Of a stretch of 64,000 bases of DNA, positions 1 to 64,000 are shown in pieces; position 1 is the first letter of the stretch, and the number at the start of each line of letters is the position of its first letter. The position numbers and the translations under genes were made by a program. Under the pieces are notes generated by a model, which was not told the DNA's origin, made no database searches, and worked only from the letters and a program-made list of their open reading frames with translations. The stretch is from Candidatus Omnitrophota bacterium. Lineage in GTDB: Bacteria; Omnitrophota; Gorgyraeia; Zapsychrales; Fredricksoniimonadaceae. The stretch is from positions 5,918 to 69,917 of the forward strand of contig CAIOTT010000056.1 in assembly GCA_903861305.1 (NCBI GenBank), written 5' to 3'.

Positions 1-611
1 AGTGCCTGCATCAGCAGGATATCGTCGGCGATCATCGCGGGCGTCTGCCCGGGAAGCCCGACCATGACCCCCGAACCGACCTGGAACCCGACCTCCCGCA
101 GCCAGGCCAGACACTGCATGCGCGCCATTCGGGAAGAATCCGGCTTCAGCTCCCGGAACAGCACCTCGGAGGAGGTCTCGAACCGCAGCAGATAACGGTC
201 CGCCCCGGACTCTTTCAGGGCGGCATATTCAGCACGCGTTTTCTCGCCGATGGACAAGGTCACGGCGACACCCAATTCAGACTTGATACGCCGCACAAGC
301 CCCCCTATGTCCGCCACGGAATACTGCGCACTTTCTCCCGATTGCAGGACCACGCTGGGATACCCGATCCCTGCCGCATCACGGACCGCGGTAAAGATCT
401 CCTCAAGGCTCATCGTGTAACGCTTGACCCCGTTATACGACCGGCGCAGGCCGCAATATAAGCAGTCGCGCGCGCAGACATTGGAAAATTCAATAAGGCC
501 GCGCAAATGCACCTCATCACCGACGACAGAGCGGCGCACGCGGTCCGCTTCGGCGAACAATTCCCGCGGATCAGGGCTTTCGAGGTGCCGGATGATCTCG
601 TCGTGTGTCAT
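1..611 (-). CDS. hydE: [FeFe]-hydrogenase maturase HydE, radical SAM (N-terminal ~203 codons; 3' end lies beyond the left window edge)
   Basis: Absent from the ORF track because it runs off the edge. My minus-strand translation from ATG at 611 gives MTHDEIIRHLESPDPRELFAEADRVRRSVVGDEVHLRGLIEFSNVCARDCLYCGLRRSYNG... It carries a CX3CX2C radical-SAM motif in a biotin-synthase/HydE-like context. It has an ATGA start/stop overlap with hydG and is last in the hydF-hydG-hydE string. Confidence 0.75.
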   Translation of the reverse strand, partial: MTHDEIIRHLESPDPRELFAEADRVRRSVVGDEVHLRGLIEFSNVCARDCLYCGLRRSYNGVKRYTMSLEEIFTAVRDAAGIGYPSVVLQSGESAQYSVADIGGLVRRIKSELGVAVTLSIGEKTRAEYAALKESGADRYLLRFETSSEVLFRELKPDSSRMARMQCLAWLREVGFQVGSGVMVGLPGQTPAMIADDILLMQA

Positions 612-2104
612 AAGTACAGGTCCCTCTGGCCTTTCTTGATCCTGGCATGGTAATCCATAAAGACATCGAACGCCTGCGGCTGGCGCGCCTTGATCTCGCC
701 GACCTCACGGTCGATCAACGGCTGGGCCAGGCGGCGGGTATCCTCTCCCGCGAAATCATCGATCCACTCCTGGAAGGTAAGGACGGCGTTAAGCTTGCAG
801 AATTTCCCTTCCGCCCCGCTCCTTAAGAGGTCCATGATACACCGTCCGGTGCGGCCGCAGCGGTAACCGGCGGTACAGAAGGATGTGATATACCCCATCC
901 CGGCCAGGTCACGGATCAGCTCGTCAAGCGTACGTGTGTCGCCGAGGATGAACTGCTGTTTGTCCTCATGCTGGGCCGTCACGCTGTCCGCGTACCCGCC
1001 GATGGCGATGTGGGAGGAGGCATCCATCTGCGTCACGCCCATCATGAGCGCGTCGTTGCGGATCGCGGCCTTCTCGCGCGCGGTGATGATCATGCCCGTA
1101 TACGGCACAGCCAGGCGGATGATCATCATGATCTTGCGAAAATCTTCGTCCCCGACCAGATAAGGCCAGTCGGCGCCGATGATGGAATTGAGCGCGGGCA
1201 CCAGACGGGGAAAAGAGATCGTGTGGGCACCCACCCCCATCTTCTTTTCAAGCGCCTGGGTATGCGCGACCAGCGCCATGAGCTCATAACGCCAGTCATA
1301 CAGCCCGAAAAGAGCTCCAATGCCAACATCATCGATCCCTGCCTCCATGGCACGGTGCATCGCGTACAAACGCCAGTGATAGTTCCCCTTGATGGTATTG
1401 GCGGGGTGCATGCGGGCATAGGTATCCCGGTGGTACGTCTCCTGAAAGACCTGGTACGTGCCCAGGCCGGCGTCATTGATCTTTTTCAGGTCTTCGACGG
1501 AAAAAGGCGGCGCATTCACATTCACGCGGCGAATGGACGCCGTCCCGTGACGCGTCTTGACCTTGACATCGTAAATGGTCTTCATGCTGGCCACGATATA
1601 GTCCACATCGTTGCGGGGGTGTTCGCCGTAAACAACGATCAGGCGCTTGTGCCCGATACGGCCGGCCAGGACCTCGACCTCACGGCGGATCTCCTCTTCG
1701 TTGAGGATCTTGCGGGCCGCGGAAGTATTGTCGTTATTGAACCCGCAATAAGCACAGCGGTTCACGCAATAATTCCCGAGGTAGAACGGGGCAAAGGTCA
1801 CAATGCGGTTGTCATAAACCTTGAGCTTGACCTTGAGCGCCGTGGCACGCATCTCTTCCAGCAACGCCTTGTCATGGACATTGATGAGCAGCGCAACCTC
1901 GTCAAGAGAAAGGTCCTTGATGGCCAGGGACTTGGCCAGGATGTCACGCACCTGCCGGGGATCAGGCTCGGCCACAGAGGCCTTGAGCCGCGCCTCGATC
2001 TGCGCCTCCTCGATGAAATCGCGGCCATGATCCATGTAGCGCGTGATCTGATCTTCCCGGATACGCTGGCCGGCCCAGCCCGGGGATAATGTTGCATGTG
2101 TCAT
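608..2104 (-). CDS. hydG: [FeFe]-hydrogenase maturase HydG (radical SAM tyrosine lyase, ThiH-like)
   Basis: 498 aa. Radical-SAM motif CVNRCAYCGF. The C-terminal auxiliary-cluster region FCTAGYRCGRTG...CKLNA is typical of HydG. Overlaps hydF and hydE by 4 nt each. Confidence 0.9.
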   Translation of the reverse strand: MTHATLSPGWAGQRIREDQITRYMDHGRDFIEEAQIEARLKASVAEPDPRQVRDILAKSLAIKDLSLDEVALLINVHDKALLEEMRATALKVKLKVYDNRIVTFAPFYLGNYCVNRCAYCGFNNDNTSAARKILNEEEIRREVEVLAGRIGHKRLIVVYGEHPRNDVDYIVASMKTIYDVKVKTRHGTASIRRVNVNAPPFSVEDLKKINDAGLGTYQVFQETYHRDTYARMHPANTIKGNYHWRLYAMHRAMEAGIDDVGIGALFGLYDWRYELMALVAHTQALEKKMGVGAHTISFPRLVPALNSIIGADWPYLVGDEDFRKIMMIIRLAVPYTGMIITAREKAAIRNDALMMGVTQMDASSHIAIGGYADSVTAQHEDKQQFILGDTRTLDELIRDLAGMGYITSFCTAGYRCGRTGRCIMDLLRSGAEGKFCKLNAVLTFQEWIDDFAGEDTRRLAQPLIDREVGEIKARQPQAFDVFMDYHARIKKGQRDLYL

Positions 2105-3369
2105 AAGGATCTCCCTTTCAAACCAATTTTCTTCAATTCCCTCTCAAAAGCGTCGAGGGCAGCCGGGAACGGCGATAAGACCCGCTCCAGGACCCCCTGC
2201 ACGCATGAAATACCCAGGCCGTAATTCGTGATCGGCACACCTTTTTCCTTTGCCTGGTGCACGCGCCACAGCATCTCACCGCGCGTCAGCATGCAGGAAC
2301 CGCAGTGGATGACAAGCTGATAGCCCTGCAGGTCCGGCGGATAATCACGCCCCGCGGCATGGTCAATGACAAGGTCTCCCCCGACATACTGGCGCAGCCA
2401 GCGCGGGATCTTGACCGTGCCGATATCATCCTCGGCCGCGTGATGAGAACAGCTTTCGGCGATAAGGACCCTGTCATTGGGCTTTAACGCCTTGATATGG
2501 GCCGCCCCTGCGGCCAACTCCTGAAGGTCTCCCTTGAACCTGGCGAACAGGATCGAGAACGTCGTGCACTTGACCCCCGCCGGGGTCTGGGCCACCGTCT
2601 TCATGACGACCTGCGAATCGCACACGACCAGCTCCGGCGGCTGCCTCAGGTTGCGCAGGACAGCCTCGTATTCCCGTTCCTTGACGACCACAACGATCGC
2701 GTCGTTGTCCAGCGCGTCGCGGATGGCCTGCACCTGCGGCAGGATAAGCCTCCCCCGCGGCGCCTGCAGATCGATCGGGACCACAAGCACCACCGTCCCT
2801 CCGGCGGGAAGAAGGTCGCCGATCAAGAGCGGCGGCTTGAGAAAATCCGCAGGGCACAGCGTGGTCAAGTGGCGCTTTAATCCGTGCAGGGCCTGTTCTC
2901 GCCCATGGCTGTCAGTGCTGGCGCAAAAAATGACCTTGTCCGAGACCCCGCCAAGCCGCTTGAGAAAGGCCTCACCCGGAGGGTCAAGATCGACCTTGTT
3001 AACAACGATCAGGAAAGGCTTCCCCTTTTCCTTCAGGATGCTGACAAAATCATCTTCGCTCGCGCCCCAAACGCCGGGCTCAACCACCAGGACAGCGATA
3101 TCCGAACGGTCCAGCGCGCGGCCCGTACGCTCCAGGCGCTTGGCGCCTAGGGCCGAACTGTCATCCAGCCCCGCCGTGTCAAGGAAGGTCACCGGCCCCA
3201 GGGGCAAAAGTTCCATGGCCTTCTCGACAACATCGGTGGTCGTTCCAGCCACGGCAGATGTTATCGCGACGTCCTGGCCCGCAAGCATGTTAAGAAAGCT
3301 TGATTTCCCGACATTGGTCCGGCCGAACAGCCCGATCTGAAGCCTCAATGATCTCGGTGTCTTATCCAT
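2101..3369 (-). CDS. hydF: [FeFe]-hydrogenase maturation GTPase/scaffold HydF
   Basis: P-loop GRTNVGKSS directly after MDKTPRSLRLQIGLF. C-terminal cluster ligands are CSHH...HCGSC. I trimmed the track ORF (to 3606) to the ATG at 3369, which overlaps the stop of the upstream aspartase-like gene. Confidence 0.9.
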   Translation of the reverse strand: MDKTPRSLRLQIGLFGRTNVGKSSFLNMLAGQDVAITSAVAGTTTDVVEKAMELLPLGPVTFLDTAGLDDSSALGAKRLERTGRALDRSDIAVLVVEPGVWGASEDDFVSILKEKGKPFLIVVNKVDLDPPGEAFLKRLGGVSDKVIFCASTDSHGREQALHGLKRHLTTLCPADFLKPPLLIGDLLPAGGTVVLVVPIDLQAPRGRLILPQVQAIRDALDNDAIVVVVKEREYEAVLRNLRQPPELVVCDSQVVMKTVAQTPAGVKCTTFSILFARFKGDLQELAAGAAHIKALKPNDRVLIAESCSHHAAEDDIGTVKIPRWLRQYVGGDLVIDHAAGRDYPPDLQGYQLVIHCGSCMLTRGEMLWRVHQAKEKGVPITNYGLGISCVQGVLERVLSPFPAALDAFERELKKIGLKGRSL

Positions 3370-4738
3370 GCGCCTCCCTGTGCCCGAGCCCGACAAGATT
3401 ATGTGAGGAAAGGACACGATCCACCATGTCCTTGCCCAGAGCCTCTTCCAGAAAAGCACGCAAGTTCTCCTGGCCAGAGGCTTCGAACTGCTTGAGCAGT
3501 TCATTGCAGCGGTCATACCCCACCATGGCGACAAATGCCGTGATAATGGTGCGGCTCTTGTCAACATAGTAACGGCAGCGCGCCTCATCGGCTTTGATCC
3601 CGTCAATATGCCGGGTCAACACCGCGTTGATCCTGTTGAGCAACAGCAGCGACCCCAGCAGCGCGTCCGCCAGAAGCGGCATGAACTCGACGATCTGCCC
3701 CGTGGCGCGCGAGGCCGCCTCGGTCACCAGCGCGTCATTGGCGATCACCTTCATCGCGGCCTGCGACGCGGCCTCCAGGATGACAGGGTTCACCTTGCCC
3801 GGCATGATCGACGATCCCGCCTGCACCGACGGCAGTTTGATCTCCCCCAGCAAATTCATCAGCCTGAGCTCATTGGACATCTTGAGGATATTGACCATGT
3901 GGGCTTTCAGGATCCCCGACACCTCGACGAACGTGTCCGCGTTCGCGGTCTCGCCCACAAGATTCTCCGACCTGGACACACCCAGGCCCGTCACCTCCCG
4001 CAATTTCTCAATGACAAGAAAAATATAGTCACGGGGGGCACCGATGCCCGTCCCCACCGCGGTCCCGCCGATATTCACGACCCTCAGGCGCTCCTCACAC
4101 TTGAACGTGCGCCAGCGGTCGCGCGCCACAGCCTCTGCCCAGCCCGAGAACTCGGACCCCAGTGTGATCGGCACGGCATCCTGCATCTCCGTCCGGCCCA
4201 GCTTGATGATATCGGCGAATTCCTTCTCCTTGCGCTGCAGAGCTCCCTGCAAAAGAGCGATCGCATCGCTCAGGCGCTTCAATTCCAGGATCGCGGCGAT
4301 CTTCACCGCCGTCGGGTATACATCATTGGTAGACTGGTGCAAATTGACGTCCTCCAGAGGATGCAGGCAGGCATAGTCGCCCCTGGCTTTGCCCATGATC
4401 TCCAGGCCGCGGTTAGCAAGGACTTCGTTGACGTTCATATGGCTCGAGGTTCCCGCCCCGCCCTGAAGCGCGTCAAGCGGGAACTGATCGGCCAGGCTTC
4501 CCGCCATGATCTCATCACAGGCCGTGATGATCGCGGTCGCTTTTTCCGCCGGCAAATACCCCAGGTCCCGGTTCGCTCCCGCCGCGGCGCGCTTGACCAT
4601 GGCCATGGCCCTGATCAGCTCCAACGGCACGCGGCCGCTGGCAAATGGAAAATTCTCCAGCGCCCTCTGGGTATGTATGCCCCAGTACGCCGTGGCCGGG
4701 ACCTCTTTCTCTCCCAGCATGTCATGTTCGATCCGCAT
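3362..4738 (-). CDS. Aspartate ammonia-lyase family protein (class II fumarase/aspartase superfamily) embedded in the hyd maturation operon
   Basis: 458 aa. Contains MRIEHDMLGEKEVPATAYWGIHTQRALENF, QGGAGTSSHMNVNEVLANRGLE and the signature GSSIMPGKVNP. The QGGAGTS form resembles aspartases rather than fumarases. Confidence 0.85.
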   Translation of the reverse strand: MRIEHDMLGEKEVPATAYWGIHTQRALENFPFASGRVPLELIRAMAMVKRAAAGANRDLGYLPAEKATAIITACDEIMAGSLADQFPLDALQGGAGTSSHMNVNEVLANRGLEIMGKARGDYACLHPLEDVNLHQSTNDVYPTAVKIAAILELKRLSDAIALLQGALQRKEKEFADIIKLGRTEMQDAVPITLGSEFSGWAEAVARDRWRTFKCEERLRVVNIGGTAVGTGIGAPRDYIFLVIEKLREVTGLGVSRSENLVGETANADTFVEVSGILKAHMVNILKMSNELRLMNLLGEIKLPSVQAGSSIMPGKVNPVILEAASQAAMKVIANDALVTEAASRATGQIVEFMPLLADALLGSLLLLNRINAVLTRHIDGIKADEARCRYYVDKSRTIITAFVAMVGYDRCNELLKQFEASGQENLRAFLEEALGKDMVDRVLSSHNLVGLGHREAHG

Positions 4739-4753
4739 ATCCCTCTCCTCCGC

Positions 4754-5002
4754 TTATGCCTTAGCCATGGCCGAACGCACCGTCACACCCTCAATGGCCC
4801 CGAGCTTGCCCGTCAAGGCCCCGATCTCGTCGGATGTCATGTCGACCGTGAGGGTGATAACGCTGCATTTGCGCTCCCGGTACGGCAGGCCGACCCGGGC
4901 CACAATGTCCTCGCCGTACGCGGAAAGGATATTGTTGACCTTCGGCGCCGCCGTCAGCCGGTCCTCGATGATGATCCCCACAAAGCCTAATCGTTTAGTC
5001 AT
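4754..5002 (-). CDS. Small ACT/NikR-C-like protein of the TM1266 type (putative Fe-only hydrogenase system regulator)
   Basis: 83 aa from MTKRLGFVGIIIEDRLTAAPKVNNILSAYGEDIVARVGLPYRERKCSVITLTVDMTSDEIGALTGKLGAIEGV. Strong RBS AAGGAGAAAGGT before the ATG at 5002. The longer track ORF (to 5074) would run through a terminator hairpin. Family assignment is from memory of the T. maritima TM1266 neighbourhood. Confidence 0.6.
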   Translation of the reverse strand: MTKRLGFVGIIIEDRLTAAPKVNNILSAYGEDIVARVGLPYRERKCSVITLTVDMTSDEIGALTGKLGAIEGVTVRSAMAKA

Positions 5003-5016
5003 ACCTTTCTCCTTTG

Positions 5017-5063
5017 TCTTACAAGAAAACAGCCCCGGGCCTGTACTAACAGGACCGGGGCTG
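5017..5063 (-). terminator. Rho-independent terminator or attenuator between hydA and the maturation genes
   Basis: 13-15 bp GC-rich stem (cagccccgggcct / aggaccggggctg, one mismatch). On the minus strand it is followed by TTTTCTTGT. It lies 80 nt downstream of the hydA stop and 15 nt upstream of the RBS of the next gene. Confidence 0.55.
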
Positions 5064-5144
5064 GAAGATCTCAACCGGTCCCTTGCTTCAGGCCCTTGAA
5101 CGAACAGGCCCTGGCTACAGGTATATGTCGACGCGGATCAGGCC

Positions 5145-6905
5145 TTACTTGGTGTACAGCGGCCGTGACCTGTACTTCGTGTGCAGAAGCTCGTGCGACT
5201 TGTGCGACAGCGGCTTTTCCAGGAAATCCCTGTAAAGCTGCTGGACATAAAAATTCTCGTGCGAACAACGGTGCTTGAGCCCCGCATCCTCATCATACAA
5301 CCCTTTGGCCCGCTGGCGGCGAATTTCATCATTGACCATGTACGGCTGGCCGCCGCCGCCCACACACCCGCCGGGACATGCCATGACCTCGATAAAATGG
5401 TAGGGCAAAGGCTCGTTCTTCTGGCGCGCATCCCGGACCTTGTTCATGATGGCCCCGACATTCCTCAAGCCATGCGCGACCGCGATCCTGACTTCCGCCC
5501 CCTTGATATTGACCACAGTCTCCTTGATCCCCTGCAGGCCGCGGACCGCGTTAAAATTCACGTTCTTCAATTCCTCACCCGTGATCGCGGCATAGGCGGT
5601 CCGCAACGCGGCCTCCATGACGCCCCCGGTAGCCCCGAAGATCGTCCCGGCGCCGGCGTAATCCCCCAGCAATAGATCAGCACTCTCATCCGGCAGCTGG
5701 CGGAAATCTATGCCCGCCTGGCGGATCATGCGGATGAGCTCCCGGGTCGTCAGTGACACGTCAACATCCTGGTACCCCGAAGCCGACATGTCGGCCGCGC
5801 GGCTGATCTCGTATTTCTTCGCCGTGCAGGGCATGATCGAGATGACCTTGATCTTCGCGGGGTCAATGTTCTTTTTCTGCGCGTAATAGGTCTTCGACAA
5901 GGCGCCGACCATCTCGTGCGGGCTTTTGGCCGATGAGAACAGGTCGATCATGTCGCCGTAATATTTTTCCAGGTAATCCACCCACGCCGGGCAGCAGCTG
6001 GTAATGAGCGGCAAAGGCCCCTTTTTGTTGACAAAGCGCTCGACGAACTCGTGGCCTTCTTCCATGATGGTCAGGTCGGCCCCGAAATTCGTGTCAAAGA
6101 CCGCCTTGAACCCCAGGCGCCGCAACAGCGCGTAAAGCTTCTTGGTCAGGTTCGTCCCTACCGGGTAACCGAACCCTTCACCCACGGCCACGCGTACCGC
6201 CGGGGCGATCTGCACCACGCAATATTTGTCCGGGTCCTGCAGCAGCGACCATACTTTTTGCGTCTCATCATTCTCGCAGATGGCCCCTGTCGGGCAATGC
6301 GCGGAACACTGGCCGCAGCGGACGCACGGGGATTCCGCAAGTTTGATGTCGCCCGCCGGAGCGATGCGCGTCTTGAATCCCCTGTCGATGAAAGAAAGCG
6401 CCCAGACATCCTGGCCGTTCTGGCAGACATCGATGCAGCGGTTGCAATGGATGCACTTGCGCGGGTCAAGGATGATCGTACCCGTGGAATTGTCTATGGG
6501 AAGTTCCGGGAGCATCCGGTCAAAGCGATCGTCCCGCATGCCGAACTCGGCGCATATCTTCTGCAGTTCGCAATTATTGTTACGGCCGCACACCAGGCAA
6601 TCCGTGGGATGGTTCGACATGATCAGTTCCAGGACCGTGCGGCGCGTCTGCACGATCTCGGGGTCATGGGTGATGATATCCATCCCCGCTTCCAGGGGCG
6701 TGCAGCAGGCCCGCAGCATCTTGCGGTTACCCTTCACACGGACAATGCAAATACCGCAGCCGGCCGAAGGCACAAGGTCAGGATGCTTGCAAAGGGTCGG
6801 TATCTTGACCTGCGCTTTCTGGGCTGCTTCGAGAATGGTGGCGCCGGCATCGGCCTCGATCGCGATCCCGTTGATGACGGCTTTGATCTTTATCGTAGTA
6901 GGCAT
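5145..6905 (-). CDS. hydA: [FeFe] hydrogenase catalytic subunit HydA (multi-cluster, bifurcating HydABC type)
   Basis: 586 aa. N-terminal 2Fe-2S and 4Fe-4S domains. H-cluster motifs TSCCPAW, MPCTAKK and EVMACPGGCVGGGGQP. Confidence 0.92.
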   Translation of the reverse strand: MPTTIKIKAVINGIAIEADAGATILEAAQKAQVKIPTLCKHPDLVPSAGCGICIVRVKGNRKMLRACCTPLEAGMDIITHDPEIVQTRRTVLELIMSNHPTDCLVCGRNNNCELQKICAEFGMRDDRFDRMLPELPIDNSTGTIILDPRKCIHCNRCIDVCQNGQDVWALSFIDRGFKTRIAPAGDIKLAESPCVRCGQCSAHCPTGAICENDETQKVWSLLQDPDKYCVVQIAPAVRVAVGEGFGYPVGTNLTKKLYALLRRLGFKAVFDTNFGADLTIMEEGHEFVERFVNKKGPLPLITSCCPAWVDYLEKYYGDMIDLFSSAKSPHEMVGALSKTYYAQKKNIDPAKIKVISIMPCTAKKYEISRAADMSASGYQDVDVSLTTRELIRMIRQAGIDFRQLPDESADLLLGDYAGAGTIFGATGGVMEAALRTAYAAITGEELKNVNFNAVRGLQGIKETVVNIKGAEVRIAVAHGLRNVGAIMNKVRDARQKNEPLPYHFIEVMACPGGCVGGGGQPYMVNDEIRRQRAKGLYDEDAGLKHRCSHENFYVQQLYRDFLEKPLSHKSHELLHTKYRSRPLYTK

Positions 6906-6929
6906 ACACTAACTCCTTGCGACATTCCG

Positions 6930-8663
6930 TTATTGGCGCAGGACCGCGCCGAATTTGCACACTTCATAACAATTACCGCAGCCGATGCACTTGGCCATAT
7001 CAATGGTGTATTTCGTCTGGCGGTCGCCTGAGATGGCGTTGACCGGACAATTGCGGGCGCACAAGCCGCATCCCGTACAGCGCTCCTTGTTGATGCTGTA
7101 CTGCACAAGGCTGGCGCATTTACCCGCCGGGCATTTCTTGTTGATAACATGCTTTTCGTATTCCATCCCGAAATATTTCATGGTCGAAAGGACAGGGTTG
7201 GCCGCCGTCTGCCCCAGGCCGCACAAAGACGCCCGCTGCATCGCCTCGGCGATCTCGCTGAGCTTTTCCAGGTCATCCAGCTCACCCTTGCCCTGCGTGA
7301 TCTTCTTGAGGATCTCGAGCATCTGCACGCCGCCGATACGGCACGGGGCACATTTGCCGCACGACTCATCAACGCAAAAACCGAGATAAAATTTTGAAAT
7401 ATCCACCATGCAGTCGTTTTCGTCCATGACGATCATGCCGCCGGAACCCATGATGGACCCCAGCTTCTGGAGGCTTTCATAGCCCACAGGGGTGTCAAAG
7501 AACTCCTGGGGGATCATGCCGCCGGAGGGGCCGCCCGTCTGGATCGCCTTGATCGCGCGATTCTCAAAGACACCGCCACCGATATCAAAAACGATCTCGC
7601 GCAGCGTCGTCCCCATCGGGACTTCCACAAGGCCTGAATTCTTGACCTTGCCTGTGAGCGCGAACACCTTGGTCCCCGTAGACCCTTCGATGCCGATCTT
7701 GCCGAAAGCTTCCCCGCCCTTGAAAAGGATATAGGAGACATTGGCCAGCGTTTCAACGTTATTGATGACCGTTGGCTTGTCCCAGAGGCCCTTGACCGAC
7801 GGGAACGGCGGACGCGGGCGCGGATAACCGCGCAGGCCCTCGACCGACGCGATGAGCGCGGTCTCTTCACCGCACACAAAAGCCCCGGCGCCAAGCCGGA
7901 TCTCGACATCAAAATCAAAGCCTGAACCAAAAATGTCCTTGCCCAGAAGGCCCTTGGCATAGCACACATCAATAGCTTTCTGGATGCGCGCCACGGCCAG
8001 CGGGTATTCCGCGCGGATATAAAAAATACCGTTCCTGGCCCCGACCGCGAACCCGCCGATCACCATGCCTTCGATGACAGCGTGGGGATCACCTTCCAGG
8101 ACGGAACGGTCCATATAAGCGCCCGGATCGCCCTCGTCGCCGTTGCAGATGATGTATTTCGCTTCCCCCTTGACCGCCCGGGTCAGGTTCCATTTGAGCC
8201 ATGTCGGGAAACCAGCGCCGCCGCGGCCGCGCAGCCCCGACTTTTTCATCTCCTCGATGACCTTCTCCGGCCCCATGGCCAGGGCATTCGCCAGGCCCTG
8301 ATAACCGTCATGCGCGATATAATCCTCGATGCTCTCGGGATCAAGGATGCCGCAATGCCGCAGGACGATGCGCATCTGCTTGTTAGGGCGCTCGTACGCC
8401 AGGGCATCGACCTTGGCGCCGTTCACGACCGTCTTGGCTACAATGTCAGCGATATGGGTGCTCTGGACATTGATATAAATAAAACCCTCGGGGAGCACCT
8501 TGACGACCATGCCTTTGTTGTGCACGCCGATATCCGACACCAGGACCACCTGCGCCTTGTCAGCCAGGCCGTTGTCGCGCAAATGGCTGTTGAAGGACAC
8601 ATAAAGGTCTCGCAATTCCTTCTTCAACGTGCCGCTGGTGTCTTGCATGAGGATCTGTTTCAT
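6930..8663 (-). CDS. hydB: NADH-binding flavoprotein subunit HydB (NuoF-like) of the [FeFe] hydrogenase
   Basis: GRGGAGFPTWLKW (FMN/NADH site). NuoF 4Fe-4S region ESCGKCAPCR. Two C-terminal ferredoxin motifs, CTGCGLCARNCP and CIGCGNCYEVC. Start trimmed to the MKQILMQ ATG behind an AAGGA RBS; 8669 is an alternative. Confidence 0.88.
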   Translation of the reverse strand: MKQILMQDTSGTLKKELRDLYVSFNSHLRDNGLADKAQVVLVSDIGVHNKGMVVKVLPEGFIYINVQSTHIADIVAKTVVNGAKVDALAYERPNKQMRIVLRHCGILDPESIEDYIAHDGYQGLANALAMGPEKVIEEMKKSGLRGRGGAGFPTWLKWNLTRAVKGEAKYIICNGDEGDPGAYMDRSVLEGDPHAVIEGMVIGGFAVGARNGIFYIRAEYPLAVARIQKAIDVCYAKGLLGKDIFGSGFDFDVEIRLGAGAFVCGEETALIASVEGLRGYPRPRPPFPSVKGLWDKPTVINNVETLANVSYILFKGGEAFGKIGIEGSTGTKVFALTGKVKNSGLVEVPMGTTLREIVFDIGGGVFENRAIKAIQTGGPSGGMIPQEFFDTPVGYESLQKLGSIMGSGGMIVMDENDCMVDISKFYLGFCVDESCGKCAPCRIGGVQMLEILKKITQGKGELDDLEKLSEIAEAMQRASLCGLGQTAANPVLSTMKYFGMEYEKHVINKKCPAGKCASLVQYSINKERCTGCGLCARNCPVNAISGDRQTKYTIDMAKCIGCGNCYEVCKFGAVLRQ

Positions 8664-8712
8664 ATTCATTCCTTTGTTACCGAGGCGGATCCGGCTGGTG
8701 CGGGATCCGGGA

Positions 8713-9054
8713 TTAAATTTCGTAAATGTGGTTCTCCACGAGTTTCTTCTGGCAAACATGCTCATCCATGATGCGATGGGCCACCTCTTTGTTCACCTTG
8801 CCGTAGAACACCCGCGGCGCGCCTTCGATATTGACCTCGACCAGCGGCTCGGCCGAACAAAGCCCGACGCAGCCGCACTTCTTGACGAGCAGGTCCATGT
8901 TGCGGGCCTTCGCCTCTTCGGTTAGGACGTCAAAGACCTCTTTGGCGCCCGCCGCCACCCCGCAGGTGCTGTAACCGACGCGGATCCAGTTCTTCGGCTC
9001 CTTCGCCTGCGTTTCAGCCTTCAATTTATTCAAGTCATCCCTGGTCATGGCCAT
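8713..9054 (-). CDS. Small thioredoxin-like [2Fe-2S] ferredoxin subunit (HydD-like fourth subunit)
   Basis: 113 aa. Cys pattern STCGVAAG...KKCGCVGLCSAEP. Sits between the NuoE-like and NuoF-like genes, as in four-subunit Fe-only hydrogenases. Confidence 0.7.
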   Translation of the reverse strand: MAMTRDDLNKLKAETQAKEPKNWIRVGYSTCGVAAGAKEVFDVLTEEAKARNMDLLVKKCGCVGLCSAEPLVEVNIEGAPRVFYGKVNKEVAHRIMDEHVCQKKLVENHIYEI

Positions 9055-9072
9055 AACGGCATTCTCCTGGAT

Positions 9073-9546
9073 TTAAATGGTCTTGGAATGTTCGGCGATG
9101 ATGCCCATCACGTCGCTTTTCTTGACGGCGCTGTAAACCTTCTGGTCCACCGTGATGACCGGGGCCAGGCCGCAGCAGCCCAGGCAGCGGACGATCTGCA
9201 AATGGAACAACCCGTCCTTGGTCGTCTCCCCCTCGTTCACATGCAGGATATCGCGGATCTCCTCGATCAGCGCAGGCGCGCCCTTCAGATAACAGGCCGT
9301 CCCCAGGCACACCGCAACATTGAACTTTCCGGGTGCTTTCAGTTTAAAATAGTTGTAGAACGTCAGCACTTCATAGATCCGCGCCAGAGGCATGCCGCTC
9401 TGACGGGAAACTTCCAGCGCCGCCGCGCGGGGGACATAGCCGTAACGGTCCTGGATATCATGCAGGACCATGATGAGGTTGCCTTCTTTGCCCTTCCAGC
9501 GGTCGACGACGGTCTTGACGTCATCCTGCAGGTTCTCAACAACCAT
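9073..9546 (-). CDS. hydC: NuoE-like [2Fe-2S] subunit HydC of the [FeFe] hydrogenase
   Basis: 158 aa from MVVENLQDDV. Contains CLGTACYLKG...CLGCCGLAPV (NuoE 2Fe-2S ligands). RBS AAGGAG is 6 nt upstream of the ATG at 9546. The upstream extension in the track is discarded. Confidence 0.85.
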   Translation of the reverse strand: MVVENLQDDVKTVVDRWKGKEGNLIMVLHDIQDRYGYVPRAAALEVSRQSGMPLARIYEVLTFYNYFKLKAPGKFNVAVCLGTACYLKGAPALIEEIRDILHVNEGETTKDGLFHLQIVRCLGCCGLAPVITVDQKVYSAVKKSDVMGIIAEHSKTI

Positions 9547-9579
9547 AAAGAGCTCCTTGTTGGGTTGGAATATCCATCG

Positions 9580-9608
9580 ATTATAGGGAGGTCCTGCACA
9601 TCCTGCAA
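9580..9608 (-). promoter_or_regulatory. Putative sigma70-type promoter of the hydC-hydA operon
   Basis: The minus strand reads TTGCAG-N17-TATAAT (plus-strand ctgcaa at 9603-9608, attata at 9580-9585). It lies about 35 nt upstream of the hydC RBS. Confidence 0.45.
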
Positions 9609-9666
9609 GAGATTTCCGGGATGACATTAAATCCCTGCTCATACGCCTGTAATAATGCCCCGATCT

Positions 9667-10113
9667 TTACGGCGTCGCAACCAACCCTTCATTCCTTGAC
9701 ACCTGAACAAGCATCTTGAACGCTTGGACTTTCATATTCACAGCATCGGGCTGCTGCAAACGTTCCATGGCAGCGTTCATCGCCGTGAGCAGCCTTGAAG
9801 TGTCCCCTGCCTTGATCTTGTAACCCATTTGAAGCTGGATCTCAATGATACCCTCATGGACAAACATATCCTTTTGGTGGTCCGTCAATTGAGGCCAGTT
9901 CTGGCTGGTGACCTCATAGCCATTCCAGCGCGCCTGCTCTTTCGGAAAAAAGAAAACCTGAAGGATATCCTTTTGATCGTAGGCATAGGCAGACCCTTTG
10001 TTCCCGGGAAAAGGGTCAACACCAGCGGTACTCTCCGAAGGAAGCGCCAATACCATGGTAGAAAAAATAATAAGGCACGTAATGGCCGCGAAAAGATACA
10101 CCGTAATTTTCAT
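9667..10113 (-). CDS. Hypothetical secreted protein
   Basis: 148 aa with an N-terminal signal-like segment MKITVYLFAAITCLIIFSTMVLALPSES. No recognisable family. Locally AT-rich. Confidence 0.5.
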   Translation of the reverse strand: MKITVYLFAAITCLIIFSTMVLALPSESTAGVDPFPGNKGSAYAYDQKDILQVFFFPKEQARWNGYEVTSQNWPQLTDHQKDMFVHEGIIEIQLQMGYKIKAGDTSRLLTAMNAAMERLQQPDAVNMKVQAFKMLVQVSRNEGLVATP

Positions 10114-10158
10114 ATGCGCCTGATTTGTTCCTTTCCGTGTAAAACGTCACTCAGATAT

Positions 10159-10428
10159 TTACGCCTTCTTTTCATTGTTCAAATATACCAATAACCCGGT
10201 TACACTCAATAACCCGAAAGAAAAGATCCCGAGCTTGTTAAAGAGAGCCCTTCTTTCCTGGATAATGTTCACGCGTTGTATCAGGGCTTCCTCTATAGGC
10301 TTTGCGGCTTGCCAGAACGTTTCCCTCTGCCGCAACGAAGAAGCTGCCGTTAATGCTAAATAGATCACAGGGATCAAAACTGTTACGCTGATCCAAATTA
10401 TGGCCACTTGTTTTTTATTCAGCTTCAT
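10159..10428 (-). CDS. Hypothetical small membrane protein (two hydrophobic helices)
   Basis: 89 aa with VAIIWISVTVLIPVIYLALTAA and LGIFSFGLLSVTGLLVYL. No recognisable family. Confidence 0.4.
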   Translation of the reverse strand: MKLNKKQVAIIWISVTVLIPVIYLALTAASSLRQRETFWQAAKPIEEALIQRVNIIQERRALFNKLGIFSFGLLSVTGLLVYLNNEKKA

Positions 10429-10453
10429 ATCGATCTTTCCTGCTCACACCTGT

Positions 10454-10930
10454 TTATGATCCGGCCTGCGGCCGATTCAATTTCCAAACATGGAAATTCA
10501 GAATGCCCGCAAACGTAACCCACACAAAATACGGCACGAAAAGCAGCCCCGCGCACCAATAAACCTCCCAGAAGCTGATCATCGTCACCAGGATGCTCAC
10601 CCACAAAAGGACCAGTTCCGCCAAAGCCCATCCCGGATGCCGAAGGCCGAAGAAGATCACCGACCATCCGGCATTCAGGGCCAGTTGGACGCCGAACAGG
10701 ACCATGGGCCAGCAGAAAACATTCCTGGGCATCCTCTCCCAGGCCATCCATCCAGCCACGGCCATCATCAGATAAAGGACCGTCCAGACCGGCGCGAATA
10801 CCCGGTCAGGAGGGTTCCACGACGGCTTCCTGAGCGTTGGATACCAGCTTTTAATGGAAGCCCCCGTAAAGACCGAGCCTGCGGCCGCCGTTGCAAAACA
10901 TAAAATTATGAAGAATATCAAAGAGTTCAC
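10454..10930 (-). CDS. tspO: TspO/MBR family tryptophan-rich sensory protein
   Basis: 158 aa, five TM helices. Contains WYPTLRKPSWNPPDRVFAPVWTVLYLMMAVAGWMAW, typical of TspO. Confidence 0.85.
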   Translation of the reverse strand: MNSLIFFIILCFATAAAGSVFTGASIKSWYPTLRKPSWNPPDRVFAPVWTVLYLMMAVAGWMAWERMPRNVFCWPMVLFGVQLALNAGWSVIFFGLRHPGWALAELVLLWVSILVTMISFWEVYWCAGLLFVPYFVWVTFAGILNFHVWKLNRPQAGS

Positions 10931-11095
10931 CTGTTTCGATTTAAAGATCGGTGATCATCTTAGCACCATCCTTCGCGTTTTTCAGCCACTTTCTCTAGTG
11001 ACACACTCTTAAACCGTGTAACTCTATTGATCAGACCTGCTCCCCTTGTTTCCGGCCAAAATATAATTTATATTTATATAAATAATTTGGTAGAT

Positions 11096-14000
11096 ATGCC
11101 TCCATATACTCCTGCTACAAAGAAAATCATTTTTTCCAGGTCGATCTCCCTTGTCCTGCGCGTGTTCATGGGCATCAATATCCTGCTTGGACCCATCCAG
11201 GCCCATGCCGAATACCTTGTCACACAGCCTATAGCTGCCATGAACCTGCCGCCTGCCGGTACCAGGGTCATGCCAAGCGCACCGGTATCTCCGGCAACCA
11301 TGATGGGCCTGAACGTATTCCCGGATAACCCGCTAAAATTCGATTTCCTGGTGACCCGACCGGATCCCCATAACCCGCCGGAACAGGAATACGGGCAGCT
11401 AATCCAATATTTCCTCACCTCTTTGACGACCCCGGAAAAAAACATGTGGGTCAACCTCTCACCCTATGAAAAAGAAAGGATCATCCCCGAAACTTTCGGC
11501 CGCACAACCATGGGGCGCGACCTTCTGTCGCTGGATTACATGCTCAAACAACTTTCCGCCTCGTTGCTGGACCCTGATGCGCCGCAGGGCAGACAATTCT
11601 GGGCGCGCCTCTATGCCAGGGCACAAACCGAATTCGGCACCACTGACATCCCGATGAACACCTTCAACAAGATCTGGATCATCCCGGATAAAGCCACGCT
11701 GTATGAACATGCCGGGGGTGTCATGATCATCGCTTCCCATTTGAAAGTCATGCTGGAAGAAGATTATCTGGCATTGAACGCCAGCCGGCAAGATACCCCT
11801 GCCGTTCCAAAAGACACGCTGATCAGCGGCATGTCGGCGGAAATGGCCCGTAACGTGCTGCTGCCGGAGATAGAAAAAGAGGTCAATGAGGGCGCCACGT
11901 TCCAGCGGCTGCGCCAGATCTACCATGCCATGCTCCTGGCCTCCTGGTACAAGGACACCCTGAAAGAAAGTGCCCTCGGCAAAACACTCGTCGATCAAAA
12001 CAAGATCTCCTACGTGACCGCCAATGGCAACGCCATCAACCAGGAGATCTACAACCGTTATGTAAGGACCTTCAAGGATGGCGTCATCAATATGGTCCGG
12101 GAAGAAACAGATCCTCTTTCCCATGAACTTGTACCACGGAAATATTTCTCGGGGGGCGTTACCTTAACAAGTGACCACGCCACGATCACGTCCGATGCGG
12201 CCCAGGAAGATCCCAACACGTTGCGCCGCATCACAACCATCCTGCGCCAATGGCCTGCGATCAACAGGGTCATGTGCCGCCTCAGTCCGTCTCCAAAAAC
12301 ATCGACGGCCACTGAACTCCCCGACATCCAGGCCAGGTTCGATGATTACCTGGCCCAAGATCCGTACCTGAAAGATTTCAAGGACACGCCGCTAAGGAAC
12401 GCCTTCACGCCTGAGATCATGGCAGCACTGCTTTACGACAAGACCCTGAGGGCCGTCTTCCTGCGGCCCCTTTACCAGGCGTCCGGCCAGGTTGGCCCGC
12501 TCAAAGCCGTAAACCAGAACGTGCTAAAAAGATTCGGCGGCAAAGCCCTGCTGGATACATATACCGGGTTCCTTGCCGGCAATGCGGCCAGAGCCAATGA
12601 AGAAATGATCAAAGGCAACCGGATCATCGTCGGCGTGACCGACCGCTGGAGCAAACAAGCATTCGCGATCCATACTAACCCTGTCAACGTAGCGAACAGA
12701 AGAAGATGCTTCTTCCCTCTTCCCGATGGCTCATGGCTCGCCATTAAAGGCATCGGCGACCTGAATGACGAACAAAGTACCATTCCGTGGCAATATGAAA
12801 ATGACCATCTCATGGGACTGGCCAACCTGTTTGAAGCCAACTTTGCAACACTGGGCAGAAAGATAACGCAGGGGTCGTCTTTTATGTCCAATGAACTGCT
12901 GGGTTACAGGGAATTAAAAGTTCTGCCCAACGGCTCAGGAGAATTAATAAAAACATCAGAAATACCCGTTCTTCAACAATTTAGCGATGAGAATGAGGTC
13001 AAGAATTCTGTTGTCTTGATCTTCGACCGGGTCTTGTCGCCCCACCGGTGCATCAAACTGCCCCAGATCCTGGCCAATGACCCCGGATTAATAAAGCTCC
13101 ATGCCAGCATGGTCCGTGTGCTTGTCAACAATAGGCTCACGGCCCCGGGATCACCCCGGGACATGATCCTCGACCTGATACGCCAGACAGCAAAGAACAT
13201 GGCTTTCAAAACCAATGAACACCTTTACAAAGCCAGCTATCATCTTCAAGATATCGGCATCGTCCGCGGGCAAGAAGCTGATAACGAAGAATTTATTCCA
13301 TTCGCTTCCATGATTAGGATAGTTTCAAGCCACACCCACATCCCCTTTGTTTTATCCACCCTGCAAGATCACGCCTTGAACATGAACGATATTTATTCCT
13401 GCCTTGAACTGCTCTTATCGCTGGAACAAACACTACGCCATGACAGCAGCACAATATCCATCTTCCAGTCTCCGCAGGAGAGCCTGACACTGTTCTTAAC
13501 TACGTATTTCTCAAGCCTCTCGGATGAAAACCTGAAAATATGGCTTAACACCTCCGACGTGATCCAATTCGGGCAACGTGCCCGGAATGTCTCGCGCCTG
13601 GTCCAATCGCTTTACCTGCCGCTGGCCATCAACCAATTCCATCCCGCCCCTTCAGGCCATATCAACCGTGATAAGTTTGAGGTCCTGCTGATGATCCAGA
13701 CCCTCCTGGAGCATGAAGCCGAACGACGTGCCGGAGTAAAACAACCATTAGGACCTTCGTCAGCACCAAGGTCCCCCTCGATCCTGATCTCAACACAGTT
13801 CGAACCATCTCACATCCTGGTCAGGGAAACTTTTAAAGACAGTGAAAAATTCGGGAATTACAATTTCCCCGCAGAAGACAAGGGGTTGATCACGGCCGCA
13901 TTCCAAACCATAGCGAAAGCTTACCCAGCCCATATTTTCCCGGAAAATACCATTGAACAATGCATCGCCTATGGCACGGGCAATAAAACACATCATGATG

Positions 14001-16549
14001 CACTCCAGGCCATACTTGGCCAGATCCCGGCATCCCCCGACAATACGGCTGCTATCATTAAAGAAGTGTTATATGTCACAAGGATCACCGCCAAATACAC
14101 CTTGAACGAAAAACAAACGCGGCGCCTTCTTGGCTCCTTTATAAATGCAACACCCTCTCCCGCTCCTGAACCCATGAGCCTGGAAGATCAGATCAAGGAT
14201 CAAATCCAGGATCAAGTCATGCACCATGAAATCGAACAATTAAAGACCGATGATCACGTCTTCTCACTTGACAACATCAATCCGCTCGACCTGGGAGACC
14301 CTGATACACTGAAAGAAGTGGATGCGTCCATGAACAACGCCGATGCGGAACTCCTGGACCTGCGGGCCAGGTTCGATGAATACCTTGCCCGTGATCCCTA
14401 CCTGAAAAGTTTCAAGGACACACCGCTCAAGAAGGTCTTCACGCCCGAGATCATGAAAGTGCTGCTCAACGACCCGGTCCTGCGCCCTGTATTCTTGCTG
14501 TCATTGAGTGAATCCAAAGGCGAAGTCGGCCCCCTGAAGGCGGTGGACGAAGAACTGGCCGCCAGGATCGGCGGGAAAGCCACGCTTGATGCCTACACGG
14601 GATTTCTCGTCGGCAATGCAGGGCAGGCCAATGAGGAAATAAAGAGGAGCCATAAGATCATTGTCGGCGTGACCGACCGCTGGAGCGATATAACATTGAT
14701 GCCCAATAACGCCTTCAATGTCGCCAACAGACGGCGCGTCTTCTTCCCGCTGCCCGACGGATCATGGCTGAGCATCAAGGGCGCCGGCGACCTTAACGAC
14801 GAGGAAACGCTCACGACCTACAACTATTACCCGGACACAAGCACCATGTACGGGCTGATATCCCTGAATGAGGTCTTGCGCGTAGAGGCCTTCAAAGAAG
14901 CCCTAAAAAACCCTGTTTTTATGACCAATAAATTCCTGGGATACAGAAAACTGAATGTTCTTACAGACGGCCTTGGAGGTCTCACGCCCGTATCAAACGC
15001 CCAGTATGTCCTGGACTTTGAACAGGTACTAACGCCTCACCGGCTTTCCAAATTACCGCAATTGCTGGCGGCTGACCCCGGATTGCGCAGGCTGCATGCC
15101 GACCTTCAAAAAGTATTCATCAACAATCACATGCCTGCCCCGCCTTCGCCGCGTGACATGCTGTTGAACGTCATCCGGCAGATGGCGCTAAACCTGGCTT
15201 TCAAGAACAATAACCACCTTTATAAACTGACCTACCATGCCCAGGATGTCGCTTTCAGCGGTGAAGAAAGCGATCGTAATGAGCTGATCCCTTACGAATC
15301 CATAGTTGAACGAATGTCCAGCGATGCCTATCAACTGTTTATTCTGCCCATACTTAAAACATACAAATTGAACATGAATGATATTTACAGGAGCTTGCGG
15401 ATATTACTTTTACTCACGCAAAACCTGTCATCCTATGACGGCACGGCCAATTTGATCGGAGAACCACAACAAGCCCTTCATTTGTTCTTTAATACATATT
15501 TCTCAAACCTCTCCGATCAAAACCTGACCGCATGGCTCGACACGTTCGACGTGATCGAATTCGGGCATAGCAAACGCTGCGTTTCACGCATGCTCCAGTC
15601 CATTTATCTTCCATTCGCTATAAACCAGTTCCATCCCGCCCCTTCCGGCCACATCAACCGCGACAAATTCGAGGTCCTGCTGATGCTCCAAAGCCTGCTC
15701 GACCATGAAGCCCAGCGCCGCGGCATCGCGCTCCCTTCCATATCAACTTCAACACCGGTCTCTCCGTCAATATTGGGATCCGAGAAATATGCCGCATTGT
15801 TCAGGATCGTTCAACGCAACCAGGCACATCGAACTCTTCCCCTGCCTGCCAAGGATATAAATTTGATCGCGACCGCCTTCCATAACATAGCAAGAGCCTA
15901 TCCCCTGTTAAACACACCGCCGGACGCCGTGCAGCAATTCATGGCTTACGGGATGGGAACAACAAGCCATCAAAATGCTTTCCAGTCCCTGTTGAAGGCC
16001 ATGCCTGAACAATCCGCGGGCATGCAACATATAATTCGGCAGGCCCTGCATGTGGTCCGGATCACCGCCAAATATGACCTGTCCCCGGAAGCCATGGCCC
16101 TTCTTTTAACCACCGCGACGACCAATACCCCTGTGTCGCGATCATCTCTCCTGCTGACAGACTCATTCGATCTTCCCACGCTGCTCAATGAGATAAAAAA
16201 ATTAATGAAGACCGAGTCGCTCACGGCGTCAAGCGCACCCGATCCGCTGCGCCTTGATGGCAACCAGAGAACCTTGAAGGAAGAGAACGGACTCCCCACG
16301 CTCGACCTGGGAGAACCTGATACGCTGAAGGAAGTGGACGCGTCCATGGAACTGTCCGAAACCAGGAAAACAGACGGCGGTATCGACCTGAACCGGAATA
16401 TGATGGCCCTGGACGTAAAGAAAGAAAATGCGGGCTTTCAAAAAAAGACAGGGGCCCTGGCTGCAGACAATACGGGATATTTTATCCCCATCATCACAGA
16501 TATCTTCCCTGTTAAAGACGTCATGTCCTTTTTACCGGAAACGCATTGA
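11096..16549 (+). CDS. Giant secreted protein P1 (1817 aa), paralog 1 of 5: signal peptide, shared N-cap, two ~680 aa tandem cargo modules, shared C-cap
   Basis: Signal-like IIFSRSISLVLRVFMGINILLGPIQAHA. N-cap motifs are PLKFDFLV, WVNLSPYEKERIIPETFG, MGRDLLSLDYMLKQ, FGTTDIPMNTFNKIWIIPDKA, EKEVNEG and VPRKYFSGG. The C-cap is DGGIDLN...FIPIITDIFPVKDVMSFL. Start moved from 11027 to the ATG at 11096. Confidence 0.8.
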   Translation: MPPYTPATKKIIFSRSISLVLRVFMGINILLGPIQAHAEYLVTQPIAAMNLPPAGTRVMPSAPVSPATMMGLNVFPDNPLKFDFLVTRPDPHNPPEQEYGQLIQYFLTSLTTPEKNMWVNLSPYEKERIIPETFGRTTMGRDLLSLDYMLKQLSASLLDPDAPQGRQFWARLYARAQTEFGTTDIPMNTFNKIWIIPDKATLYEHAGGVMIIASHLKVMLEEDYLALNASRQDTPAVPKDTLISGMSAEMARNVLLPEIEKEVNEGATFQRLRQIYHAMLLASWYKDTLKESALGKTLVDQNKISYVTANGNAINQEIYNRYVRTFKDGVINMVREETDPLSHELVPRKYFSGGVTLTSDHATITSDAAQEDPNTLRRITTILRQWPAINRVMCRLSPSPKTSTATELPDIQARFDDYLAQDPYLKDFKDTPLRNAFTPEIMAALLYDKTLRAVFLRPLYQASGQVGPLKAVNQNVLKRFGGKALLDTYTGFLAGNAARANEEMIKGNRIIVGVTDRWSKQAFAIHTNPVNVANRRRCFFPLPDGSWLAIKGIGDLNDEQSTIPWQYENDHLMGLANLFEANFATLGRKITQGSSFMSNELLGYRELKVLPNGSGELIKTSEIPVLQQFSDENEVKNSVVLIFDRVLSPHRCIKLPQILANDPGLIKLHASMVRVLVNNRLTAPGSPRDMILDLIRQTAKNMAFKTNEHLYKASYHLQDIGIVRGQEADNEEFIPFASMIRIVSSHTHIPFVLSTLQDHALNMNDIYSCLELLLSLEQTLRHDSSTISIFQSPQESLTLFLTTYFSSLSDENLKIWLNTSDVIQFGQRARNVSRLVQSLYLPLAINQFHPAPSGHINRDKFEVLLMIQTLLEHEAERRAGVKQPLGPSSAPRSPSILISTQFEPSHILVRETFKDSEKFGNYNFPAEDKGLITAAFQTIAKAYPAHIFPENTIEQCIAYGTGNKTHHDALQAILGQIPASPDNTAAIIKEVLYVTRITAKYTLNEKQTRRLLGSFINATPSPAPEPMSLEDQIKDQIQDQVMHHEIEQLKTDDHVFSLDNINPLDLGDPDTLKEVDASMNNADAELLDLRARFDEYLARDPYLKSFKDTPLKKVFTPEIMKVLLNDPVLRPVFLLSLSESKGEVGPLKAVDEELAARIGGKATLDAYTGFLVGNAGQANEEIKRSHKIIVGVTDRWSDITLMPNNAFNVANRRRVFFPLPDGSWLSIKGAGDLNDEETLTTYNYYPDTSTMYGLISLNEVLRVEAFKEALKNPVFMTNKFLGYRKLNVLTDGLGGLTPVSNAQYVLDFEQVLTPHRLSKLPQLLAADPGLRRLHADLQKVFINNHMPAPPSPRDMLLNVIRQMALNLAFKNNNHLYKLTYHAQDVAFSGEESDRNELIPYESIVERMSSDAYQLFILPILKTYKLNMNDIYRSLRILLLLTQNLSSYDGTANLIGEPQQALHLFFNTYFSNLSDQNLTAWLDTFDVIEFGHSKRCVSRMLQSIYLPFAINQFHPAPSGHINRDKFEVLLMLQSLLDHEAQRRGIALPSISTSTPVSPSILGSEKYAALFRIVQRNQAHRTLPLPAKDINLIATAFHNIARAYPLLNTPPDAVQQFMAYGMGTTSHQNAFQSLLKAMPEQSAGMQHIIRQALHVVRITAKYDLSPEAMALLLTTATTNTPVSRSSLLLTDSFDLPTLLNEIKKLMKTESLTASSAPDPLRLDGNQRTLKEENGLPTLDLGEPDTLKEVDASMELSETRKTDGGIDLNRNMMALDVKKENAGFQKKTGALAADNTGYFIPIITDIFPVKDVMSFLPETH
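12314..16348 (+). repeat. In-frame tandem duplication inside P1 (two modules, period ~2034 nt)
   Basis: Module A starts ELPDIQARFDDYLAQDPYLKDFKDTPL at 12314. Module B starts ELLDLRARFDEYLARDPYLKSFKDTPL at 14348. Each ends with LDLG(D/E)PDTLKEVDASM (14285-14332 and 16301-16348). The similarity is diverged and visible mainly at protein level. Confidence 0.8.
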
Positions 16550-16618
16550 GGTGACCTGATCCTGGTCTCCCTAAAAATGTAATGTGCCCACAGTCCCTCT
16601 GTTGTAAAATATAACCTT

Positions 16619-17812
16619 ATGAAAAGATCCGTTTATCTGTGGCTTACGATCGGCTTCATCATTTTATACACGTTCGGCTTTGCCTGGCGGCATCCGCATG
16701 CTGTGCCGCTGCCGGTGAATGCCGCGCTGGGATACGGCGGGCCTCTCGAGATCGGACTGACAGCCACGGCACAGGGGGAGATCACGGAGGTCAAGGTCAT
16801 CCGTCACAACGAGACCCCTTCTTACATCACGGGCCTGCCGGGCTTCCTGCGGCAATTCACGGGCCGCACGGTCCACAGCCCTTTGAAACTCGGCAAGGAC
16901 ATCGATGCCATGTCCGGAGCGACCGTCACGAGCCGCGCTGTCCTGCTGGCCGTGAAAAAAGACCTCTTTGGCAAGATGAACCTTCCCGCGCCTTCTGACG
17001 ACGGGGCGGGTGCTCTTCCATGGGCCCAGGTCCTTGTCCCGGTTTTCCTGTGGCTGCTAGCTGTCACCGCGCTCCTGCGGCGCGACAACGCCCTGCGCTG
17101 GGCGGCCATGGCCGGCGGGTTTGTTTATTTCGGTGTCATCACCCATACCATGCTTTCCATTGTCCAGGTGGTGCAGGCCGGGACATGGCACATCCCCGGC
17201 TTCAGGGATAATCCCCTCTGGTGGCTGGTCATTGCGACAGGACTTGCCGGGGGTTTATTGTTCGGCCGCGTCTACTGCGGCAGCCTGTGCCCTTTCGCGC
17301 TGGTGCAGGAACTCCTGCATCTGCTCATCCGGCGCAAGCGCCGGGCCGCAGCAGCCGTTTCCCCGGGCCTTGACCGCCACGCGCGCCTGATCAAATATGC
17401 CCTGCTCTTTCTGATCACTGGACTTTGTTTTGCTTTGGGCAATGCCGCGGCCGCGAACATGGAGCCGTTCATCACGCTTTTTTCAGGGCACGGCAGCAAG
17501 GTGGCATGGTTCCTCCTCGCGCTCATGCTCATCATGGGCATATTCAATTTCCGCTTCTGGTGCACCTGCCTCTGCCCGGTGGGCGCCTTGACCAGCCTGA
17601 TCGCGGTGTTCAGCGTCAACAGGATCGTCCCGGCCAAAACCTGCACGGCCTGCGACGCCTGTGTGAACGCCTGCCCGGCCGCGGCGATCGCCAAAGACGC
17701 CGGCGGCCATCCCGTCGTTGACATGGCGGAGTGCATCACCTGCGCAAAATGTCTTCGCGCCTGCCCCGTGAACGCGCTACAATTAAAGCGGGGTCCCGAT
17801 GAAAAGGCATGA
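16619..17812 (+). CDS. NosR/NirI/NapH-like membrane protein: periplasmic FMN-binding domain, polytopic CX3CP domain and 2x[4Fe-4S] ferredoxin domain
   Basis: 397 aa. FMN_bind signature DAMSGATVTS. Membrane CX3CP motifs CGSLCPF and CTCLCPVG. C-terminal CTACDACVNACP and CITCAKCLRACP. Confidence 0.75.
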   Translation: MKRSVYLWLTIGFIILYTFGFAWRHPHAVPLPVNAALGYGGPLEIGLTATAQGEITEVKVIRHNETPSYITGLPGFLRQFTGRTVHSPLKLGKDIDAMSGATVTSRAVLLAVKKDLFGKMNLPAPSDDGAGALPWAQVLVPVFLWLLAVTALLRRDNALRWAAMAGGFVYFGVITHTMLSIVQVVQAGTWHIPGFRDNPLWWLVIATGLAGGLLFGRVYCGSLCPFALVQELLHLLIRRKRRAAAAVSPGLDRHARLIKYALLFLITGLCFALGNAAAANMEPFITLFSGHGSKVAWFLLALMLIMGIFNFRFWCTCLCPVGALTSLIAVFSVNRIVPAKTCTACDACVNACPAAAIAKDAGGHPVVDMAECITCAKCLRACPVNALQLKRGPDEKA

Positions 17813-17990
17813 CAATATCTTTATTTTTCTGACCGTCGCGGCCGTGGCCTCCATCGCGTGGGTCATCAGCGATAACATCGCAACGTCCCTCGGGCAGGCG
17901 ACCATGACAACGGAGTCGGTCCGGCAAAGCTTCATCAACATGAAACTGCCGCTGCATGAAGGGAAGTACTGGAAGGTGTCCGATGAATAA
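17799..17990 (+). CDS. Small membrane-anchor ORF, probably the detached N-terminal leader of the downstream radical SAM enzyme
   Basis: 63 aa with TM segment IFIFLTVAAVASIAWVI. It ends ...LPLHEGKYWKVSDE*, which continues naturally into the next gene's NKIECTLCPRRC. It overlaps both neighbours (by 14 nt upstream, 8 nt downstream). Confidence 0.4.
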   Translation: MKRHDNIFIFLTVAAVASIAWVISDNIATSLGQATMTTESVRQSFINMKLPLHEGKYWKVSDE

Positions 17991-18957
17991 AATCGAATGT
18001 ACCCTTTGTCCCCGGCGCTGCAAGGTCCCCGAAGGCGGCCGCGGCGACTGCCGCGTGCGCACCAACGTGGGTGGGAAACTTTTTTCCCTCGTGTACGGCA
18101 ACCCCTGTTCGGTCCATATCGACCCGATCGAGAAGAAACCTTTCTTCCACATCGTCCCGGGATCCACGGCCTTCTCCATCGCCACCGCGGGCTGCAACCT
18201 GCACTGCCGTTATTGCCAGAACTGGCAAATATCGCAAATACCGCCCGAAGAGGCCCACAGCGAACAAATGCTCCCCGAAGAAGTGGTCCGCCAGGCGCTG
18301 AAGAACAACTGCCGCAGCATTGCCTACACCTACTCCGATCCGATCGTGTACTACGAGTACACCATCGACACCAGCATCCTGGCGAAAGAGAAAGGTCTCC
18401 TGAACATCCTTGTGACCGGCGGGTACATCGAGCAGGAACCCTTGATAGAACTGTGCAAGTCCGCGCACGCGATCAAGGTCGATCTCAAAGGCATCACAGA
18501 GGAATTTTACAAGAAAATGTCACGGGCCACCCTGCAACCCGTGCTGGACGCGATCGTCACGATCAAAAAGTCCGGCGTCTGGCTGGAGCTGTGCAACCTC
18601 ATTGTCCCGACGTGGAATGACAGCGACGCCGACCTGCGCCAGCTGATCCGCTGGGTGAAGGACAACTGCGGCAGGGATACGCCGCTGCATTTCTCGAAGT
18701 TCTGGCCCATGTACCAGCTGTTGGACCTGCCGCCCACACCCAATGAAACCATCACGCGCGCGTGGGAGATGGCCAAAGCCGAAGGCATGCCGTTCGCCTA
18801 CGTGGGCAATATCCCGGATCACCCCGGCAACAACACCTACTGCCCCCACGACGGAAAATTACTGGTAGCCCGCCTCGGCTACGAGGTTCAGGAAAACCAT
18901 ATTATTGACGGAAAATGTGAATACTGCGCAACCGCTATACCGGGGATATGGAAATGA
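17983..18957 (+). CDS. AmmeMemoRadiSam-type radical SAM enzyme (AmrS / PFL-activase-like)
   Basis: MNKIECTLCPRRCKVPEGGRGDCRVRTNVGGKLFSLVYGN followed by the radical-SAM motif CNLHCRYCQNW. Start taken at the ATG at 17983 behind GGAAGGTG. The track start at 17956 is the same frame. Confidence 0.85.
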   Translation: MNKIECTLCPRRCKVPEGGRGDCRVRTNVGGKLFSLVYGNPCSVHIDPIEKKPFFHIVPGSTAFSIATAGCNLHCRYCQNWQISQIPPEEAHSEQMLPEEVVRQALKNNCRSIAYTYSDPIVYYEYTIDTSILAKEKGLLNILVTGGYIEQEPLIELCKSAHAIKVDLKGITEEFYKKMSRATLQPVLDAIVTIKKSGVWLELCNLIVPTWNDSDADLRQLIRWVKDNCGRDTPLHFSKFWPMYQLLDLPPTPNETITRAWEMAKAEGMPFAYVGNIPDHPGNNTYCPHDGKLLVARLGYEVQENHIIDGKCEYCATAIPGIWK

Positions 18958-19099
18958 AACGCCGCAATTTTCTGAAGCTATGCCTGGGAGGCCTGACAGG
19001 GATATTCATGAACAACTGGCTTAAACCTTTCAACGCCCCCAAGGGGCCGAACCTCAAGGAAGCGCGCTTTTACAGGTCCGCAGATACATTAGCAGGCTG
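18953..19099 (+). CDS. 48-codon ORF with a twin-arginine leader (possible orphan leader or gene remnant)
   Basis: Below the track cutoff. My translation: MKRRNFLKLCLGGLTGIFMNNWLKPFNAPKGPNLKEARFYRSADTLAG*. It has an ATGA overlap with the radical SAM stop. Its last 46 nt overlap the 3' end of the convergent gene. Confidence 0.25.
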
Positions 19100-21057
19100 A
19101 TCACAGCCATCAGGGCCATGGTCGCGGCAAAACCCCACAGCGGCACCAGAAAAAGCCCGGCACACAACGCCCCGGCCCCCGCCCCGATAACATCAGCCGC
19201 GTAAACTTTACCCGCTCGCCCTTCACCCGCCATGACCGTGAACAATCCGAACTGTATCCCCGCGGCGACCCCCGCAAGGACTGGAAAGCCCCACAAGAAC
19301 GCCGGCCATCCCAGACCCGCGATGAACAGCACGGCCAGCAAGGCCTGCAACCCCGGGCCCGCCGGCACAGCCCATCTCAACGGGATCAGGGACAATATCC
19401 TTGTGCCCAGGAACGCCCCCAGCATGAACCCCGCGGTCAAAAGCCCTACCGCCGCGTAGGCATACCCGAAAAAAGCCTGGACGGCAAAAATGACAGCGAC
19501 CTGAAAGACCATTTGCGTAAAACCCATAAGCCCGGCCCCGATGAAAGGCACCGCGCAGGGATAGAACATTGAGGCCACGATCAAGGCGCACGGCAACAGC
19601 AGCCACAGGAATTTTGGCGACCCTTCCACAGCCTCGACGATCTTTGAAAAGACGCCGCCATACCCGCTCGTCATGAACAGGAAGGAACGCTCGACCGTCA
19701 CAGGGCGTTCGTCCGTGCCCACCTCGCGGGCGCCGTCCATCCAGTCCCGGACCGCGTCCATCCGCAAAGGGCTCATGCGGTCATTCAGGTAATACCCCCG
19801 CATGAACTGCGTCACGATCTTGCGTTCCTGCAAGCGCCGGACAAGAAGGTCTGCCGTAAGGACCGGGATGTGATCGCCGGCGATAAATGTCATTTTATCT
19901 CCAGGGATAACCCGCACATCCTTGAAAACCGCCGACAAAGTGGCCATCACCGAACGCGCGTAGGCCATGCCCTGGCGGTTAAGGGAATCCGCGGATGAAC
20001 TGATCGTCACGGACACAAGGCCGCCACGGCTCAAATGCCGGCGTGCCAGGGAAAAAAACTCGCGCGTGAAGAAACGCCCCGTCAGCAGGGCGGCCGGGTC
20101 ACCCCCGTTCACCGCGATGACATCATAAAGGTCCGGCGCATGATCAAGCGATGTCCTGGGATCGCCGGCCATAACCACAAGCCGCGGGTCACGCACCTCG
20201 GCGATATAGTCACGCTCAAGACGAAGCGCCTGCGGATCAAGCTCCGCGTAATCAAGCTGCTGCAGCGGATGCTTTAGCGCTTCCGCGCCAGCCTGCGACA
20301 TGCCGCCGCCGATCAAGAACATCCTGCGCGGCGCGGGATGGATGAGCAGTCCCGCATGGACCTCTTCAGCCGCAAGGGCATCCTGCGCGGTGAAAAGGTG
20401 TTTCCCGTTCTCAAAAAGGCTCCGCTGGCCACCTCGCTCCACGACGGAAAGTTGCCCATAATGCGTCTGGCGCGATGTTACGACCCTGTAGCCCGGCCAG
20501 GCGGCCTGCTGTGCCCATTGCGCCACACCACAGGGCAAGGGAACGAAGAAAACAAACGTCATCAGCAGCCCGCCCGCCACAAAACCAAGCGCCTCAGCCC
20601 CGTAAACCCTCACCGCCGCCCGATCGGTCCCGCCAGCTTTGGCCAGGATCGCGAAAGACGCGCCCAGCGCCATGGTGAGCGGCAATAAAAGCCCTGCCGC
20701 AGCCACAGCCACGCTGCCTGGCGGCGCGATACTGCCCAGGGGAATGCCCAGCGCCGGTTTGAGAAGCATGGCCCCAAGAACGGTCAGCGGAAGCAATAAT
20801 ACGCAAGAGATCAAAAGGATAAAAGCGAGGCGGCGATCACAGGACCGGGTGACCGCACTGCCCGCGGCAATGCCCGCCAGCCAAGCCCCGAGGACAACAG
20901 CAAAAACGAATTCGTTGCCGCTGAAGGCCGTCATCAGCGCGCGGATCAGGATGACCTGGGCCAGTGCGGCTAAAAAGCCCAGGATGCCCGCGAGCGGCAG
21001 AACACCTGAGATCGAAAAATATCTGGCTGGATCATTTCTTTTCATGGCAGTCACCAA
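19054..21057 (-). CDS. Fused polytopic membrane / spermidine-synthase-like (polyamine aminopropyltransferase family) protein
   Basis: 667 aa. N- and C-terminal multi-TM regions flank a soluble Rossmann-type region (MFLIGGGMSQAGAEALKHP...YAELDPQAL...YDVIAVNGGDP) typical of spermidine-synthase-like domains. Confidence 0.7.
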   Translation of the reverse strand: MVTAMKRNDPARYFSISGVLPLAGILGFLAALAQVILIRALMTAFSGNEFVFAVVLGAWLAGIAAGSAVTRSCDRRLAFILLISCVLLLPLTVLGAMLLKPALGIPLGSIAPPGSVAVAAAGLLLPLTMALGASFAILAKAGGTDRAAVRVYGAEALGFVAGGLLMTFVFFVPLPCGVAQWAQQAAWPGYRVVTSRQTHYGQLSVVERGGQRSLFENGKHLFTAQDALAAEEVHAGLLIHPAPRRMFLIGGGMSQAGAEALKHPLQQLDYAELDPQALRLERDYIAEVRDPRLVVMAGDPRTSLDHAPDLYDVIAVNGGDPAALLTGRFFTREFFSLARRHLSRGGLVSVTISSSADSLNRQGMAYARSVMATLSAVFKDVRVIPGDKMTFIAGDHIPVLTADLLVRRLQERKIVTQFMRGYYLNDRMSPLRMDAVRDWMDGAREVGTDERPVTVERSFLFMTSGYGGVFSKIVEAVEGSPKFLWLLLPCALIVASMFYPCAVPFIGAGLMGFTQMVFQVAVIFAVQAFFGYAYAAVGLLTAGFMLGAFLGTRILSLIPLRWAVPAGPGLQALLAVLFIAGLGWPAFLWGFPVLAGVAAGIQFGLFTVMAGEGRAGKVYAADVIGAGAGALCAGLFLVPLWGFAATMALMAVISLLMYLRTCKSALP

Positions 21058-21084
21058 AAGATCCGGAACATGTCCCGTTGCGTG

Positions 21085-21948
21085 TCAATGCGCAAAAGAT
21101 ATGACAAAGATACCGGCGACCATAAGGCCCACCGCGAACAGGCGCTCCCTGCCGCCCCCCTCTTTCAGGAACCACATCCCCCACAACGCGCTCATCATGA
21201 CACTGGTGCGCTTGATCGCGATCACATACGGCACAATGGTCAATTTAAGCGCGTTCATCTGGAACATCATGACCAGCGCCATGCAAAAGCCTATGGCCAC
21301 AAGCCACGGCCATACGCTGCGCACTTTGGCTTGCGCGTCCTTGACCTTGACGATCATGATGATCCCCAGGAGCACGGCCACCACTGCGTTGAGCGCCAGG
21401 CTCCAGGTCAAGGGCGAAGAATTGCGCACCCCGATCTTGTCGATGTTGCCGCCGATGCTGTAAAGGACCGCCACGATGAGCATGTAACGGCTGCCGCGCG
21501 CCTTGATGAGCCTGCGGAAAGGCGCCAGGACATTTTCCTGCTGGGGATGATAAAAAAGGACATAACACCCCAGGACGATCAGGACCATGCCAAGGATCCC
21601 CAAAGGTTTCGGGAATTCCCCGACAATGATCGGGGACGTAACCAGCAACAACAGTGGCGTGAAGCTCAGCATCGGGATGGTCAACGAAAGGTCGGACTGT
21701 TCAATGGACTTGAAAAAGAATACCGAGGAAACGGTTAGAACTAGCGCCGTGGCCAGAAGCGCGGGCCAGAACTCGACGTGCGGGGCAACGGGATGCTCCC
21801 AGATGCACAGCAGGCCAAGGAACGGCAGCGAAAAGAAACTCACCGCCCAGGCCGTGATATAAGGGCTCACACGCTTTGAAACACGCTTGGAAAGAATATC
21901 CTGCGCGGATGTGCAAACTGCTGTGAGGAAGGACAAAACAAGCCACAT
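21085..21948 (-). CDS. EamA/DMT-superfamily transporter
   Basis: 287 aa, about 10 TM helices in two EamA-like halves. Confidence 0.7.
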   Translation of the reverse strand: MWLVLSFLTAVCTSAQDILSKRVSKRVSPYITAWAVSFFSLPFLGLLCIWEHPVAPHVEFWPALLATALVLTVSSVFFFKSIEQSDLSLTIPMLSFTPLLLLVTSPIIVGEFPKPLGILGMVLIVLGCYVLFYHPQQENVLAPFRRLIKARGSRYMLIVAVLYSIGGNIDKIGVRNSSPLTWSLALNAVVAVLLGIIMIVKVKDAQAKVRSVWPWLVAIGFCMALVMMFQMNALKLTIVPYVIAIKRTSVMMSALWGMWFLKEGGGRERLFAVGLMVAGIFVISFAH

Positions 21949-21994
21949 GATAGGAGGTATTTTACCCGGATCGCAGGGGCCGGCATAGAAATAT

Positions 21995-22753
21995 CTATTT
22001 TTCTAACACAAAATCCGGATGGTACACACCCGTCAGCATCTGGTTCTTTTTGCCATGGGCCGGGACCTTGCGGACCTTGAAACCCTGCGCCTCGAGGCCG
22101 CGGCGCACAAATCCCGCCACGGTGAATGTGGACAAGGTCGTGCCGGGCTTGCTCAACACGGCCATGGCTTCAAACACCTGATCCGACCACATCGCTGGAT
22201 TCTTCGACGGCGCAAACCCGTCCAGAAACCACGCGTCAGCGCCCTGCGGCGCCAGATCTTCTGCCTTGATACGCTTGAGCGCGGCTGGCGCATCATCAAA
22301 GACAATGGTCAAACGGACCCTGCGGTCATGGAAATACCAGTCACGGACAAGCCCGGGTAAAGGCTCATACTGCGCGGCCAATTCCTGGCCCAATGCGGCC
22401 AGCGCCGGCCAGAGCGCCAGGGCCCGGGCTATATCCTTCTTCTGCAAGGGATACAATTCAAGCGACACAAAATGCAAATTCCAGGAAGGCGGCGCGCACT
22501 GCTCCCACAATTGCCGGGCGCAGCAGAAATCCAGCCCCGTGCCAAAGCCGGTCTCCATGATAGTGAACGTCCCTGGACATACAGGGTCGAGCGCTGAAAA
22601 ACGCTCCTGAAGGGAATTGCCGCGGCAGCAAACGTGCACTGCTTCAACGTAGCCATTATCCTGGCAGAAATACTGGTCATTGAACGCGATAGAATACGGC
22701 ACGCCGTTAGCACCCCAGCGCAAGCCGCCCGTGGGTGAGATCAACTGGCCCAT
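21995..22753 (-). CDS. mnmD: tRNA (mnm5s2U34) methyltransferase, MnmD / MnmC methyltransferase-domain type
   Basis: 252 aa. Contains TIMETGFGTGLDF and the diagnostic ADAWFLDGFAPSKNPAMWS motif. Confidence 0.75.
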   Translation of the reverse strand: MGQLISPTGGLRWGANGVPYSIAFNDQYFCQDNGYVEAVHVCCRGNSLQERFSALDPVCPGTFTIMETGFGTGLDFCCARQLWEQCAPPSWNLHFVSLELYPLQKKDIARALALWPALAALGQELAAQYEPLPGLVRDWYFHDRRVRLTIVFDDAPAALKRIKAEDLAPQGADAWFLDGFAPSKNPAMWSDQVFEAMAVLSKPGTTLSTFTVAGFVRRGLEAQGFKVRKVPAHGKKNQMLTGVYHPDFVLEK

Positions 22754-23454
22754 CGTCCGACCAAAGAATAGAAGTGCTCAGGGACCGGCGCATTGAACGT
22801 CACGCGGTCCTTTGTTTTGGGATGCGGGAAAGAGATCGCGTACGCGTGCAGCGCAAGGAAAGGATACTTGGCCCCCGGCCGGCCATACTTCGTATCACCG
22901 ACGAGCGGATGCCCGTGATGCGCCATGTGGACACGGATCTGGTTCTTGCGCCCGGTCAACAGGTCAATTTCAAGCAGGCTGTATCTGTCCGTCACCTTGA
23001 TAACTTTATACGCCGTGCGGGCGAGCTTGCCGTCTTCCGCTTCTTCCAGAGAATGCACGCGGTACTTGTCATCCTCGACCAGATAGCTTTCGATCAACCC
23101 CTCGGGCTTGGCCAGGCGCCCGTGCACAACGGCATAATATGTTTTTTTGGTATCAGGCCAGTTGTTCTTGAGGGTCTGCTGGATCGTTTCACTCTTCGCA
23201 AAAATGAGCACACCTGACGTTTCCCGGTCCAGCCGGTGCACAACGTAAACACAGCGGTGCGAACGGGAATTGCCCTTGCGCACGTAAAGATTGAGAAGCT
23301 GGTGAACGGTCCGCTCACGTTCATACATCGCGGCGACGGTGAGAAGGCCAGCCGCCTTGTTGCCAACGATGATGTCATCGTCCTCATAAAGAATGTGAAA
23401 ACCTTTGGGCTGATGCTTTCCCGAGACAGGTTTATTGGTATGCCGCGCCATCAT
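22741..23454 (-). CDS. RluA-family pseudouridine synthase
   Basis: 237 aa with catalytic motif HRLDRETSGVLIFAK. Its start overlaps the stop of giant gene P2 by 4 nt. Confidence 0.85.
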   Translation of the reverse strand: MMARHTNKPVSGKHQPKGFHILYEDDDIIVGNKAAGLLTVAAMYERERTVHQLLNLYVRKGNSRSHRCVYVVHRLDRETSGVLIFAKSETIQQTLKNNWPDTKKTYYAVVHGRLAKPEGLIESYLVEDDKYRVHSLEEAEDGKLARTAYKVIKVTDRYSLLEIDLLTGRKNQIRVHMAHHGHPLVGDTKYGRPGAKYPFLALHAYAISFPHPKTKDRVTFNAPVPEHFYSLVGRWAS

Positions 23455-26400
23455 TTTCCTTCCATGGCCGCTGCTCCGGCGCCGTTGAACAAAGGCAGTC
23501 CCGCCGCCGGACGTATGTTCACGATAACCGGCACCAGGCCGTCGATGTGGATATTGTCCAGGTCCTGCTGGGCTACCGGCAAAGGCACCCCGGCGCCGTC
23601 GCGTTTGATCTGCATGTCGAGATTGGAGGCGGCGAAGTCGATACCGCCTGGCTGAACAACTTTCTCTGCCATGTCAGAAGACCCTGAATTTGATCCAGTT
23701 ACTTTGCGTTTCGATGTTGTTGCGGCCTGATCAGGAAACCGTCTTATATCTTCTATGGGTCGTTCAGATTTAATTAATAGCCAGTCGTCTCCCCTGAATG
23801 ATATCCCATCAATCCCATAAATGTAAGCCACAACATCAATCAAATAAGGTGCCAAATGCCATAAATTATGATCAAATTCATCGTTATCAAAAACTTTAAA
23901 CATCTCATTGCGAATTAAAGATACGGAACTATCAGACACGACATCCCCATCAAATGAAATCTTGACCCAGGAATCTGATTCCTGTAAAAATTTTAACAAT
24001 GCCCTGTTCCCATTATTAACAAAAGTCCAAATGGATCTTCCATTAAAATAAGATTCCGCCTTACCCCACGAAAATCCATCACGACAAATATGCTCGACAT
24101 CTTCGGGCGATTGAGTAACTCGCTTATGATTAACCTCATGGAACAATTCAAGAATTTTTCTTTCTCTACCAGAATAATACGATCCCATCTCCAGGACAAA
24201 CTTTGCCAACTTCTTGCTCTGAATTAATGCCTGCCGCAACGTTTTTTTGGAACCTTTTTTAAACGGCTCATCCAACGTTATAAAAATATATGGCATTTCA
24301 GCGATAGCTTGACCCAACAATCCCGGCATCAGCTTCATACCGACAGAATTGAACAATGTAAAATTGTTATTCTGCGTATCATTCCGCAACCAAACCTCTT
24401 CTCCTCCCGGAGCCACAAAGCGCAAGTTGAACTCAAGCCGCGCGAAGGCTGACGGAGGGGTAAACCTTGCTTCCAGGATATAATTACCATCCCCGTCACG
24501 CTCATCCGTGGCCGTCAATACGAGCGGCAGGTCACTTTCAGGCGCAGACCAGTCACGATAACTGATACCTCCTTCGTCAATATCAACATGGCTGAAACGT
24601 ACAGATCCTTTTATACTCTTAAGATATCTGTCAAGACGCTCACGGGGCATCTGTTTGTCATTCAACGCCATGGCGAACCTGAGGGCGACCTGCCCTTGCT
24701 TGTCGACAACGACTTCGGAGCCATTTGGCTGCTGGATATGCCCTGACCAGATCAACTTTACCGCAGATAAATCACTCGCCACATCCATTGCGGTCTGGCT
24801 TTGATCCGGAACATTCTTTTTCAATTCAGCCACACGATCCTCAATATATTCGGAGAGCGTCATGGACAACACGCGGAAATCAGCATGTTCGTATTGCTTG
24901 CGGATCGGCATCCCCATTTTCAACAGGGCCACGAATGACATTGCGTCCGTCATCGATGCCGCGCCGCGCCCGAAGGGATTGGCCTGGATGAACCACCACT
25001 CATATTCAGCGAGCGCCGCCAGACGAGCATCCCTGGTCAATGACTCATCCATCACGCTATCCCAGCATTCTGTTAAACGCCGCATAATGGCGGGCACATC
25101 CGCGTGCTCTGCATGATAAAGCCTGATCCTTCCATCGTCCTTGACAACTATCATCTGGCGATAGAACTTCCCGGTCTTCCCGATCTCTTGCAAGACATAA
25201 TACCTTACCATGTCAGGAAGGGTCTCTTTGACAAAACCTTCCAGAGCAAGCCGCTTGCGCACCTTATCATATAATTGCCCATACCTGCCGGACGGGCTCA
25301 TGGGCGTATTCGGGACACCCCAGCCCTTGTCTTTAGCGAAACCCAGCAACCGGCTCGTTAACGCATCACGCAAAATGAGCGCGAACTTATACTCATCGAA
25401 ATCCGGGTCCAGCAGCACCACTGACAATCGCGCTTTATACACCAGACCCAATATCGGTAAATGTTTCTTTTCGGAGTCCCTGGCCAGAAAGGCCGCGGCC
25501 GCTGCCATGACTGCGCCGAATTCATCGTTCGAATGGAACTTTGAATCTTCCTCGACGCTGATCGCCGTGCGGATCTTTTCCTGCAAGGGGTCATCTGGAT
25601 CAAAATCGGGCACACGGGACTTATGGAACCGCAACCTCTTATCCCAGGGGCCTTTGGCAGCGTCATCGGAACTATCGAACGTCATCGACCCGTCCGCTTG
25701 ATCGCCGACGGAAGGCCCTTCATGATGCTTTTTGAGGCCCTTAGTTAATTCGGCGGATCGATCCGCCTTGTACTCCGGCAAGGTCATCGATAAGGCGCGA
25801 AAATCAAGGTGTTCAAATCTCGCGCGTAACGGCAAACCCATCTTAGATTGGGCCACCAGCGACATCGCGTCCCCGATCGACGCACCACCGCGCCCGAAAG
25901 GATTCGCCTGGAAAAACCACCACTCGTATTCCGCCAGGGCCGACACGCGCTGGTCCTTATCAAGATCATCCGCCATCATCTTGTCCCACAATTGCTGCAA
26001 ATGGGCCAGGATCGAAGGAATGATGATATCCGGCGCTTTATAGATACGGACCTTTTCGTTATAACGTTCCAATACTTGCCAATAGGACTCCCCGGTCGCT
26101 CCGATCTCCTGCGCGCGCGTATAACGCGTCCCTTCGGGAATAGACTCCATATTAAAGCCTTCCGCCGCAAGCCGCTGGCACAGCATCACATATAATACGG
26201 CGTAGCGCCCCTTGCTCGATATGTCGGAGTACCGAACCCCCCGCTGTTCATCCGGCAACCCCAGCAACCTGGTATTGACAGCGGCCCTCAGTGAATCTTC
26301 AACAGGCCGTTCCGCCAGCACTGCCCTATTCGATGCCGCCAGTAATCTTGCCTGGAATATGGCGCTTAACACCCACATATGCCTTTTTTCGTGCTCCCTG

Positions 26401-27617
26401 CATAAAGAAAAAATGGTCGCCGCCATATATTTTACGAACAAGGGATTCAGGTTGAACCTTGAGTCCCCCAGGTCAAAAATGGACCTGCGGATACTCTGAT
26501 ATAACGGATCAAATAGATCCACCTCTGGAATGACATACGCTGATCCCAGCGTCTTCCTGAAAACTTCACCCGGCATCGCTTCTGCCCTCTTCAACATCAC
26601 CTCACTGGCATCGATCTTCCCGGCGTCCGCCATATCCTTCGCTGACAACCTTGCGGTTCGCTCAACGATCTTCTCGAACATCGCCCCGTCCGCGACCATG
26701 CCGCCCGAAAAATATTTACGCGGGATAACCTCCTGCGTGAACCGGTCCATATCTTCCTTGATCATGTTGCAAGCGCCGGCCTTGAACGCGGCGACGTACT
26801 GTGCATAAATCTTCTGGTTATTGGCAGGGTTTTGATCGATACCTTTGACTTTAGACCGGTCCGCGTACACATGCGCCAGGATAGAATTTTTTAGCGCGCG
26901 TTTGTACCACGCGGCCAGGAGCATCCCGCTGTACACCTGGCGGAGTTTGGCAAAATTTTTGCCTTCATTCACTTCTTTTTCTATCGCCGGGACAATGATC
27001 GAACGCATGACTTCCTGAGAAATAGCAGCGGACCCGTTTTCATCCGAAGGTGTGCTGCCGGAACCGCCTGCTTTGGCTGCAAGGTAATCCTTTTCCATCA
27101 TGACTTTCAGGTGATGCTCAAGGACATAGACCGTGTTCCCCTTCTCATAAAGCACTGCTTTATCAGGGGTGATCCAAACCTTGTTGAAAATGTCGGTCGG
27201 GATATCCGTTGTGCCGAATTTCTGATACGCGCGGCTGTAAACCCCATCCCAGAACTTCCTGCCAAGCTCTGTATCAGGGTTGGTCAATGACGCTGCGACC
27301 TGTTTGAGCAGATAGTCTTGCGCCAGAAGGTCGCGGCCCATCGCGGTGAAGCCAAAATTGTCCGGGATAATACGGTCTTTTTCATAAGGTGAGAGGTTCA
27401 CCCACTGGTCCGTGTCGGGAATGGCCAAAGACGCCAGGAAATACCTGATCAACCGGGGATACGCTACCCGTTTCTGTTCCTCCGTCATCGGCTCGTCGCC
27501 GCGGTGAATAAGAAAATCAAGCTTGAAAGGATCGGACGGATCGATGACCATGCCCTTGAGATGGGCGGGCGTGAATGCGGGCATGAGGGCGGTCACGGCA
27601 CCAGGCCATCGATACAA
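23451..27617 (-). CDS. Giant protein P2 (up to 1388 aa), paralog 2 of 5: N-cap lacking a signal peptide, two ~310 aa modules, AT-rich unique region, C-cap
   Basis: The N-cap begins abruptly at ...PGAVTALMPAFTPAHLKGMVIDPSDPFKLDFLI, then WVNLSPYEKDRIIPDNFG and so on. The C-cap is PGGIDFAASNLDMQIKRDGAGVPLP...IDGLVPVIVNIRPAAGLPLF. The track start at 27617 is a TTG with no RBS, and the first ATG is at 27584, so the start is uncertain. Confidence 0.7.
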   Translation of the reverse strand: MYRWPGAVTALMPAFTPAHLKGMVIDPSDPFKLDFLIHRGDEPMTEEQKRVAYPRLIRYFLASLAIPDTDQWVNLSPYEKDRIIPDNFGFTAMGRDLLAQDYLLKQVAASLTNPDTELGRKFWDGVYSRAYQKFGTTDIPTDIFNKVWITPDKAVLYEKGNTVYVLEHHLKVMMEKDYLAAKAGGSGSTPSDENGSAAISQEVMRSIIVPAIEKEVNEGKNFAKLRQVYSGMLLAAWYKRALKNSILAHVYADRSKVKGIDQNPANNQKIYAQYVAAFKAGACNMIKEDMDRFTQEVIPRKYFSGGMVADGAMFEKIVERTARLSAKDMADAGKIDASEVMLKRAEAMPGEVFRKTLGSAYVIPEVDLFDPLYQSIRRSIFDLGDSRFNLNPLFVKYMAATIFSLCREHEKRHMWVLSAIFQARLLAASNRAVLAERPVEDSLRAAVNTRLLGLPDEQRGVRYSDISSKGRYAVLYVMLCQRLAAEGFNMESIPEGTRYTRAQEIGATGESYWQVLERYNEKVRIYKAPDIIIPSILAHLQQLWDKMMADDLDKDQRVSALAEYEWWFFQANPFGRGGASIGDAMSLVAQSKMGLPLRARFEHLDFRALSMTLPEYKADRSAELTKGLKKHHEGPSVGDQADGSMTFDSSDDAAKGPWDKRLRFHKSRVPDFDPDDPLQEKIRTAISVEEDSKFHSNDEFGAVMAAAAAFLARDSEKKHLPILGLVYKARLSVVLLDPDFDEYKFALILRDALTSRLLGFAKDKGWGVPNTPMSPSGRYGQLYDKVRKRLALEGFVKETLPDMVRYYVLQEIGKTGKFYRQMIVVKDDGRIRLYHAEHADVPAIMRRLTECWDSVMDESLTRDARLAALAEYEWWFIQANPFGRGAASMTDAMSFVALLKMGMPIRKQYEHADFRVLSMTLSEYIEDRVAELKKNVPDQSQTAMDVASDLSAVKLIWSGHIQQPNGSEVVVDKQGQVALRFAMALNDKQMPRERLDRYLKSIKGSVRFSHVDIDEGGISYRDWSAPESDLPLVLTATDERDGDGNYILEARFTPPSAFARLEFNLRFVAPGGEEVWLRNDTQNNNFTLFNSVGMKLMPGLLGQAIAEMPYIFITLDEPFKKGSKKTLRQALIQSKKLAKFVLEMGSYYSGRERKILELFHEVNHKRVTQSPEDVEHICRDGFSWGKAESYFNGRSIWTFVNNGNRALLKFLQESDSWVKISFDGDVVSDSSVSLIRNEMFKVFDNDEFDHNLWHLAPYLIDVVAYIYGIDGISFRGDDWLLIKSERPIEDIRRFPDQAATTSKRKVTGSNSGSSDMAEKVVQPGGIDFAASNLDMQIKRDGAGVPLPVAQQDLDNIHIDGLVPVIVNIRPAAGLPLFNGAGAAAMEGK
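24790..26560 (-). repeat. In-frame tandem duplication inside P2 (two modules, period ~930 nt)
   Basis: Both modules end in ALAEYEWWF(F/I)QANPFGRG(G/A)AS..DAMS...EH(L/A)DFR(A/V)LSMTL(P/S)EY (about 25861-25945 and 24930-25020). Approximate extents. Confidence 0.7.
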
Positions 27618-37000: not shown

Positions 37001-37271
37001 TCAGTGCCGCAAGAAAATATTTGACCAGACGCGAGGAGACTTCCCTGGCATCTGATGTTAACGACGCCGCGTCCCCTTTGTTAAGGATAAAATCAAAACG
37101 GAACGGATCTTTGGCGTAAACCTTGACCCCGGCAAGGATCGGCGGATGGAACGCGGGGCTCAGCGCCACGAGGCCCACCGGCGGGGGCATGAGCACCTGG
37201 GCATACGAAGGCGGCAGGAACGTATTCACCAGAAACGCCGCCAGAATAATGGAGGATATCCATGAACGCAT
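31029..37271 (-). CDS. Giant secreted protein P4 (2080 aa), paralog 4 of 5: signal peptide, N-cap, 2x(helical + GNAT) modules, HAD domain, 2x methyltransferase-like modules, C-cap
   Basis: Signal peptide MRSWISSIILAAFLVNTFLPPSYAQ. N-cap includes PFRFDFILNKGD and WVNLSPYEKDRIVPEAFG. GNAT-like cores are VAGFALILD...LAIDPRYRADPVKGRGSMGLGSRILERV and IAGFAMVR...VAVDPRYKADPLKGKASAGLGSIMLSRV. HAD motifs are VFDLADTLY...LASNAS...GKPDP. MTase-like cores are VKILFVGVGRGLEAIEA and VKVLFVGVGRGLEAVEA. The C-cap is DGGIDLN...GIAPVIIAVRPLNDLAGFLGAH. Start trimmed from 37412 to the ATG at 37271. Confidence 0.8.
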   Translation of the reverse strand: MRSWISSIILAAFLVNTFLPPSYAQVLMPPPVGLVALSPAFHPPILAGVKVYAKDPFRFDFILNKGDAASLTSDAREVSSRLVKYFLAALTVPAGEMWVNLSPYEKDRIVPEAFGQTEMGRDLLAQDYLLKQLTSSLMYPEQSLGKKFWAEIYKQAREKFGTTDIPVDTFNKVWIVPAKAVVYEKPKVAGNKSSDEAVAYVVEARLKVMLESDYVAMSHQKDMAEPPAPAGDLAEDHAQIEPSPLWGGNGRGSDLAKCIIRQIIIPVLEKEINEGKNFARLRQVYNSLILATWYKKKVMGALNNSPLGFYVGQNKVQGVTIDDPKEAEKIWGRYVEAFQKGAYNFIREEYDPATQETVPRKYFAGGVQIVPDLAMTDHIDAAALTPENSFLVEVHGDGIMPDGDGAQALAWKNFEAKVNSFSHETSDALLKYLLKNAAGYINKEFDRDVLFLFSRGQKPHYWEYPVFDKISSILNEEQKDEFARYLMRTDVDITARICILAKFKTVYCIHASLEEIRNFKDKDEVRHPNSVFLRIFAGRPVEDKHDLEKIRDALPPDEVVHMREVLRQRPFNAIPLAYAGVFFPELQDTAIDPVDTGLTGELLSAPTQFRFKIWDIDRKEDVEDIGRQMHNILLKSFSTEETPSLDAIYAVLNNEGHRVLFVEDGEGHVAGFALILDMNDGSVTLGVLAIDPRYRADPVKGRGSMGLGSRILERVIRDVKTLGYSRIYFQPSDKNNAIGFYRKYIGSSGRKDISLVRTNKYTKDDYAIEWAVPEDVIKERIGYLLADLRPGNTLTTADIARIVNVDSVSRVVEMLKRYYRPDIEKGRICVAPWEEFERRVNAFTYREGDSLLRYLMEDARGYIEDKFRSRQGLFTQDQIPGYWDFTVLDKISSVLNDGQKDQLALYLIKHLDNEPALAYFLTRFNTSYAVHVVLEKIRKAPTDKEAFSRAAFFMNTLAARPARYRSDFERVKASLAPDQLAELQGLMRQRSLLNVPLGYVGVFFPSLSDPELDPDHRFHSRIFDLDNDKDANSVLDQVYRILTVNFYGLELLSKIEVEALLGDPSCRWLLLQDAEGKIAGFAMVRTLEGDSVGLSLVAVDPRYKADPLKGKASAGLGSIMLSRVIHDVRSLGYSGLYYFPSDLNNAQKFYERFVSSERGVSIARSGKHRGFPYVMQWDLSDQTATTTGEAGDHAEGLKEGRADRGSLLDRPVKALVFDLADTLYASDSVKRLKVEAMVRFCLENDKGLVEKDVRAKYIELDSLSGVVKYFGLDMKAFNKAIDDLDITDAGLIPNDELAALLQRLHRSYHLVLASNASDAHVKQVLQKLGLDQVFDRIYTQGSMGVGKPDPKFFSNIAESLGFRPGAVVSIGGSLEKEVNAATSAGLKAIHVQGVEDLMANVVARIEEINAGMKEADPAAVAMAPAERTPYLEEESLDRSFELLDHFYDHQLTKMIVNSIFSTFIPGKKWGRPAPVKILFVGVGRGLEAIEAKRRYGRFVEVYAINKEDGLFYDKQSYLGAHGAGDPVHRGSAEAAFDHVRKNLRITDLDERLPSFETKFDLVVLCFATIPYVKNKVGVLNDMLEQYCKKNGHLLSFLSALIQLRSYFLEDHFSLHELMTERVPQFEGNINDLVEFFSEFKQKRKNVDVGFSFHEASLGWINIQKRGQYLIPLKFIGSRRDVQNEFPMQYSFYSREAAVSESTDGTVDGAETTQATNSRMPGGMGRMLNASETPYKDEKYISRTYRELDNVYGGQLTKLIGAKIFSNFLRARRFDGPPVKVLFVGVGRGLEAVEAQRKFGKFVDVHAINKEPGLFLDEAHFMASFGSFGNAGEERARDAFVHVRKNLKLADLDQELPSLDRKFDLVVMGTSVMPYFQDKVGVLNRILTGYCNDNGYLLSMLTNEIWLDQYASGHQTDPLLWKVAAIKNMKKVGEYFKSLARQNKNVQVSLYPLGEMKIAWVRIKKDRKYLIPLKLQEYGQPDVPDSIVADGQKGLAYFYSVYVPDSMGGNSLDHPLNRAAVDGGIDLNPVDRVMAVGAMDGGGFFHFDPAALEKYRDAAGIAPVIIAVRPLNDLAGFLGAH
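31260..33000 (-). repeat. In-frame tandem duplication inside P4 (methyltransferase-like module, two copies, period ~900 nt)
   Basis: TPYLEEESLDRSFELLDHFYDHQLTKMIVNSIF...VKILFVGVGRG...FDLVVLCFATIPYV is matched by TPYKDEKYISRTYRELDNVYGGQLTKLIGAKIF...VKVLFVGVGRG...FDLVVMGTSVMPYF. Confidence 0.7.
33700..36060 (-). repeat. In-frame tandem duplication inside P4 (helical region + GNAT, two copies, period ~1250 nt)
   Basis: Copy 1 starts ALAWKNFEAKVNSFSHETSDALLKYLLKNAAGYINKEF (~36060). Copy 2 starts VAPWEEFERRVNAFTYREGDSLLRYLMEDARGYIEDKF (~34800). The GNAT cores lie at ~35030-35300 and ~33790-34070. Confidence 0.7.
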
Positions 37272-37279
37272 CAAATTCC

Positions 37280-37301
37280 CTCTATAAAATAATTTATAGA
37301 G
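37280..37301. promoter_or_regulatory. Perfect 9 bp inverted repeat overlapping the P4 ribosome-binding region
   Basis: ctctataaa-ataa-tttatagag. On the minus strand its 3' arm runs into GAGGGAATTTG-ATG (P4 start at 37271). It could be an operator or an RBS-sequestering hairpin. Confidence 0.35.
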
Positions 37302-37338
37302 TAAGTATTTACTATAAAGATGAATAAAACAAGGTTGG

Positions 37339-38682
37339 CTAAAACTGGGTGCGGTACTTGAGGAAAACGCGGTCGTCCGGGATCTGTCGGGACGCTGTGG
37401 AGGGCTCGGCACCCTGCGCGGGAACGATCTCTTTTTGCGCCCCCAACGTTACCTTGCCCGTCACCCGGTATTCACCTTCCACGGTCTGGGTCAAAGCACG
37501 CTGGTGGCGCTCATCCGGCGTGTGCGCCACGGCCACGCCATAACCGACATCCAGCTTGTCAGAAAGGTCCCTGTTGAGCGTGACCCCCTGTTTGGTCTGG
37601 TCGAGCTTGTAGGATATGCCGGAAAATCCGAAGAACCCGGCCAGGCGCGTGCCTGCGCCGCCGAAGAAAAAGTAATCGATAAAATCACCGGCCAGCTCGG
37701 GCGTCATCTTGCGGCCTCCGGTAGAAACCCCGGCCAGGTCCCATTTTTTCCCTGTCGTCAGCATCAGCAACAGCTGCTCTTCAGGCAAAGGCGGATCGGA
37801 TACCAGACGAACATCTGGTTTCCAGCGTGTGCCTTTGGCGGCAATATCGATGTGGACGCGTGCCACTGTCGCTGTCGCGTGGACATCGATCTCAGGATTC
37901 GCCGGGTCACCGGAGAAAGTCAACCGGCTTTCCCCCAGATGCAGCAGGGTGCGCGGCGCCTGCAGAAACCCGCCGTGAATGTTGAGGGTCCCGTACGTGC
38001 CCCACAACCCGCCCGTGCGCATAAAATACAAGGCACAGCTGACAGGCGCATCTCGCAGCAGGAACCCGCCCTTGGGAATATGCCCGACCACGAACACACC
38101 CGCAACCTGCGGCTTTGCCAGCGTCCCGGTCAGTTGCAATTCAAGGCTTTTCAATTCTCCTTTTAATGGCGGGGGGTTTTTGAAATGCCTGATGATCTGG
38201 CGCAGGGCCGCAAGATCCAGGCTTTGGGAAAAGATGTCCGCGTGATAACGACCCTGCCTCAACCAGCCGTTCACAACTACAGGGTCCGCTGCGGGATCAA
38301 GGACACGGGCATTGTCGAGCGTAACATCAAGGCCATCGAACGCCGCCCGCGCCAGGCTCACATCCATTTCCTGCACGCGCACCATGCTGCCCTGCGGGAG
38401 GATCGAAGGGACATTGACCTGAAGGTTGAATATCCGCACGCCGCGTCCCAACGACCCCTCAATGCGCTCGTACGCCACCTGATCCGGGCCAAAAAAATAT
38501 TTCGTCGCCGCGCGCAATGACATCCGGGCGCCCTGCGGCGTCACGAGGAAGAACGCGGCTGATCCGGCAAGGAGAACAAAAATGGAGAGCAGGACGATCA
38601 AAAAGATCCCGATGATCCTGTCCAAGGAGAACCTGGCCACGTCAGCTCCTGATCTTTCCCAGAAGCCGCAAAAGGCCATCAA
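37339..38682 (-). CDS. Short TamB-like protein (N-terminal membrane anchor + DUF490/TamB C-terminal domain)
   Basis: 447 aa with anchor IIGIFLIVLLSIFVLLAGSAAFFLV. DUF490-like stretch: RLTFSGDPANPEIDVHATATVARVHIDIAAKGTRWKPDVRLVSDPPLPEEQLLLMLTTGKKW. Ends in ...FLKYRTQF. The exact start is uncertain, since it overlaps the upstream gene by ~41 nt. Confidence 0.6.
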   Translation of the reverse strand: MMAFCGFWERSGADVARFSLDRIIGIFLIVLLSIFVLLAGSAAFFLVTPQGARMSLRAATKYFFGPDQVAYERIEGSLGRGVRIFNLQVNVPSILPQGSMVRVQEMDVSLARAAFDGLDVTLDNARVLDPAADPVVVNGWLRQGRYHADIFSQSLDLAALRQIIRHFKNPPPLKGELKSLELQLTGTLAKPQVAGVFVVGHIPKGGFLLRDAPVSCALYFMRTGGLWGTYGTLNIHGGFLQAPRTLLHLGESRLTFSGDPANPEIDVHATATVARVHIDIAAKGTRWKPDVRLVSDPPLPEEQLLLMLTTGKKWDLAGVSTGGRKMTPELAGDFIDYFFFGGAGTRLAGFFGFSGISYKLDQTKQGVTLNRDLSDKLDVGYGVAVAHTPDERHQRALTQTVEGEYRVTGKVTLGAQKEIVPAQGAEPSTASRQIPDDRVFLKYRTQF

Positions 38683-39304
38683 GGATGGTCAGCGGATGCG
38701 GCGGGCATCCCGGGATGTAGAGATCGACAGGAATGAGCGCGCCGGCCCCCTGTGAAGCTTCGGGCCCTTCAGCAAATAATCCACCCGTGATCGCGCACGT
38801 CCCCACCGCAATGACGATCTTGGGCTCAGGCATGGCCGCGTAGGTCCGCAGAAGGGCATCTTTCATGTTCCGCGGGACAGGCCCCGTGACCACCAGGCCG
38901 TCAGCATGACGGGGGGATGCCACGAACTGTATCCCGAAACGGCTCAGGTCAAATACCACGGTGTTGAGGACATTGAGGTCAAGTTCACAGGCATTGCATC
39001 CGCCCGCGGAAACCTGGCGCAATTTGATAGAACGGCCGAACACCCGGAGCATTTCCGCGTTGAGCGCGCGGGCCAGCTTTTGCTCCTTCTCGCCGGCAAC
39101 AAGGTCATCGCGCCCGGAAGCGGCCATGCGAAAGTCCCCGGCATACGCCACCCCGTCATCGGGAGCGAACGTCAGGTTGCCGGCATCCACCCCGGCGGCG
39201 ATGGGCCTGCCGCGGTAACGCGCCGGCAGCACCGGCGCCGGACCTTTGGGGAACGCAATGGTCCGCGTTTTTTGCCTCAACCGTGTCATGATGATCTTCA
39301 GCAT
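38642..39304 (-). CDS. NuoB/HycG/HyfI-like small subunit of a group-4-hydrogenase-related (Ehr-like) membrane complex
   Basis: 220 aa. All four cluster ligands are present: GGCNAC, GTCAITGG and PGCPPHP. Confidence 0.85.
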   Translation of the reverse strand: MLKIIMTRLRQKTRTIAFPKGPAPVLPARYRGRPIAAGVDAGNLTFAPDDGVAYAGDFRMAASGRDDLVAGEKEQKLARALNAEMLRVFGRSIKLRQVSAGGCNACELDLNVLNTVVFDLSRFGIQFVASPRHADGLVVTGPVPRNMKDALLRTYAAMPEPKIVIAVGTCAITGGLFAEGPEASQGAGALIPVDLYIPGCPPHPLTILDGLLRLLGKIRS

Positions 39305-39316
39305 ATCAGCCCCGCC

Positions 39317-40828
39317 TCACAGGTCATGCCCGCAATAGGACAAGTTGAAACTTTTATTGCACAGCGGAAAATCCGAGATCTCACCGCCGCGCATCACCAA
39401 CGCCAGCGCGTGCCAGTTATGGAACGACGGGTCCTTGATCTTGTAGCGCGTGAAAGCACCCTGGCTGTCCGTGATGCCGGCATGCATGATCTCGCCGCGC
39501 CAGCCTTCGACAAGTGCCATGGCCATCATCCCGGGCTGCAGGGCGCCCGGCGGCGTAAAGACCCCTCCCCTGGGAAGGGACGGCAGGACCTTGAGCAGGA
39601 ATTCCAGGGATCGCATGGCTTCCTGTTTTTTTACCAAAGCGCGCGCGAGCACATCACCCGTAGCGCTCACCGAAAGCGGGACATGATGGAACTGCCACAT
39701 CCCGGACGCGTAGTTGATGCGCACGTCGCGTTCCAGGTGGCTGGCGCGGGCCGCGGGGCCGACGACGCCCAGCTTCTTCGCGTCTGCCATGGACAGCACG
39801 CCTACGCCTTCGAAACGGGCGAGCACCGAAGGCCTGGAAAACAACAGGGCACTCACATCCTCAAATTCCCGGCGATACAACTTCAATTTTCTGCAAAGAT
39901 CGTCGGCCATTGCCGGCTCAATATCAAACAAAACGCCGCCCGGACGGCACAACCCTTTGCCAAAACGGCTGCCGGTCAACGCCAAAAGGAGGTTCAGGTA
40001 ATCCCCGCGCATGCGCCCGAAATACGCGCTTGACGGCAGGAACCCCGTATCCATCCCCATGGCGCCAAGGTCCCCCGTGTGATTGGCCAGGCGCTCCAGT
40101 TCGAGTGCCACGGCGCGGATGGCCTGCGCCCGGGGCGGGATCACGCAGCCGGCCAGAGCTTCAACGACCTCGCAGTATGCCACCGAATGACCTATGGCCG
40201 TGTCCCCCGCGATGGCTTCACTCAATAAGGCGCCACGCCGCACATCACGGCCGCGCATCATGGGCTCAAGGCCACGGTGCTGGTACCCGAGCTGGATCTC
40301 CAGGTGAAGTATCTCTTCCCCGTGGCACTGGAAACGGAAATGCCCGGGTTCAATGATACCCGCGTGAACAGGGCCGACACCAACCTCATGGACTTCCTCA
40401 CCACCCACAGCAAAAAAAGGATACGCGCCGGGAATGACCTGACGGGATATATCGGGCCAAATATCGGGCGCGCCGCGGTAATTCGAATGATAGCGCAGCG
40501 GCTTGAGCCAGGGATGCCCCTCGGGCACGACGGCCCATTGTTCCGCGATCTCACGCTCAAAGGCATGGGCCTGCACAAGGTCTTTGGTAAGGGATTCATA
40601 CTGCAGCCTGTCGGCAGGCAGCCGCGTTGACAGAGCCACCAGCGATGCTTCCTCGTCAAACCCGAGGACCGCGAAAAGCCGAACGCTCCCGTCATCCTGC
40701 CGGTCACCGAACAGGTTCACCAGGCGCCCTTCAGCAGCGCAGGCATCAATGATCTGCCCGCGGAATTCCTCTACGGGAAGGTCCGGGATATCTGCCAGCG
40801 CCGCGCGCGCTCCGTTGAATAATTCCAT
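39317..40828 (-). CDS. NuoC-NuoD / HycE-HyfG-like large subunit that apparently lacks the Ni-Fe cysteine ligands (EhrL-like)
   Basis: Contains GPVHAGIIEPGHFRFQCHGEEILHLEIQLGYQHRGLE. At the expected RxCGxCxxxH position it reads SEAIAGDTAIGHSVAY. The C-terminus reads FNLSYCGHDL rather than DPCxxCxxR/H. Start trimmed to the MELFNG ATG at 40828, directly after the upstream stop. Confidence 0.8.
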   Translation of the reverse strand: MELFNGARAALADIPDLPVEEFRGQIIDACAAEGRLVNLFGDRQDDGSVRLFAVLGFDEEASLVALSTRLPADRLQYESLTKDLVQAHAFEREIAEQWAVVPEGHPWLKPLRYHSNYRGAPDIWPDISRQVIPGAYPFFAVGGEEVHEVGVGPVHAGIIEPGHFRFQCHGEEILHLEIQLGYQHRGLEPMMRGRDVRRGALLSEAIAGDTAIGHSVAYCEVVEALAGCVIPPRAQAIRAVALELERLANHTGDLGAMGMDTGFLPSSAYFGRMRGDYLNLLLALTGSRFGKGLCRPGGVLFDIEPAMADDLCRKLKLYRREFEDVSALLFSRPSVLARFEGVGVLSMADAKKLGVVGPAARASHLERDVRINYASGMWQFHHVPLSVSATGDVLARALVKKQEAMRSLEFLLKVLPSLPRGGVFTPPGALQPGMMAMALVEGWRGEIMHAGITDSQGAFTRYKIKDPSFHNWHALALVMRGGEISDFPLCNKSFNLSYCGHDL

Positions 40829-40829
40829 A

Positions 40830-42242
40830 TCAGCCCCCCACCAAAGCCGCGGCCGCGCGTATGACCCTCTCCAGCGGCACCGGCAGCCACACGCCAAGAA
40901 CGACCAAGCCCGCCGCCCCCAGCCCGATCGCCGTGTTCATGAAAAGGTTCTCTTTCTTCTCCAAGACCGGCGCCGTTGCTTCCCCGTGCGCCGCGTCAAG
41001 GATGATCCGGCCGATACCAACGAACACCAGCGCCAGGCAGGCCACCACCGCGGCCGCGAGGACATACTGACGGGAGGCGATCGCGGCGTTGAGGATCATC
41101 AGCTCGCTGTGGAACGTGGCAAAAGGGAACATGCCCGTACCGGCGAGGAATGCCACGATCAGGAACATCCCCGTCACCGGATAAACATGAAGGATGCCCC
41201 GGACATCGCCGACGCGTGAGGAACCGTATTTTTGCGCGATCGACCCGGCCGTAAAGAACATGATGACTTTCGCCAGCGCGTTATTGATCATGTGGAACAA
41301 CGCACCGAAAACCCCCGCCCCGCCGAGACCAAGGCCCAGGACCAGAAGCCCCATGTGCTCGATGGAAGAATACGCGAACGCCCGCTTGATGTTCCTTTCA
41401 CCCAGGACGAACAAGGCGGGAACGACCAGCGACAGGAATCCCGAAAGGATCAGGATCGATCCATAAAATTCGCCAAGGCCCGTTCTATGGCAGATCTGGC
41501 TGACACGTAAAAGGGCCAGGAACGCGCACTGGGTCAGCGCGCCAGCCATCACGACCACGACCATCCCCGTGGCCTGGCCGTAGGCCTCCGGCTTCCAGCT
41601 GTGCGTGGGGGCCAACCCCATTTTGCAGCCATAACCAACAAAAAGGAATATAACACTCAGCTTGAGCCAGTTGACCAACAGCAGCGGCGCACCATTCAAC
41701 AGGGACGGTAAAAGGAGGGTGTGCACATCGTGCGCGGCGATCGCGAGAAAGAACGTCCCCATGAGCGCCAGGGCTATACCGACCGAGCAGATCAGCAAAT
41801 ATTTCCAGGTCGCCTCAAGGCTCTGGGGGGTGCGGTGAAAACTGATGAGCGGCGCGCTGAGCAGCGTCGTCGTCTCGACCGAGACCCATAACAGGCCCAT
41901 GTGGTAACTGACGGCCACAACGCTCATGGCCGAGAGCACGAACAGCAGGCAGGCCATGAAGTACCTGTTGTTCCTTTGTTCATGCTCGAAATACCCGATC
42001 ATATAGACCGCCAGGCTCAGGAAAAGCACCGTGTCGATCGACAGCATGATCAGCCCCAGGGGGTCCAGGACCAAAGCGCCGTCGAACTGCGGCGGGGGCA
42101 ATTGTTTCCAGCATGACGCCACAAGGCCCGCGTGGACCAACGTCACAGCCAGGAACAGCAGGCATCTGCCCGCGTTCTTCAGCGGCAGGAACGCGGCCAG
42201 GGCCCCGGTGAACGGGACAAGGATCAGCGCCAGTACTATCAT
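40830..42242 (-). CDS. NuoN/NuoM/HyfF-like antiporter-type membrane subunit
   Basis: 470 aa, about 14 TM helices, proton-conducting membrane transporter family features. Confidence 0.8.
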   Translation of the reverse strand: MIVLALILVPFTGALAAFLPLKNAGRCLLFLAVTLVHAGLVASCWKQLPPPQFDGALVLDPLGLIMLSIDTVLFLSLAVYMIGYFEHEQRNNRYFMACLLFVLSAMSVVAVSYHMGLLWVSVETTTLLSAPLISFHRTPQSLEATWKYLLICSVGIALALMGTFFLAIAAHDVHTLLLPSLLNGAPLLLVNWLKLSVIFLFVGYGCKMGLAPTHSWKPEAYGQATGMVVVVMAGALTQCAFLALLRVSQICHRTGLGEFYGSILILSGFLSLVVPALFVLGERNIKRAFAYSSIEHMGLLVLGLGLGGAGVFGALFHMINNALAKVIMFFTAGSIAQKYGSSRVGDVRGILHVYPVTGMFLIVAFLAGTGMFPFATFHSELMILNAAIASRQYVLAAAVVACLALVFVGIGRIILDAAHGEATAPVLEKKENLFMNTAIGLGAAGLVVLGVWLPVPLERVIRAAAALVGG

Positions 42243-42907
42243 GCGTTCTCCCCCATCTTGCCACGGCTGGATCCCGGCGACCGCTCAAAGGCTTCATTGA
42301 TATGATTGACAACAATGGCCATGATGAACACGGCCACAAAGATATCCAGCAGGATGCCCATTTCCATGATGACGGGCATGGCATCGAACAGGGAAAGCCC
42401 AAAAAGGAAGATCCCGTTCTCCATCACCAGGTATCCCAGGACCTGGGCCACGGCCAGCGTGCGGGTCACCATGATCATGAACCCCAGGAGCACCGTGGCC
42501 AGGGAACACGGCAGGATCAGGTCGGACAAAGGCTTGCCCGGCAATTTCAGCGACAAAGAAACCCAGAAAGCCCCGGCGATCAGCAGCGCGCCAAAGATGA
42601 GCGAAGCGCCGACCCCGATGATCGGCTTGATCTCGGAACGCATGGAAACCCGGCGTATCGCCCAGGACAGGATATACGGAACGAGCCCGGCCTTGAGCAC
42701 CAGCGTCCCCAGCGCCAGGGTGATATCACGCCCGGCCAGGTCATGGGCATGCAGGAAGAACGGCACAAAGCTCAGCACAAAGGCCTGGGCCGCGAAGATC
42801 TGGATCACCCCGATCAAACGGTGCGTCGCCAGCATCGCCAGGGCGAAGAACACAATAAGGATACAACTTGCATCGATCCATGCTGTCATCTTGACTACAT
42901 CCTCCAC
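42239..42907 (-). CDS. HyfE-like (NuoK-related) membrane subunit
   Basis: 222 aa, polytopic. Its size and position between the NuoH-like and NuoN-like genes match hyfE. Confidence 0.65.
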   Translation of the reverse strand: MEDVVKMTAWIDASCILIVFFALAMLATHRLIGVIQIFAAQAFVLSFVPFFLHAHDLAGRDITLALGTLVLKAGLVPYILSWAIRRVSMRSEIKPIIGVGASLIFGALLIAGAFWVSLSLKLPGKPLSDLILPCSLATVLLGFMIMVTRTLAVAQVLGYLVMENGIFLFGLSLFDAMPVIMEMGILLDIFVAVFIMAIVVNHINEAFERSPGSSRGKMGENA

Positions 42908-43821
42908 AAGCCGACAATGAACCCGAAGAACGCGAGGACGAATGCGATCAGCAAAAGGTTCCTCACGCGGTTAAGGCGCAGGCGTGCCATCGACGATTCC
43001 ACGATCCCCACCAGGACGGCCATCCCTGCCATCCCGCCCAGGAAAATGGCCATGTCCGCCAGCGGATAACCCATCCGGACGGGGATGACCAGCGGCACCA
43101 CGATCGCCGCGAACAGGAAGAGTTTCACGGCCGCGCCGTAGAGCATATATGCCAGGTCAATGCCGCTGTGCTCCAGGATCATCACCTCATGGATCATGGT
43201 CAATTCCAGGTGCGTGTCCGGGTCGTCGACAGGAATGCGGCAGTTCTCCGCCAGAAGGACGATGAACATGCTGGCCGCCACAAGCAGGAGCGCCGGGCCC
43301 GCGTGCACCCACAGTAAAGGCACCTCGGCGCCGATCATGCGCGATAATGAAAAACCGTGCGCCAGGAGCGCCAGGGTGATGAAATTCATGAACAGCGCCA
43401 ACTCCCCCAGGCAGGCGAAGAACGCCTCGCGGCTGGCGCCCATGCCTTCCATCCCAAAGCCCGTGTCCAAAGCAGCCACGATCATGAAGAACCGGGCCAG
43501 GCCGAGCATCGCCGCCAGCCACAGGATATCGCCCGTGAACGCCGCCGGGGCCTGGGATATGCCCAAAGGCACCGCCAGTGACAAGGCCAGCATCGCGGCG
43601 AGCATGACCAGGGGCGCGGCGCGGAAGACCCACGTGGTGGTGCGGCTGTAGACGGAATTCTTGAAAAAAAGGCGCCTCAGGTCAAAATACGGCTGGAATA
43701 ACGACGGGCCGGTCTTCCCGGCAAAACGGGCCTTGACCCTCGCGATCACGCCCGTGAATAGCGGTGCCAGGATCAGGGCCAGCAGCCAGTGAGAACCAAC
43801 GTCGCATGTCAGCATCAGCAT
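42895..43821 (-). CDS. NuoH/HycD/HyfC-like membrane subunit
   Basis: 308 aa, polytopic, NADH dehydrogenase subunit 1-like. Confidence 0.75.
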   Translation of the reverse strand: MLMLTCDVGSHWLLALILAPLFTGVIARVKARFAGKTGPSLFQPYFDLRRLFFKNSVYSRTTTWVFRAAPLVMLAAMLALSLAVPLGISQAPAAFTGDILWLAAMLGLARFFMIVAALDTGFGMEGMGASREAFFACLGELALFMNFITLALLAHGFSLSRMIGAEVPLLWVHAGPALLLVAASMFIVLLAENCRIPVDDPDTHLELTMIHEVMILEHSGIDLAYMLYGAAVKLFLFAAIVVPLVIPVRMGYPLADMAIFLGGMAGMAVLVGIVESSMARLRLNRVRNLLLIAFVLAFFGFIVGLWRM

Positions 43822-43828
43822 AGAAGGG

Positions 43829-45655
43829 TCATTTCAATTTCCAAAGCAACAAGACGAGAAGGAACACAAAAATATACATCAGGTACAGCTGCGTATAACG
43901 GATACGGTTGATGTCGAGCTTCACCGAAAGCCCGGTCAACCGCACGAACAGCGGATAAAAGAACGAACTTTCCGAAGCGTCCTGGACCGAAGAATGCATC
44001 TCGGCTTTCCCCGGGAAGTCAGCCGAGATCTGCGTGGCCTGCCGCCGGAACAACAGGACACCTTTGGCAAATTCCATGATCGATCTTGCGAACGAGGACG
44101 CGGTGTACTGGAACCGCGGCGCGGCACCCGTACCACCTGAGAAACCGCAGTTCCATGTCGGGACGAGCGGCATCGGGCGCAGGCCCGACAATGCCAGGCG
44201 CCTCACGGTCGCCAGCACAACGGCCAGTGCCAGGAACATGGCCGCCATGCCTGTGACCATGGCCAGCGGCGCCAGGATGCTTTCTGCCCCCGAAGGCAGC
44301 GCGCGCATCATGAACGCACCGGCCGCAAACGTCAAACGCACCCAGGGTTGCGGCGCCAGTCCGATCACAAGGCACAACCCCGCAAGGATCATCATCGGAA
44401 CGATCATCCAGGCCGAGACCTCCTGCAGGCCCTCCGCCGCGGGCAAAGACCTCGGCTCACCCAGAAAGACCGTCCCGTAAACTTTTGTGAAACACGCCAG
44501 CGCCAGCGCCCCCATCAACGCCAGGGCCAGGATCGCCAGGCCGCAGACAACAGCGCCCGTCAGGGGCAAATGAACAAGCCCGTGGAAAAGCCCGAAATAA
44601 ATGATGAACTCACTGATGAAACCGTTGAACAAGGGCAACCCGCAAATGGAAACAGCACCAACGAGGAACAAGGCCGCCGTGACGGGCATGCGCTTCGCCA
44701 GGCCGCCCAGACGGTCCAGAGCACCCGTGTGGGCCTTCTGGATAACGGCACCCGCACCGAAGAATAAAAGCCCCTTGAAGATCGAATGGTTCACAACGTG
44801 CAGGAGCGCCCCGCCGAAACCAAGCATCGTCAACAACGGGTCATGGTACGTCCGTCCCAGGAGCCCGATGCCCAGCCCCAGCGCGATGATGCCGATATTC
44901 TCGATGCTGTGATACGCCAGGAGCTTTTTAAGCTCATGCTGCCCCAGCGCGTACAAAACGCCCATGACCCCGGAAACGACCCCTGTCAAAAGAAGTGCAT
45001 AGCCGCACCAATCCGGAAGGTCACCCGTCATCCAGATCACACGGCATATCCCGTAAATCCCCGTCTTGATCGCCACGCCGGACAAAAGGGCTGACACATG
45101 CGACGGCGCCGCCGGATGGGCGTGCGGCAGCCATATGTGGCCCGGGATGAACCCCGCCTTGACCCCGAACCCGACCATGGCCAGGAGAAATACCGCCCCC
45201 GCGGTAACAGGCGAAAAATGCGCATGCGCGATCATGTCAAAATCCATGGATCCCGCGGTATGGGCCATGAGAAGGAACATCAGAAAAAGGCAGAAGGTGC
45301 CGCCATGCGCCATGACAAGATAAAGGAACCCCGCCTTGCGCGCCGCACGGTCCTCGTCATTGAAAACGATCAGGAAATACGTCGCGATCGACATGATCTC
45401 CCACGCACCCAGGAAAAGGACCACATTGCTGGCCGTGGCTATGACCACCAGCACAAGGGCCAGTACGATGTAAAAGAAAATGTGCAGCCCCAGGGGCTTC
45501 TTCCCGGCATAAGCGCGCATGTACCCCGCTCCATAGATCCCCGCGCAGGCCACCAGCAGGGTAATGGCAATAAGGAACACAGCGCTCAAGAGGTCGATCC
45601 TGAAGGATAACGTCCCGAAAGGCACCTGCCAGGCGGAATGGTATATCGCGGCCAT
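43829..45655 (-). CDS. NuoL/HycC/HyfB-like antiporter-type membrane subunit
   Basis: 608 aa, polytopic. First gene of the six-gene module. Its ATG abuts the TAG of the upstream HTH-EIIA gene. Confidence 0.8.
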   Translation of the reverse strand: MAAIYHSAWQVPFGTLSFRIDLLSAVFLIAITLLVACAGIYGAGYMRAYAGKKPLGLHIFFYIVLALVLVVIATASNVVLFLGAWEIMSIATYFLIVFNDEDRAARKAGFLYLVMAHGGTFCLFLMFLLMAHTAGSMDFDMIAHAHFSPVTAGAVFLLAMVGFGVKAGFIPGHIWLPHAHPAAPSHVSALLSGVAIKTGIYGICRVIWMTGDLPDWCGYALLLTGVVSGVMGVLYALGQHELKKLLAYHSIENIGIIALGLGIGLLGRTYHDPLLTMLGFGGALLHVVNHSIFKGLLFFGAGAVIQKAHTGALDRLGGLAKRMPVTAALFLVGAVSICGLPLFNGFISEFIIYFGLFHGLVHLPLTGAVVCGLAILALALMGALALACFTKVYGTVFLGEPRSLPAAEGLQEVSAWMIVPMMILAGLCLVIGLAPQPWVRLTFAAGAFMMRALPSGAESILAPLAMVTGMAAMFLALAVVLATVRRLALSGLRPMPLVPTWNCGFSGGTGAAPRFQYTASSFARSIMEFAKGVLLFRRQATQISADFPGKAEMHSSVQDASESSFFYPLFVRLTGLSVKLDINRIRYTQLYLMYIFVFLLVLLLWKLK

Positions 45656-46357
45656 CTAACCGGCCCTCGACGTTTTGGATTCCGCCACCTGGAAGACCGC
45701 CAGTATCTCCTCGCGGGCAACCGACAGCGGGGCCATGCGGCTTTTCGCCAGTACGGCCTTTACAGCGTCATCCTGAAGGCAGAACGCCAGGCGCGATAAC
45801 AGCGACAGATGGCCTTTGAACGAGGAGGAAAGGATCATGAAAAGCGTATGGACCGGCTGGCCATCCACGGCGGAAAAATCAACAGGGTTCTCCAGGAAGA
45901 ACAGGCCCACCACAGGCTCGACACCAGCCAGAACGACCGGATGCTTCACATGCGGGATGGCGATCCCGTCTCCCAGGCCTGTTGTGCCGACCTGTTCGCG
46001 GGACAGGAGCATTTCTTTCAGCGGCGCTTTCTGGATGTGCGCGGGCAAAGGAAGAAGGTCGAGCGCGTTGCCCAGGACCTCCTCACAGGAAAGGCCCTTC
46101 AACCCGGAATGGACACCGCCGCGTGTGAGTGCCGGCGTGATGACATCCTGCCCCTGGCGGGCCCTTTCGCAAAGCTTGAGGGCTCCCGGGGTTAAAGGAA
46201 CACGTTCCTTCAGCGCCCACTCCAAAACCTCGACAGAGTTAAAATAATACTGGTCATTGGCCTTGACCGCGGGCATGCCCCTGGCGTTGAGCCACTGGTA
46301 AAGCGTCCTTTCCTTGATCTCGAACGCGTCCTCGATATCGCGGAATGTCAGTTGCAT
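45656..46357 (-). CDS. HTH (excisionase/MerR-like) + PTS EIIA type-2 (EIIA-Ntr-like) fusion protein
   Basis: 233 aa. N-terminal ERTLYQWLNARGMPAVKANDQYYFNSVEVLEWA. C-terminal EIIA-2 region with GLGDGIAIPHVKH (phosphorylatable His). Confidence 0.7.
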   Translation of the reverse strand: MQLTFRDIEDAFEIKERTLYQWLNARGMPAVKANDQYYFNSVEVLEWALKERVPLTPGALKLCERARQGQDVITPALTRGGVHSGLKGLSCEEVLGNALDLLPLPAHIQKAPLKEMLLSREQVGTTGLGDGIAIPHVKHPVVLAGVEPVVGLFFLENPVDFSAVDGQPVHTLFMILSSSFKGHLSLLSRLAFCLQDDAVKAVLAKSRMAPLSVAREEILAVFQVAESKTSRAG

Positions 46358-46361
46358 GCCG

Positions 46362-48023
46362 TTACCCTTTTTTAATGTCCGCCAGGATGATGTTCGCGCG
46401 GGCGATCGCGTCTTTCATATTGGCAAAAACATTGTCCTCGCCGATCAGCTCATAAAGATTCGCCTTGACGATCTCATTCAGCGGCTGAACGTGCAGCCCC
46501 GTGATGATCAACGCGGTGTTCTCCTTGCGGCTTTTCTCGTAAAAGCTCCTCAAAGCATGCATTCCCGTCGAATCAATGATCGGCACATCGCGGAAACGGA
46601 GGATACGCACTTTCGGGGCACCGCCCACCTGCCGGTCGATCTCGTCAAACCGGCTGGCCGCGCCGAAGAACAGCGGGCCATTGATCTCATAGATCTCGAC
46701 ATCCTTGGGGATAACAAAATTCGACAACGGAAGGTCCTCGCCCTTCTCATCCGCGTCGTATTCCCTGGCCACCAGCTTGATGTTGGTCGCGTCCGCCATC
46801 CGCTTCATAAAGATGAACGTCGCCAGGACAACACCGACCTCGATCGCCGCGTTCAGATCAACGAATACCGTCAGGCCAAAGGTCGTTACAAGGACCAAAG
46901 CCCCGCCGCGCGACCACTTCAATAGCTCCACGAACGAACGCCATTCGCTCATGTGATAGGCAACAACAACAAGGATACCCGCCAGGCAAGCCAGCGGCAC
47001 GTACTTGATCAAGCCGCCCAGGAACAACATGATCAAAAGCACCGTGATGGCATGGATCATGCCGGCCACGGGCGTGCGCCCGCCATTCTTGATGTTCGTC
47101 ACGGTCCGCGCGATCGCTCCGGTCGCGGGGATGCCGCCGAAAAGGGCTGAGGCGATATTCGCCGCGCCCTGCGCGATAAGCTCGGTGTTGGAACGGTGCC
47201 GCGCGCCGATCATGCCGTCAGCCACGATGGCGGAAAGGAGCGATTCAATGGCGCCCAGCAAGGCGATCGTGACCGCGGGCTGGAACAGCTCGCGCAGCAA
47301 CGCAAGATTGATCAACGGAAAATGCGGCATGGGCAAAACGCGGGGCAAATCCCCGAAGCGGCTGCCGACCGTTTCAACCTGCAAATGGCACAGGGCCGTG
47401 ACGGCTGTCACAACAATAAGGGCGATGAGCGCCCCCGGCACCCGCTTGGATATCTTCGGCGTTATCACGATAATAAGGACGGTCAAAAGGCCCGTCATCA
47501 TCGCGTCGTAATTCACAGTCCCTATGTTAGCGATGAAAAGATGCCATTTCTCGATGAACTCGGCCGGGACCTTGCCGATCGAAAGGCCCAGAAAATCCTT
47601 CACCTGCGAAGAAAATATGATCACCGCGATCCCGCTGGTGAACCCGACGATCACGGAATGCGGGATAAATTTGACAGCGGTCCCGAGCCTCGCGAAACCC
47701 ATGATCAACAGAAGGACGCCGCCCATGAGGGTCGCGAGGATAAGCCCGTCCACGCCATGTTTCTGGACAATGCCGTAAACAATGACCACGAAAGCGCCCG
47801 TGGGCCCGCCGATCTGCACACGGCTGCCGCCGAGCGCCGAAATGATGAACCCCGCGACAATGGCCGTAAAAAGCCCCTTGTCCGGCGAAACACCCGAAGC
47901 GATGGCAAAGGCAACGGCCAGAGGGATCGCCACAACACCCACAATGATGCCCGCGATGGCATCAGAAAAGAACTTCTCTTTGGAATAATCTTTCAGGCAC
48001 GTTACAAGTTTCGGAGCGAACAT
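46362..48023 (-). CDS. SulP-family anion transporter with C-terminal STAS domain
   Basis: 553 aa. Contains FSDAIAGIIVGVVAIPLAVAFAIASGVSP, a polytopic core, and a STAS-like tail (VRILRFRDVPIIDSTGMHAL). Confidence 0.88.
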   Translation of the reverse strand: MFAPKLVTCLKDYSKEKFFSDAIAGIIVGVVAIPLAVAFAIASGVSPDKGLFTAIVAGFIISALGGSRVQIGGPTGAFVVIVYGIVQKHGVDGLILATLMGGVLLLIMGFARLGTAVKFIPHSVIVGFTSGIAVIIFSSQVKDFLGLSIGKVPAEFIEKWHLFIANIGTVNYDAMMTGLLTVLIIVITPKISKRVPGALIALIVVTAVTALCHLQVETVGSRFGDLPRVLPMPHFPLINLALLRELFQPAVTIALLGAIESLLSAIVADGMIGARHRSNTELIAQGAANIASALFGGIPATGAIARTVTNIKNGGRTPVAGMIHAITVLLIMLFLGGLIKYVPLACLAGILVVVAYHMSEWRSFVELLKWSRGGALVLVTTFGLTVFVDLNAAIEVGVVLATFIFMKRMADATNIKLVAREYDADEKGEDLPLSNFVIPKDVEIYEINGPLFFGAASRFDEIDRQVGGAPKVRILRFRDVPIIDSTGMHALRSFYEKSRKENTALIITGLHVQPLNEIVKANLYELIGEDNVFANMKDAIARANIILADIKKG

Positions 48024-48078
48024 AACATCCTTTTCCGGGTTTATCAGGTGGTTTTTTTGGGGATGGGATACGCGTTCA

Positions 48079-48106
48079 ATTATACGCTCTATTGAACGGC
48101 TGTAAA
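48079..48106 (-). promoter_or_regulatory. Putative sigma70-type promoter of the sulP / HTH-EIIA / Ehr-like operon
   Basis: The minus strand reads TTTACA-N16-TATAAT (plus-strand tgtaaa at 48101-48106, attata at 48079-48084), about 55 nt upstream of the sulP ATG. Confidence 0.45.
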
Positions 48107-48142
48107 CAGATACCCGTCAAAAATATGCCGGTAATTCCAGGC

Positions 48143-51100
48143 CTAACGGCCGGCAACCCGGGCTTCTGGCGGGATCATCCCAAGGAACTGGGAAAGGCTT
48201 TCCAGAGGATGGACATCCGTGACGACCGGAGCAAACCCGGAGGCGTCCTGCAAGCGTTGCAGCTGCGCGGGATCGAGGTTGAACCGGACAGAGTCCCCGC
48301 TTTCCTGGACCCGCAGGTCCAGCGTGCCGGCGTTAAGATCGATACCGCCGTGGGCGGCGTCAGCGGACGCATCGGCGTGCGTGCCAGGCGACAGGCCTGC
48401 GCCCTTGCCATCAAGATCGAACGGATTGAACTGGGTGATCTCGTCCGGACCCACAAATATAAGCCCATTGTCAATGAACATGGCCGCCGAGATACCTCCC
48501 GTAGATAATACTTTCTCTCCATTCTTGTTCAGCAACATGTTGCCAATATTCCCAGCGATAAAGGCTGTACTCCCTTGCGGCGACCACGCCACGCGCAACA
48601 GTTTTCCGACCCCGGACACCGTATCGCTCACACGACGGCCGTTCTGGTCCAGCAAGAAAGCGCTCGTTTCAAGCCCCACAAGGATCCTGTCGCCCTGCGG
48701 TGACCACGCCATGCGGGACATGGCGCCTGTCAGCACATCGCCCATACGCTCCCCGTTTTTATTCACTAACACGGCGCCTGACCTTCCCAGGACGAAGATA
48801 CTGTCATCCCGCGGCGACCACGCGATATCCATAACGATCCCTATCCCGGAGACATTAGCACCCTGACGCTCTCCGTTCTTATTGAACAAGACACCACCCC
48901 TGCTGCCCCTGACAAAAAGCCTGTCACCCTGCGGTGACCAGCGCGCCCCCGTTATTTGCCCGACCCTGATGGCCTTCTTATAAGAGATCCCATCCATATC
49001 CAGTAGAAGTGTGCCGAAAGGCCCACGCACAAAGACCCTGTCACCCGCCGGTGACCACACGGCATCAAACAGGCCCCCAAGCCTGGCCGTCTCCCCATGC
49101 ACCGTACCTTGCCTGTCTATCAAAAAAACACCGGACCCGGCATTAACAACCGCCATTTCACCATCAGGCGACCAATTCACTTTATTTATCACCGAAGATG
49201 TTGATTTTCCGAAACTCTGCGAATGTCCTTCCTTATCCAGCAACACGTTGCCGCGCCTCCGTTGAACAAGGACCATGTCACCCTGCGGGGACCATGCCGC
49301 GCCTGTCATGTCCTCTAACGCGACATCCCCCAGGTGATCTCCCTTCGTATCGAACAACACCCCCCCTTTACTCCCTATGAGAAAGAATCTGTCACCTTGC
49401 GGTGACCACGCCACATCCGAGCCCTGCCCAACAGCGGATGTTGCAACACGGCTACGCTGGCCATTCCTGTCCAATAGCAAAGAATCCGCGCTCCCATTGA
49501 TAAAAAGCCTGTCGCCTTGCGGTGACCACGCCGTCTTATACAGATCTCCCGAAAGGGCCTCACCCTGAAGCTCCCCATCTTTGTTCAACAAGAGGGCCCC
49601 TAAGTTCCCTCTGAGATATACCCTGTCGCCCTGCGGCGACCACAGCGCGAACGACAATATCCCGACCTCGGATATCACCTGTTTTACATAGCGCCCCTTA
49701 TCGTCCAGGAACATCGTACCTGTCTTGCCGATAACAATAACCCTCTCGCCCTGCGGCGACCATTCGACCCGCATGACTTTCCCAATCCCGAACACCGGAT
49801 CACCCAGGCGCCGACCATCCTTATCGAACATCATGCCGCCATTCTCACCACCGACAAAAACCAAGTCGTTACCGGGCGACCACACTTCGATCGACTTCTT
49901 CCCAATCCCTGACAGGTCCCATGCCTTGCGCGCATAAACTTCCGGCGTAGCATCACGCAAGATCTTCTCATCAACGATCCGGTCGCGGATCAATCCCAGC
50001 GCTGTTTCCCGTTGCAGGGCATCCCCCCACATCATCACGACCCCCAAGACACGGGCCGCATCAATCGCGTTCCCGGAACGGACAGCCTCCTGGACCCATG
50101 CCGCAAGCCCAAGCCCGCTCTTTAAGAACAGCTCCACCGCCGCAGCATGCGGATCTGACGTGATCTCTTCCCGCAATCCGGCATCCGGTATCACCGGCCC
50201 GAACGCCTGTTTCTTTTCAAGCATCCATAAAGCCTTCCAGAGGTCCACCCGGTTCCCCGCGAACAGGCGGGCCAGGTTCCTCATTTGCGCTGAAAATTTC
50301 CCTTCTGTCACGATCTCGCCCCTGCGCACCGCAAGCCCGGCCGTAAGAACATTCCACTCCTGGGTCGCCGCCCCGTGCACCATCGCCATTGCGGTCACGA
50401 TCAGGGCTTTCATTTCACGCCCGTACGCATCCCCATCTGCGATCGCCCCTGCCCGCGGCGGTTCAAGCGTGTTCAACGCCAGCGTATCATTAGAAGGCTC
50501 ATAATAAAGCGGCGTCCTGTTCTTCTCGCTGCCGGTAATCCCGCCGAGCCCGAACTGGCCGAATGTCAGCGTAGGGCGACCGCCCGCGAGAAAGCTCATC
50601 AACTTCTCCAGGGCCGTGAAAATAGCTCCGGCCCCCGGAACAACACGCGAAATATCCTTCTCTCCCCCCACATGCACATGCATCCCCTGGCTGACCTTGA
50701 GCAAGTCCTTACGCCCCGGCTTCTTGTTCAACGCGTTCGCAACACTATTGATCTCCGTGATGATCTGTGTCAATTCTTTCAGGAACACACCCCACCCTTC
50801 TTCGGTATTAGGCATCCCCCTTTTGGTCCTGACCTCAACATTATTCGTATCCCAGCTCATATCCCAGCGGGTTGATGAAATAGAACGCAGCTTTCTTTTC
50901 AAACGTTCGAAAAGAAGATACGTGGCCTCGTCCTGGCCAAGGTTCAGTTCAAGCTCAATGCCGAAGGTCATCTCTTTAGGAAGCCCCGTCACCGACCAGA
51001 TCGCGGGATCGGTCCTCTTCACGATCTGTAAATATTCAAAGAACTCATCCGATGTCAGCTTCCCGAGATGGTCCGTGATCCACAGGAATACCGGGTTATC

Positions 51101-54100
51101 CTTCTGCTCGCTCAACGAGGATGAACGCGAAGCTTTCAGCCACGCGGCGCGCTCCTGATCCGTCAACCCTTGCGGGTCATACGCCAGGACCACGCGTGCC
51201 GTCTGGTCCACAACATCAGTCCATTTCTGGTCAACGGCCACGTCCATCAGGAGTCCCGCCGATGACGTACTCAGCTCGGCTGGTTTCTCTTCCAACAGCC
51301 GAAGCTTCTGCAACCGGCGCAGCAGCGCCAGGCACCCGTACTGCCCCAACGCACGCACGTCGTCCACATGCTGCAGCCCGTTGAATGACCGGACCGCGGC
51401 CTCAAGATCCTCTTTGGCTTTTTGTTCCGGTCTGGGGGCGGACACCGACTCCGCCGGAACGATCTTTGTCGGGACGATCAATCCGGAATTCCCATGGGAT
51501 TCCCAACCCGACGGCACCTTCCGCATCACAATGTCACTGTCCGAAATAACCAGCTTGGCCGCAGCTACCTTCAGGAAAGATGGCTTGTGCGGCTCGCTGC
51601 CGTCACCCGCCTGCGCCTGGTCCGCGACGATCTTGTCTATATCAAAAGGTTCCCAATATTCAACCCTGCCTGAGCCAACGACCTCCAGTCCATTTCCAAC
51701 GAATTTTACATCGCCATCGCCTCCTAATAACAAGACTTTATTCCCCTTCTTGTCCAACAACGCACCCCCGGATCCTTTTTGAACAAAAACTTGATCGCCC
51801 TGCGGCGACCACTCGACTTTCAATATTTCCCCAATGCCAGATACGGCCGCATCCATACGACCACCTTCCTTGTCGAGCATCACTCCGCCGAATTTTCCTC
51901 CGACAAAAACCTGATCACCCTGCGGCGACCACGCCACGGCCCATACTCTCCCAATACCAGACTGCATCTCACCCTTGCGAGCACCCTCCTTGTCCAGCAT
52001 CATGCCGCCAAGATCTCCTAGAACATAAACACGATCTCCCTGCGGCGACCACGCCACGGCCCTTATTGTTCCAATGCCAGAGACGGGCTCACCCTTACGA
52101 TCACCCTCCTTGCCCAGCATCACTCCGCCGGAAAGGCTTCGAACAAAGATACGATCACCCGGCGGTGACCACGCCACGGCCAATATTACCCCGATACCAG
52201 ATGGTGTCACACCCCTGCGATCACCCTCCTTGTCCAGCATCACACCGCTGGAATATCCTCGAACAAAAACACGATCGCCCTGCGGCGACCATACAGCATC
52301 CAATATTGTCCCAATACCAGATACGGTTTCACCCGTACGACCACCTTCCTTGTCCAGCATCACACCGCTGGAATATGCTCCAACAAAAACCCGATCTCCC
52401 TGCGGCGACCACGTCACAGCTCTTATTCCCCCCATGTCAGCTAATATTTCGCCCTTGCGACCACCTTCTTTATCCAACGTCACTCCCCCAGATTCTCCGC
52501 GAACAAAAACCCGATCTCCCTGCGGCGACCACACCACTTCGAATATTCTCCCAATACCAGATACTATCCTTCTTTTTTGACCACCCTCCTTGTCCAAGAT
52601 CATAACGCCAAGATCATTTTGAAGAATAACACGATCGCCCTGTGGCGACCATGATGGCGTATGCCATATGTCCCCAACACCAGATATTTGCTCACCCTTC
52701 TGACCACCTTCCTTATCCAGTAACACACTGCCGGAATCTCCTTGAACAAGAACCAGATCGCCCTGCGGCGACCACACCACTTCCTGTATTTTCCAATTAC
52801 CAGATACTATTTCGCCCTTACGGCCACCCTTCTTGTCCAGCATCACACCGCCAGATTCGCCTTGAACAAAAACCCGATCTCCCTGCGGCGACCGCACCAT
52901 AAAATATATTTCACCGATCCCGGATACATCCCCTGCGATCCGCGTGTAGACCCCCATCATGCCCTGACGCAACGCCGCCTCAGCGATGGTCTTGCTACGG
53001 ATCAAACCCAAAGCTGTTTCTCTTTCATGGATATCCCCCCACATTATCACGGCCGCCAGGACACGCGCCGCGTCAATATCATTCCCGGAACGCACAGCCT
53101 CCTTGATCCAAGCCTCAAGCCCCAACCCGCTCTTGATGAACATCTCCACAGCCGCGGCATGCTCGTTTGATGTATTTTCTTCCTGCAATCCCGCATCAGG
53201 CACCACCGGCCCGAATGCCTGTTTCTTGTCAAGCACCCATAATGACTTCCACAAGTCCACCCGGTCCCCCTCGAACAACCGCGCCAGATTCCTCATTTGC
53301 GCTGCAAACCTACCTTCCGTCACAATATCGCCCCCGCGCACCGGAAGCCCGGCCCGAAGAACATTCCACTCCTGTGTCGCCGCGCCATGCACCAGCGCCA
53401 TCGCGGTCATGATCAACGCCTTCATTTCGCGTCCATACGCGTCGGCATCAAGGATGGATCCCACCCGGGGCGGTTCCAGCGTATTGAGCGCCAGCGTGTC
53501 ATGGATAGGGTCATAATAGATCGGTGTAGTGTTCTTCGCGCCACCCACGACCCCTCCAAGTCCAAACTGACCAAACGTAAGCGTCGGCCGCCCTCCCGCC
53601 AGGCCGCTCATCAGCTTCTCGAGGTTCGTAAACATGATCCCTGCGCCCGCGACAGCACGAAAAACATCCTTTTCTCCCCCCACATGCACATGCATCCCCT
53701 GGCTGATCTTGAACAACTCCGCACGGCCTGCTTCCTTGTTCCACTCACTTACGACCCAGTTCATTTCACTCACAATGGCCGTCAGTTCTTTCAGGAACAC
53801 GCCCCACCCTTCTTCGGTATTAGGCATGCCGCCTTTGGTCCTGATCTCTATATTATTGCCATCGTGACCCAGTTCCCAGCGAGCTGAATCCCATAGGGCA
53901 GGAAGACTGGCGCGCAACAGTTCGGAAAGCATATCTGTTCTTTTATTCTGATCGTCCTCTTGAGATACCCGCACTTCCAGTTCAATGCCGAAGGTCATCT
54001 CTTTAGGAAGCCCCGTCACCGACCAGATCGCGGGATCGGTCCTCTTCACGATCTGCAAATAATCAAAGAACTCATCCGATGTCAGCTTCCCGAGATGGTC

Positions 54101-55669
54101 CGTGATCCACAGGAATACCGGGTTATCCTTCTGCTCGCTCAACGAGTATGAACGCGAAGCTTTCAGCCACGCGGCGCGCTCCTGATCCGTCAACCCTTGC
54201 GGGTCATACGCCAGGACCACGCGCGCCGTCTGGTCCACAACATCAGTCCATTTCTGGTCAACGGCCACGTCCATCAGGAGTCCGGCCGATGACGCACTCA
54301 GCTCGGCTGGATTCTCTTCCAGCAGTCGCAGTTCCTGCAGCCGCCGCAGCAGCGCCAGGCACCCGCCCTGCCCCAACGCACGCACGTCGTCCACATGCTG
54401 CAGCCCGTTGAATGACCGGACCGCGGCCTCAAGGTCCGCTTTAGCTTTTTGTTCCGGACTTTTGGCTGACGCTGATCCCGCTGGAACGATCGTTGTCGGA
54501 ACGATCAATCCGGAATCCCCATGGGATCCCCAACCCGAAGGCGTCTTAGGTAAAACCAAGTTCTTTCCAGGAACAACAAGATCGACCCTTCCAAAGATCA
54601 GCCTTCCATTATCAGGCGGCACAATATCGGTCTTGGAAAATACCGGCCCCATGGCCGCATCGACGAAAACAACACCACCCGAAAAATATTTCCGCGGGAC
54701 TGTTTCGCCGGCCAAAGGGTCTTTCTCATCCTTGATATAGTTATAAACACCCTTCTTGAAAGCTTCGACATACTGCGCCCATATCTTTTGCGCTTCCTTC
54801 GTGTCCTCAATGTTGACCCCCTCCACTTTATTCCGGTCGACATACACGCGCGCAAGGATCGAATCCTTGATCTTTTTCTTGTACCAGGCCGCCAGGATAA
54901 AAGACTGGTACACCTGCCGGAGCAAAATAAAATTACGCCCCTCATTCACTTCCTTCTCGAGTTCAGGGACCACGATCTCCCGCAGGACCTCCCTGGCCAG
55001 TTCCTGGGTCGCGGAAAACGGGACTTGCGCCTCCCCCTTGATGACCGAATTCTCCAGCGCCTTATAATCGCTTTCCAGCATGACCTTCAACCGGCTCTCC
55101 ACGACAAACGCCCGGTCCTTATGCTCGAAAACAACAGCCTTCGCCGGAACGATCCAAACCTTGTTGAACGTATCGACCGGCATATCTGTGGTCCCGTATT
55201 TCTCGTAGATCGAACGGTATATCTTCGCCCAAAACTTCTTTCCTGTATCACCTTCCGGATAGATCGCGGAAGCCGTGATCTGCTTGAGCAGATAATCCTG
55301 CGCCAGAAGGTCACGCCCCATCTGGGTTTCACCGAACGCGCCGGGAACGATACGGTCTTTTTCATAAGGGGATAAATTGACCCACAGGTCTTTCTCGGGG
55401 ACGGTCAAGGAGGCAAGGAAATATTTGGCAAGGCGGTTGAGGTCACTTTTTAGCTGCTGATCCGTTGCCCCGGCATCGCCTTTATCAAGGATGAAATCAA
55501 AACGGAACGGATCATCGGGATAGACCCTGACGCCTTTAAGGGCCGGCGCCATGAAGGACTGGCTCAACGGGACCATCTGGCCCGGCACCGGCAATACCAG
55601 GGCCTGGGCATGGACAAACCCGGTCATAAAAAAACAGGTCAAAGTTATTAACGCGATAACTTGCTTCAT
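48143..55669 (-). CDS. Giant secreted protein P5 (2508 aa), paralog 5 of 5: signal peptide, N-cap, 2x(helical + amidoligase-like + WSPQGD beta-propeller) units, C-cap
   Basis: Signal peptide MKQVIALITLTCFFMTGFVHAQA. N-cap includes PFRFDFILDKGD, WVNLSPYEKDRIVPGAFG and EKEVNEG. Two units carry FGIELE...GMHVHVGGEKD, followed by 10 and 12 WSPQGD-type blades. The C-cap is HGGIDLNAGTLDLRV...GFAPVVTDVHPLESLSQFLG. Start trimmed from 55699 to the ATG at 55669. Confidence 0.8.
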   Translation of the reverse strand: MKQVIALITLTCFFMTGFVHAQALVLPVPGQMVPLSQSFMAPALKGVRVYPDDPFRFDFILDKGDAGATDQQLKSDLNRLAKYFLASLTVPEKDLWVNLSPYEKDRIVPGAFGETQMGRDLLAQDYLLKQITASAIYPEGDTGKKFWAKIYRSIYEKYGTTDMPVDTFNKVWIVPAKAVVFEHKDRAFVVESRLKVMLESDYKALENSVIKGEAQVPFSATQELAREVLREIVVPELEKEVNEGRNFILLRQVYQSFILAAWYKKKIKDSILARVYVDRNKVEGVNIEDTKEAQKIWAQYVEAFKKGVYNYIKDEKDPLAGETVPRKYFSGGVVFVDAAMGPVFSKTDIVPPDNGRLIFGRVDLVVPGKNLVLPKTPSGWGSHGDSGLIVPTTIVPAGSASAKSPEQKAKADLEAAVRSFNGLQHVDDVRALGQGGCLALLRRLQELRLLEENPAELSASSAGLLMDVAVDQKWTDVVDQTARVVLAYDPQGLTDQERAAWLKASRSYSLSEQKDNPVFLWITDHLGKLTSDEFFDYLQIVKRTDPAIWSVTGLPKEMTFGIELEVRVSQEDDQNKRTDMLSELLRASLPALWDSARWELGHDGNNIEIRTKGGMPNTEEGWGVFLKELTAIVSEMNWVVSEWNKEAGRAELFKISQGMHVHVGGEKDVFRAVAGAGIMFTNLEKLMSGLAGGRPTLTFGQFGLGGVVGGAKNTTPIYYDPIHDTLALNTLEPPRVGSILDADAYGREMKALIMTAMALVHGAATQEWNVLRAGLPVRGGDIVTEGRFAAQMRNLARLFEGDRVDLWKSLWVLDKKQAFGPVVPDAGLQEENTSNEHAAAVEMFIKSGLGLEAWIKEAVRSGNDIDAARVLAAVIMWGDIHERETALGLIRSKTIAEAALRQGMMGVYTRIAGDVSGIGEIYFMVRSPQGDRVFVQGESGGVMLDKKGGRKGEIVSGNWKIQEVVWSPQGDLVLVQGDSGSVLLDKEGGQKGEQISGVGDIWHTPSWSPQGDRVILQNDLGVMILDKEGGQKRRIVSGIGRIFEVVWSPQGDRVFVRGESGGVTLDKEGGRKGEILADMGGIRAVTWSPQGDRVFVGAYSSGVMLDKEGGRTGETVSGIGTILDAVWSPQGDRVFVRGYSSGVMLDKEGDRRGVTPSGIGVILAVAWSPPGDRIFVRSLSGGVMLGKEGDRKGEPVSGIGTIRAVAWSPQGDRVYVLGDLGGMMLDKEGARKGEMQSGIGRVWAVAWSPQGDQVFVGGKFGGVMLDKEGGRMDAAVSGIGEILKVEWSPQGDQVFVQKGSGGALLDKKGNKVLLLGGDGDVKFVGNGLEVVGSGRVEYWEPFDIDKIVADQAQAGDGSEPHKPSFLKVAAAKLVISDSDIVMRKVPSGWESHGNSGLIVPTKIVPAESVSAPRPEQKAKEDLEAAVRSFNGLQHVDDVRALGQYGCLALLRRLQKLRLLEEKPAELSTSSAGLLMDVAVDQKWTDVVDQTARVVLAYDPQGLTDQERAAWLKASRSSSLSEQKDNPVFLWITDHLGKLTSDEFFEYLQIVKRTDPAIWSVTGLPKEMTFGIELELNLGQDEATYLLFERLKRKLRSISSTRWDMSWDTNNVEVRTKRGMPNTEEGWGVFLKELTQIITEINSVANALNKKPGRKDLLKVSQGMHVHVGGEKDISRVVPGAGAIFTALEKLMSFLAGGRPTLTFGQFGLGGITGSEKNRTPLYYEPSNDTLALNTLEPPRAGAIADGDAYGREMKALIVTAMAMVHGAATQEWNVLTAGLAVRRGEIVTEGKFSAQMRNLARLFAGNRVDLWKALWMLEKKQAFGPVIPDAGLREEITSDPHAAAVELFLKSGLGLAAWVQEAVRSGNAIDAARVLGVVMMWGDALQRETALGLIRDRIVDEKILRDATPEVYARKAWDLSGIGKKSIEVWSPGNDLVFVGGENGGMMFDKDGRRLGDPVFGIGKVMRVEWSPQGERVIVIGKTGTMFLDDKGRYVKQVISEVGILSFALWSPQGDRVYLRGNLGALLLNKDGELQGEALSGDLYKTAWSPQGDRLFINGSADSLLLDRNGQRSRVATSAVGQGSDVAWSPQGDRFFLIGSKGGVLFDTKGDHLGDVALEDMTGAAWSPQGDMVLVQRRRGNVLLDKEGHSQSFGKSTSSVINKVNWSPDGEMAVVNAGSGVFLIDRQGTVHGETARLGGLFDAVWSPAGDRVFVRGPFGTLLLDMDGISYKKAIRVGQITGARWSPQGDRLFVRGSRGGVLFNKNGERQGANVSGIGIVMDIAWSPRDDSIFVLGRSGAVLVNKNGERMGDVLTGAMSRMAWSPQGDRILVGLETSAFLLDQNGRRVSDTVSGVGKLLRVAWSPQGSTAFIAGNIGNMLLNKNGEKVLSTGGISAAMFIDNGLIFVGPDEITQFNPFDLDGKGAGLSPGTHADASADAAHGGIDLNAGTLDLRVQESGDSVRFNLDPAQLQRLQDASGFAPVVTDVHPLESLSQFLGMIPPEARVAGR
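48500..49915 (-). repeat. Coding tandem repeat, ~120 nt period, 12 diverged copies (second beta-propeller of P5)
   Basis: Twelve W-S-P-x-G-D/E blades: WSPGND, WSPQGE, WSPQGD x4, WSPDGE, WSPAGD, WSPQGD, WSPRDD, WSPQGD, WSPQGS. They resemble TolB/PD40-type repeats. Confidence 0.75.
50955..51530 (-). repeat. Near-identical intragenic repeat, copy B (pairs with 53982-54557, offset 3027 nt)
   Basis: Direct by-eye comparison shows only scattered substitutions over ~575 nt. For example, 50955-51290 differs from 53982-54317 at only a handful of positions. Confidence 0.85.
51725..52925 (-). repeat. Coding tandem repeat, exact 120 nt period, 10 copies (first beta-propeller of P5)
   Basis: The plus-strand motif (g/t)atc(g/t/a)ccc(t/g)g(c/t)gg(c/t)gacc recurs at ~51793, 51913, 52033, 52153, 52273, 52393, 52513, 52633, 52753 and 52873. 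It encodes WSPQGDRVFV...GGVMLDKEGGRKGE..SGIG blades of 40 aa. Confidence 0.9.
53982..54557 (-). repeat. Near-identical intragenic repeat, copy A (pairs with 50955-51530)
   Basis: See copy B. Alternative-frame track ORFs 54148-54411 and 51121-51384 translate almost identically, which reflects the DNA identity. Confidence 0.85.
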
Positions 55670-55815
55670 CCCCGCCCTTTTGTTAAACGGCCTGACCACC
55701 AGAACAGGCCATAATAAGTATATAATATTAAAAAGGTAAATATGGGGATACGGAAGGCATTCGGGAAAACGTTTTCCCGATCACATGACGCGCGGGGGTT
55801 GGTAATGTCCTGGGA

Positions 55816-56733
55816 CTATTTCGGCTCGGGATGGACCGTGACGTCGGCATCAGGGTAAATATCCTGGATGGCTTTTTCGACGTCTTCGGTCAGGCGATGG
55901 GCCTCTTGCAGGGAGATGCGGCCATCGAGCAGGACATGCAGTTCCACAAAAAGCTGCGGCCCGGAGGAACGGACGCGCACATAATGGCAATTGAGCACAC
56001 CGGGGACCGTTTCCGCGGTGGCGATCACTTTCTCTTCCAGCCCTTCAGGCGCCCCGTCAAGCAGGGCATTCACCGTGCGGCTGCCGAGCTTCCAGCTGAT
56101 CTGGATGACAATGAGACCAACGACAAGCGCGGCAACGGCGTCCGCGTAATGGAGCCACGCCACCGCGGGGATCATATTGCCCAGCACCACGCACCCCAGC
56201 CCGAGGATAACGACCGCCGAGCTCCAGATATCGGTCGAAAAATGGAGCGCGTCGGCCTCAAGGGCCTGGCTGTTATATTTCTTCGCGGCCTTGAACAGCA
56301 TACGCGAACGTGACACGTCAACAATGATGGACACAGCCATAACAGCGAACGACCAGACCGTGACCTCCACATCCGTCCTTCCGGAAATAATGCGATGGAT
56401 CGCCTCATAGCCGATCCACGCACATGTCACAAGCAGGAGCGCTGTTTCAAACAACGCCGAAAGGTTCTCGACCTTGCCGTGGCCGTAACGGTGTTCGCGG
56501 TCCGCGGGCTTGGCGGAAGCGCGCACAGCCAGCAGCGTGACCACCGCGGCCACCAGGTCAAAGCCCGAATGGGCCGCTTCGGCAAGGATGCCAAGGCTTC
56601 CCGTTCCAAAACCCACCACGACCTTCATGATAACAAGGGCCATCGCCGCAAACACCGAGTTTGCAGCCGCGCTCTCTTTTTTCTTGCCATGACCCATGTC
56701 ATGATCGGTAGAGTTCTTCAAAGATTCCCGCAC
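55816..56733 (-). CDS. Cation diffusion facilitator (CDF) family metal efflux transporter
   Basis: 305 aa. Six TM helices with HSGFDLVAA and HFSTDIWSS metal-site motifs, plus a C-terminal cytoplasmic domain. The start may be the internal ATG at 56697. Confidence 0.85.
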   Translation of the reverse strand: MRESLKNSTDHDMGHGKKKESAAANSVFAAMALVIMKVVVGFGTGSLGILAEAAHSGFDLVAAVVTLLAVRASAKPADREHRYGHGKVENLSALFETALLLVTCAWIGYEAIHRIISGRTDVEVTVWSFAVMAVSIIVDVSRSRMLFKAAKKYNSQALEADALHFSTDIWSSAVVILGLGCVVLGNMIPAVAWLHYADAVAALVVGLIVIQISWKLGSRTVNALLDGAPEGLEEKVIATAETVPGVLNCHYVRVRSSGPQLFVELHVLLDGRISLQEAHRLTEDVEKAIQDIYPDADVTVHPEPK

Positions 56734-56772
56734 CTTTCCATCAACCCGGATCTTTCCAATTATAGTCGGAAG

Positions 56773-57966
56773 TTAACATTTCTTCGCAAAAGCCCTGCCG
56801 TATTCCACAAACCCGGTCATGGCCTTCTCATCAGGCTCCCACTGGTGCTTGATGCCCTCATCCACCACCTCCAGGCCGACCTCGGCAAGGGTGGCGTTGA
56901 GGTGCTTCTGCGCTTCCCCGGACCAGCCGTAGCAGCCGAACGCCGCGGCCTTCTTGCCCCGGAACGCCATGCCCCGCATCTCCTCAATGAACCCGCCAAC
57001 AGATGACAGCGCGCATTTATTATGCGATGGCGAGCCCACGAGCAACGCCTTGGAACGGAAGACCTCCACCAGCACATCGTTCTTGTCCGCCGCGCCAAGG
57101 TTCATCACATTGACGATCACATGCGGATCAGCCAGGTGTATCCCCTTGGCTATCTCCTCGGCCATGACACGGGTCCCGCCCCAGATGGTATCGTAAACGA
57201 TCGCAACGCGGTTCTCTTTATATTCATTCGCCCAGGATTCGTATTTGTCGATCGCTTTGGCAACATCCGCACCCCGCCAGCACGCTCCGTGGCTGGTGCA
57301 GATCATATCAATGGGAAGGTTCATCCCTTTCAATTCCCTGATCTTGACCTGGACCGACTTGCTCCAGGGGGCAATGATGTTGGCGTAATACTTCATATCC
57401 TCATCCCAGAGGATCGCGGGATCCACAAGATCGGCCCATATCTGGTCGGTCGCGTAATGCTGGCCGAAAGCGTCCGTCGTAAAAAGGATATTGTCACCCG
57501 TAAGATAGGAGAACATGGTGTCCGGCCAGTGCAGCATCGGGGCTTCAATGAAGACGAACTTCTTCCCGTTACCGATATCGAGCGTATCGCCGGTACGGAC
57601 GATCTTGAAGTTCCAGTCCTTGTGGTAATGGCCCTTGAGGCATTTGGCCCCATTGGCCGTGCAATAGACCGGCACGTCAGGGATCATCTCCATCAGGTCC
57701 CTCATCGCCCCGCTGTGATCAGGCTCCGCGTGGTTGCTGATGATCGCGTCGATCTTGTCGATATCGACCGCCTCAGGCAGTTCACGCAGGAATTCCTCGG
57801 CGAACGGGCTCCAGACCGTATCCATCAGGACCGTTTTTTCTTCCTTGATAAGATAAGAATTGTACGTTGTCCCGTGGTGGGTGGAAAGTTCATGGCCATG
57901 GAACATGCGCAGTTCCCAGTCCACCTTCCCGACCCAGAAAACATTGTTTTTTACATTGATCGCCAT
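56773..57966 (-). CDS. fprA: FprA-family flavodiiron protein (O2/NO reductase)
   Basis: 397 aa. Metallo-beta-lactamase-like N-domain (NSYLI...HAEPDHSG) plus a flavodoxin-like C-domain. Confidence 0.88.
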   Translation of the reverse strand: MAINVKNNVFWVGKVDWELRMFHGHELSTHHGTTYNSYLIKEEKTVLMDTVWSPFAEEFLRELPEAVDIDKIDAIISNHAEPDHSGAMRDLMEMIPDVPVYCTANGAKCLKGHYHKDWNFKIVRTGDTLDIGNGKKFVFIEAPMLHWPDTMFSYLTGDNILFTTDAFGQHYATDQIWADLVDPAILWDEDMKYYANIIAPWSKSVQVKIRELKGMNLPIDMICTSHGACWRGADVAKAIDKYESWANEYKENRVAIVYDTIWGGTRVMAEEIAKGIHLADPHVIVNVMNLGAADKNDVLVEVFRSKALLVGSPSHNKCALSSVGGFIEEMRGMAFRGKKAAAFGCYGWSGEAQKHLNATLAEVGLEVVDEGIKHQWEPDEKAMTGFVEYGRAFAKKC

Positions 57967-58065
57967 ATATCCCCTTCCTTTGAGGAAGTAGTCGTAAGGA
58001 AATAAAGTTTATTACGGAGATTTTACCACACTATGCATTTTCATACTGCTGCGTTTTAACAATTG

Positions 58066-58097
58066 TAAAAGAAAAGCCCCCGGAATAACCCGGGGGC
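58066..58097 (-). terminator. Rho-independent terminator downstream of the Cys-rich secreted protein gene
   Basis: The minus strand has GGCCCCCGGG-TTATT-CCGGGGGC followed by TTTTCTTTT. Confidence 0.6.
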
Positions 58098-58123
58098 CTG
58101 AAATACATCGCAACAATTACGCT

Positions 58124-58558
58124 CTATTTCTTATCCTTCACATCAGGTGCGACATCAGCCTTGGCGGTGACCTTTAAACAAACGGAACACCGCTTGTAGC
58201 CATCCTTTTCAGCCGCGGCCGCATCCTTATAATACACCTTGTTCGCCGCATCTATATTCGCCACATATTTACAACCCTGGACGTGGTACTTGTCCCCGCC
58301 TTTGGATGCCACCAGCGCTCCCGCGCTCGGGGGCGGATTGCACGTCTTGCACGCGCTATATCCGGCCTTTATCGCTTCTTCAGGTGTTGCAAACGTCACC
58401 TTCTTGTCCGCCGTGATCTTTTGGGCCACAGGACATACGCTGGCATGATACTTTTCCCCGCCTTTACTGGCCACATAACCGGCATCCGCGGCCCAAACCG
58501 CACCCGCAAAAGCCACGGCCATGATACCCGCTGCCATGATCGACAAGAATTTCTTCAT
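58124..58558 (-). CDS. Secreted protein with two Ada-type metal-binding-like repeats
   Basis: 144 aa with signal peptide MKKFLSIMAAGIMAVAFAGAVWA. Two repeats of KGG(E/D)KYH..(C)...(A/D)GY..C..C resemble the Zn-binding domain of Ada. Confidence 0.55.
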   Translation of the reverse strand: MKKFLSIMAAGIMAVAFAGAVWAADAGYVASKGGEKYHASVCPVAQKITADKKVTFATPEEAIKAGYSACKTCNPPPSAGALVASKGGDKYHVQGCKYVANIDAANKVYYKDAAAAEKDGYKRCSVCLKVTAKADVAPDVKDKK

Positions 58559-58582
58559 GCGCTCCCTCCCTGATTGTTTACG

Positions 58583-59824
58583 TTATCTGAACCTGCGCCG
58601 ACCGCGCGCGAGGGTCCTGTTCACGAAACTGCGGCCGCCGCCGCTGGACCTGCCGCTTGAACCCGAGCCGCTTGCCGGCGGACGGTACAGCGTGTGTGTT
58701 TCCACGTCAGGATGCTGGGCCTGCTTGATCTGGGACCGGAGGATCTTCTCGATCGCCTGGATCAAATCCGCCTGATCCGGCGTGGCAATGGAGATGGCAC
58801 GGCCTGCCATGCCCGCGCGGCCCGTGCGGCCGATGCGATGCACGTAATTTTCCGCGTCATCCGGAAGATCAAAATTAATGACAAGTTCGATACCCTTGAC
58901 ATCGATGCCGCGCGCTGCGATATCGGTGGCCACGAGCACCCTGTAACGCCCGACCTTGAAACCTTCAAGCGCCTGGCGCCGCTGGGCCAGGGTCTTGTCC
59001 GAATGGATCTCCGCCGCGCTGTGACCCATCACTTTGATATCGCGCGTCAATTTCCTGGCTCCGTGCTTGGTGCGCGAAAAAAGGAGCACCGAGCCGCGGT
59101 ATTCACCAAGGAGTTTCTGCAACAGGACGGTCTTCGCCTCGCGCTTGACGACAAAGATCTCCTGGACAACATTCTCGGCCGCCGTGCCCTGGGGCGCGAC
59201 CTCGATGTTGATGGGAAGTTTCATGTGGCGCCCCGCCATGACCATGATGTCACGCGGCATGGTCGCCGAAAAGAGCATGGTCTGGCGCTCCTTGGGGACC
59301 TCGCGCAGGATCTGCTCGATCTGGGGCGCGAACCCCATGTCGAACATGCGGTCAGCCTCGTCAAGGACAAGGATGGCAACGTTATTCAATCGTGCCGTGC
59401 CGCGCTGCAAATGATCGATCAGGCGGCCCGGTGTCGCAACAAGGATACGGGCGCCTTTCTTGATATCACGGATCTGTTCCTCCATCGACGCGCCCCCGAT
59501 AAGGACCGTGCTTTTGATGCCGAACGGCAGCGCCACCTTGCGGATGGTCTCGTCAACCTGCAAGGCCAGTTCGCGGGTAGGCACCACAATAAGCCCGCAG
59601 GACGTCCCCTGCGCGAGGCGCTGGACCATGGGGATCGCAAAGGCCAGGGTCTTGCCCGTGCCGGTCTGCGCAATGCCCATGATATCCTTGCCTTCGACCG
59701 CAAGCGGGATCGCCTTGTGCTGGATGGGCGTGGGGACCTGGAACTTCATGCGCTCAAGCGCTTCCAGGACCTTGGGCGCGATGCCCAAGCCAAAAAAGGT
59801 TGTTGTTGGGTGTGTGTTGGTCAT
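58583..59824 (-). CDS. DEAD-box ATP-dependent RNA helicase
   Basis: 413 aa with AQTGTGKT, VLDEADRMFDMGF, SAT and HRIGRTGRAG motifs, plus an Arg/Gly/Ser-rich tail. Confidence 0.9.
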   Translation of the reverse strand: MTNTHPTTTFFGLGIAPKVLEALERMKFQVPTPIQHKAIPLAVEGKDIMGIAQTGTGKTLAFAIPMVQRLAQGTSCGLIVVPTRELALQVDETIRKVALPFGIKSTVLIGGASMEEQIRDIKKGARILVATPGRLIDHLQRGTARLNNVAILVLDEADRMFDMGFAPQIEQILREVPKERQTMLFSATMPRDIMVMAGRHMKLPINIEVAPQGTAAENVVQEIFVVKREAKTVLLQKLLGEYRGSVLLFSRTKHGARKLTRDIKVMGHSAAEIHSDKTLAQRRQALEGFKVGRYRVLVATDIAARGIDVKGIELVINFDLPDDAENYVHRIGRTGRAGMAGRAISIATPDQADLIQAIEKILRSQIKQAQHPDVETHTLYRPPASGSGSSGRSSGGGRSFVNRTLARGRRRFR

Positions 59825-60058
59825 GTTTTAATTCTTCTTTCTTGTTCTAATCAATTAATATATAAGGTAATACGGAAGGAGGCTGAGGTGAGTTGCTCTT
59901 TGTCCTGATCGCTACCTTATTCTGCACTATCATCCCTTATTTGGCTAAAAACGTCAATGTTTTTCTTTCACCACCCGAAATTGCGGTATCACGCTCTCAT
60001 TTCAAGGGCGGGGCGCCCCGAAACTCCTAATGGCCCGACCTTCGATCTTTTGGAGGCC

Positions 60059-60095
60059 AAAAAAAAACCCCCGGACTTTTGCAATCATCCGAGGG
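60059..60095 (-). terminator. Rho-independent terminator downstream of the cupin gene
   Basis: The minus strand has CCCTCGGA-(12 nt loop)-TCCGGGGG followed by a run of nine T (plus-strand A9 at 60059-60067). Confidence 0.6.
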
Positions 60096-60210
60096 TCTCC
60101 AACAAGCCCCACCCACTAGCTTCTCAACTAACTTCCGGGGCCTCTTTCTATTTAAACTTTACTCCTTTTAACGCAGAGGTCAAGCTTTTTATTTAAGGGG
60201 ACCGGCTGTC

Positions 60211-60498
60211 TTATTCTCCGAATTTGTAATGCTTGCGCACCGGCTTTTTAACATGCCAGGTACAGCTTAAACCCTGCGGGAATGTCACAAGGTCACCCTT
60301 GCCGAATGCAACAGACTCGAACGGCGTCTTGACCAGCACCTCGCCTTCCAGGAACAGGCAGACCTCTTTCTCATCGTAGTGCCAGTCGAACGTCGACACC
60401 TCCTTGGTCCAAATGGGCCAGGACCTCACACCCAGTTCCGCGAGCTTTTGTTCCTGAGGCTTTTCCACGAACACTTTAAGCGTTGAGGGCATAAACAC
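60211..60498 (-). CDS. Small cupin-domain protein
   Basis: 95 aa. The beta-barrel pattern ...WHYDEKEVCLFLEGEVLV...GDLVTFPQGLSCTWHV is typical of single-domain cupins. Confidence 0.6.
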   Translation of the reverse strand: MFMPSTLKVFVEKPQEQKLAELGVRSWPIWTKEVSTFDWHYDEKEVCLFLEGEVLVKTPFESVAFGKGDLVTFPQGLSCTWHVKKPVRKHYKFGE

Positions 60499-60501
60499 TC
60501 C

Positions 60502-64000: not shown

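Follow-up and report, generated by a model that had tools for sequence, protein, structure and literature searches.

What does a complex-I-like membrane machine do when its hydrogenase-type large subunit has lost the ability to bind the Ni-Fe cofactor? This question is raised by a minus-strand locus (38642-45655) in the window, i.e. the whole 64-kb stretch of DNA analyzed here. The sequence features of the locus argue for an Ehr/Hyq-type complex, a complex-I-like machine whose ancestors are group 4 [NiFe]-hydrogenases of the Hyf type and which appears here in a stripped-down, single-cluster form. Because its large subunit cannot bind the cofactor, it is not a conventional hydrogenase.

Gene content and organization of the locus

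The preliminary description of the window had recognized a six-gene Hyf/complex-I-like module. Indeed, six tightly packed, intact ORFs with family matches were found at the same coordinates and in the same order. They are listed here with their neighbors, in the direction of transcription:

48079..48106, minus strand: promoter-like site TTTACA-16-TATAAT, 11/12 sigma-70-like, from a consensus scan
46362..48023, minus strand: SulP/SLC26 anion transporter with C-terminal STAS domain, 553 aa (Pfam Sulfate_transp, 3.6e-87, and STAS)
45656..46357, minus strand: HTH_17 plus PTS-EIIA(Ntr)-like protein (HTH-EIIA), 233 aa (Pfam PTS_EIIA_2, 2.4e-19; HTH_17, 26.1 bits)
43829-45655, minus strand: EhrA, HyfB/NuoL-like antiporter-type subunit, 608 aa (Pfam Proton_antipo_M; NCBIfam HyfB NF005086, 543 bits)
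42895-43821, minus strand: EhrB, NuoH/HyfC-like subunit, 308 aa (Pfam NADHdh, 2.3e-29)
42239-42907, minus strand: EhrC, HyfE-like (NuoJ/K-related) subunit (NCBIfam HyfE NF008556, 4.3e-22)
40830-42242, minus strand: EhrD, HyfF/NuoM/N-like antiporter-type subunit, 470 aa
39317-40828, minus strand: EhrL, HycE/NuoC-NuoD-like large subunit without Ni-Fe ligands, 503 aa (Complex1_49kDa and weak Complex1_30kDa)
38642-39304, minus strand: EhrS, NuoB/HycG-like small subunit, 220 aa (Oxidored_q6)
37339..38640, minus strand: TamB-like gene (Pfam TamB, 4.7e-17)

The junctions between the six genes measure 0-12 nt or are short overlaps. EhrL starts with the ATG at 40828 and not with the TTG at 40897; for EhrC, gene callers chose an alternative start at 42889 (216 aa). 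Together with the SulP and HTH-EIIA genes, the module forms a longer transcription unit: the SulP gene lies 4 nt upstream of the HTH-EIIA gene, which in turn ends with a stop codon directly adjoining the start codon of EhrA. The promoter-like site is the best one within the 119-nt gap preceding the SulP gene and likely marks the start of the unit. The TamB-like gene begins 1 nt past EhrS and is probably co-transcribed with it here. It is missing downstream of EhrS in loci L002, L004 and L086-L088, and since it is not a conserved neighbor, we treat it as context outside the system.

A large subunit without Ni-Fe ligands and a small subunit with one cluster

The closest solved relative of EhrL is E. 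coli HycE (7z0s_E; HMMER, 8e-47 / 8.4e-47, 163.5 bits), and matches were also obtained to Nqo4 (1e-35) and MbhL (2.5e-35). In the alignment to 7z0s_E, the HycE motif CGIC is paired with AGDT (40199-40210) and DPCYSCTDR with the C-terminal NLSYCGHDL preceding the stop codon (39320-39346). Both EhrL motifs had been described as devoid of the Ni-Fe Cys residues, which the alignment bears out: the four ligand positions are occupied by A, T, S and G, and instead of four Cys ligands in register there are zero. The lone nearby Cys, within NLSYCGHDL, is off register by one and is C, A or S among close relatives. The last residue of EhrL aligns with the final residue of mature HycE, which is cleaved after Arg537; EhrL can therefore do without a protease that processes the C-terminus. 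Identical independent contigs exclude sequencing errors in the two motifs.

Loss of the Cys ligands is no private decay of this protein: about 100 of 107 diverse representatives (33-57% identity) carry the Cys-less signature, sharing [A/S/C]GD[S/T] and a C-terminus of the type ...SY-x-G-x-DL, and AGDT is present in 116 of the 120 closest homologues. In a neighbor-joining tree, the seven nearest Cys-bearing hydrogenases are monophyletic and fall outside 91 Cys-less proteins. In databases, the homologues go under the name 'Ni,Fe-hydrogenase III large subunit'. Within EhrL, conservation of 90% or more extends to 56 charged or aromatic residues (about 60-80 loci, more than 10 phyla); D209 and D502 reach 100%, S497 and G500 never vary and C168 stands at 94%. 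The hydrogenase-type EPGH loop and the hydrogenase-type proton-relay loop (GPVHAGIIEPGH) are kept. The former Ni-Fe pocket is rebuilt as an equally conserved, Cys-free polar site comprising [A/S/C]-G-D-[S/T], Ser497, Gly500 and Asp502. Quinone is no obvious acceptor, since the NuoD quinone ligands (Nqo4 His38 and Tyr87) are replaced by Ile159 and Gly208 in EhrL.

EhrS, with matches to MbhJ (2.3e-33) and HycG (3.5e-32), had been credited with all four cluster cysteines, and C103, C106, C170 and C200 are indeed found at the NuoB positions. These lie in a NuoB/HycG domain (residues ~96-220). The preceding part (residues ~1-95; 39020-39304) is what remains, without any Cys, of the two-cluster ferredoxin domain of HycF/NuoI, a vestige described here for the first time. 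The earlier statement that a HycF/NuoI-type subunit is missing thus stands for a separate gene and for the clusters, but not for the domain, which persists fused within EhrS. Other Ehr small subunits, aligned with EhrS, carry Cx3CxxCxxxCP and CxxCxxCxxxCP in the N-terminal domain, and residues 1-111 of these Cys-bearing relatives match HycF NF009053 (1e-18 to 1e-20) and NuoI.

All 120 closest EhrS homologues have 0-3 Cys in the N-terminal region, and 116 of them keep the four NuoB Cys. When 73 EhrS sequences were compared, the proximal cluster was best kept (all four Cys in 69), and the eight ferredoxin Cys were kept in most phyla. Distal-cluster ligands suffice for exactly one cluster in Desulfobacterota, form a partial set in Gemmatimonadota and are gone in Omnitrophota, which fits a stepwise loss of the distal clusters and a shortened wire. 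Throughout the Omnitrophota clade, in which the best named homologues place the present lineage (Candidatus Omnitrophota), both relay clusters of the HycF/NuoI domain are gone and a single (proximal, N2-type) [4Fe-4S] cluster is left, likewise a new finding. Four loci (L022, L033, L070 and L073) have lost proximal-cluster Cys and retain the eight ferredoxin Cys and the EhrL signature. Their pump residues are kept as far as these can be read; the EhrB ORF of L033 is fragmentary and the EhrD ORF of L022 truncated.

Pump residues, conserved neighbors and a proposed mechanism

Scored over more than 10 phyla (about 60-80 loci), the ion-moving charged residues of the NuoL/M/N-, NuoH- and NuoK-type subunits are all conserved. 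The TM5 Glu, TM7 Lys, TM8 Lys, TM11 His/Lys and TM12 Glu of EhrA/EhrD reach at least 90%: in EhrA, E86 (TM5), K166/H173 (TM7), K197 (TM8), H286/H290/K294 (TM11) and E349 (TM12) are at least 97% conserved in 58 relatives, and in EhrD, mapped on MbsH, MbhH and MbsM, E123 (TM5), K207/H214 (TM7) and E380 (TM12) are all at least 91% conserved. The acidic chain of EhrB (E125, E132, E140, E192, D199, D200, E206 and E212) is at least 94% conserved, and that of EhrC (E92, E163, E182 and D188) at least 90%. This pattern supports an active pump rather than a relic.

The preliminary description had suggested a search for conserved neighbors across genomes, and these were found: HTH-EIIA in many phyla, and SulP or malic enzyme in Omnitrophota-type loci. 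Of the 54 loci that EhrL led to, at least 35 have the HTH-EIIA gene next to the NuoL-like gene, as do 63/63 loci retrieved with the EIIA protein itself; in Geobacter-type loci the EIIA-like and NuoL-like genes form a separate two-gene unit. His136 (GIAIPH, codon 45950-45952) is the phosphorylatable His, conserved relative to the PtsN structures 1a6j and 2a0j and invariant in 40 relatives. These comparisons show a dedicated seventh gene in many phyla, a putative regulator or partner of the module not described before. Many relatives carry a TGTCC tandem repeat, about 100-fold enriched, upstream of this gene; it was not found in the present window. The repeat is a newly noted, conserved candidate operator, its enrichment being consistent with DNA binding by HTH-EIIA.

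The SulP protein is closest to the DauA C4-dicarboxylate model of NCBIfam, though below its cut-off (516 bits, cut-off 614; generic sulP 380, BicA 266). A SulP gene occupies the matching position in L002, L006, L086, L095, L096, L108 and L098-L100, and SulP or malic enzyme lies upstream in 16 of the 20 Omnitrophota-type loci (present window included; neighbor determined in 19, all but L093). Thus the operon of this clade is usually headed by one of the two, a further new observation. A Pfam scan of all window ORFs with 60 aa or more, except the three largest giant ORFs (at least 1840 aa), detected no hyp, hycI, formate dehydrogenase or separate HycF/NuoI gene, in line with the preliminary description, and the gene tables of related loci list no [NiFe] maturation genes. 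The window also holds a complete HydABC-type [FeFe]-hydrogenase cluster with HydF/G maturases.

With moderate confidence we propose an Ehr/Hyq-type, single-cluster, redox-linked ion translocator with a PTS-linked regulator in a C4-dicarboxylate setting. Ferredoxin or flavodoxin, as a soluble carrier of low potential, would reduce the EhrS cluster directly; the cluster would hand electrons, or coupled charge, to a small acceptor in a pocket at the EhrL/EhrS/EhrB interface, and the charge change would drive H+ or Na+ through EhrB-C-D-A, by analogy with complex I, MBH and MBS. The reverse direction may also be used. Transcription would begin at the putative promoter upstream of the DauA-like SulP gene, and the HTH-EIIA(Ntr) protein, as a dedicated one-component regulator, would tie expression to the PTS phosphorylation state via His136. 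Since the operon in the clade is almost always headed by SulP or malic enzyme, the setting is likely C4-dicarboxylate uptake and fermentation, Ehr making or using the ion gradient. The model assumes that the proximal cluster, which is normally buried and here has no relay clusters left, can be reduced directly, and the four loci lacking proximal Cys are not explained by a simple wire.

Those loci would suit a redox-independent transporter, working in the manner of Mrp-type cation/proton antiporters or serving as a regulated leak or pump for ions. Here the cytoplasmic arm would be a structural or regulatory cap, its Fe-S cluster structural or a redox sensor, and the EIIA-like protein would gate or regulate the complex as PtsN does with K+ transport systems. 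Fe-S ligands indeed erode independently by lineage and cluster, proximal losses in otherwise intact complexes included; no recurring redox-partner gene stands beside the module in about 80 loci; the sole universal neighbor is PtsN-like and always directly precedes the NuoL-like gene; and an ion-coupled SulP transporter accompanies the module. However, proximal Cys in 69 of the 73 loci and ferredoxin Cys in most phyla speak against it, a cap would hardly justify the conservation of EhrL with its rebuilt pocket and EPGH loop, and the HTH domain and upstream repeat indicate a DNA-binding regulator and not a gating subunit. Moreover, Mrp antiporters function without NuoB/D/H-type subunits. We regard this alternative as unlikely.

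Relation to hydrogenases, MBS and known Ehr/Hyq systems

The Azorhizobium Hyq papers claim an H2-related activity for a member of the family that shares this signature. Accordingly, a non-canonical hydrogenase has been considered, in which the Cys-free pocket and the proximal cluster would turn over H2 in a membrane-coupled manner. In A. caulinodans cultures fixing N2, deletion of hyqRBCEFGI changed the evolution of H2 by a factor of 10 to 15 (PMC3357923, PMC2650096), suggesting an H2-linked role that our proposed mechanism does not predict. Rhizobium HyqG shares the SGD[S/T]-type and GHDL-end signature (SGDS and ...SYSGHDL-end) with EhrL, and the proton-relay loop is retained. Yet identity between the two proteins is only 32.5%, and the Hyq authors, with no cell-free assay at hand, called a Ni-Fe site 'uncertain, if not unlikely' (PMC3357923, PMC2650096). 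The Hyq phenotypes could be indirect, via electron supply to nitrogenase. We know of no chemistry for H2 activation at Asp/Ser/Thr ligands, and the organism already has its [FeFe]-hydrogenase, so that we judge this reading improbable.

The proximal [4Fe-4S] cluster could itself be the catalytic site and reduce a sulfur species, or some different small anion that SulP may import, in parallel to the Pyrococcus membrane-bound sulfane-sulfur reductase. Suggestive of this are the Cys-less large subunit beside a conserved proximal cluster, the SulP-family gene heading the operon, MBS subunits among the best solved EhrD matches (6u8y_H, 1.7e-24) and the citation of MBX/MBS as a hydrogenase-related complex (PMC6349859). 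However, EhrL is much nearer HycE than MbsL (6u8y_L, 74 bits), MBS has 13 subunits against six here, and alternation of the DauA-closest SulP with malic enzyme points to carbon and not sulfur metabolism. With all four proximal-cluster Cys present, no open iron site is evident, and we consider such a reductase improbable. An ordinary [NiFe]-hydrogenase of group 4, or one in decay and without a function of its own, though suggested by Hyf/Hyc gene order and subunit families and by the database label, is already contradicted by four non-Cys ligand positions, identical substitutions fixed across hundreds of sequences and many phyla, intact and tightly coupled ORFs with strongly conserved pump residues, and the lack of hyp and hycI in the window.

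The reading as Ehr, already put forward in the preliminary description, is supported by the widespread Cys-less signature and the tree, and the locus shows every feature used for Ehr in published descriptions: a NuoC-D fusion, a NuoI-B fusion (its NuoI part vestigial here), HyfB, HyfF, NuoH and HyfE (PMC6349859), with a large subunit lacking both CxxC motifs and a NuoB-type small subunit with four Cys (PMC6349859, PMC10284858). Azorhizobium HyqG likewise lacks both CxxC motifs, and HyqI has the NuoB-type cluster only (PMC3357923, PMC2650096). The six-subunit layout is therefore not new and has appeared in print both for Ehr and for Hyq, the 'endo-hydrogenase' of Azorhizobium; the conserved neighbors provide new handles on what the Ehr/Hyq family does.

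Composition of the Ehr operon and its large subunit

The preliminary description had proposed a six-gene Hyf/complex-I-like membrane module. All six ORFs were found back to back on the minus strand of the window (38642-45655) and in the proposed order, and Pfam and NCBIfam assigned them to the expected families, with HyfB (EhrA), HyfE (EhrC) and HyfF (EhrD) as best NCBIfam models.

Genes of the Ehr operon
43829-45655, minus strand: EhrA, 608 aa, HyfB/NuoL-like antiporter-type subunit
42895-43821, minus strand: EhrB, 308 aa, NuoH-like subunit
42239-42907, minus strand: EhrC, 222 aa (216 aa if started at 42889), HyfE-like subunit
40830-42242, minus strand: EhrD, 470 aa, HyfF/NuoM/N-like subunit
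39317-40828, minus strand: EhrL, 503 aa, NuoC-NuoD/HycE-like large subunit
38642-39304, minus strand: EhrS, 220 aa, NuoB/HycG-like small subunit

The genes overlap shortly or are separated by gaps of 0-12 nt. The longest ORF of EhrL begins with a TTG codon at 40897, within EhrD; the ATG at 40828 is located one base past the EhrD stop codon and is the start chosen by gene callers on identical public contigs. The nearest named homologues all derive from Candidatus Omnitrophota MAGs, and an identical protein is also present on public contigs of up to 114 kb. A TamB-like gene (37339-38640, 433 aa) lies between EhrS, whose stop codon it follows at a distance of one base, and a giant ORF; it was rejected as part of the system, as it is not conserved downstream in related loci.

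Among solved structures, EhrL matches E. coli HycE best (7z0s_E; HMMER, E 8.4e-47, residues 67-498). In this alignment, the L1 region of EhrL (EAIAGDTAIGHS) is placed opposite DRVCGICGFAHS of HycE, pairing AGDT with CGIC, and at the C-terminus NLSY(CGHDL) faces DPCY(SCTDR) of HycE. Because of this alignment, the four Ni-Fe ligand positions are assigned to Ala207, Thr210, Ser497 and Gly500. None of the four is a Cys, which bears out the earlier claim that AGDT replaces the N-terminal CGxC motif and NLSYCGHDL the C-terminal one; the Cys ligands of both L1 (RxCGxCxxxH) and L2 (DPCxxCxxH/R) of group 4 [NiFe]-hydrogenases are absent. Residue Cys499 is out of register by one position, varies between C, A and S in the 120 closest homologues, and is therefore no ligand. 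During maturation, HycE is cleaved after Arg537. The C-terminal residue of EhrL, Leu503, aligns with the final residue of mature HycE and no C-terminal extension follows, and therefore a processing protease is not required.

An exhaustive search yielded 882 cluster representatives at E <= 1e-30. Among the 107 full-length sequences within the best 150 of these, approximately 100 combine [A/S/C]-G-D-[S/T] at L1 with a KSFNLSY-x-G-x-DL C-terminus, and seven carry CGxC and LCYxCxDR. The Cys-less L1 motif AGDT is present in 116 of the 120 closest homologues. In a neighbor-joining tree of 98 EhrL-type sequences, which is a distance tree without support values, the seven Cys-bearing sequences cluster in a single clade, separate from the 91 Cys-less sequences. 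EhrL belongs to the Cys-less group, so that the phylogenetic placement advised in the preliminary description sets it apart from the Cys-bearing hydrogenases. Residues Asp209 and Asp502 are invariant, and Cys168, His155, Glu160, His163 and His214 are each conserved in at least 94% of the sequences. Judged by this conservation, EhrL is a member of a maintained family and not a decaying hydrogenase.

The small subunit and the membrane subunits

EhrS matches the solved structures of MbhJ and HycG (E about 1e-33; HycG 3.5e-32). Its residues Cys103, Cys106, Cys170 and Cys200 occupy the NuoB positions, in agreement with the reported small subunit possessing all four cluster Cys, and the four residues are retained in 116 of the 120 closest homologues. 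EhrS proteins of most phyla begin with a stretch of ~110 residues that contains the motifs Cx3CxxCxxxCP and CxxCxxCxxxCP and matches the models for HycF (NF009053, 1e-18 to 1e-20), NuoI and HyfH. The N-terminus of the EhrS protein encoded in the window can be aligned with these sequences at both ends, but approximately 30 residues are missing from the middle and Cys residues are completely lacking. When its NuoI part is scored alone, it reaches only E = 0.11, whereas residues 1-111 of the alignable relatives match HycF and NuoI. In the 120 closest homologues the N-terminal region comprises 97-105 aa with zero to three Cys residues, too few for any cluster. The claim that a HycF/NuoI-type ferredoxin is missing consequently holds for a separate gene and for the clusters, but not for the domain itself, as a shortened Cys-free HycF/NuoI vestige is fused to EhrS. 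A BLASTP comparison of the EhrS N-terminus with HycF gave no alignment, a weak test given the approximate HycF query sequence, and an AlphaFold2 model of EhrS built with 58 close homologues was unusable (mean pLDDT 38).

A survey of the Fe-S ligands in 73 EhrS sequences revealed the pattern of 8 + 4 Cys in most of them. Exactly one ferredoxin cluster's ligand set is retained in Desulfobacterales and Desulfobulbales, a partial set in Gemmatimonadota and some Geobacter, and none of the ferredoxin-domain ligands in Omnitrophota. Best conserved are the Cys residues of the proximal, i.e. NuoB-type, cluster (69/73). The loss of ferredoxin ligands together with the well-kept proximal cluster fits an electron wire that was shortened from its distal end, except in four loci (L022, L033, L070, L073). 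In these loci, two to four of the four NuoB-type Cys are replaced (SEEW, SCEW, DVCW, SCCF), without any loss among the eight ferredoxin-type Cys or in the EhrL signature; the readable pump residues are likewise retained (the EhrB ORF of L033 is fragmentary). L022 and L033 contain fragmented ORFs in long-read assemblies, and their losses could be sequencing errors or pseudogenes; L070 and L073 appear intact. The lineage-specific erosion of differing Fe-S clusters is a constraint on any mechanism proposed for the Ehr family.

A scan considering one genome per species detected ~80 Ehr loci with identical gene order in Omnitrophota, Verrucomicrobiota, Planctomycetota, Gemmatimonadota, Desulfobacterota (including Geobacter and cable bacteria), Spirochaetota, Acidobacteriota, Myxococcota, Chlamydiota, Zixibacteria, Riflebacteria and Fibrobacterota. 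The ion-translocation residues of the membrane subunits are kept in at least 90% of these loci: E86, K166, H173, K197, H286, H290, K294 and E349 in EhrA, E123, K207, H214, K325 and E380 in EhrD, E92, E163, E182 and D188 in EhrC, and the acidic chain in EhrB. This is the pattern of what would be a working pump.

Several loci contain a second NuoL-like gene (EhrA-1), namely L026, L051 and L084 of the Geobacter type, L042 and L044, and L059, L069, L073 and L081. In loci of the Geobacter type, EhrA-1 and the EIIA gene stand apart as a two-gene unit divergent from ehrA-2BCDLS. A second Hyf-like cluster, whose small subunit resembles a true hydrogenase subunit, adjoins the Ehr genes in L051 and L064.

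A putative HTH-EIIA regulator and the genetic context of the operon

The stop codon of the gene preceding the operon abuts the EhrA start codon. This gene (45656-46357, minus strand), subsequently designated the EIIA gene, encodes a 233 aa protein composed of an HTH_17 and a PTS EIIA_2 domain. The latter aligns with PtsN of E. coli and Neisseria (1a6j, 2a0j), including the phosphorylatable His in the motif GIAIPH (His136), which is invariant among 24 to 40 relatives. As the score of HTH-EIIA with the PtsN equivalog model (60.9 bits) is below the cut-off of 138.7, the protein is a relative and not an orthologue of PtsN. In contrast to PtsN and PTS-controlled regulators, it carries an N-terminal HTH_17 fusion and lacks PRD and sigma-54-activator domains.

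The EIIA gene is located directly before the NuoL-like gene in at least 35 of the 54 loci that were found via EhrL and have enough upstream DNA. The reverse search with the EIIA protein recovered 80 metagenome loci (37-79% identity); a NuoL-like gene comes next in all 63 that have at least 400 nt of downstream sequence, so that HTH-EIIA, unlike PtsN, is encoded exclusively beside Ehr NuoL-like genes in these loci. The check for conserved neighbors recommended earlier thus singled out the EIIA gene as the only family recurring broadly. HyqR, the regulator of the Hyq ('endo-hydrogenase') operon of Azorhizobium caulinodans, was rejected as a homologue of HTH-EIIA (BLASTP, no match; hhalign, 19% probability).

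Many loci of Planctomycetota, Verrucomicrobiota and others carry a tandem direct repeat, TGTC[C/A/T]-N5-6-TGTC[C/A/T], between a -35-like TTGACA and the EIIA gene. It takes the form (A/T)TGTCC-N5-(A/T)TGTCC with a period of 10-11 bp, often just past TTGACA and sometimes in three to four copies; carriers are L008-L012, L016, L019, L020, L027, L045, L065 and about 35 metagenome loci (L109-L168). The repeat matches 59 times in 44 kb of upstream sequence versus 14 times in 1,086 kb elsewhere, corresponding to a ~100-fold enrichment. Neither the window nor the Omnitrophota clade carries it. We regard the repeat as a candidate operator of the HTH-EIIA protein, since such a repeat would be expected upstream of a gene for a DNA-binding protein that regulates itself. 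The conserved phospho-His regulator and its putative operator in the relatives provide a handle on the physiological signal that switches Ehr on. In the accessible literature, the EIIA gene is not mentioned in connection with Ehr, and nothing relevant was found on Ehr together with PtsN/EIIA or with Omnitrophota.

A SulP/STAS transporter gene (46362-48023; Sulfate_transp 3.6e-87 and C-terminal STAS 8.6e-13 in Pfam) is located 4 nt upstream of the EIIA gene. Its nearest model is DauA, with 516 bits under the cut-off of 614. The 119-nt gap preceding the SulP gene contains the region's best promoter-like site (48079-48106). The genes at this position in Omnitrophota-type loci and their nearest relatives are compiled below.

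Gene directly 5' of the EIIA gene in Omnitrophota-type loci and nearest relatives
SulP: window, L006, L086, L095, L096, L108, L098-L100
SulP, preceded by malic enzyme and CitMHS (order: malic enzyme, CitMHS, SulP, EIIA, Ehr): L002
NAD(P)-malic enzyme: L087, L089, L090, L091, L094, L102
Neither SulP nor malic enzyme: L004, L088, L097

SulP or malic enzyme genes also precede the EIIA gene in a few Verrucomicrobiota and Planctomycetota loci (L063, L069, L014). This gene context suggests that Ehr of the Omnitrophota clade is tied to C4-dicarboxylate uptake and decarboxylation rather than to formate or H2, and it would fit a regulator reading the PTS (PEP/pyruvate) state. It also suggests growth conditions under which an Ehr phenotype should show. 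All-versus-all clustering of the flanking ORFs of 82 loci returned only EIIA, SulP and scattered histidine kinases as recurring flanks, the other large clusters being antisense-ORF artefacts; FDH, NuoEFG, hyp and ferredoxin genes were not among the recurrent partners.

In Omnitrophota Ehr operons lacking SulP, but not in the window, a conserved hairpin is present ~25-40 nt before the first gene (EIIA or malic enzyme). It consists of 16 bp (CCCCTGTCATGCTAAAGGAAACTTTGGCGGCAGGGG) followed by a U-tract, exhibits compensatory changes in two pairs and has a consensus energy of -23.5 kcal/mol. Its features suggest a terminator or attenuator in the leader; Rfam matched no family in the hairpin, the window or four related loci.

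Positions of the leader hairpin
L004: 3986-4045
L087: 2024-2084
L089: 2471-2530
L090: 2459-2518
L094: 2504-2564
L097: 3933-3992

Elsewhere in the window, genes for a HydABC-type [FeFe]-hydrogenase, a TM1266-like regulator and the maturases HydF and HydG are clustered.

The [FeFe]-hydrogenase cluster and a further radical-SAM gene
608-2104, minus strand: HydG-like radical-SAM/BATS gene
2101-3606, minus strand: HydF
3362-4738, minus strand: aspartase/fumarase-type lyase
4754-5074, minus strand: TM1266-like 'iron-only hydrogenase system regulator'
5145-6905, minus strand: HydA with NuoG-type N-terminus
6930-8765, minus strand: NuoF-like HydB
8713-9054, minus strand: small 2Fe-2S thioredoxin-like ORF
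9073-9642, minus strand: NuoE-like HydC
17956-18957: radical-SAM gene that could be HydE

The NuoE/F-like genes (6930-9642) belong to this cluster, 29 kb from the Ehr operon. As the window contains a complete [FeFe]-hydrogenase cluster, the H2 metabolism of the organism is of the [FeFe] type. Five giant ORFs of 1115-2518 aa flank the Ehr operon (11027-16549 on the plus strand; 23451-27617, 27593-30940, 31029-37412 and 48143-55699 on the minus strand). Most have no Pfam match; one contains AvrB_AvrC, and a near-identical public copy of another carries acetyltransferase and HAD domains. The G+C content is 0.49-0.53 in the four giant ORFs between 11 and 37.4 kb, 0.54-0.57 in the fifth (48143-55699) and ~0.60 in the Ehr operon. 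Genes for a CDF cation-efflux transporter (55816-56733), a flavodiiron-type protein with metallo-beta-lactamase/ODP and flavodoxin domains (56773-57966) and an FMN_bind and 4Fe-4S polyferredoxin-like membrane protein (16619-17812) would be in keeping with an anaerobic organism that detoxifies O2 or NO.

Predicted function and comparison with known systems

As far as sequence can tell, the Ehr complex resembles complex I, is intact and strongly conserved, and combines a complete apparatus for ion translocation with a single [4Fe-4S] site and a remodelled pocket devoid of Cys. The best explanation, which we consider probable, is a redox-linked ion translocator. A low-potential carrier would reduce the EhrS cluster directly, and charge would pass to an acceptor at the EhrL/EhrS/EhrB interface, driving movement of H+ or Na+, or the process would run in reverse. 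Quinone as acceptor, by the logic of complex I, was judged unlikely, because Ile159 and Gly208 of EhrL take the places of His38 and Tyr87 of T. thermophilus Nqo4 (HMMER alignment to 2fug_4), the quinone-binding positions of NuoD; EhrL thus has no His/Tyr ligands.

The EIIA gene, as the only broadly recurring neighbor, raises the possibility of a redox-independent ion transporter under EIIA regulation, to be set against the proximal cluster kept in nearly all EhrS sequences; we hold it unlikely. A broader proposal, to which we give slightly less credence, is that Ehr and Hyq represent minimal complex-I-type coupling, for which one proximal [4Fe-4S] cluster and a Cys-free pocket of Asp, Ser and Thr suffice. 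The complex would carry out a redox reaction of a small molecule that has so far escaped recognition, perhaps linked to H2 as has been claimed for Hyq, or ion movement would be coupled to a process that is not electron transfer; in both cases, direct PTS(Ntr) control and a tie to C4-dicarboxylate uptake would apply. If true, the Omnitrophota form and the variants without the proximal cluster would show that the complex can do without a continuous electron wire.

For Hyq, which A. caulinodans shares with further alphaproteobacterial diazotrophs, an operon hyqRBCEFGI has been described; neither CxxC motif is present in its HyqG (504 aa), and its HyqI has only the NuoB-type Cys; the designation 'endo-hydrogenase' was inferred by its authors from the H2-evolution phenotypes of deletion mutants, and they concede that there is no cell-free assay and that a Ni-Fe site is unlikely (PMC3357923, PMC2650096). 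Hyq is under NifA/sigma-54 control in aerobic/microaerophilic, quinone-using diazotrophs (PMC3357923, PMC2650096). The window shares with Hyq the layout of seven genes, regulator first and then B-C-E-F-G-I, a large subunit of ~504 aa and the single-cluster design. HyqG of a rhizobial plasmid (L169) exhibits the same signature (SGDS, SYSGHDL-end) at 32.5% identity to EhrL. However, HyqR is a 104-aa XRE-like HTH protein not homologous to HTH-EIIA, HyqI lacks even the vestigial NuoI domain, and the H2-linked phenotype is reported for Hyq only, from A. caulinodans genetics. A non-canonical hydrogenase, as claimed for Hyq, is rated quite improbable for Ehr. An MBS-like reductase with catalysis at the cluster is rated slightly lower: the 13-subunit, archaeal-type MBX/MBS systems are not matched by the six subunits found here, and EhrL scores 74 bits with MbsL (6u8y_L) versus 163.5 with HycE.

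An ordinary or decaying [NiFe]-hydrogenase is scarcely tenable: Hyp, HycI and formate dehydrogenase families were not found within the 64-kb window, as previously stated for the neighborhood (ORFs of at least 60 aa, leaving out the three largest giant genes of at least 1840 aa), and the gene tables of six related loci contain no hyp genes either. E. coli Hyf/Hyc (group 4a; structure 7Z0S) shares with the window the gene order and the EPGH loop, and provides the best solved-structure match for EhrL and a top match for EhrS. It differs in that the window lacks the Ni-Fe Cys, a HycI-type C-terminal extension, HyfA, HyfD, HyfJ, FdhF and hyp, and in that the HycF equivalent is a Cys-free N-terminal appendage of EhrS.

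Complex I has subunits homologous to those of Ehr (NuoB, C, D, H, L, M/N and J/K-type), and the N2-type ligands and antiporter-like Lys/Glu are conserved; in contrast, the operon lacks NuoA, E, F, G and a separate NuoI, and the loop and pocket residues of EhrL are of the hydrogenase type. Mrp antiporters (MrpA-G), which lack NuoB/D/H-type subunits, are no match, since the window encodes NuoB-, NuoCD- and NuoH-like proteins and yielded no MrpB, E, F or G match.

The single-cluster form, the HTH-EIIA regulator with its candidate operator and the C4-dicarboxylate link were not found in the accessible literature. The variant in the window would be characterized as single-cluster, SulP- or malic-enzyme-headed and HTH-EIIA-controlled. 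Ehr/Hyq complexes are widespread (here in more than 10 phyla) and have been invoked as 'missing link' between hydrogenases and complex I; the single-cluster Omnitrophota Ehr is a naturally minimal form that narrows the possible site of the chemistry. Regulator, operator, dicarboxylate context and cluster-loss pattern bring the old question of what Ehr does closer to a direct test.

Ehr was reportedly defined by Marreiros et al. in 2013. As published, it comprises HyfB, HyfF, NuoH and HyfE together with a NuoC-NuoD fusion and a fused protein of NuoB and NuoI homologues (PMC6349859, Suppl. Note 4); the function is given as unknown, and for some lineages formate dehydrogenase has been suggested as a partner (PMC6349859). 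The window possesses the same six-subunit set, with a CxxC-less NuoC-NuoD large subunit, a NuoB-type small subunit with four Cys and, according to Pfam and NCBIfam, two Mrp/NuoL-type subunits (HyfB, HyfF), NuoH and HyfE, which supports the Ehr-type reading of the preliminary description. The named EhrL and EhrS are GSU0744 and GSU0745 of G. sulfurreducens. Loci of Geobacter sp., Geomonas and Pelobacter share the gene order, the GD[S/T] motif and DL-end, and the pump residues, at an EhrL identity of 47-50%. Differences are the NuoI domain, which carries eight Cys in typical Ehr but is a vestige shortened by ~30 residues and Cys-free in the window, the second NuoL-like gene EhrA-1 of Geobacter, paired with the EIIA gene and sometimes divergent, and the FDH partner proposed for some Ehr, of which the window has none. 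Taken together, the Ehr complex in the window belongs to a known kind of system and adds no new kind, because its composition and signature match those published for Ehr and Hyq.

Follow-up and report, generated by a model that had tools for sequence, protein, structure and literature searches.

Gene conversion between duplicates is known in bacteria from the tufA/tufB genes and the rRNA operons. The gene conversion and concerted evolution of duplicated bacterial sequences have been reviewed (Santoyo & Romero 2005, FEMS Microbiol Rev 29:169, as listed in PMC9205934), and gene conversion can obscure the duplication history of PKS/NRPS assembly lines (PMC9205934). Beta-propellers amplify from single blades (Pereira & Lupas 2022, as cited in bioRxiv 10.1101/2023.11.21.568195). 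Here we describe P5, a gene of an uncultivated Omnitrophota bacterium in which two diverged units of a single open reading frame share a patch of near-identity. The patch is, with high probability, the product of real but ordinary gene conversion, a mechanism of a known kind, and the protein that carries it is a more unusual object than the patch itself.

P5 lies in the window, i.e., the whole stretch of 64,000 nucleotides that was analyzed, and codes for a large secreted protein with a signal peptide. Translation likely starts at the ATG at 55669 (M11), with which a signal peptide of Sec type (MKQVIALITLTCFFMTGFVHAQA) begins; in other assemblies the start varies with the gene caller (2518 aa, 2494 aa, or M11). 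The protein contains two units that are in frame with each other and about 1009 codons long, in which a helical domain, a ligase-like domain and a propeller follow each other in this order (Table 1). The patch codes for the helical domain as far as the FGIELE motif. The two ligase-like domains are 68% identical at the amino acid level.

Table 1. Position of P5, its domains and the sequence tracts compared in this study (coordinates of the window)
Feature	Position	Strand	Remarks
P5 coding sequence	48143..55699	minus	2518-aa ORF from GTG
N-terminal cap domain	54590..55669	minus	about aa 11-370; Omnitrophota-wide
Unit A	51530..54556	minus	aa 382-1390; 1009 codons, 3027 nt; 10-repeat propeller
Patch copy A	53982..54557	minus	inner 452 nt = 53982-54433
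Copy-A tract, window vs L002	54224..54367	minus	13 differing sites; L002 has the copy-B base at all
Ligase-like domain A	53090..54004	minus	about aa 566-870; predicted glutamine-synthetase / YbdK / PafA-Dop-like fold
Propeller A	51680..52924	minus	10 repeats of 40-41 aa, WSPQGD motif
Unit B	48410..51529	minus	aa 1391-2430; 12-repeat propeller
Patch copy B	50955..51530	minus	inner 452 nt = 50955-51406
Copy-B tract, window vs L002	51029..51120	minus	3 differing sites; L002 has the copy-A base at all
Ligase-like domain B	50078..50977	minus	about aa 1575-1874
Propeller B	48455..49912	minus	12 repeats of 38-40 aa
C-terminal cap	48146..48409	minus	GGIDLN...FNLDPAQLQRLQDASGFAPVV...FLG; also found in the N-cap family

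The in-frame intragenic duplication of about 1000 codons described in the initial annotation is real. When the N-terminal part of the protein was compared with the C-terminal part using blastp, aa 374-1355 aligned with aa 1383-2430 at 56.7% identity (E = 0); the two unit copies lie in direct orientation on the same replicon, at an offset of 3027 nt. Identity is not uniform along the unit. In an ungapped comparison at this offset, segments of 100 nt are 93-99% identical across 50943-51440 and elsewhere show background values of about 25-35%, because indels change the offset, which is 3012 within the enzyme domain; in alignment, the units are 50-85% identical outside the patch. An exact count over the two patch copies yielded 42 differences in 576 nt (92.7% identity), and 16 differences in 452 nt (96.5% identity) in the inner patch. 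The longest perfect runs measure 84, 76, 74, 66 and 59 nt, compared with a maximum of 34 nt elsewhere in the unit alignment. The near-identity reported earlier thus stands, and the accompanying statement that about 100 nt are free of differences was slightly too high, since the longest run is 84 nt. The reported decay of identity toward the 5' side of the gene (i.e., toward higher plus-strand coordinates) is gradual and was reproduced in the segment-wise comparison. At the other end the drop is sharp, at 50945-50955 / 53972-53982, directly past the FGIELE codons.

The same unevenness is found at synonymous sites. Within the patch, the proportion of differing four-fold degenerate sites rises stepwise from 1/37 to 5/39 and 6/21 (2.7%, 13% and 29%); outside it, the proportion is 46/107 for the enzyme domain and 80/125 for the propellers (43-64%). 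Values of dS (Nei-Gojobori) are 0-0.07 in the patch core and 0.2-0.36 in its shoulder, whereas the remainder of the unit ranges from 0.5 up to saturation; in the core dN as well as dS is near zero. The maximum chi-square on four-fold degenerate sites was 53.5, whereas 300 permutations reached at most 20.6, which puts the heterogeneity well outside what chance would give. A combination of low dS and low dN marks gene conversion or homogenization and not purifying selection.

Three other explanations of the patch were weighed. That purifying selection on the protein or the nucleotides (an overlapping gene, or an embedded element that is regulatory or acts as RNA) keeps the copies near-identical, and not recombination, is very improbable. 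Remote homologues do retain the helical domain within the module, and the two units could depend on an identical interaction surface, but the enzyme domain, which is strongly constrained (dN/dS around 0.1-0.2), nevertheless differs at the 46 of 107 four-fold sites given above, against 1 of 37 in the core. Protein-level selection cannot account for the patch because the four-fold-site differences are low within it and rise stepwise, and the helical domain is not unusually constrained, as its identity in the remote homologues is only 22-28%. At the nucleotide level, no Rfam match at E <= 0.1 was found within 47500-56500, so that a structured RNA was rejected as the cause of the conservation, and no antisense ORF is common to both patch copies. 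The idea that the patch of the window is an assembly artefact (a collapsed or cross-polished repeat), raised in the initial annotation itself, has next to no probability. Repeats of 0.5 kb do get mis-handled in metagenome assemblies, and the case of assembly L002 (see below) indicates that the locus may be prone to this; the two copies in the window, however, keep 42 private differences, and both copies with these differences were recovered in four independent assemblies, which is why the patch is not a collapsed repeat. In a MEGAHIT k=141 assembly from another analysis, copy B (L001) and copy A (L003) were placed on separate contigs with unique flanks, both 99.99% identical to the window and with the same private differences. 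No exact run common to the copies exceeds 84 nt, and a k=141 graph thus has no shared node for them; the contig break in this assembly falls in the blade repeats at 52865-52892, outside the patch. The same protein is encoded in further assemblies: it is identical in ERZ1426852 and an NCBI contig, and S1875F is the sole difference in ERZ1426828. The third explanation, a single recent copy-paste of about 0.6 kb followed by heterogeneous mutation or selection that produced the gradient, is improbable, although one event is no less simple an account of the sharp gene-3' boundary than several would be. It is hard to reconcile with the about ten-fold gap in four-fold-site divergence between core (2.7%) and shoulder (29%) within 0.5 kb, and such a replacement would mechanistically still be gene conversion.

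We therefore regard it as highly probable that an old tandem in-frame duplication was followed by non-reciprocal recombination between the diverged units over the helical domain. The cargo, consisting of the helical domain, the ligase-like domain of putative glutamine synthetase (GS) fold and the beta-propeller, would have undergone an old in-frame tandem duplication, after which the units accumulated about 0.6 substitutions per four-fold site. Only then would the direct repeats have recombined by homology, so that the helical-domain sequence of one unit was copied onto the other non-reciprocally; the route we infer is gene conversion within the chromosome or between sister chromatids, which presumably depends on RecA. 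The three-step gradient is probably best fitted by several tracts that are nested and differ in age, as far as two paralogues allow a judgement of how many older tracts there were and which way they ran. All of these tracts would stop at one shared gene-3' boundary, where a hyperdivergent stretch that lies just past the FGIELE strand and carries a 15-nt indel may block the extension of heteroduplex; alternatively, selection may purge tracts that would homogenize the diverged enzyme domains. The core was last homogenized before the sampled strains diverged, with a difference of 1.2% between the copies and of about 0.02% between strains. The patch belongs to the module and is not an inserted element; in the remote homologues P0121-P0124 the helical domain also precedes the ligase domain. 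All five assemblies have two units, and variants with one or three units were not found among them; deletion or expansion of a whole unit is mechanistically plausible.

The only strain-level evidence on whether conversion is still going on comes from L002 (sample SAMEA6872860), the fifth assembly. The initial annotation had proposed recent or ongoing conversion, of which conversion is upheld by the dS mosaic and 'ongoing' is not, as L002 fits an assembler artefact equally well. In L002 the two copies are 100% identical over 452 nt. Compared with the window, it has 19 differences in 17.2 kb. Of these, 16 fall in 0.9 kb of patch and each of the 16 agrees with the paralogous copy; the remaining three are spread over about 16 kb. 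The pattern is bidirectional (three sites B<-A, 13 sites A<-B), and the homogenization reaches exactly as far as the copies share perfect runs of 59 nt or more. The SNPs of L002 outside the patch (checked at 48091 and 53642) have bases that differ from the paralogue, and a paralogue match beyond the patch was rejected. The pattern is equally compatible with recent conversion and with an artefact of the assembler; if real, it is direct evidence of conversion, but it cannot be counted as firm evidence because a two-copy repeat whose bubble collapses in a de Bruijn graph (bulge collapse) would give the same pattern.

Conversion on a population timescale, in which the L002 strain was freshly converted after the split and lost the 16 remaining differences of the 452-nt core, is possible, with a chance somewhat short of even. 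In its favor, 16 of the 19 strain differences are concentrated in the 0.9 kb of patch, each making copies A and B alike in L002, and L002 is a distinct haplotype at 48091 and 53642, outside the patch and without a paralogue match. The patch of the window type occurs on both alleles of the SNP at 50076, which makes the state of L002 the derived one and import from a diverged strain a less parsimonious source of the copy-A tract of the window; such an import was rejected. Ongoing conversion, however, requires two or more tracts that run in opposite directions, or mismatch repair that was patchy, in a lineage that has only two to three point mutations in 17 kb; the homogenized interval is exactly the graph-connected part of the repeat, and the state is seen in one scaffold-type assembly only, whereas the four others keep the differences. 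Tentatively, and with a doubt that outweighs our confidence by a clear measure, L002 may be real and bidirectional mosaic conversion may outpace point mutation (16 converted sites vs 3 substitutions in 17 kb), leaving the helical domains identical and the enzyme domains diverged. The locus would then be either a hotspot at which recombination meets a hard barrier where the domains join, or one under selection for identical docking domains in a secreted ligase with twin modules, and would allow a direct comparison of conversion and mutation rates in environmental populations.

The propellers have a history of their own. Their blade numbers, given earlier as 10 and 12, were confirmed, as WSPQGD repeats of 38-41 aa in both propellers. 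That the propellers differ is likewise correct, but simple divergence after the duplication does not describe them, as propeller A was re-amplified or homogenized internally: its repeats, with a period of 120 nt, are 76% identical to each other at the nucleotide level, whereas those of propeller B are 56% identical among themselves and 57% identical to the blades of propeller A. Matches to Pfam models were obtained for Beta-prop_WDR19_1st (58.6 bits, cut-off 27), eIF2A (43.8, cut-off 20.5), ANAPC4_WD40 (40.5, cut-off 22.9) and WD40 (31.7, cut-off 27). By these above-threshold model matches, the repeats are assigned to a predicted beta-propeller of WD40/PD40-like type.

The ligase-like domain was called 'amidoligase-like' in the initial annotation, a label that holds at the level of the fold and fails against Pfam. 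An AF2 model of domain A had a pLDDT of 73 and a pTM of 0.72, and in a Foldseek search of the PDB the best 26 matches were all carboxylate-amine ligases (YbdK, Dop, PafA, GS and GCL), with E-values from 1.4e-5 to 3e-2 and TM-scores of only 0.35-0.45. This model supports, with moderate confidence, a GS-like catalytic fold; a model of the helical plus the enzyme domain, built from the two window sequences only, was unusable (pLDDT 47). Conserved features are an E-x-E on the first strand, an E on a later strand, an H-x-H (GMHVHVG) and a further E. In an alignment of 10 sequences, E14, E16, E59, N68, H111, H113 and E135 are invariant or nearly so, and all are kept in both units of P5. As putative metal- or ATP-binding residues, they would map to the catalytic positions of GS, a correspondence that is inferred and not superposed. 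With regard to sequence, no Pfam model matched the P5 enzyme domain at threshold (Amidoligase_2, PF12224, reached E 0.12 in two of the 10 family members), and neither NCBIfam and PADLOC nor the PDB, searched with phmmer and with a profile, gave a significant match; a sequence-level class was rejected for this reason.

The module is very rare. An exhaustive HMMER search of 1.84 billion representative proteins yielded eight remote homologues, scoring at most 117 bits. A word-index protein search with unit A gave no match, and a scan of genome contigs and metagenome contigs with the two-unit alignment detected no relative, so that orthologues in other species were not found by any of these three approaches. 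The 10-sequence family alignment is diverged too far to yield search patterns. The ends of the protein, by comparison, are common. A search with the N-cap, a domain of about 340 aa after the signal peptide, gave 3,697 matches (best E 3e-141, 67% identity) that cover only the N-terminal third of P5, and four paralogues with 45-52% identity lie within the window. No Pfam or NCBIfam model matched this domain, and no description of the family was found in the literature searched. The C-terminal GGIDL...FLG domain (about 60 aa) also occurs in two other ORFs of the window, and its motif stands at the end of 85 of the 120 best N-cap homologues. P5 belongs to a very large, unannotated Omnitrophota family built of N-cap, cargo and C-cap, in which the cargo is interchangeable.

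P5 provides a clean, well-controlled case of domain-restricted conversion in a modular bacterial gene, from a phylum without a cultured model, and its twin module has a ligase-like core of predicted GS fold with eight detectable relatives among the proteins searched. There is a caution for practice as well: one and the same stretch of 0.5 kb comes out differently from different assembly pipelines, and strain-level 'variation' in such genes therefore needs to be checked against reads. Compared with the carboxylate-amine ligase superfamily (GS, YbdK/GCS2, PafA/Dop and Amidoligase_2), the P5 domain is alike in predicted fold and in conserved E and H positions, but it matches no curated model above threshold and has an N-terminal helical domain of its own, and a secreted protein is an odd place for an ATP-dependent ligase. 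As in amplification from single blades, the blades of propeller A are closer to each other than to those of propeller B; in P5, however, this is a second, separate repeat process, distinct from both the 3-kb duplication and the patch. Like other duplicates that undergo conversion in bacteria, the units of P5 are direct repeats in one replicon with a tract of a few hundred nucleotides at near-zero dS, bounded by heterology. Unlike those, they are two modules of one ORF of which only one sub-domain was homogenized, in an uncultivated phylum. P5 is not an assembly-line enzyme, having two modules only and no carrier, condensation or KS domains, but it shares with the PKS/NRPS megasynthases the tandem duplication of a multi-domain module within a large gene and the resulting mosaic of identity, through which some domains look young and others old.

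P5 is a large minus-strand gene in which two tandem units, A and B, each with a helical domain, a ligase-like enzyme domain and a propeller, form the cargo between two terminal domains (N-cap and C-cap) common to an unnamed Omnitrophota protein family. M11 is the probable true start and opens a typical Sec signal peptide (MKQVIALITLTCFFMTGFVHAQA). When the first part of the protein was compared with the second by blastp, residues 374-1355 aligned with residues 1383-2430 at 56.7% identity, and the offset of 3027 nt given in the initial annotation equals the length of unit A (see table). In the enzyme domain the register shifts from 3027 to 3012 because of indels.

Features of P5 and related ORFs, in window coordinates (+ strand), with divergence between units A and B
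Feature	Position	Strand	Residues of P5	Properties
P5 ORF (with N-cap)	48143-55699	minus		2518 codons, GTG start
Unit A		minus	382-1390	1009 codons (3027 nt)
Patch, copy A	53982-54557	minus
Patch, copy B	50955-51530	minus
Post-FGIELE stretch, unit A	53873-53981	minus	577-612
Post-FGIELE stretch, unit B	50861-50954	minus	1586-1616
Propeller A	51680-52924	minus		10 blades
Propeller B	48455-49912	minus		12 blades
N-cap ORF	11027-16549	plus
N-cap ORF	23451-27617	minus
N-cap ORF	27593-30940	minus
N-cap ORF	31029-37412	minus
dS segment			465-560	dS 0-0.07, dN 0.011
dS segment			385-465	dS 0.20-0.36
Enzyme domain				dS 0.4 to above 1
Propellers				dS saturated
Four-fold sites, core				1/37 differing
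Four-fold sites, middle				5/39 differing
Four-fold sites, shoulder				6/21 differing
Four-fold sites, first half of enzyme domain				28/56 differing
Four-fold sites, second half of enzyme domain				18/51 differing
Four-fold sites, propellers				80/125 differing

In an ungapped comparison at offset 3027, identity was 93-99% per 100-nt window between ~50943-51440 and 53970-54470 and at background elsewhere. The patch of ~575 nt first proposed as nearly identical was confirmed, with 42 differences in 576 nt (92.7% identity); over 50955-51406 versus 53982-54433 there are 16 differences in 452 nt (96.5%). The copies share perfect runs of 84, 76, 74, 66 and 59 nt, whereas outside the patch the longest identical run of the unit alignment, located at the GMHVHVGGEKD motif, measures 34 nt. 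The gene-3' boundary is abrupt and lies exactly behind the FGIELE codons, where a hyperdivergent segment begins in which the copies differ by 15 nt in length. Toward the gene-5' end identity is lost gradually; the decay described earlier is thus correct in gene orientation and runs toward higher coordinates on the + strand.

Synonymous divergence was determined along a codon alignment of the units (Nei-Gojobori, 40-codon windows). The best-segment chi-square on four-fold degenerate sites was 53.5, whereas none of 300 permutations exceeded 20.6, which rules out uniform identity along the duplication. The attribution of this unevenness to recent gene conversion is supported by the low core dS and by one differing four-fold site in 37 in the core (the gene-3' part of the patch) versus 46 of 107 in the enzyme domain. 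Within the enzyme domain, divergence is greatest in the stretch just behind FGIELE, which has ~50% amino acid identity between units, a length difference of 5 codons and a dN/dS of ~0.45-0.58 versus 0.1-0.2 in the rest of the domain; it is variable among remote homologues too. Judged from these sequence patterns, it may be a specificity region keeping both ligase-like domains distinct.

Other assemblies of the same species were recovered by searching contigs for the genes flanking P5. In ERZ27313313 (MEGAHIT, k141) the gene is split over two contigs, copy B on L001 and copy A on L003, each with unique flanks on both sides, 99.99% identity to the window and all private differences kept; a graph with k=141 could not merge the copies, because their shared exact runs are all ≤84 nt. 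The exact window protein also occurs in ERZ1426852 and in a 102.6 kb NCBI contig, and that of ERZ1426828 carries the single change S1875F. The patch as a collapsed-repeat artefact of the window assembly is thereby ruled out. L001 and L003 break at 52865-52892, where they overlap by 28 nt, because the 29-nt string located there, AACAAAAACCCGATCTCCCTGCGGCGACC, is common to several propeller blades, and not because of the patch; short-read assemblies of P5 are fragmented by its propeller repeats and not by the 0.5 kb of near-identity. All five assemblies carry two units, and variants with one or three were not found among them. A G/A polymorphism at 50076 (S1875F, ligase-like domain B) segregates among the assemblies, with G in the window and ERZ1426852 and A in ERZ27313313, ERZ1426828 and L002; this SNP is common to L001, L002 and P0131.

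Over 17,228 nt, 19 positions separate the window from L002, a 114-kb scaffold of ERZ18640406 (BUCK21-1 scaffold_36). Sixteen of them are inside the patch: three in copy B (51029, 51035, 51120) and 13 in copy A (54224-54367). L002 has the other copy's base at each of the 16, so that its two copies are 100% identical over 452 nt. The remaining three are ordinary substitutions, without a match to the paralogue at the two sites compared (53642 and 50076). Since the window-type patch is found with both alleles of 50076, the L002 state is derived. Fresh conversion would leave such a pattern; this reading, under which conversion would be ongoing, has a fair chance of being true while falling somewhat short of probable. 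The pattern also fits a de Bruijn assembler that collapsed bulges and then resolved the repeat by read pairs: the changes run in both directions, no difference is left where shared runs of at least 59 nt connect the copies, and the shoulder (gene-5') differences are all intact. In L003 (k141_853126) a 1-nt insertion of C at 54366-54368, turning CCC into CCCC, shifts the reading frame of P5, which is called as 470 + 473 aa in that assembly; the insertion coincides with the edge of the 13-site tract separating L002 from the window. It may reflect a misassembly where haplotypes join, or a genuine variant that pseudogenises the gene.

Relatives of the P5 cargo are rare: when 1.84 billion representative proteins were searched exhaustively with a profile, 8 were recovered (best E 7.6e-29), among them P0121, a remote homologue with one unit and an N-cap. 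In four of the eight the helical domain stands before the enzyme domain, and the patch is therefore integral to the module. Modelled with AlphaFold from a 10-sequence alignment, the enzyme domain reached pLDDT 73 and pTM 0.72. The 26 best Foldseek PDB matches of the model were all carboxylate-amine ligases (TM 0.35-0.45), led by YbdK (1tt4, 1r8g; E ~1e-5) and followed by Dop/PafA, glutamine synthetases and plant GCL; both units retain the conserved E-x-E, E, H-x-H and E positions. No sequence model was significant for this domain, Amidoligase_2 reaching E 0.12 in two of the 10 alignment members. The label 'amidoligase-like' thus holds for the fold and not for family membership.

Both propellers score above threshold against WD40-type models, and they differ in blade number as noted before. 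The blades of propeller A have a 120-nt period and a mean nucleotide identity to each other of 76% (maximum 90%), those of propeller B 56%; A and B blades share a mean of 57% without positional correspondence. Simple divergence does not describe this difference: the higher identity among A blades points to recent re-amplification or blade homogenisation of propeller A, later than the unit duplication and independent of the 3-kb duplication.

Homologues of the N-cap (~340 aa) number more than 3,600; where a source is named, it is almost always Candidatus Omnitrophota or Omnitrophica, and the cargo attached is highly varied, including methyltransferase, kinase, GNAT, TPR/HEAT, radical SAM and HAD domains. 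The N-cap also occurs in four further large ORFs of the window, with 45-52% amino acid identity among the five. The C-cap (~60 aa, GGIDL...FLG; full pattern GGIDL...FN.DPA...LQNAPGF.PVI...FLG) ends P5, two other window ORFs and 85 of the 120 best N-cap matches. No Pfam or NCBIfam model matches either cap. From their sequences, the cap-cargo-cap proteins appear to form a secreted family that spans the phylum. Two preprints on large Omnitrophota proteins (10.1101/2023.11.21.568195; 10.64898/2026.06.07.730766) mention neither this module nor gene conversion.

The best-supported account of the mosaic is duplication followed by non-reciprocal recombination. An old in-frame tandem duplication of the unit (enzyme-domain four-fold divergence 43%, ~0.64 substitutions per site after correction) would have been followed by non-reciprocal homologous recombination between the direct repeats across the helical domain. 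Given the three levels of synonymous divergence, nested tracts of different ages are argued for, which would share an end at the heterology behind FGIELE. The copies differ by 1.2% in the core, compared with ~0.02% between sampled strains, and the last certain homogenisation is therefore older than the strain split. A unit could plausibly be lost or gained in frame by way of these repeats, whose perfectly identical stretches in the window measure 59-84 nt.

The mechanism is already known in bacteria, and the protein is the more novel part, moderately so. Gene conversion between duplicated bacterial sequences is well documented (Santoyo & Romero 2005, in the reference list of PMC9205934). Homogenisation of duplicated modules has also been noted in assembly-line synthases (PMC9205934). 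P5 resembles these known cases and adds a further example, in a modular, orphan-like Omnitrophota protein.
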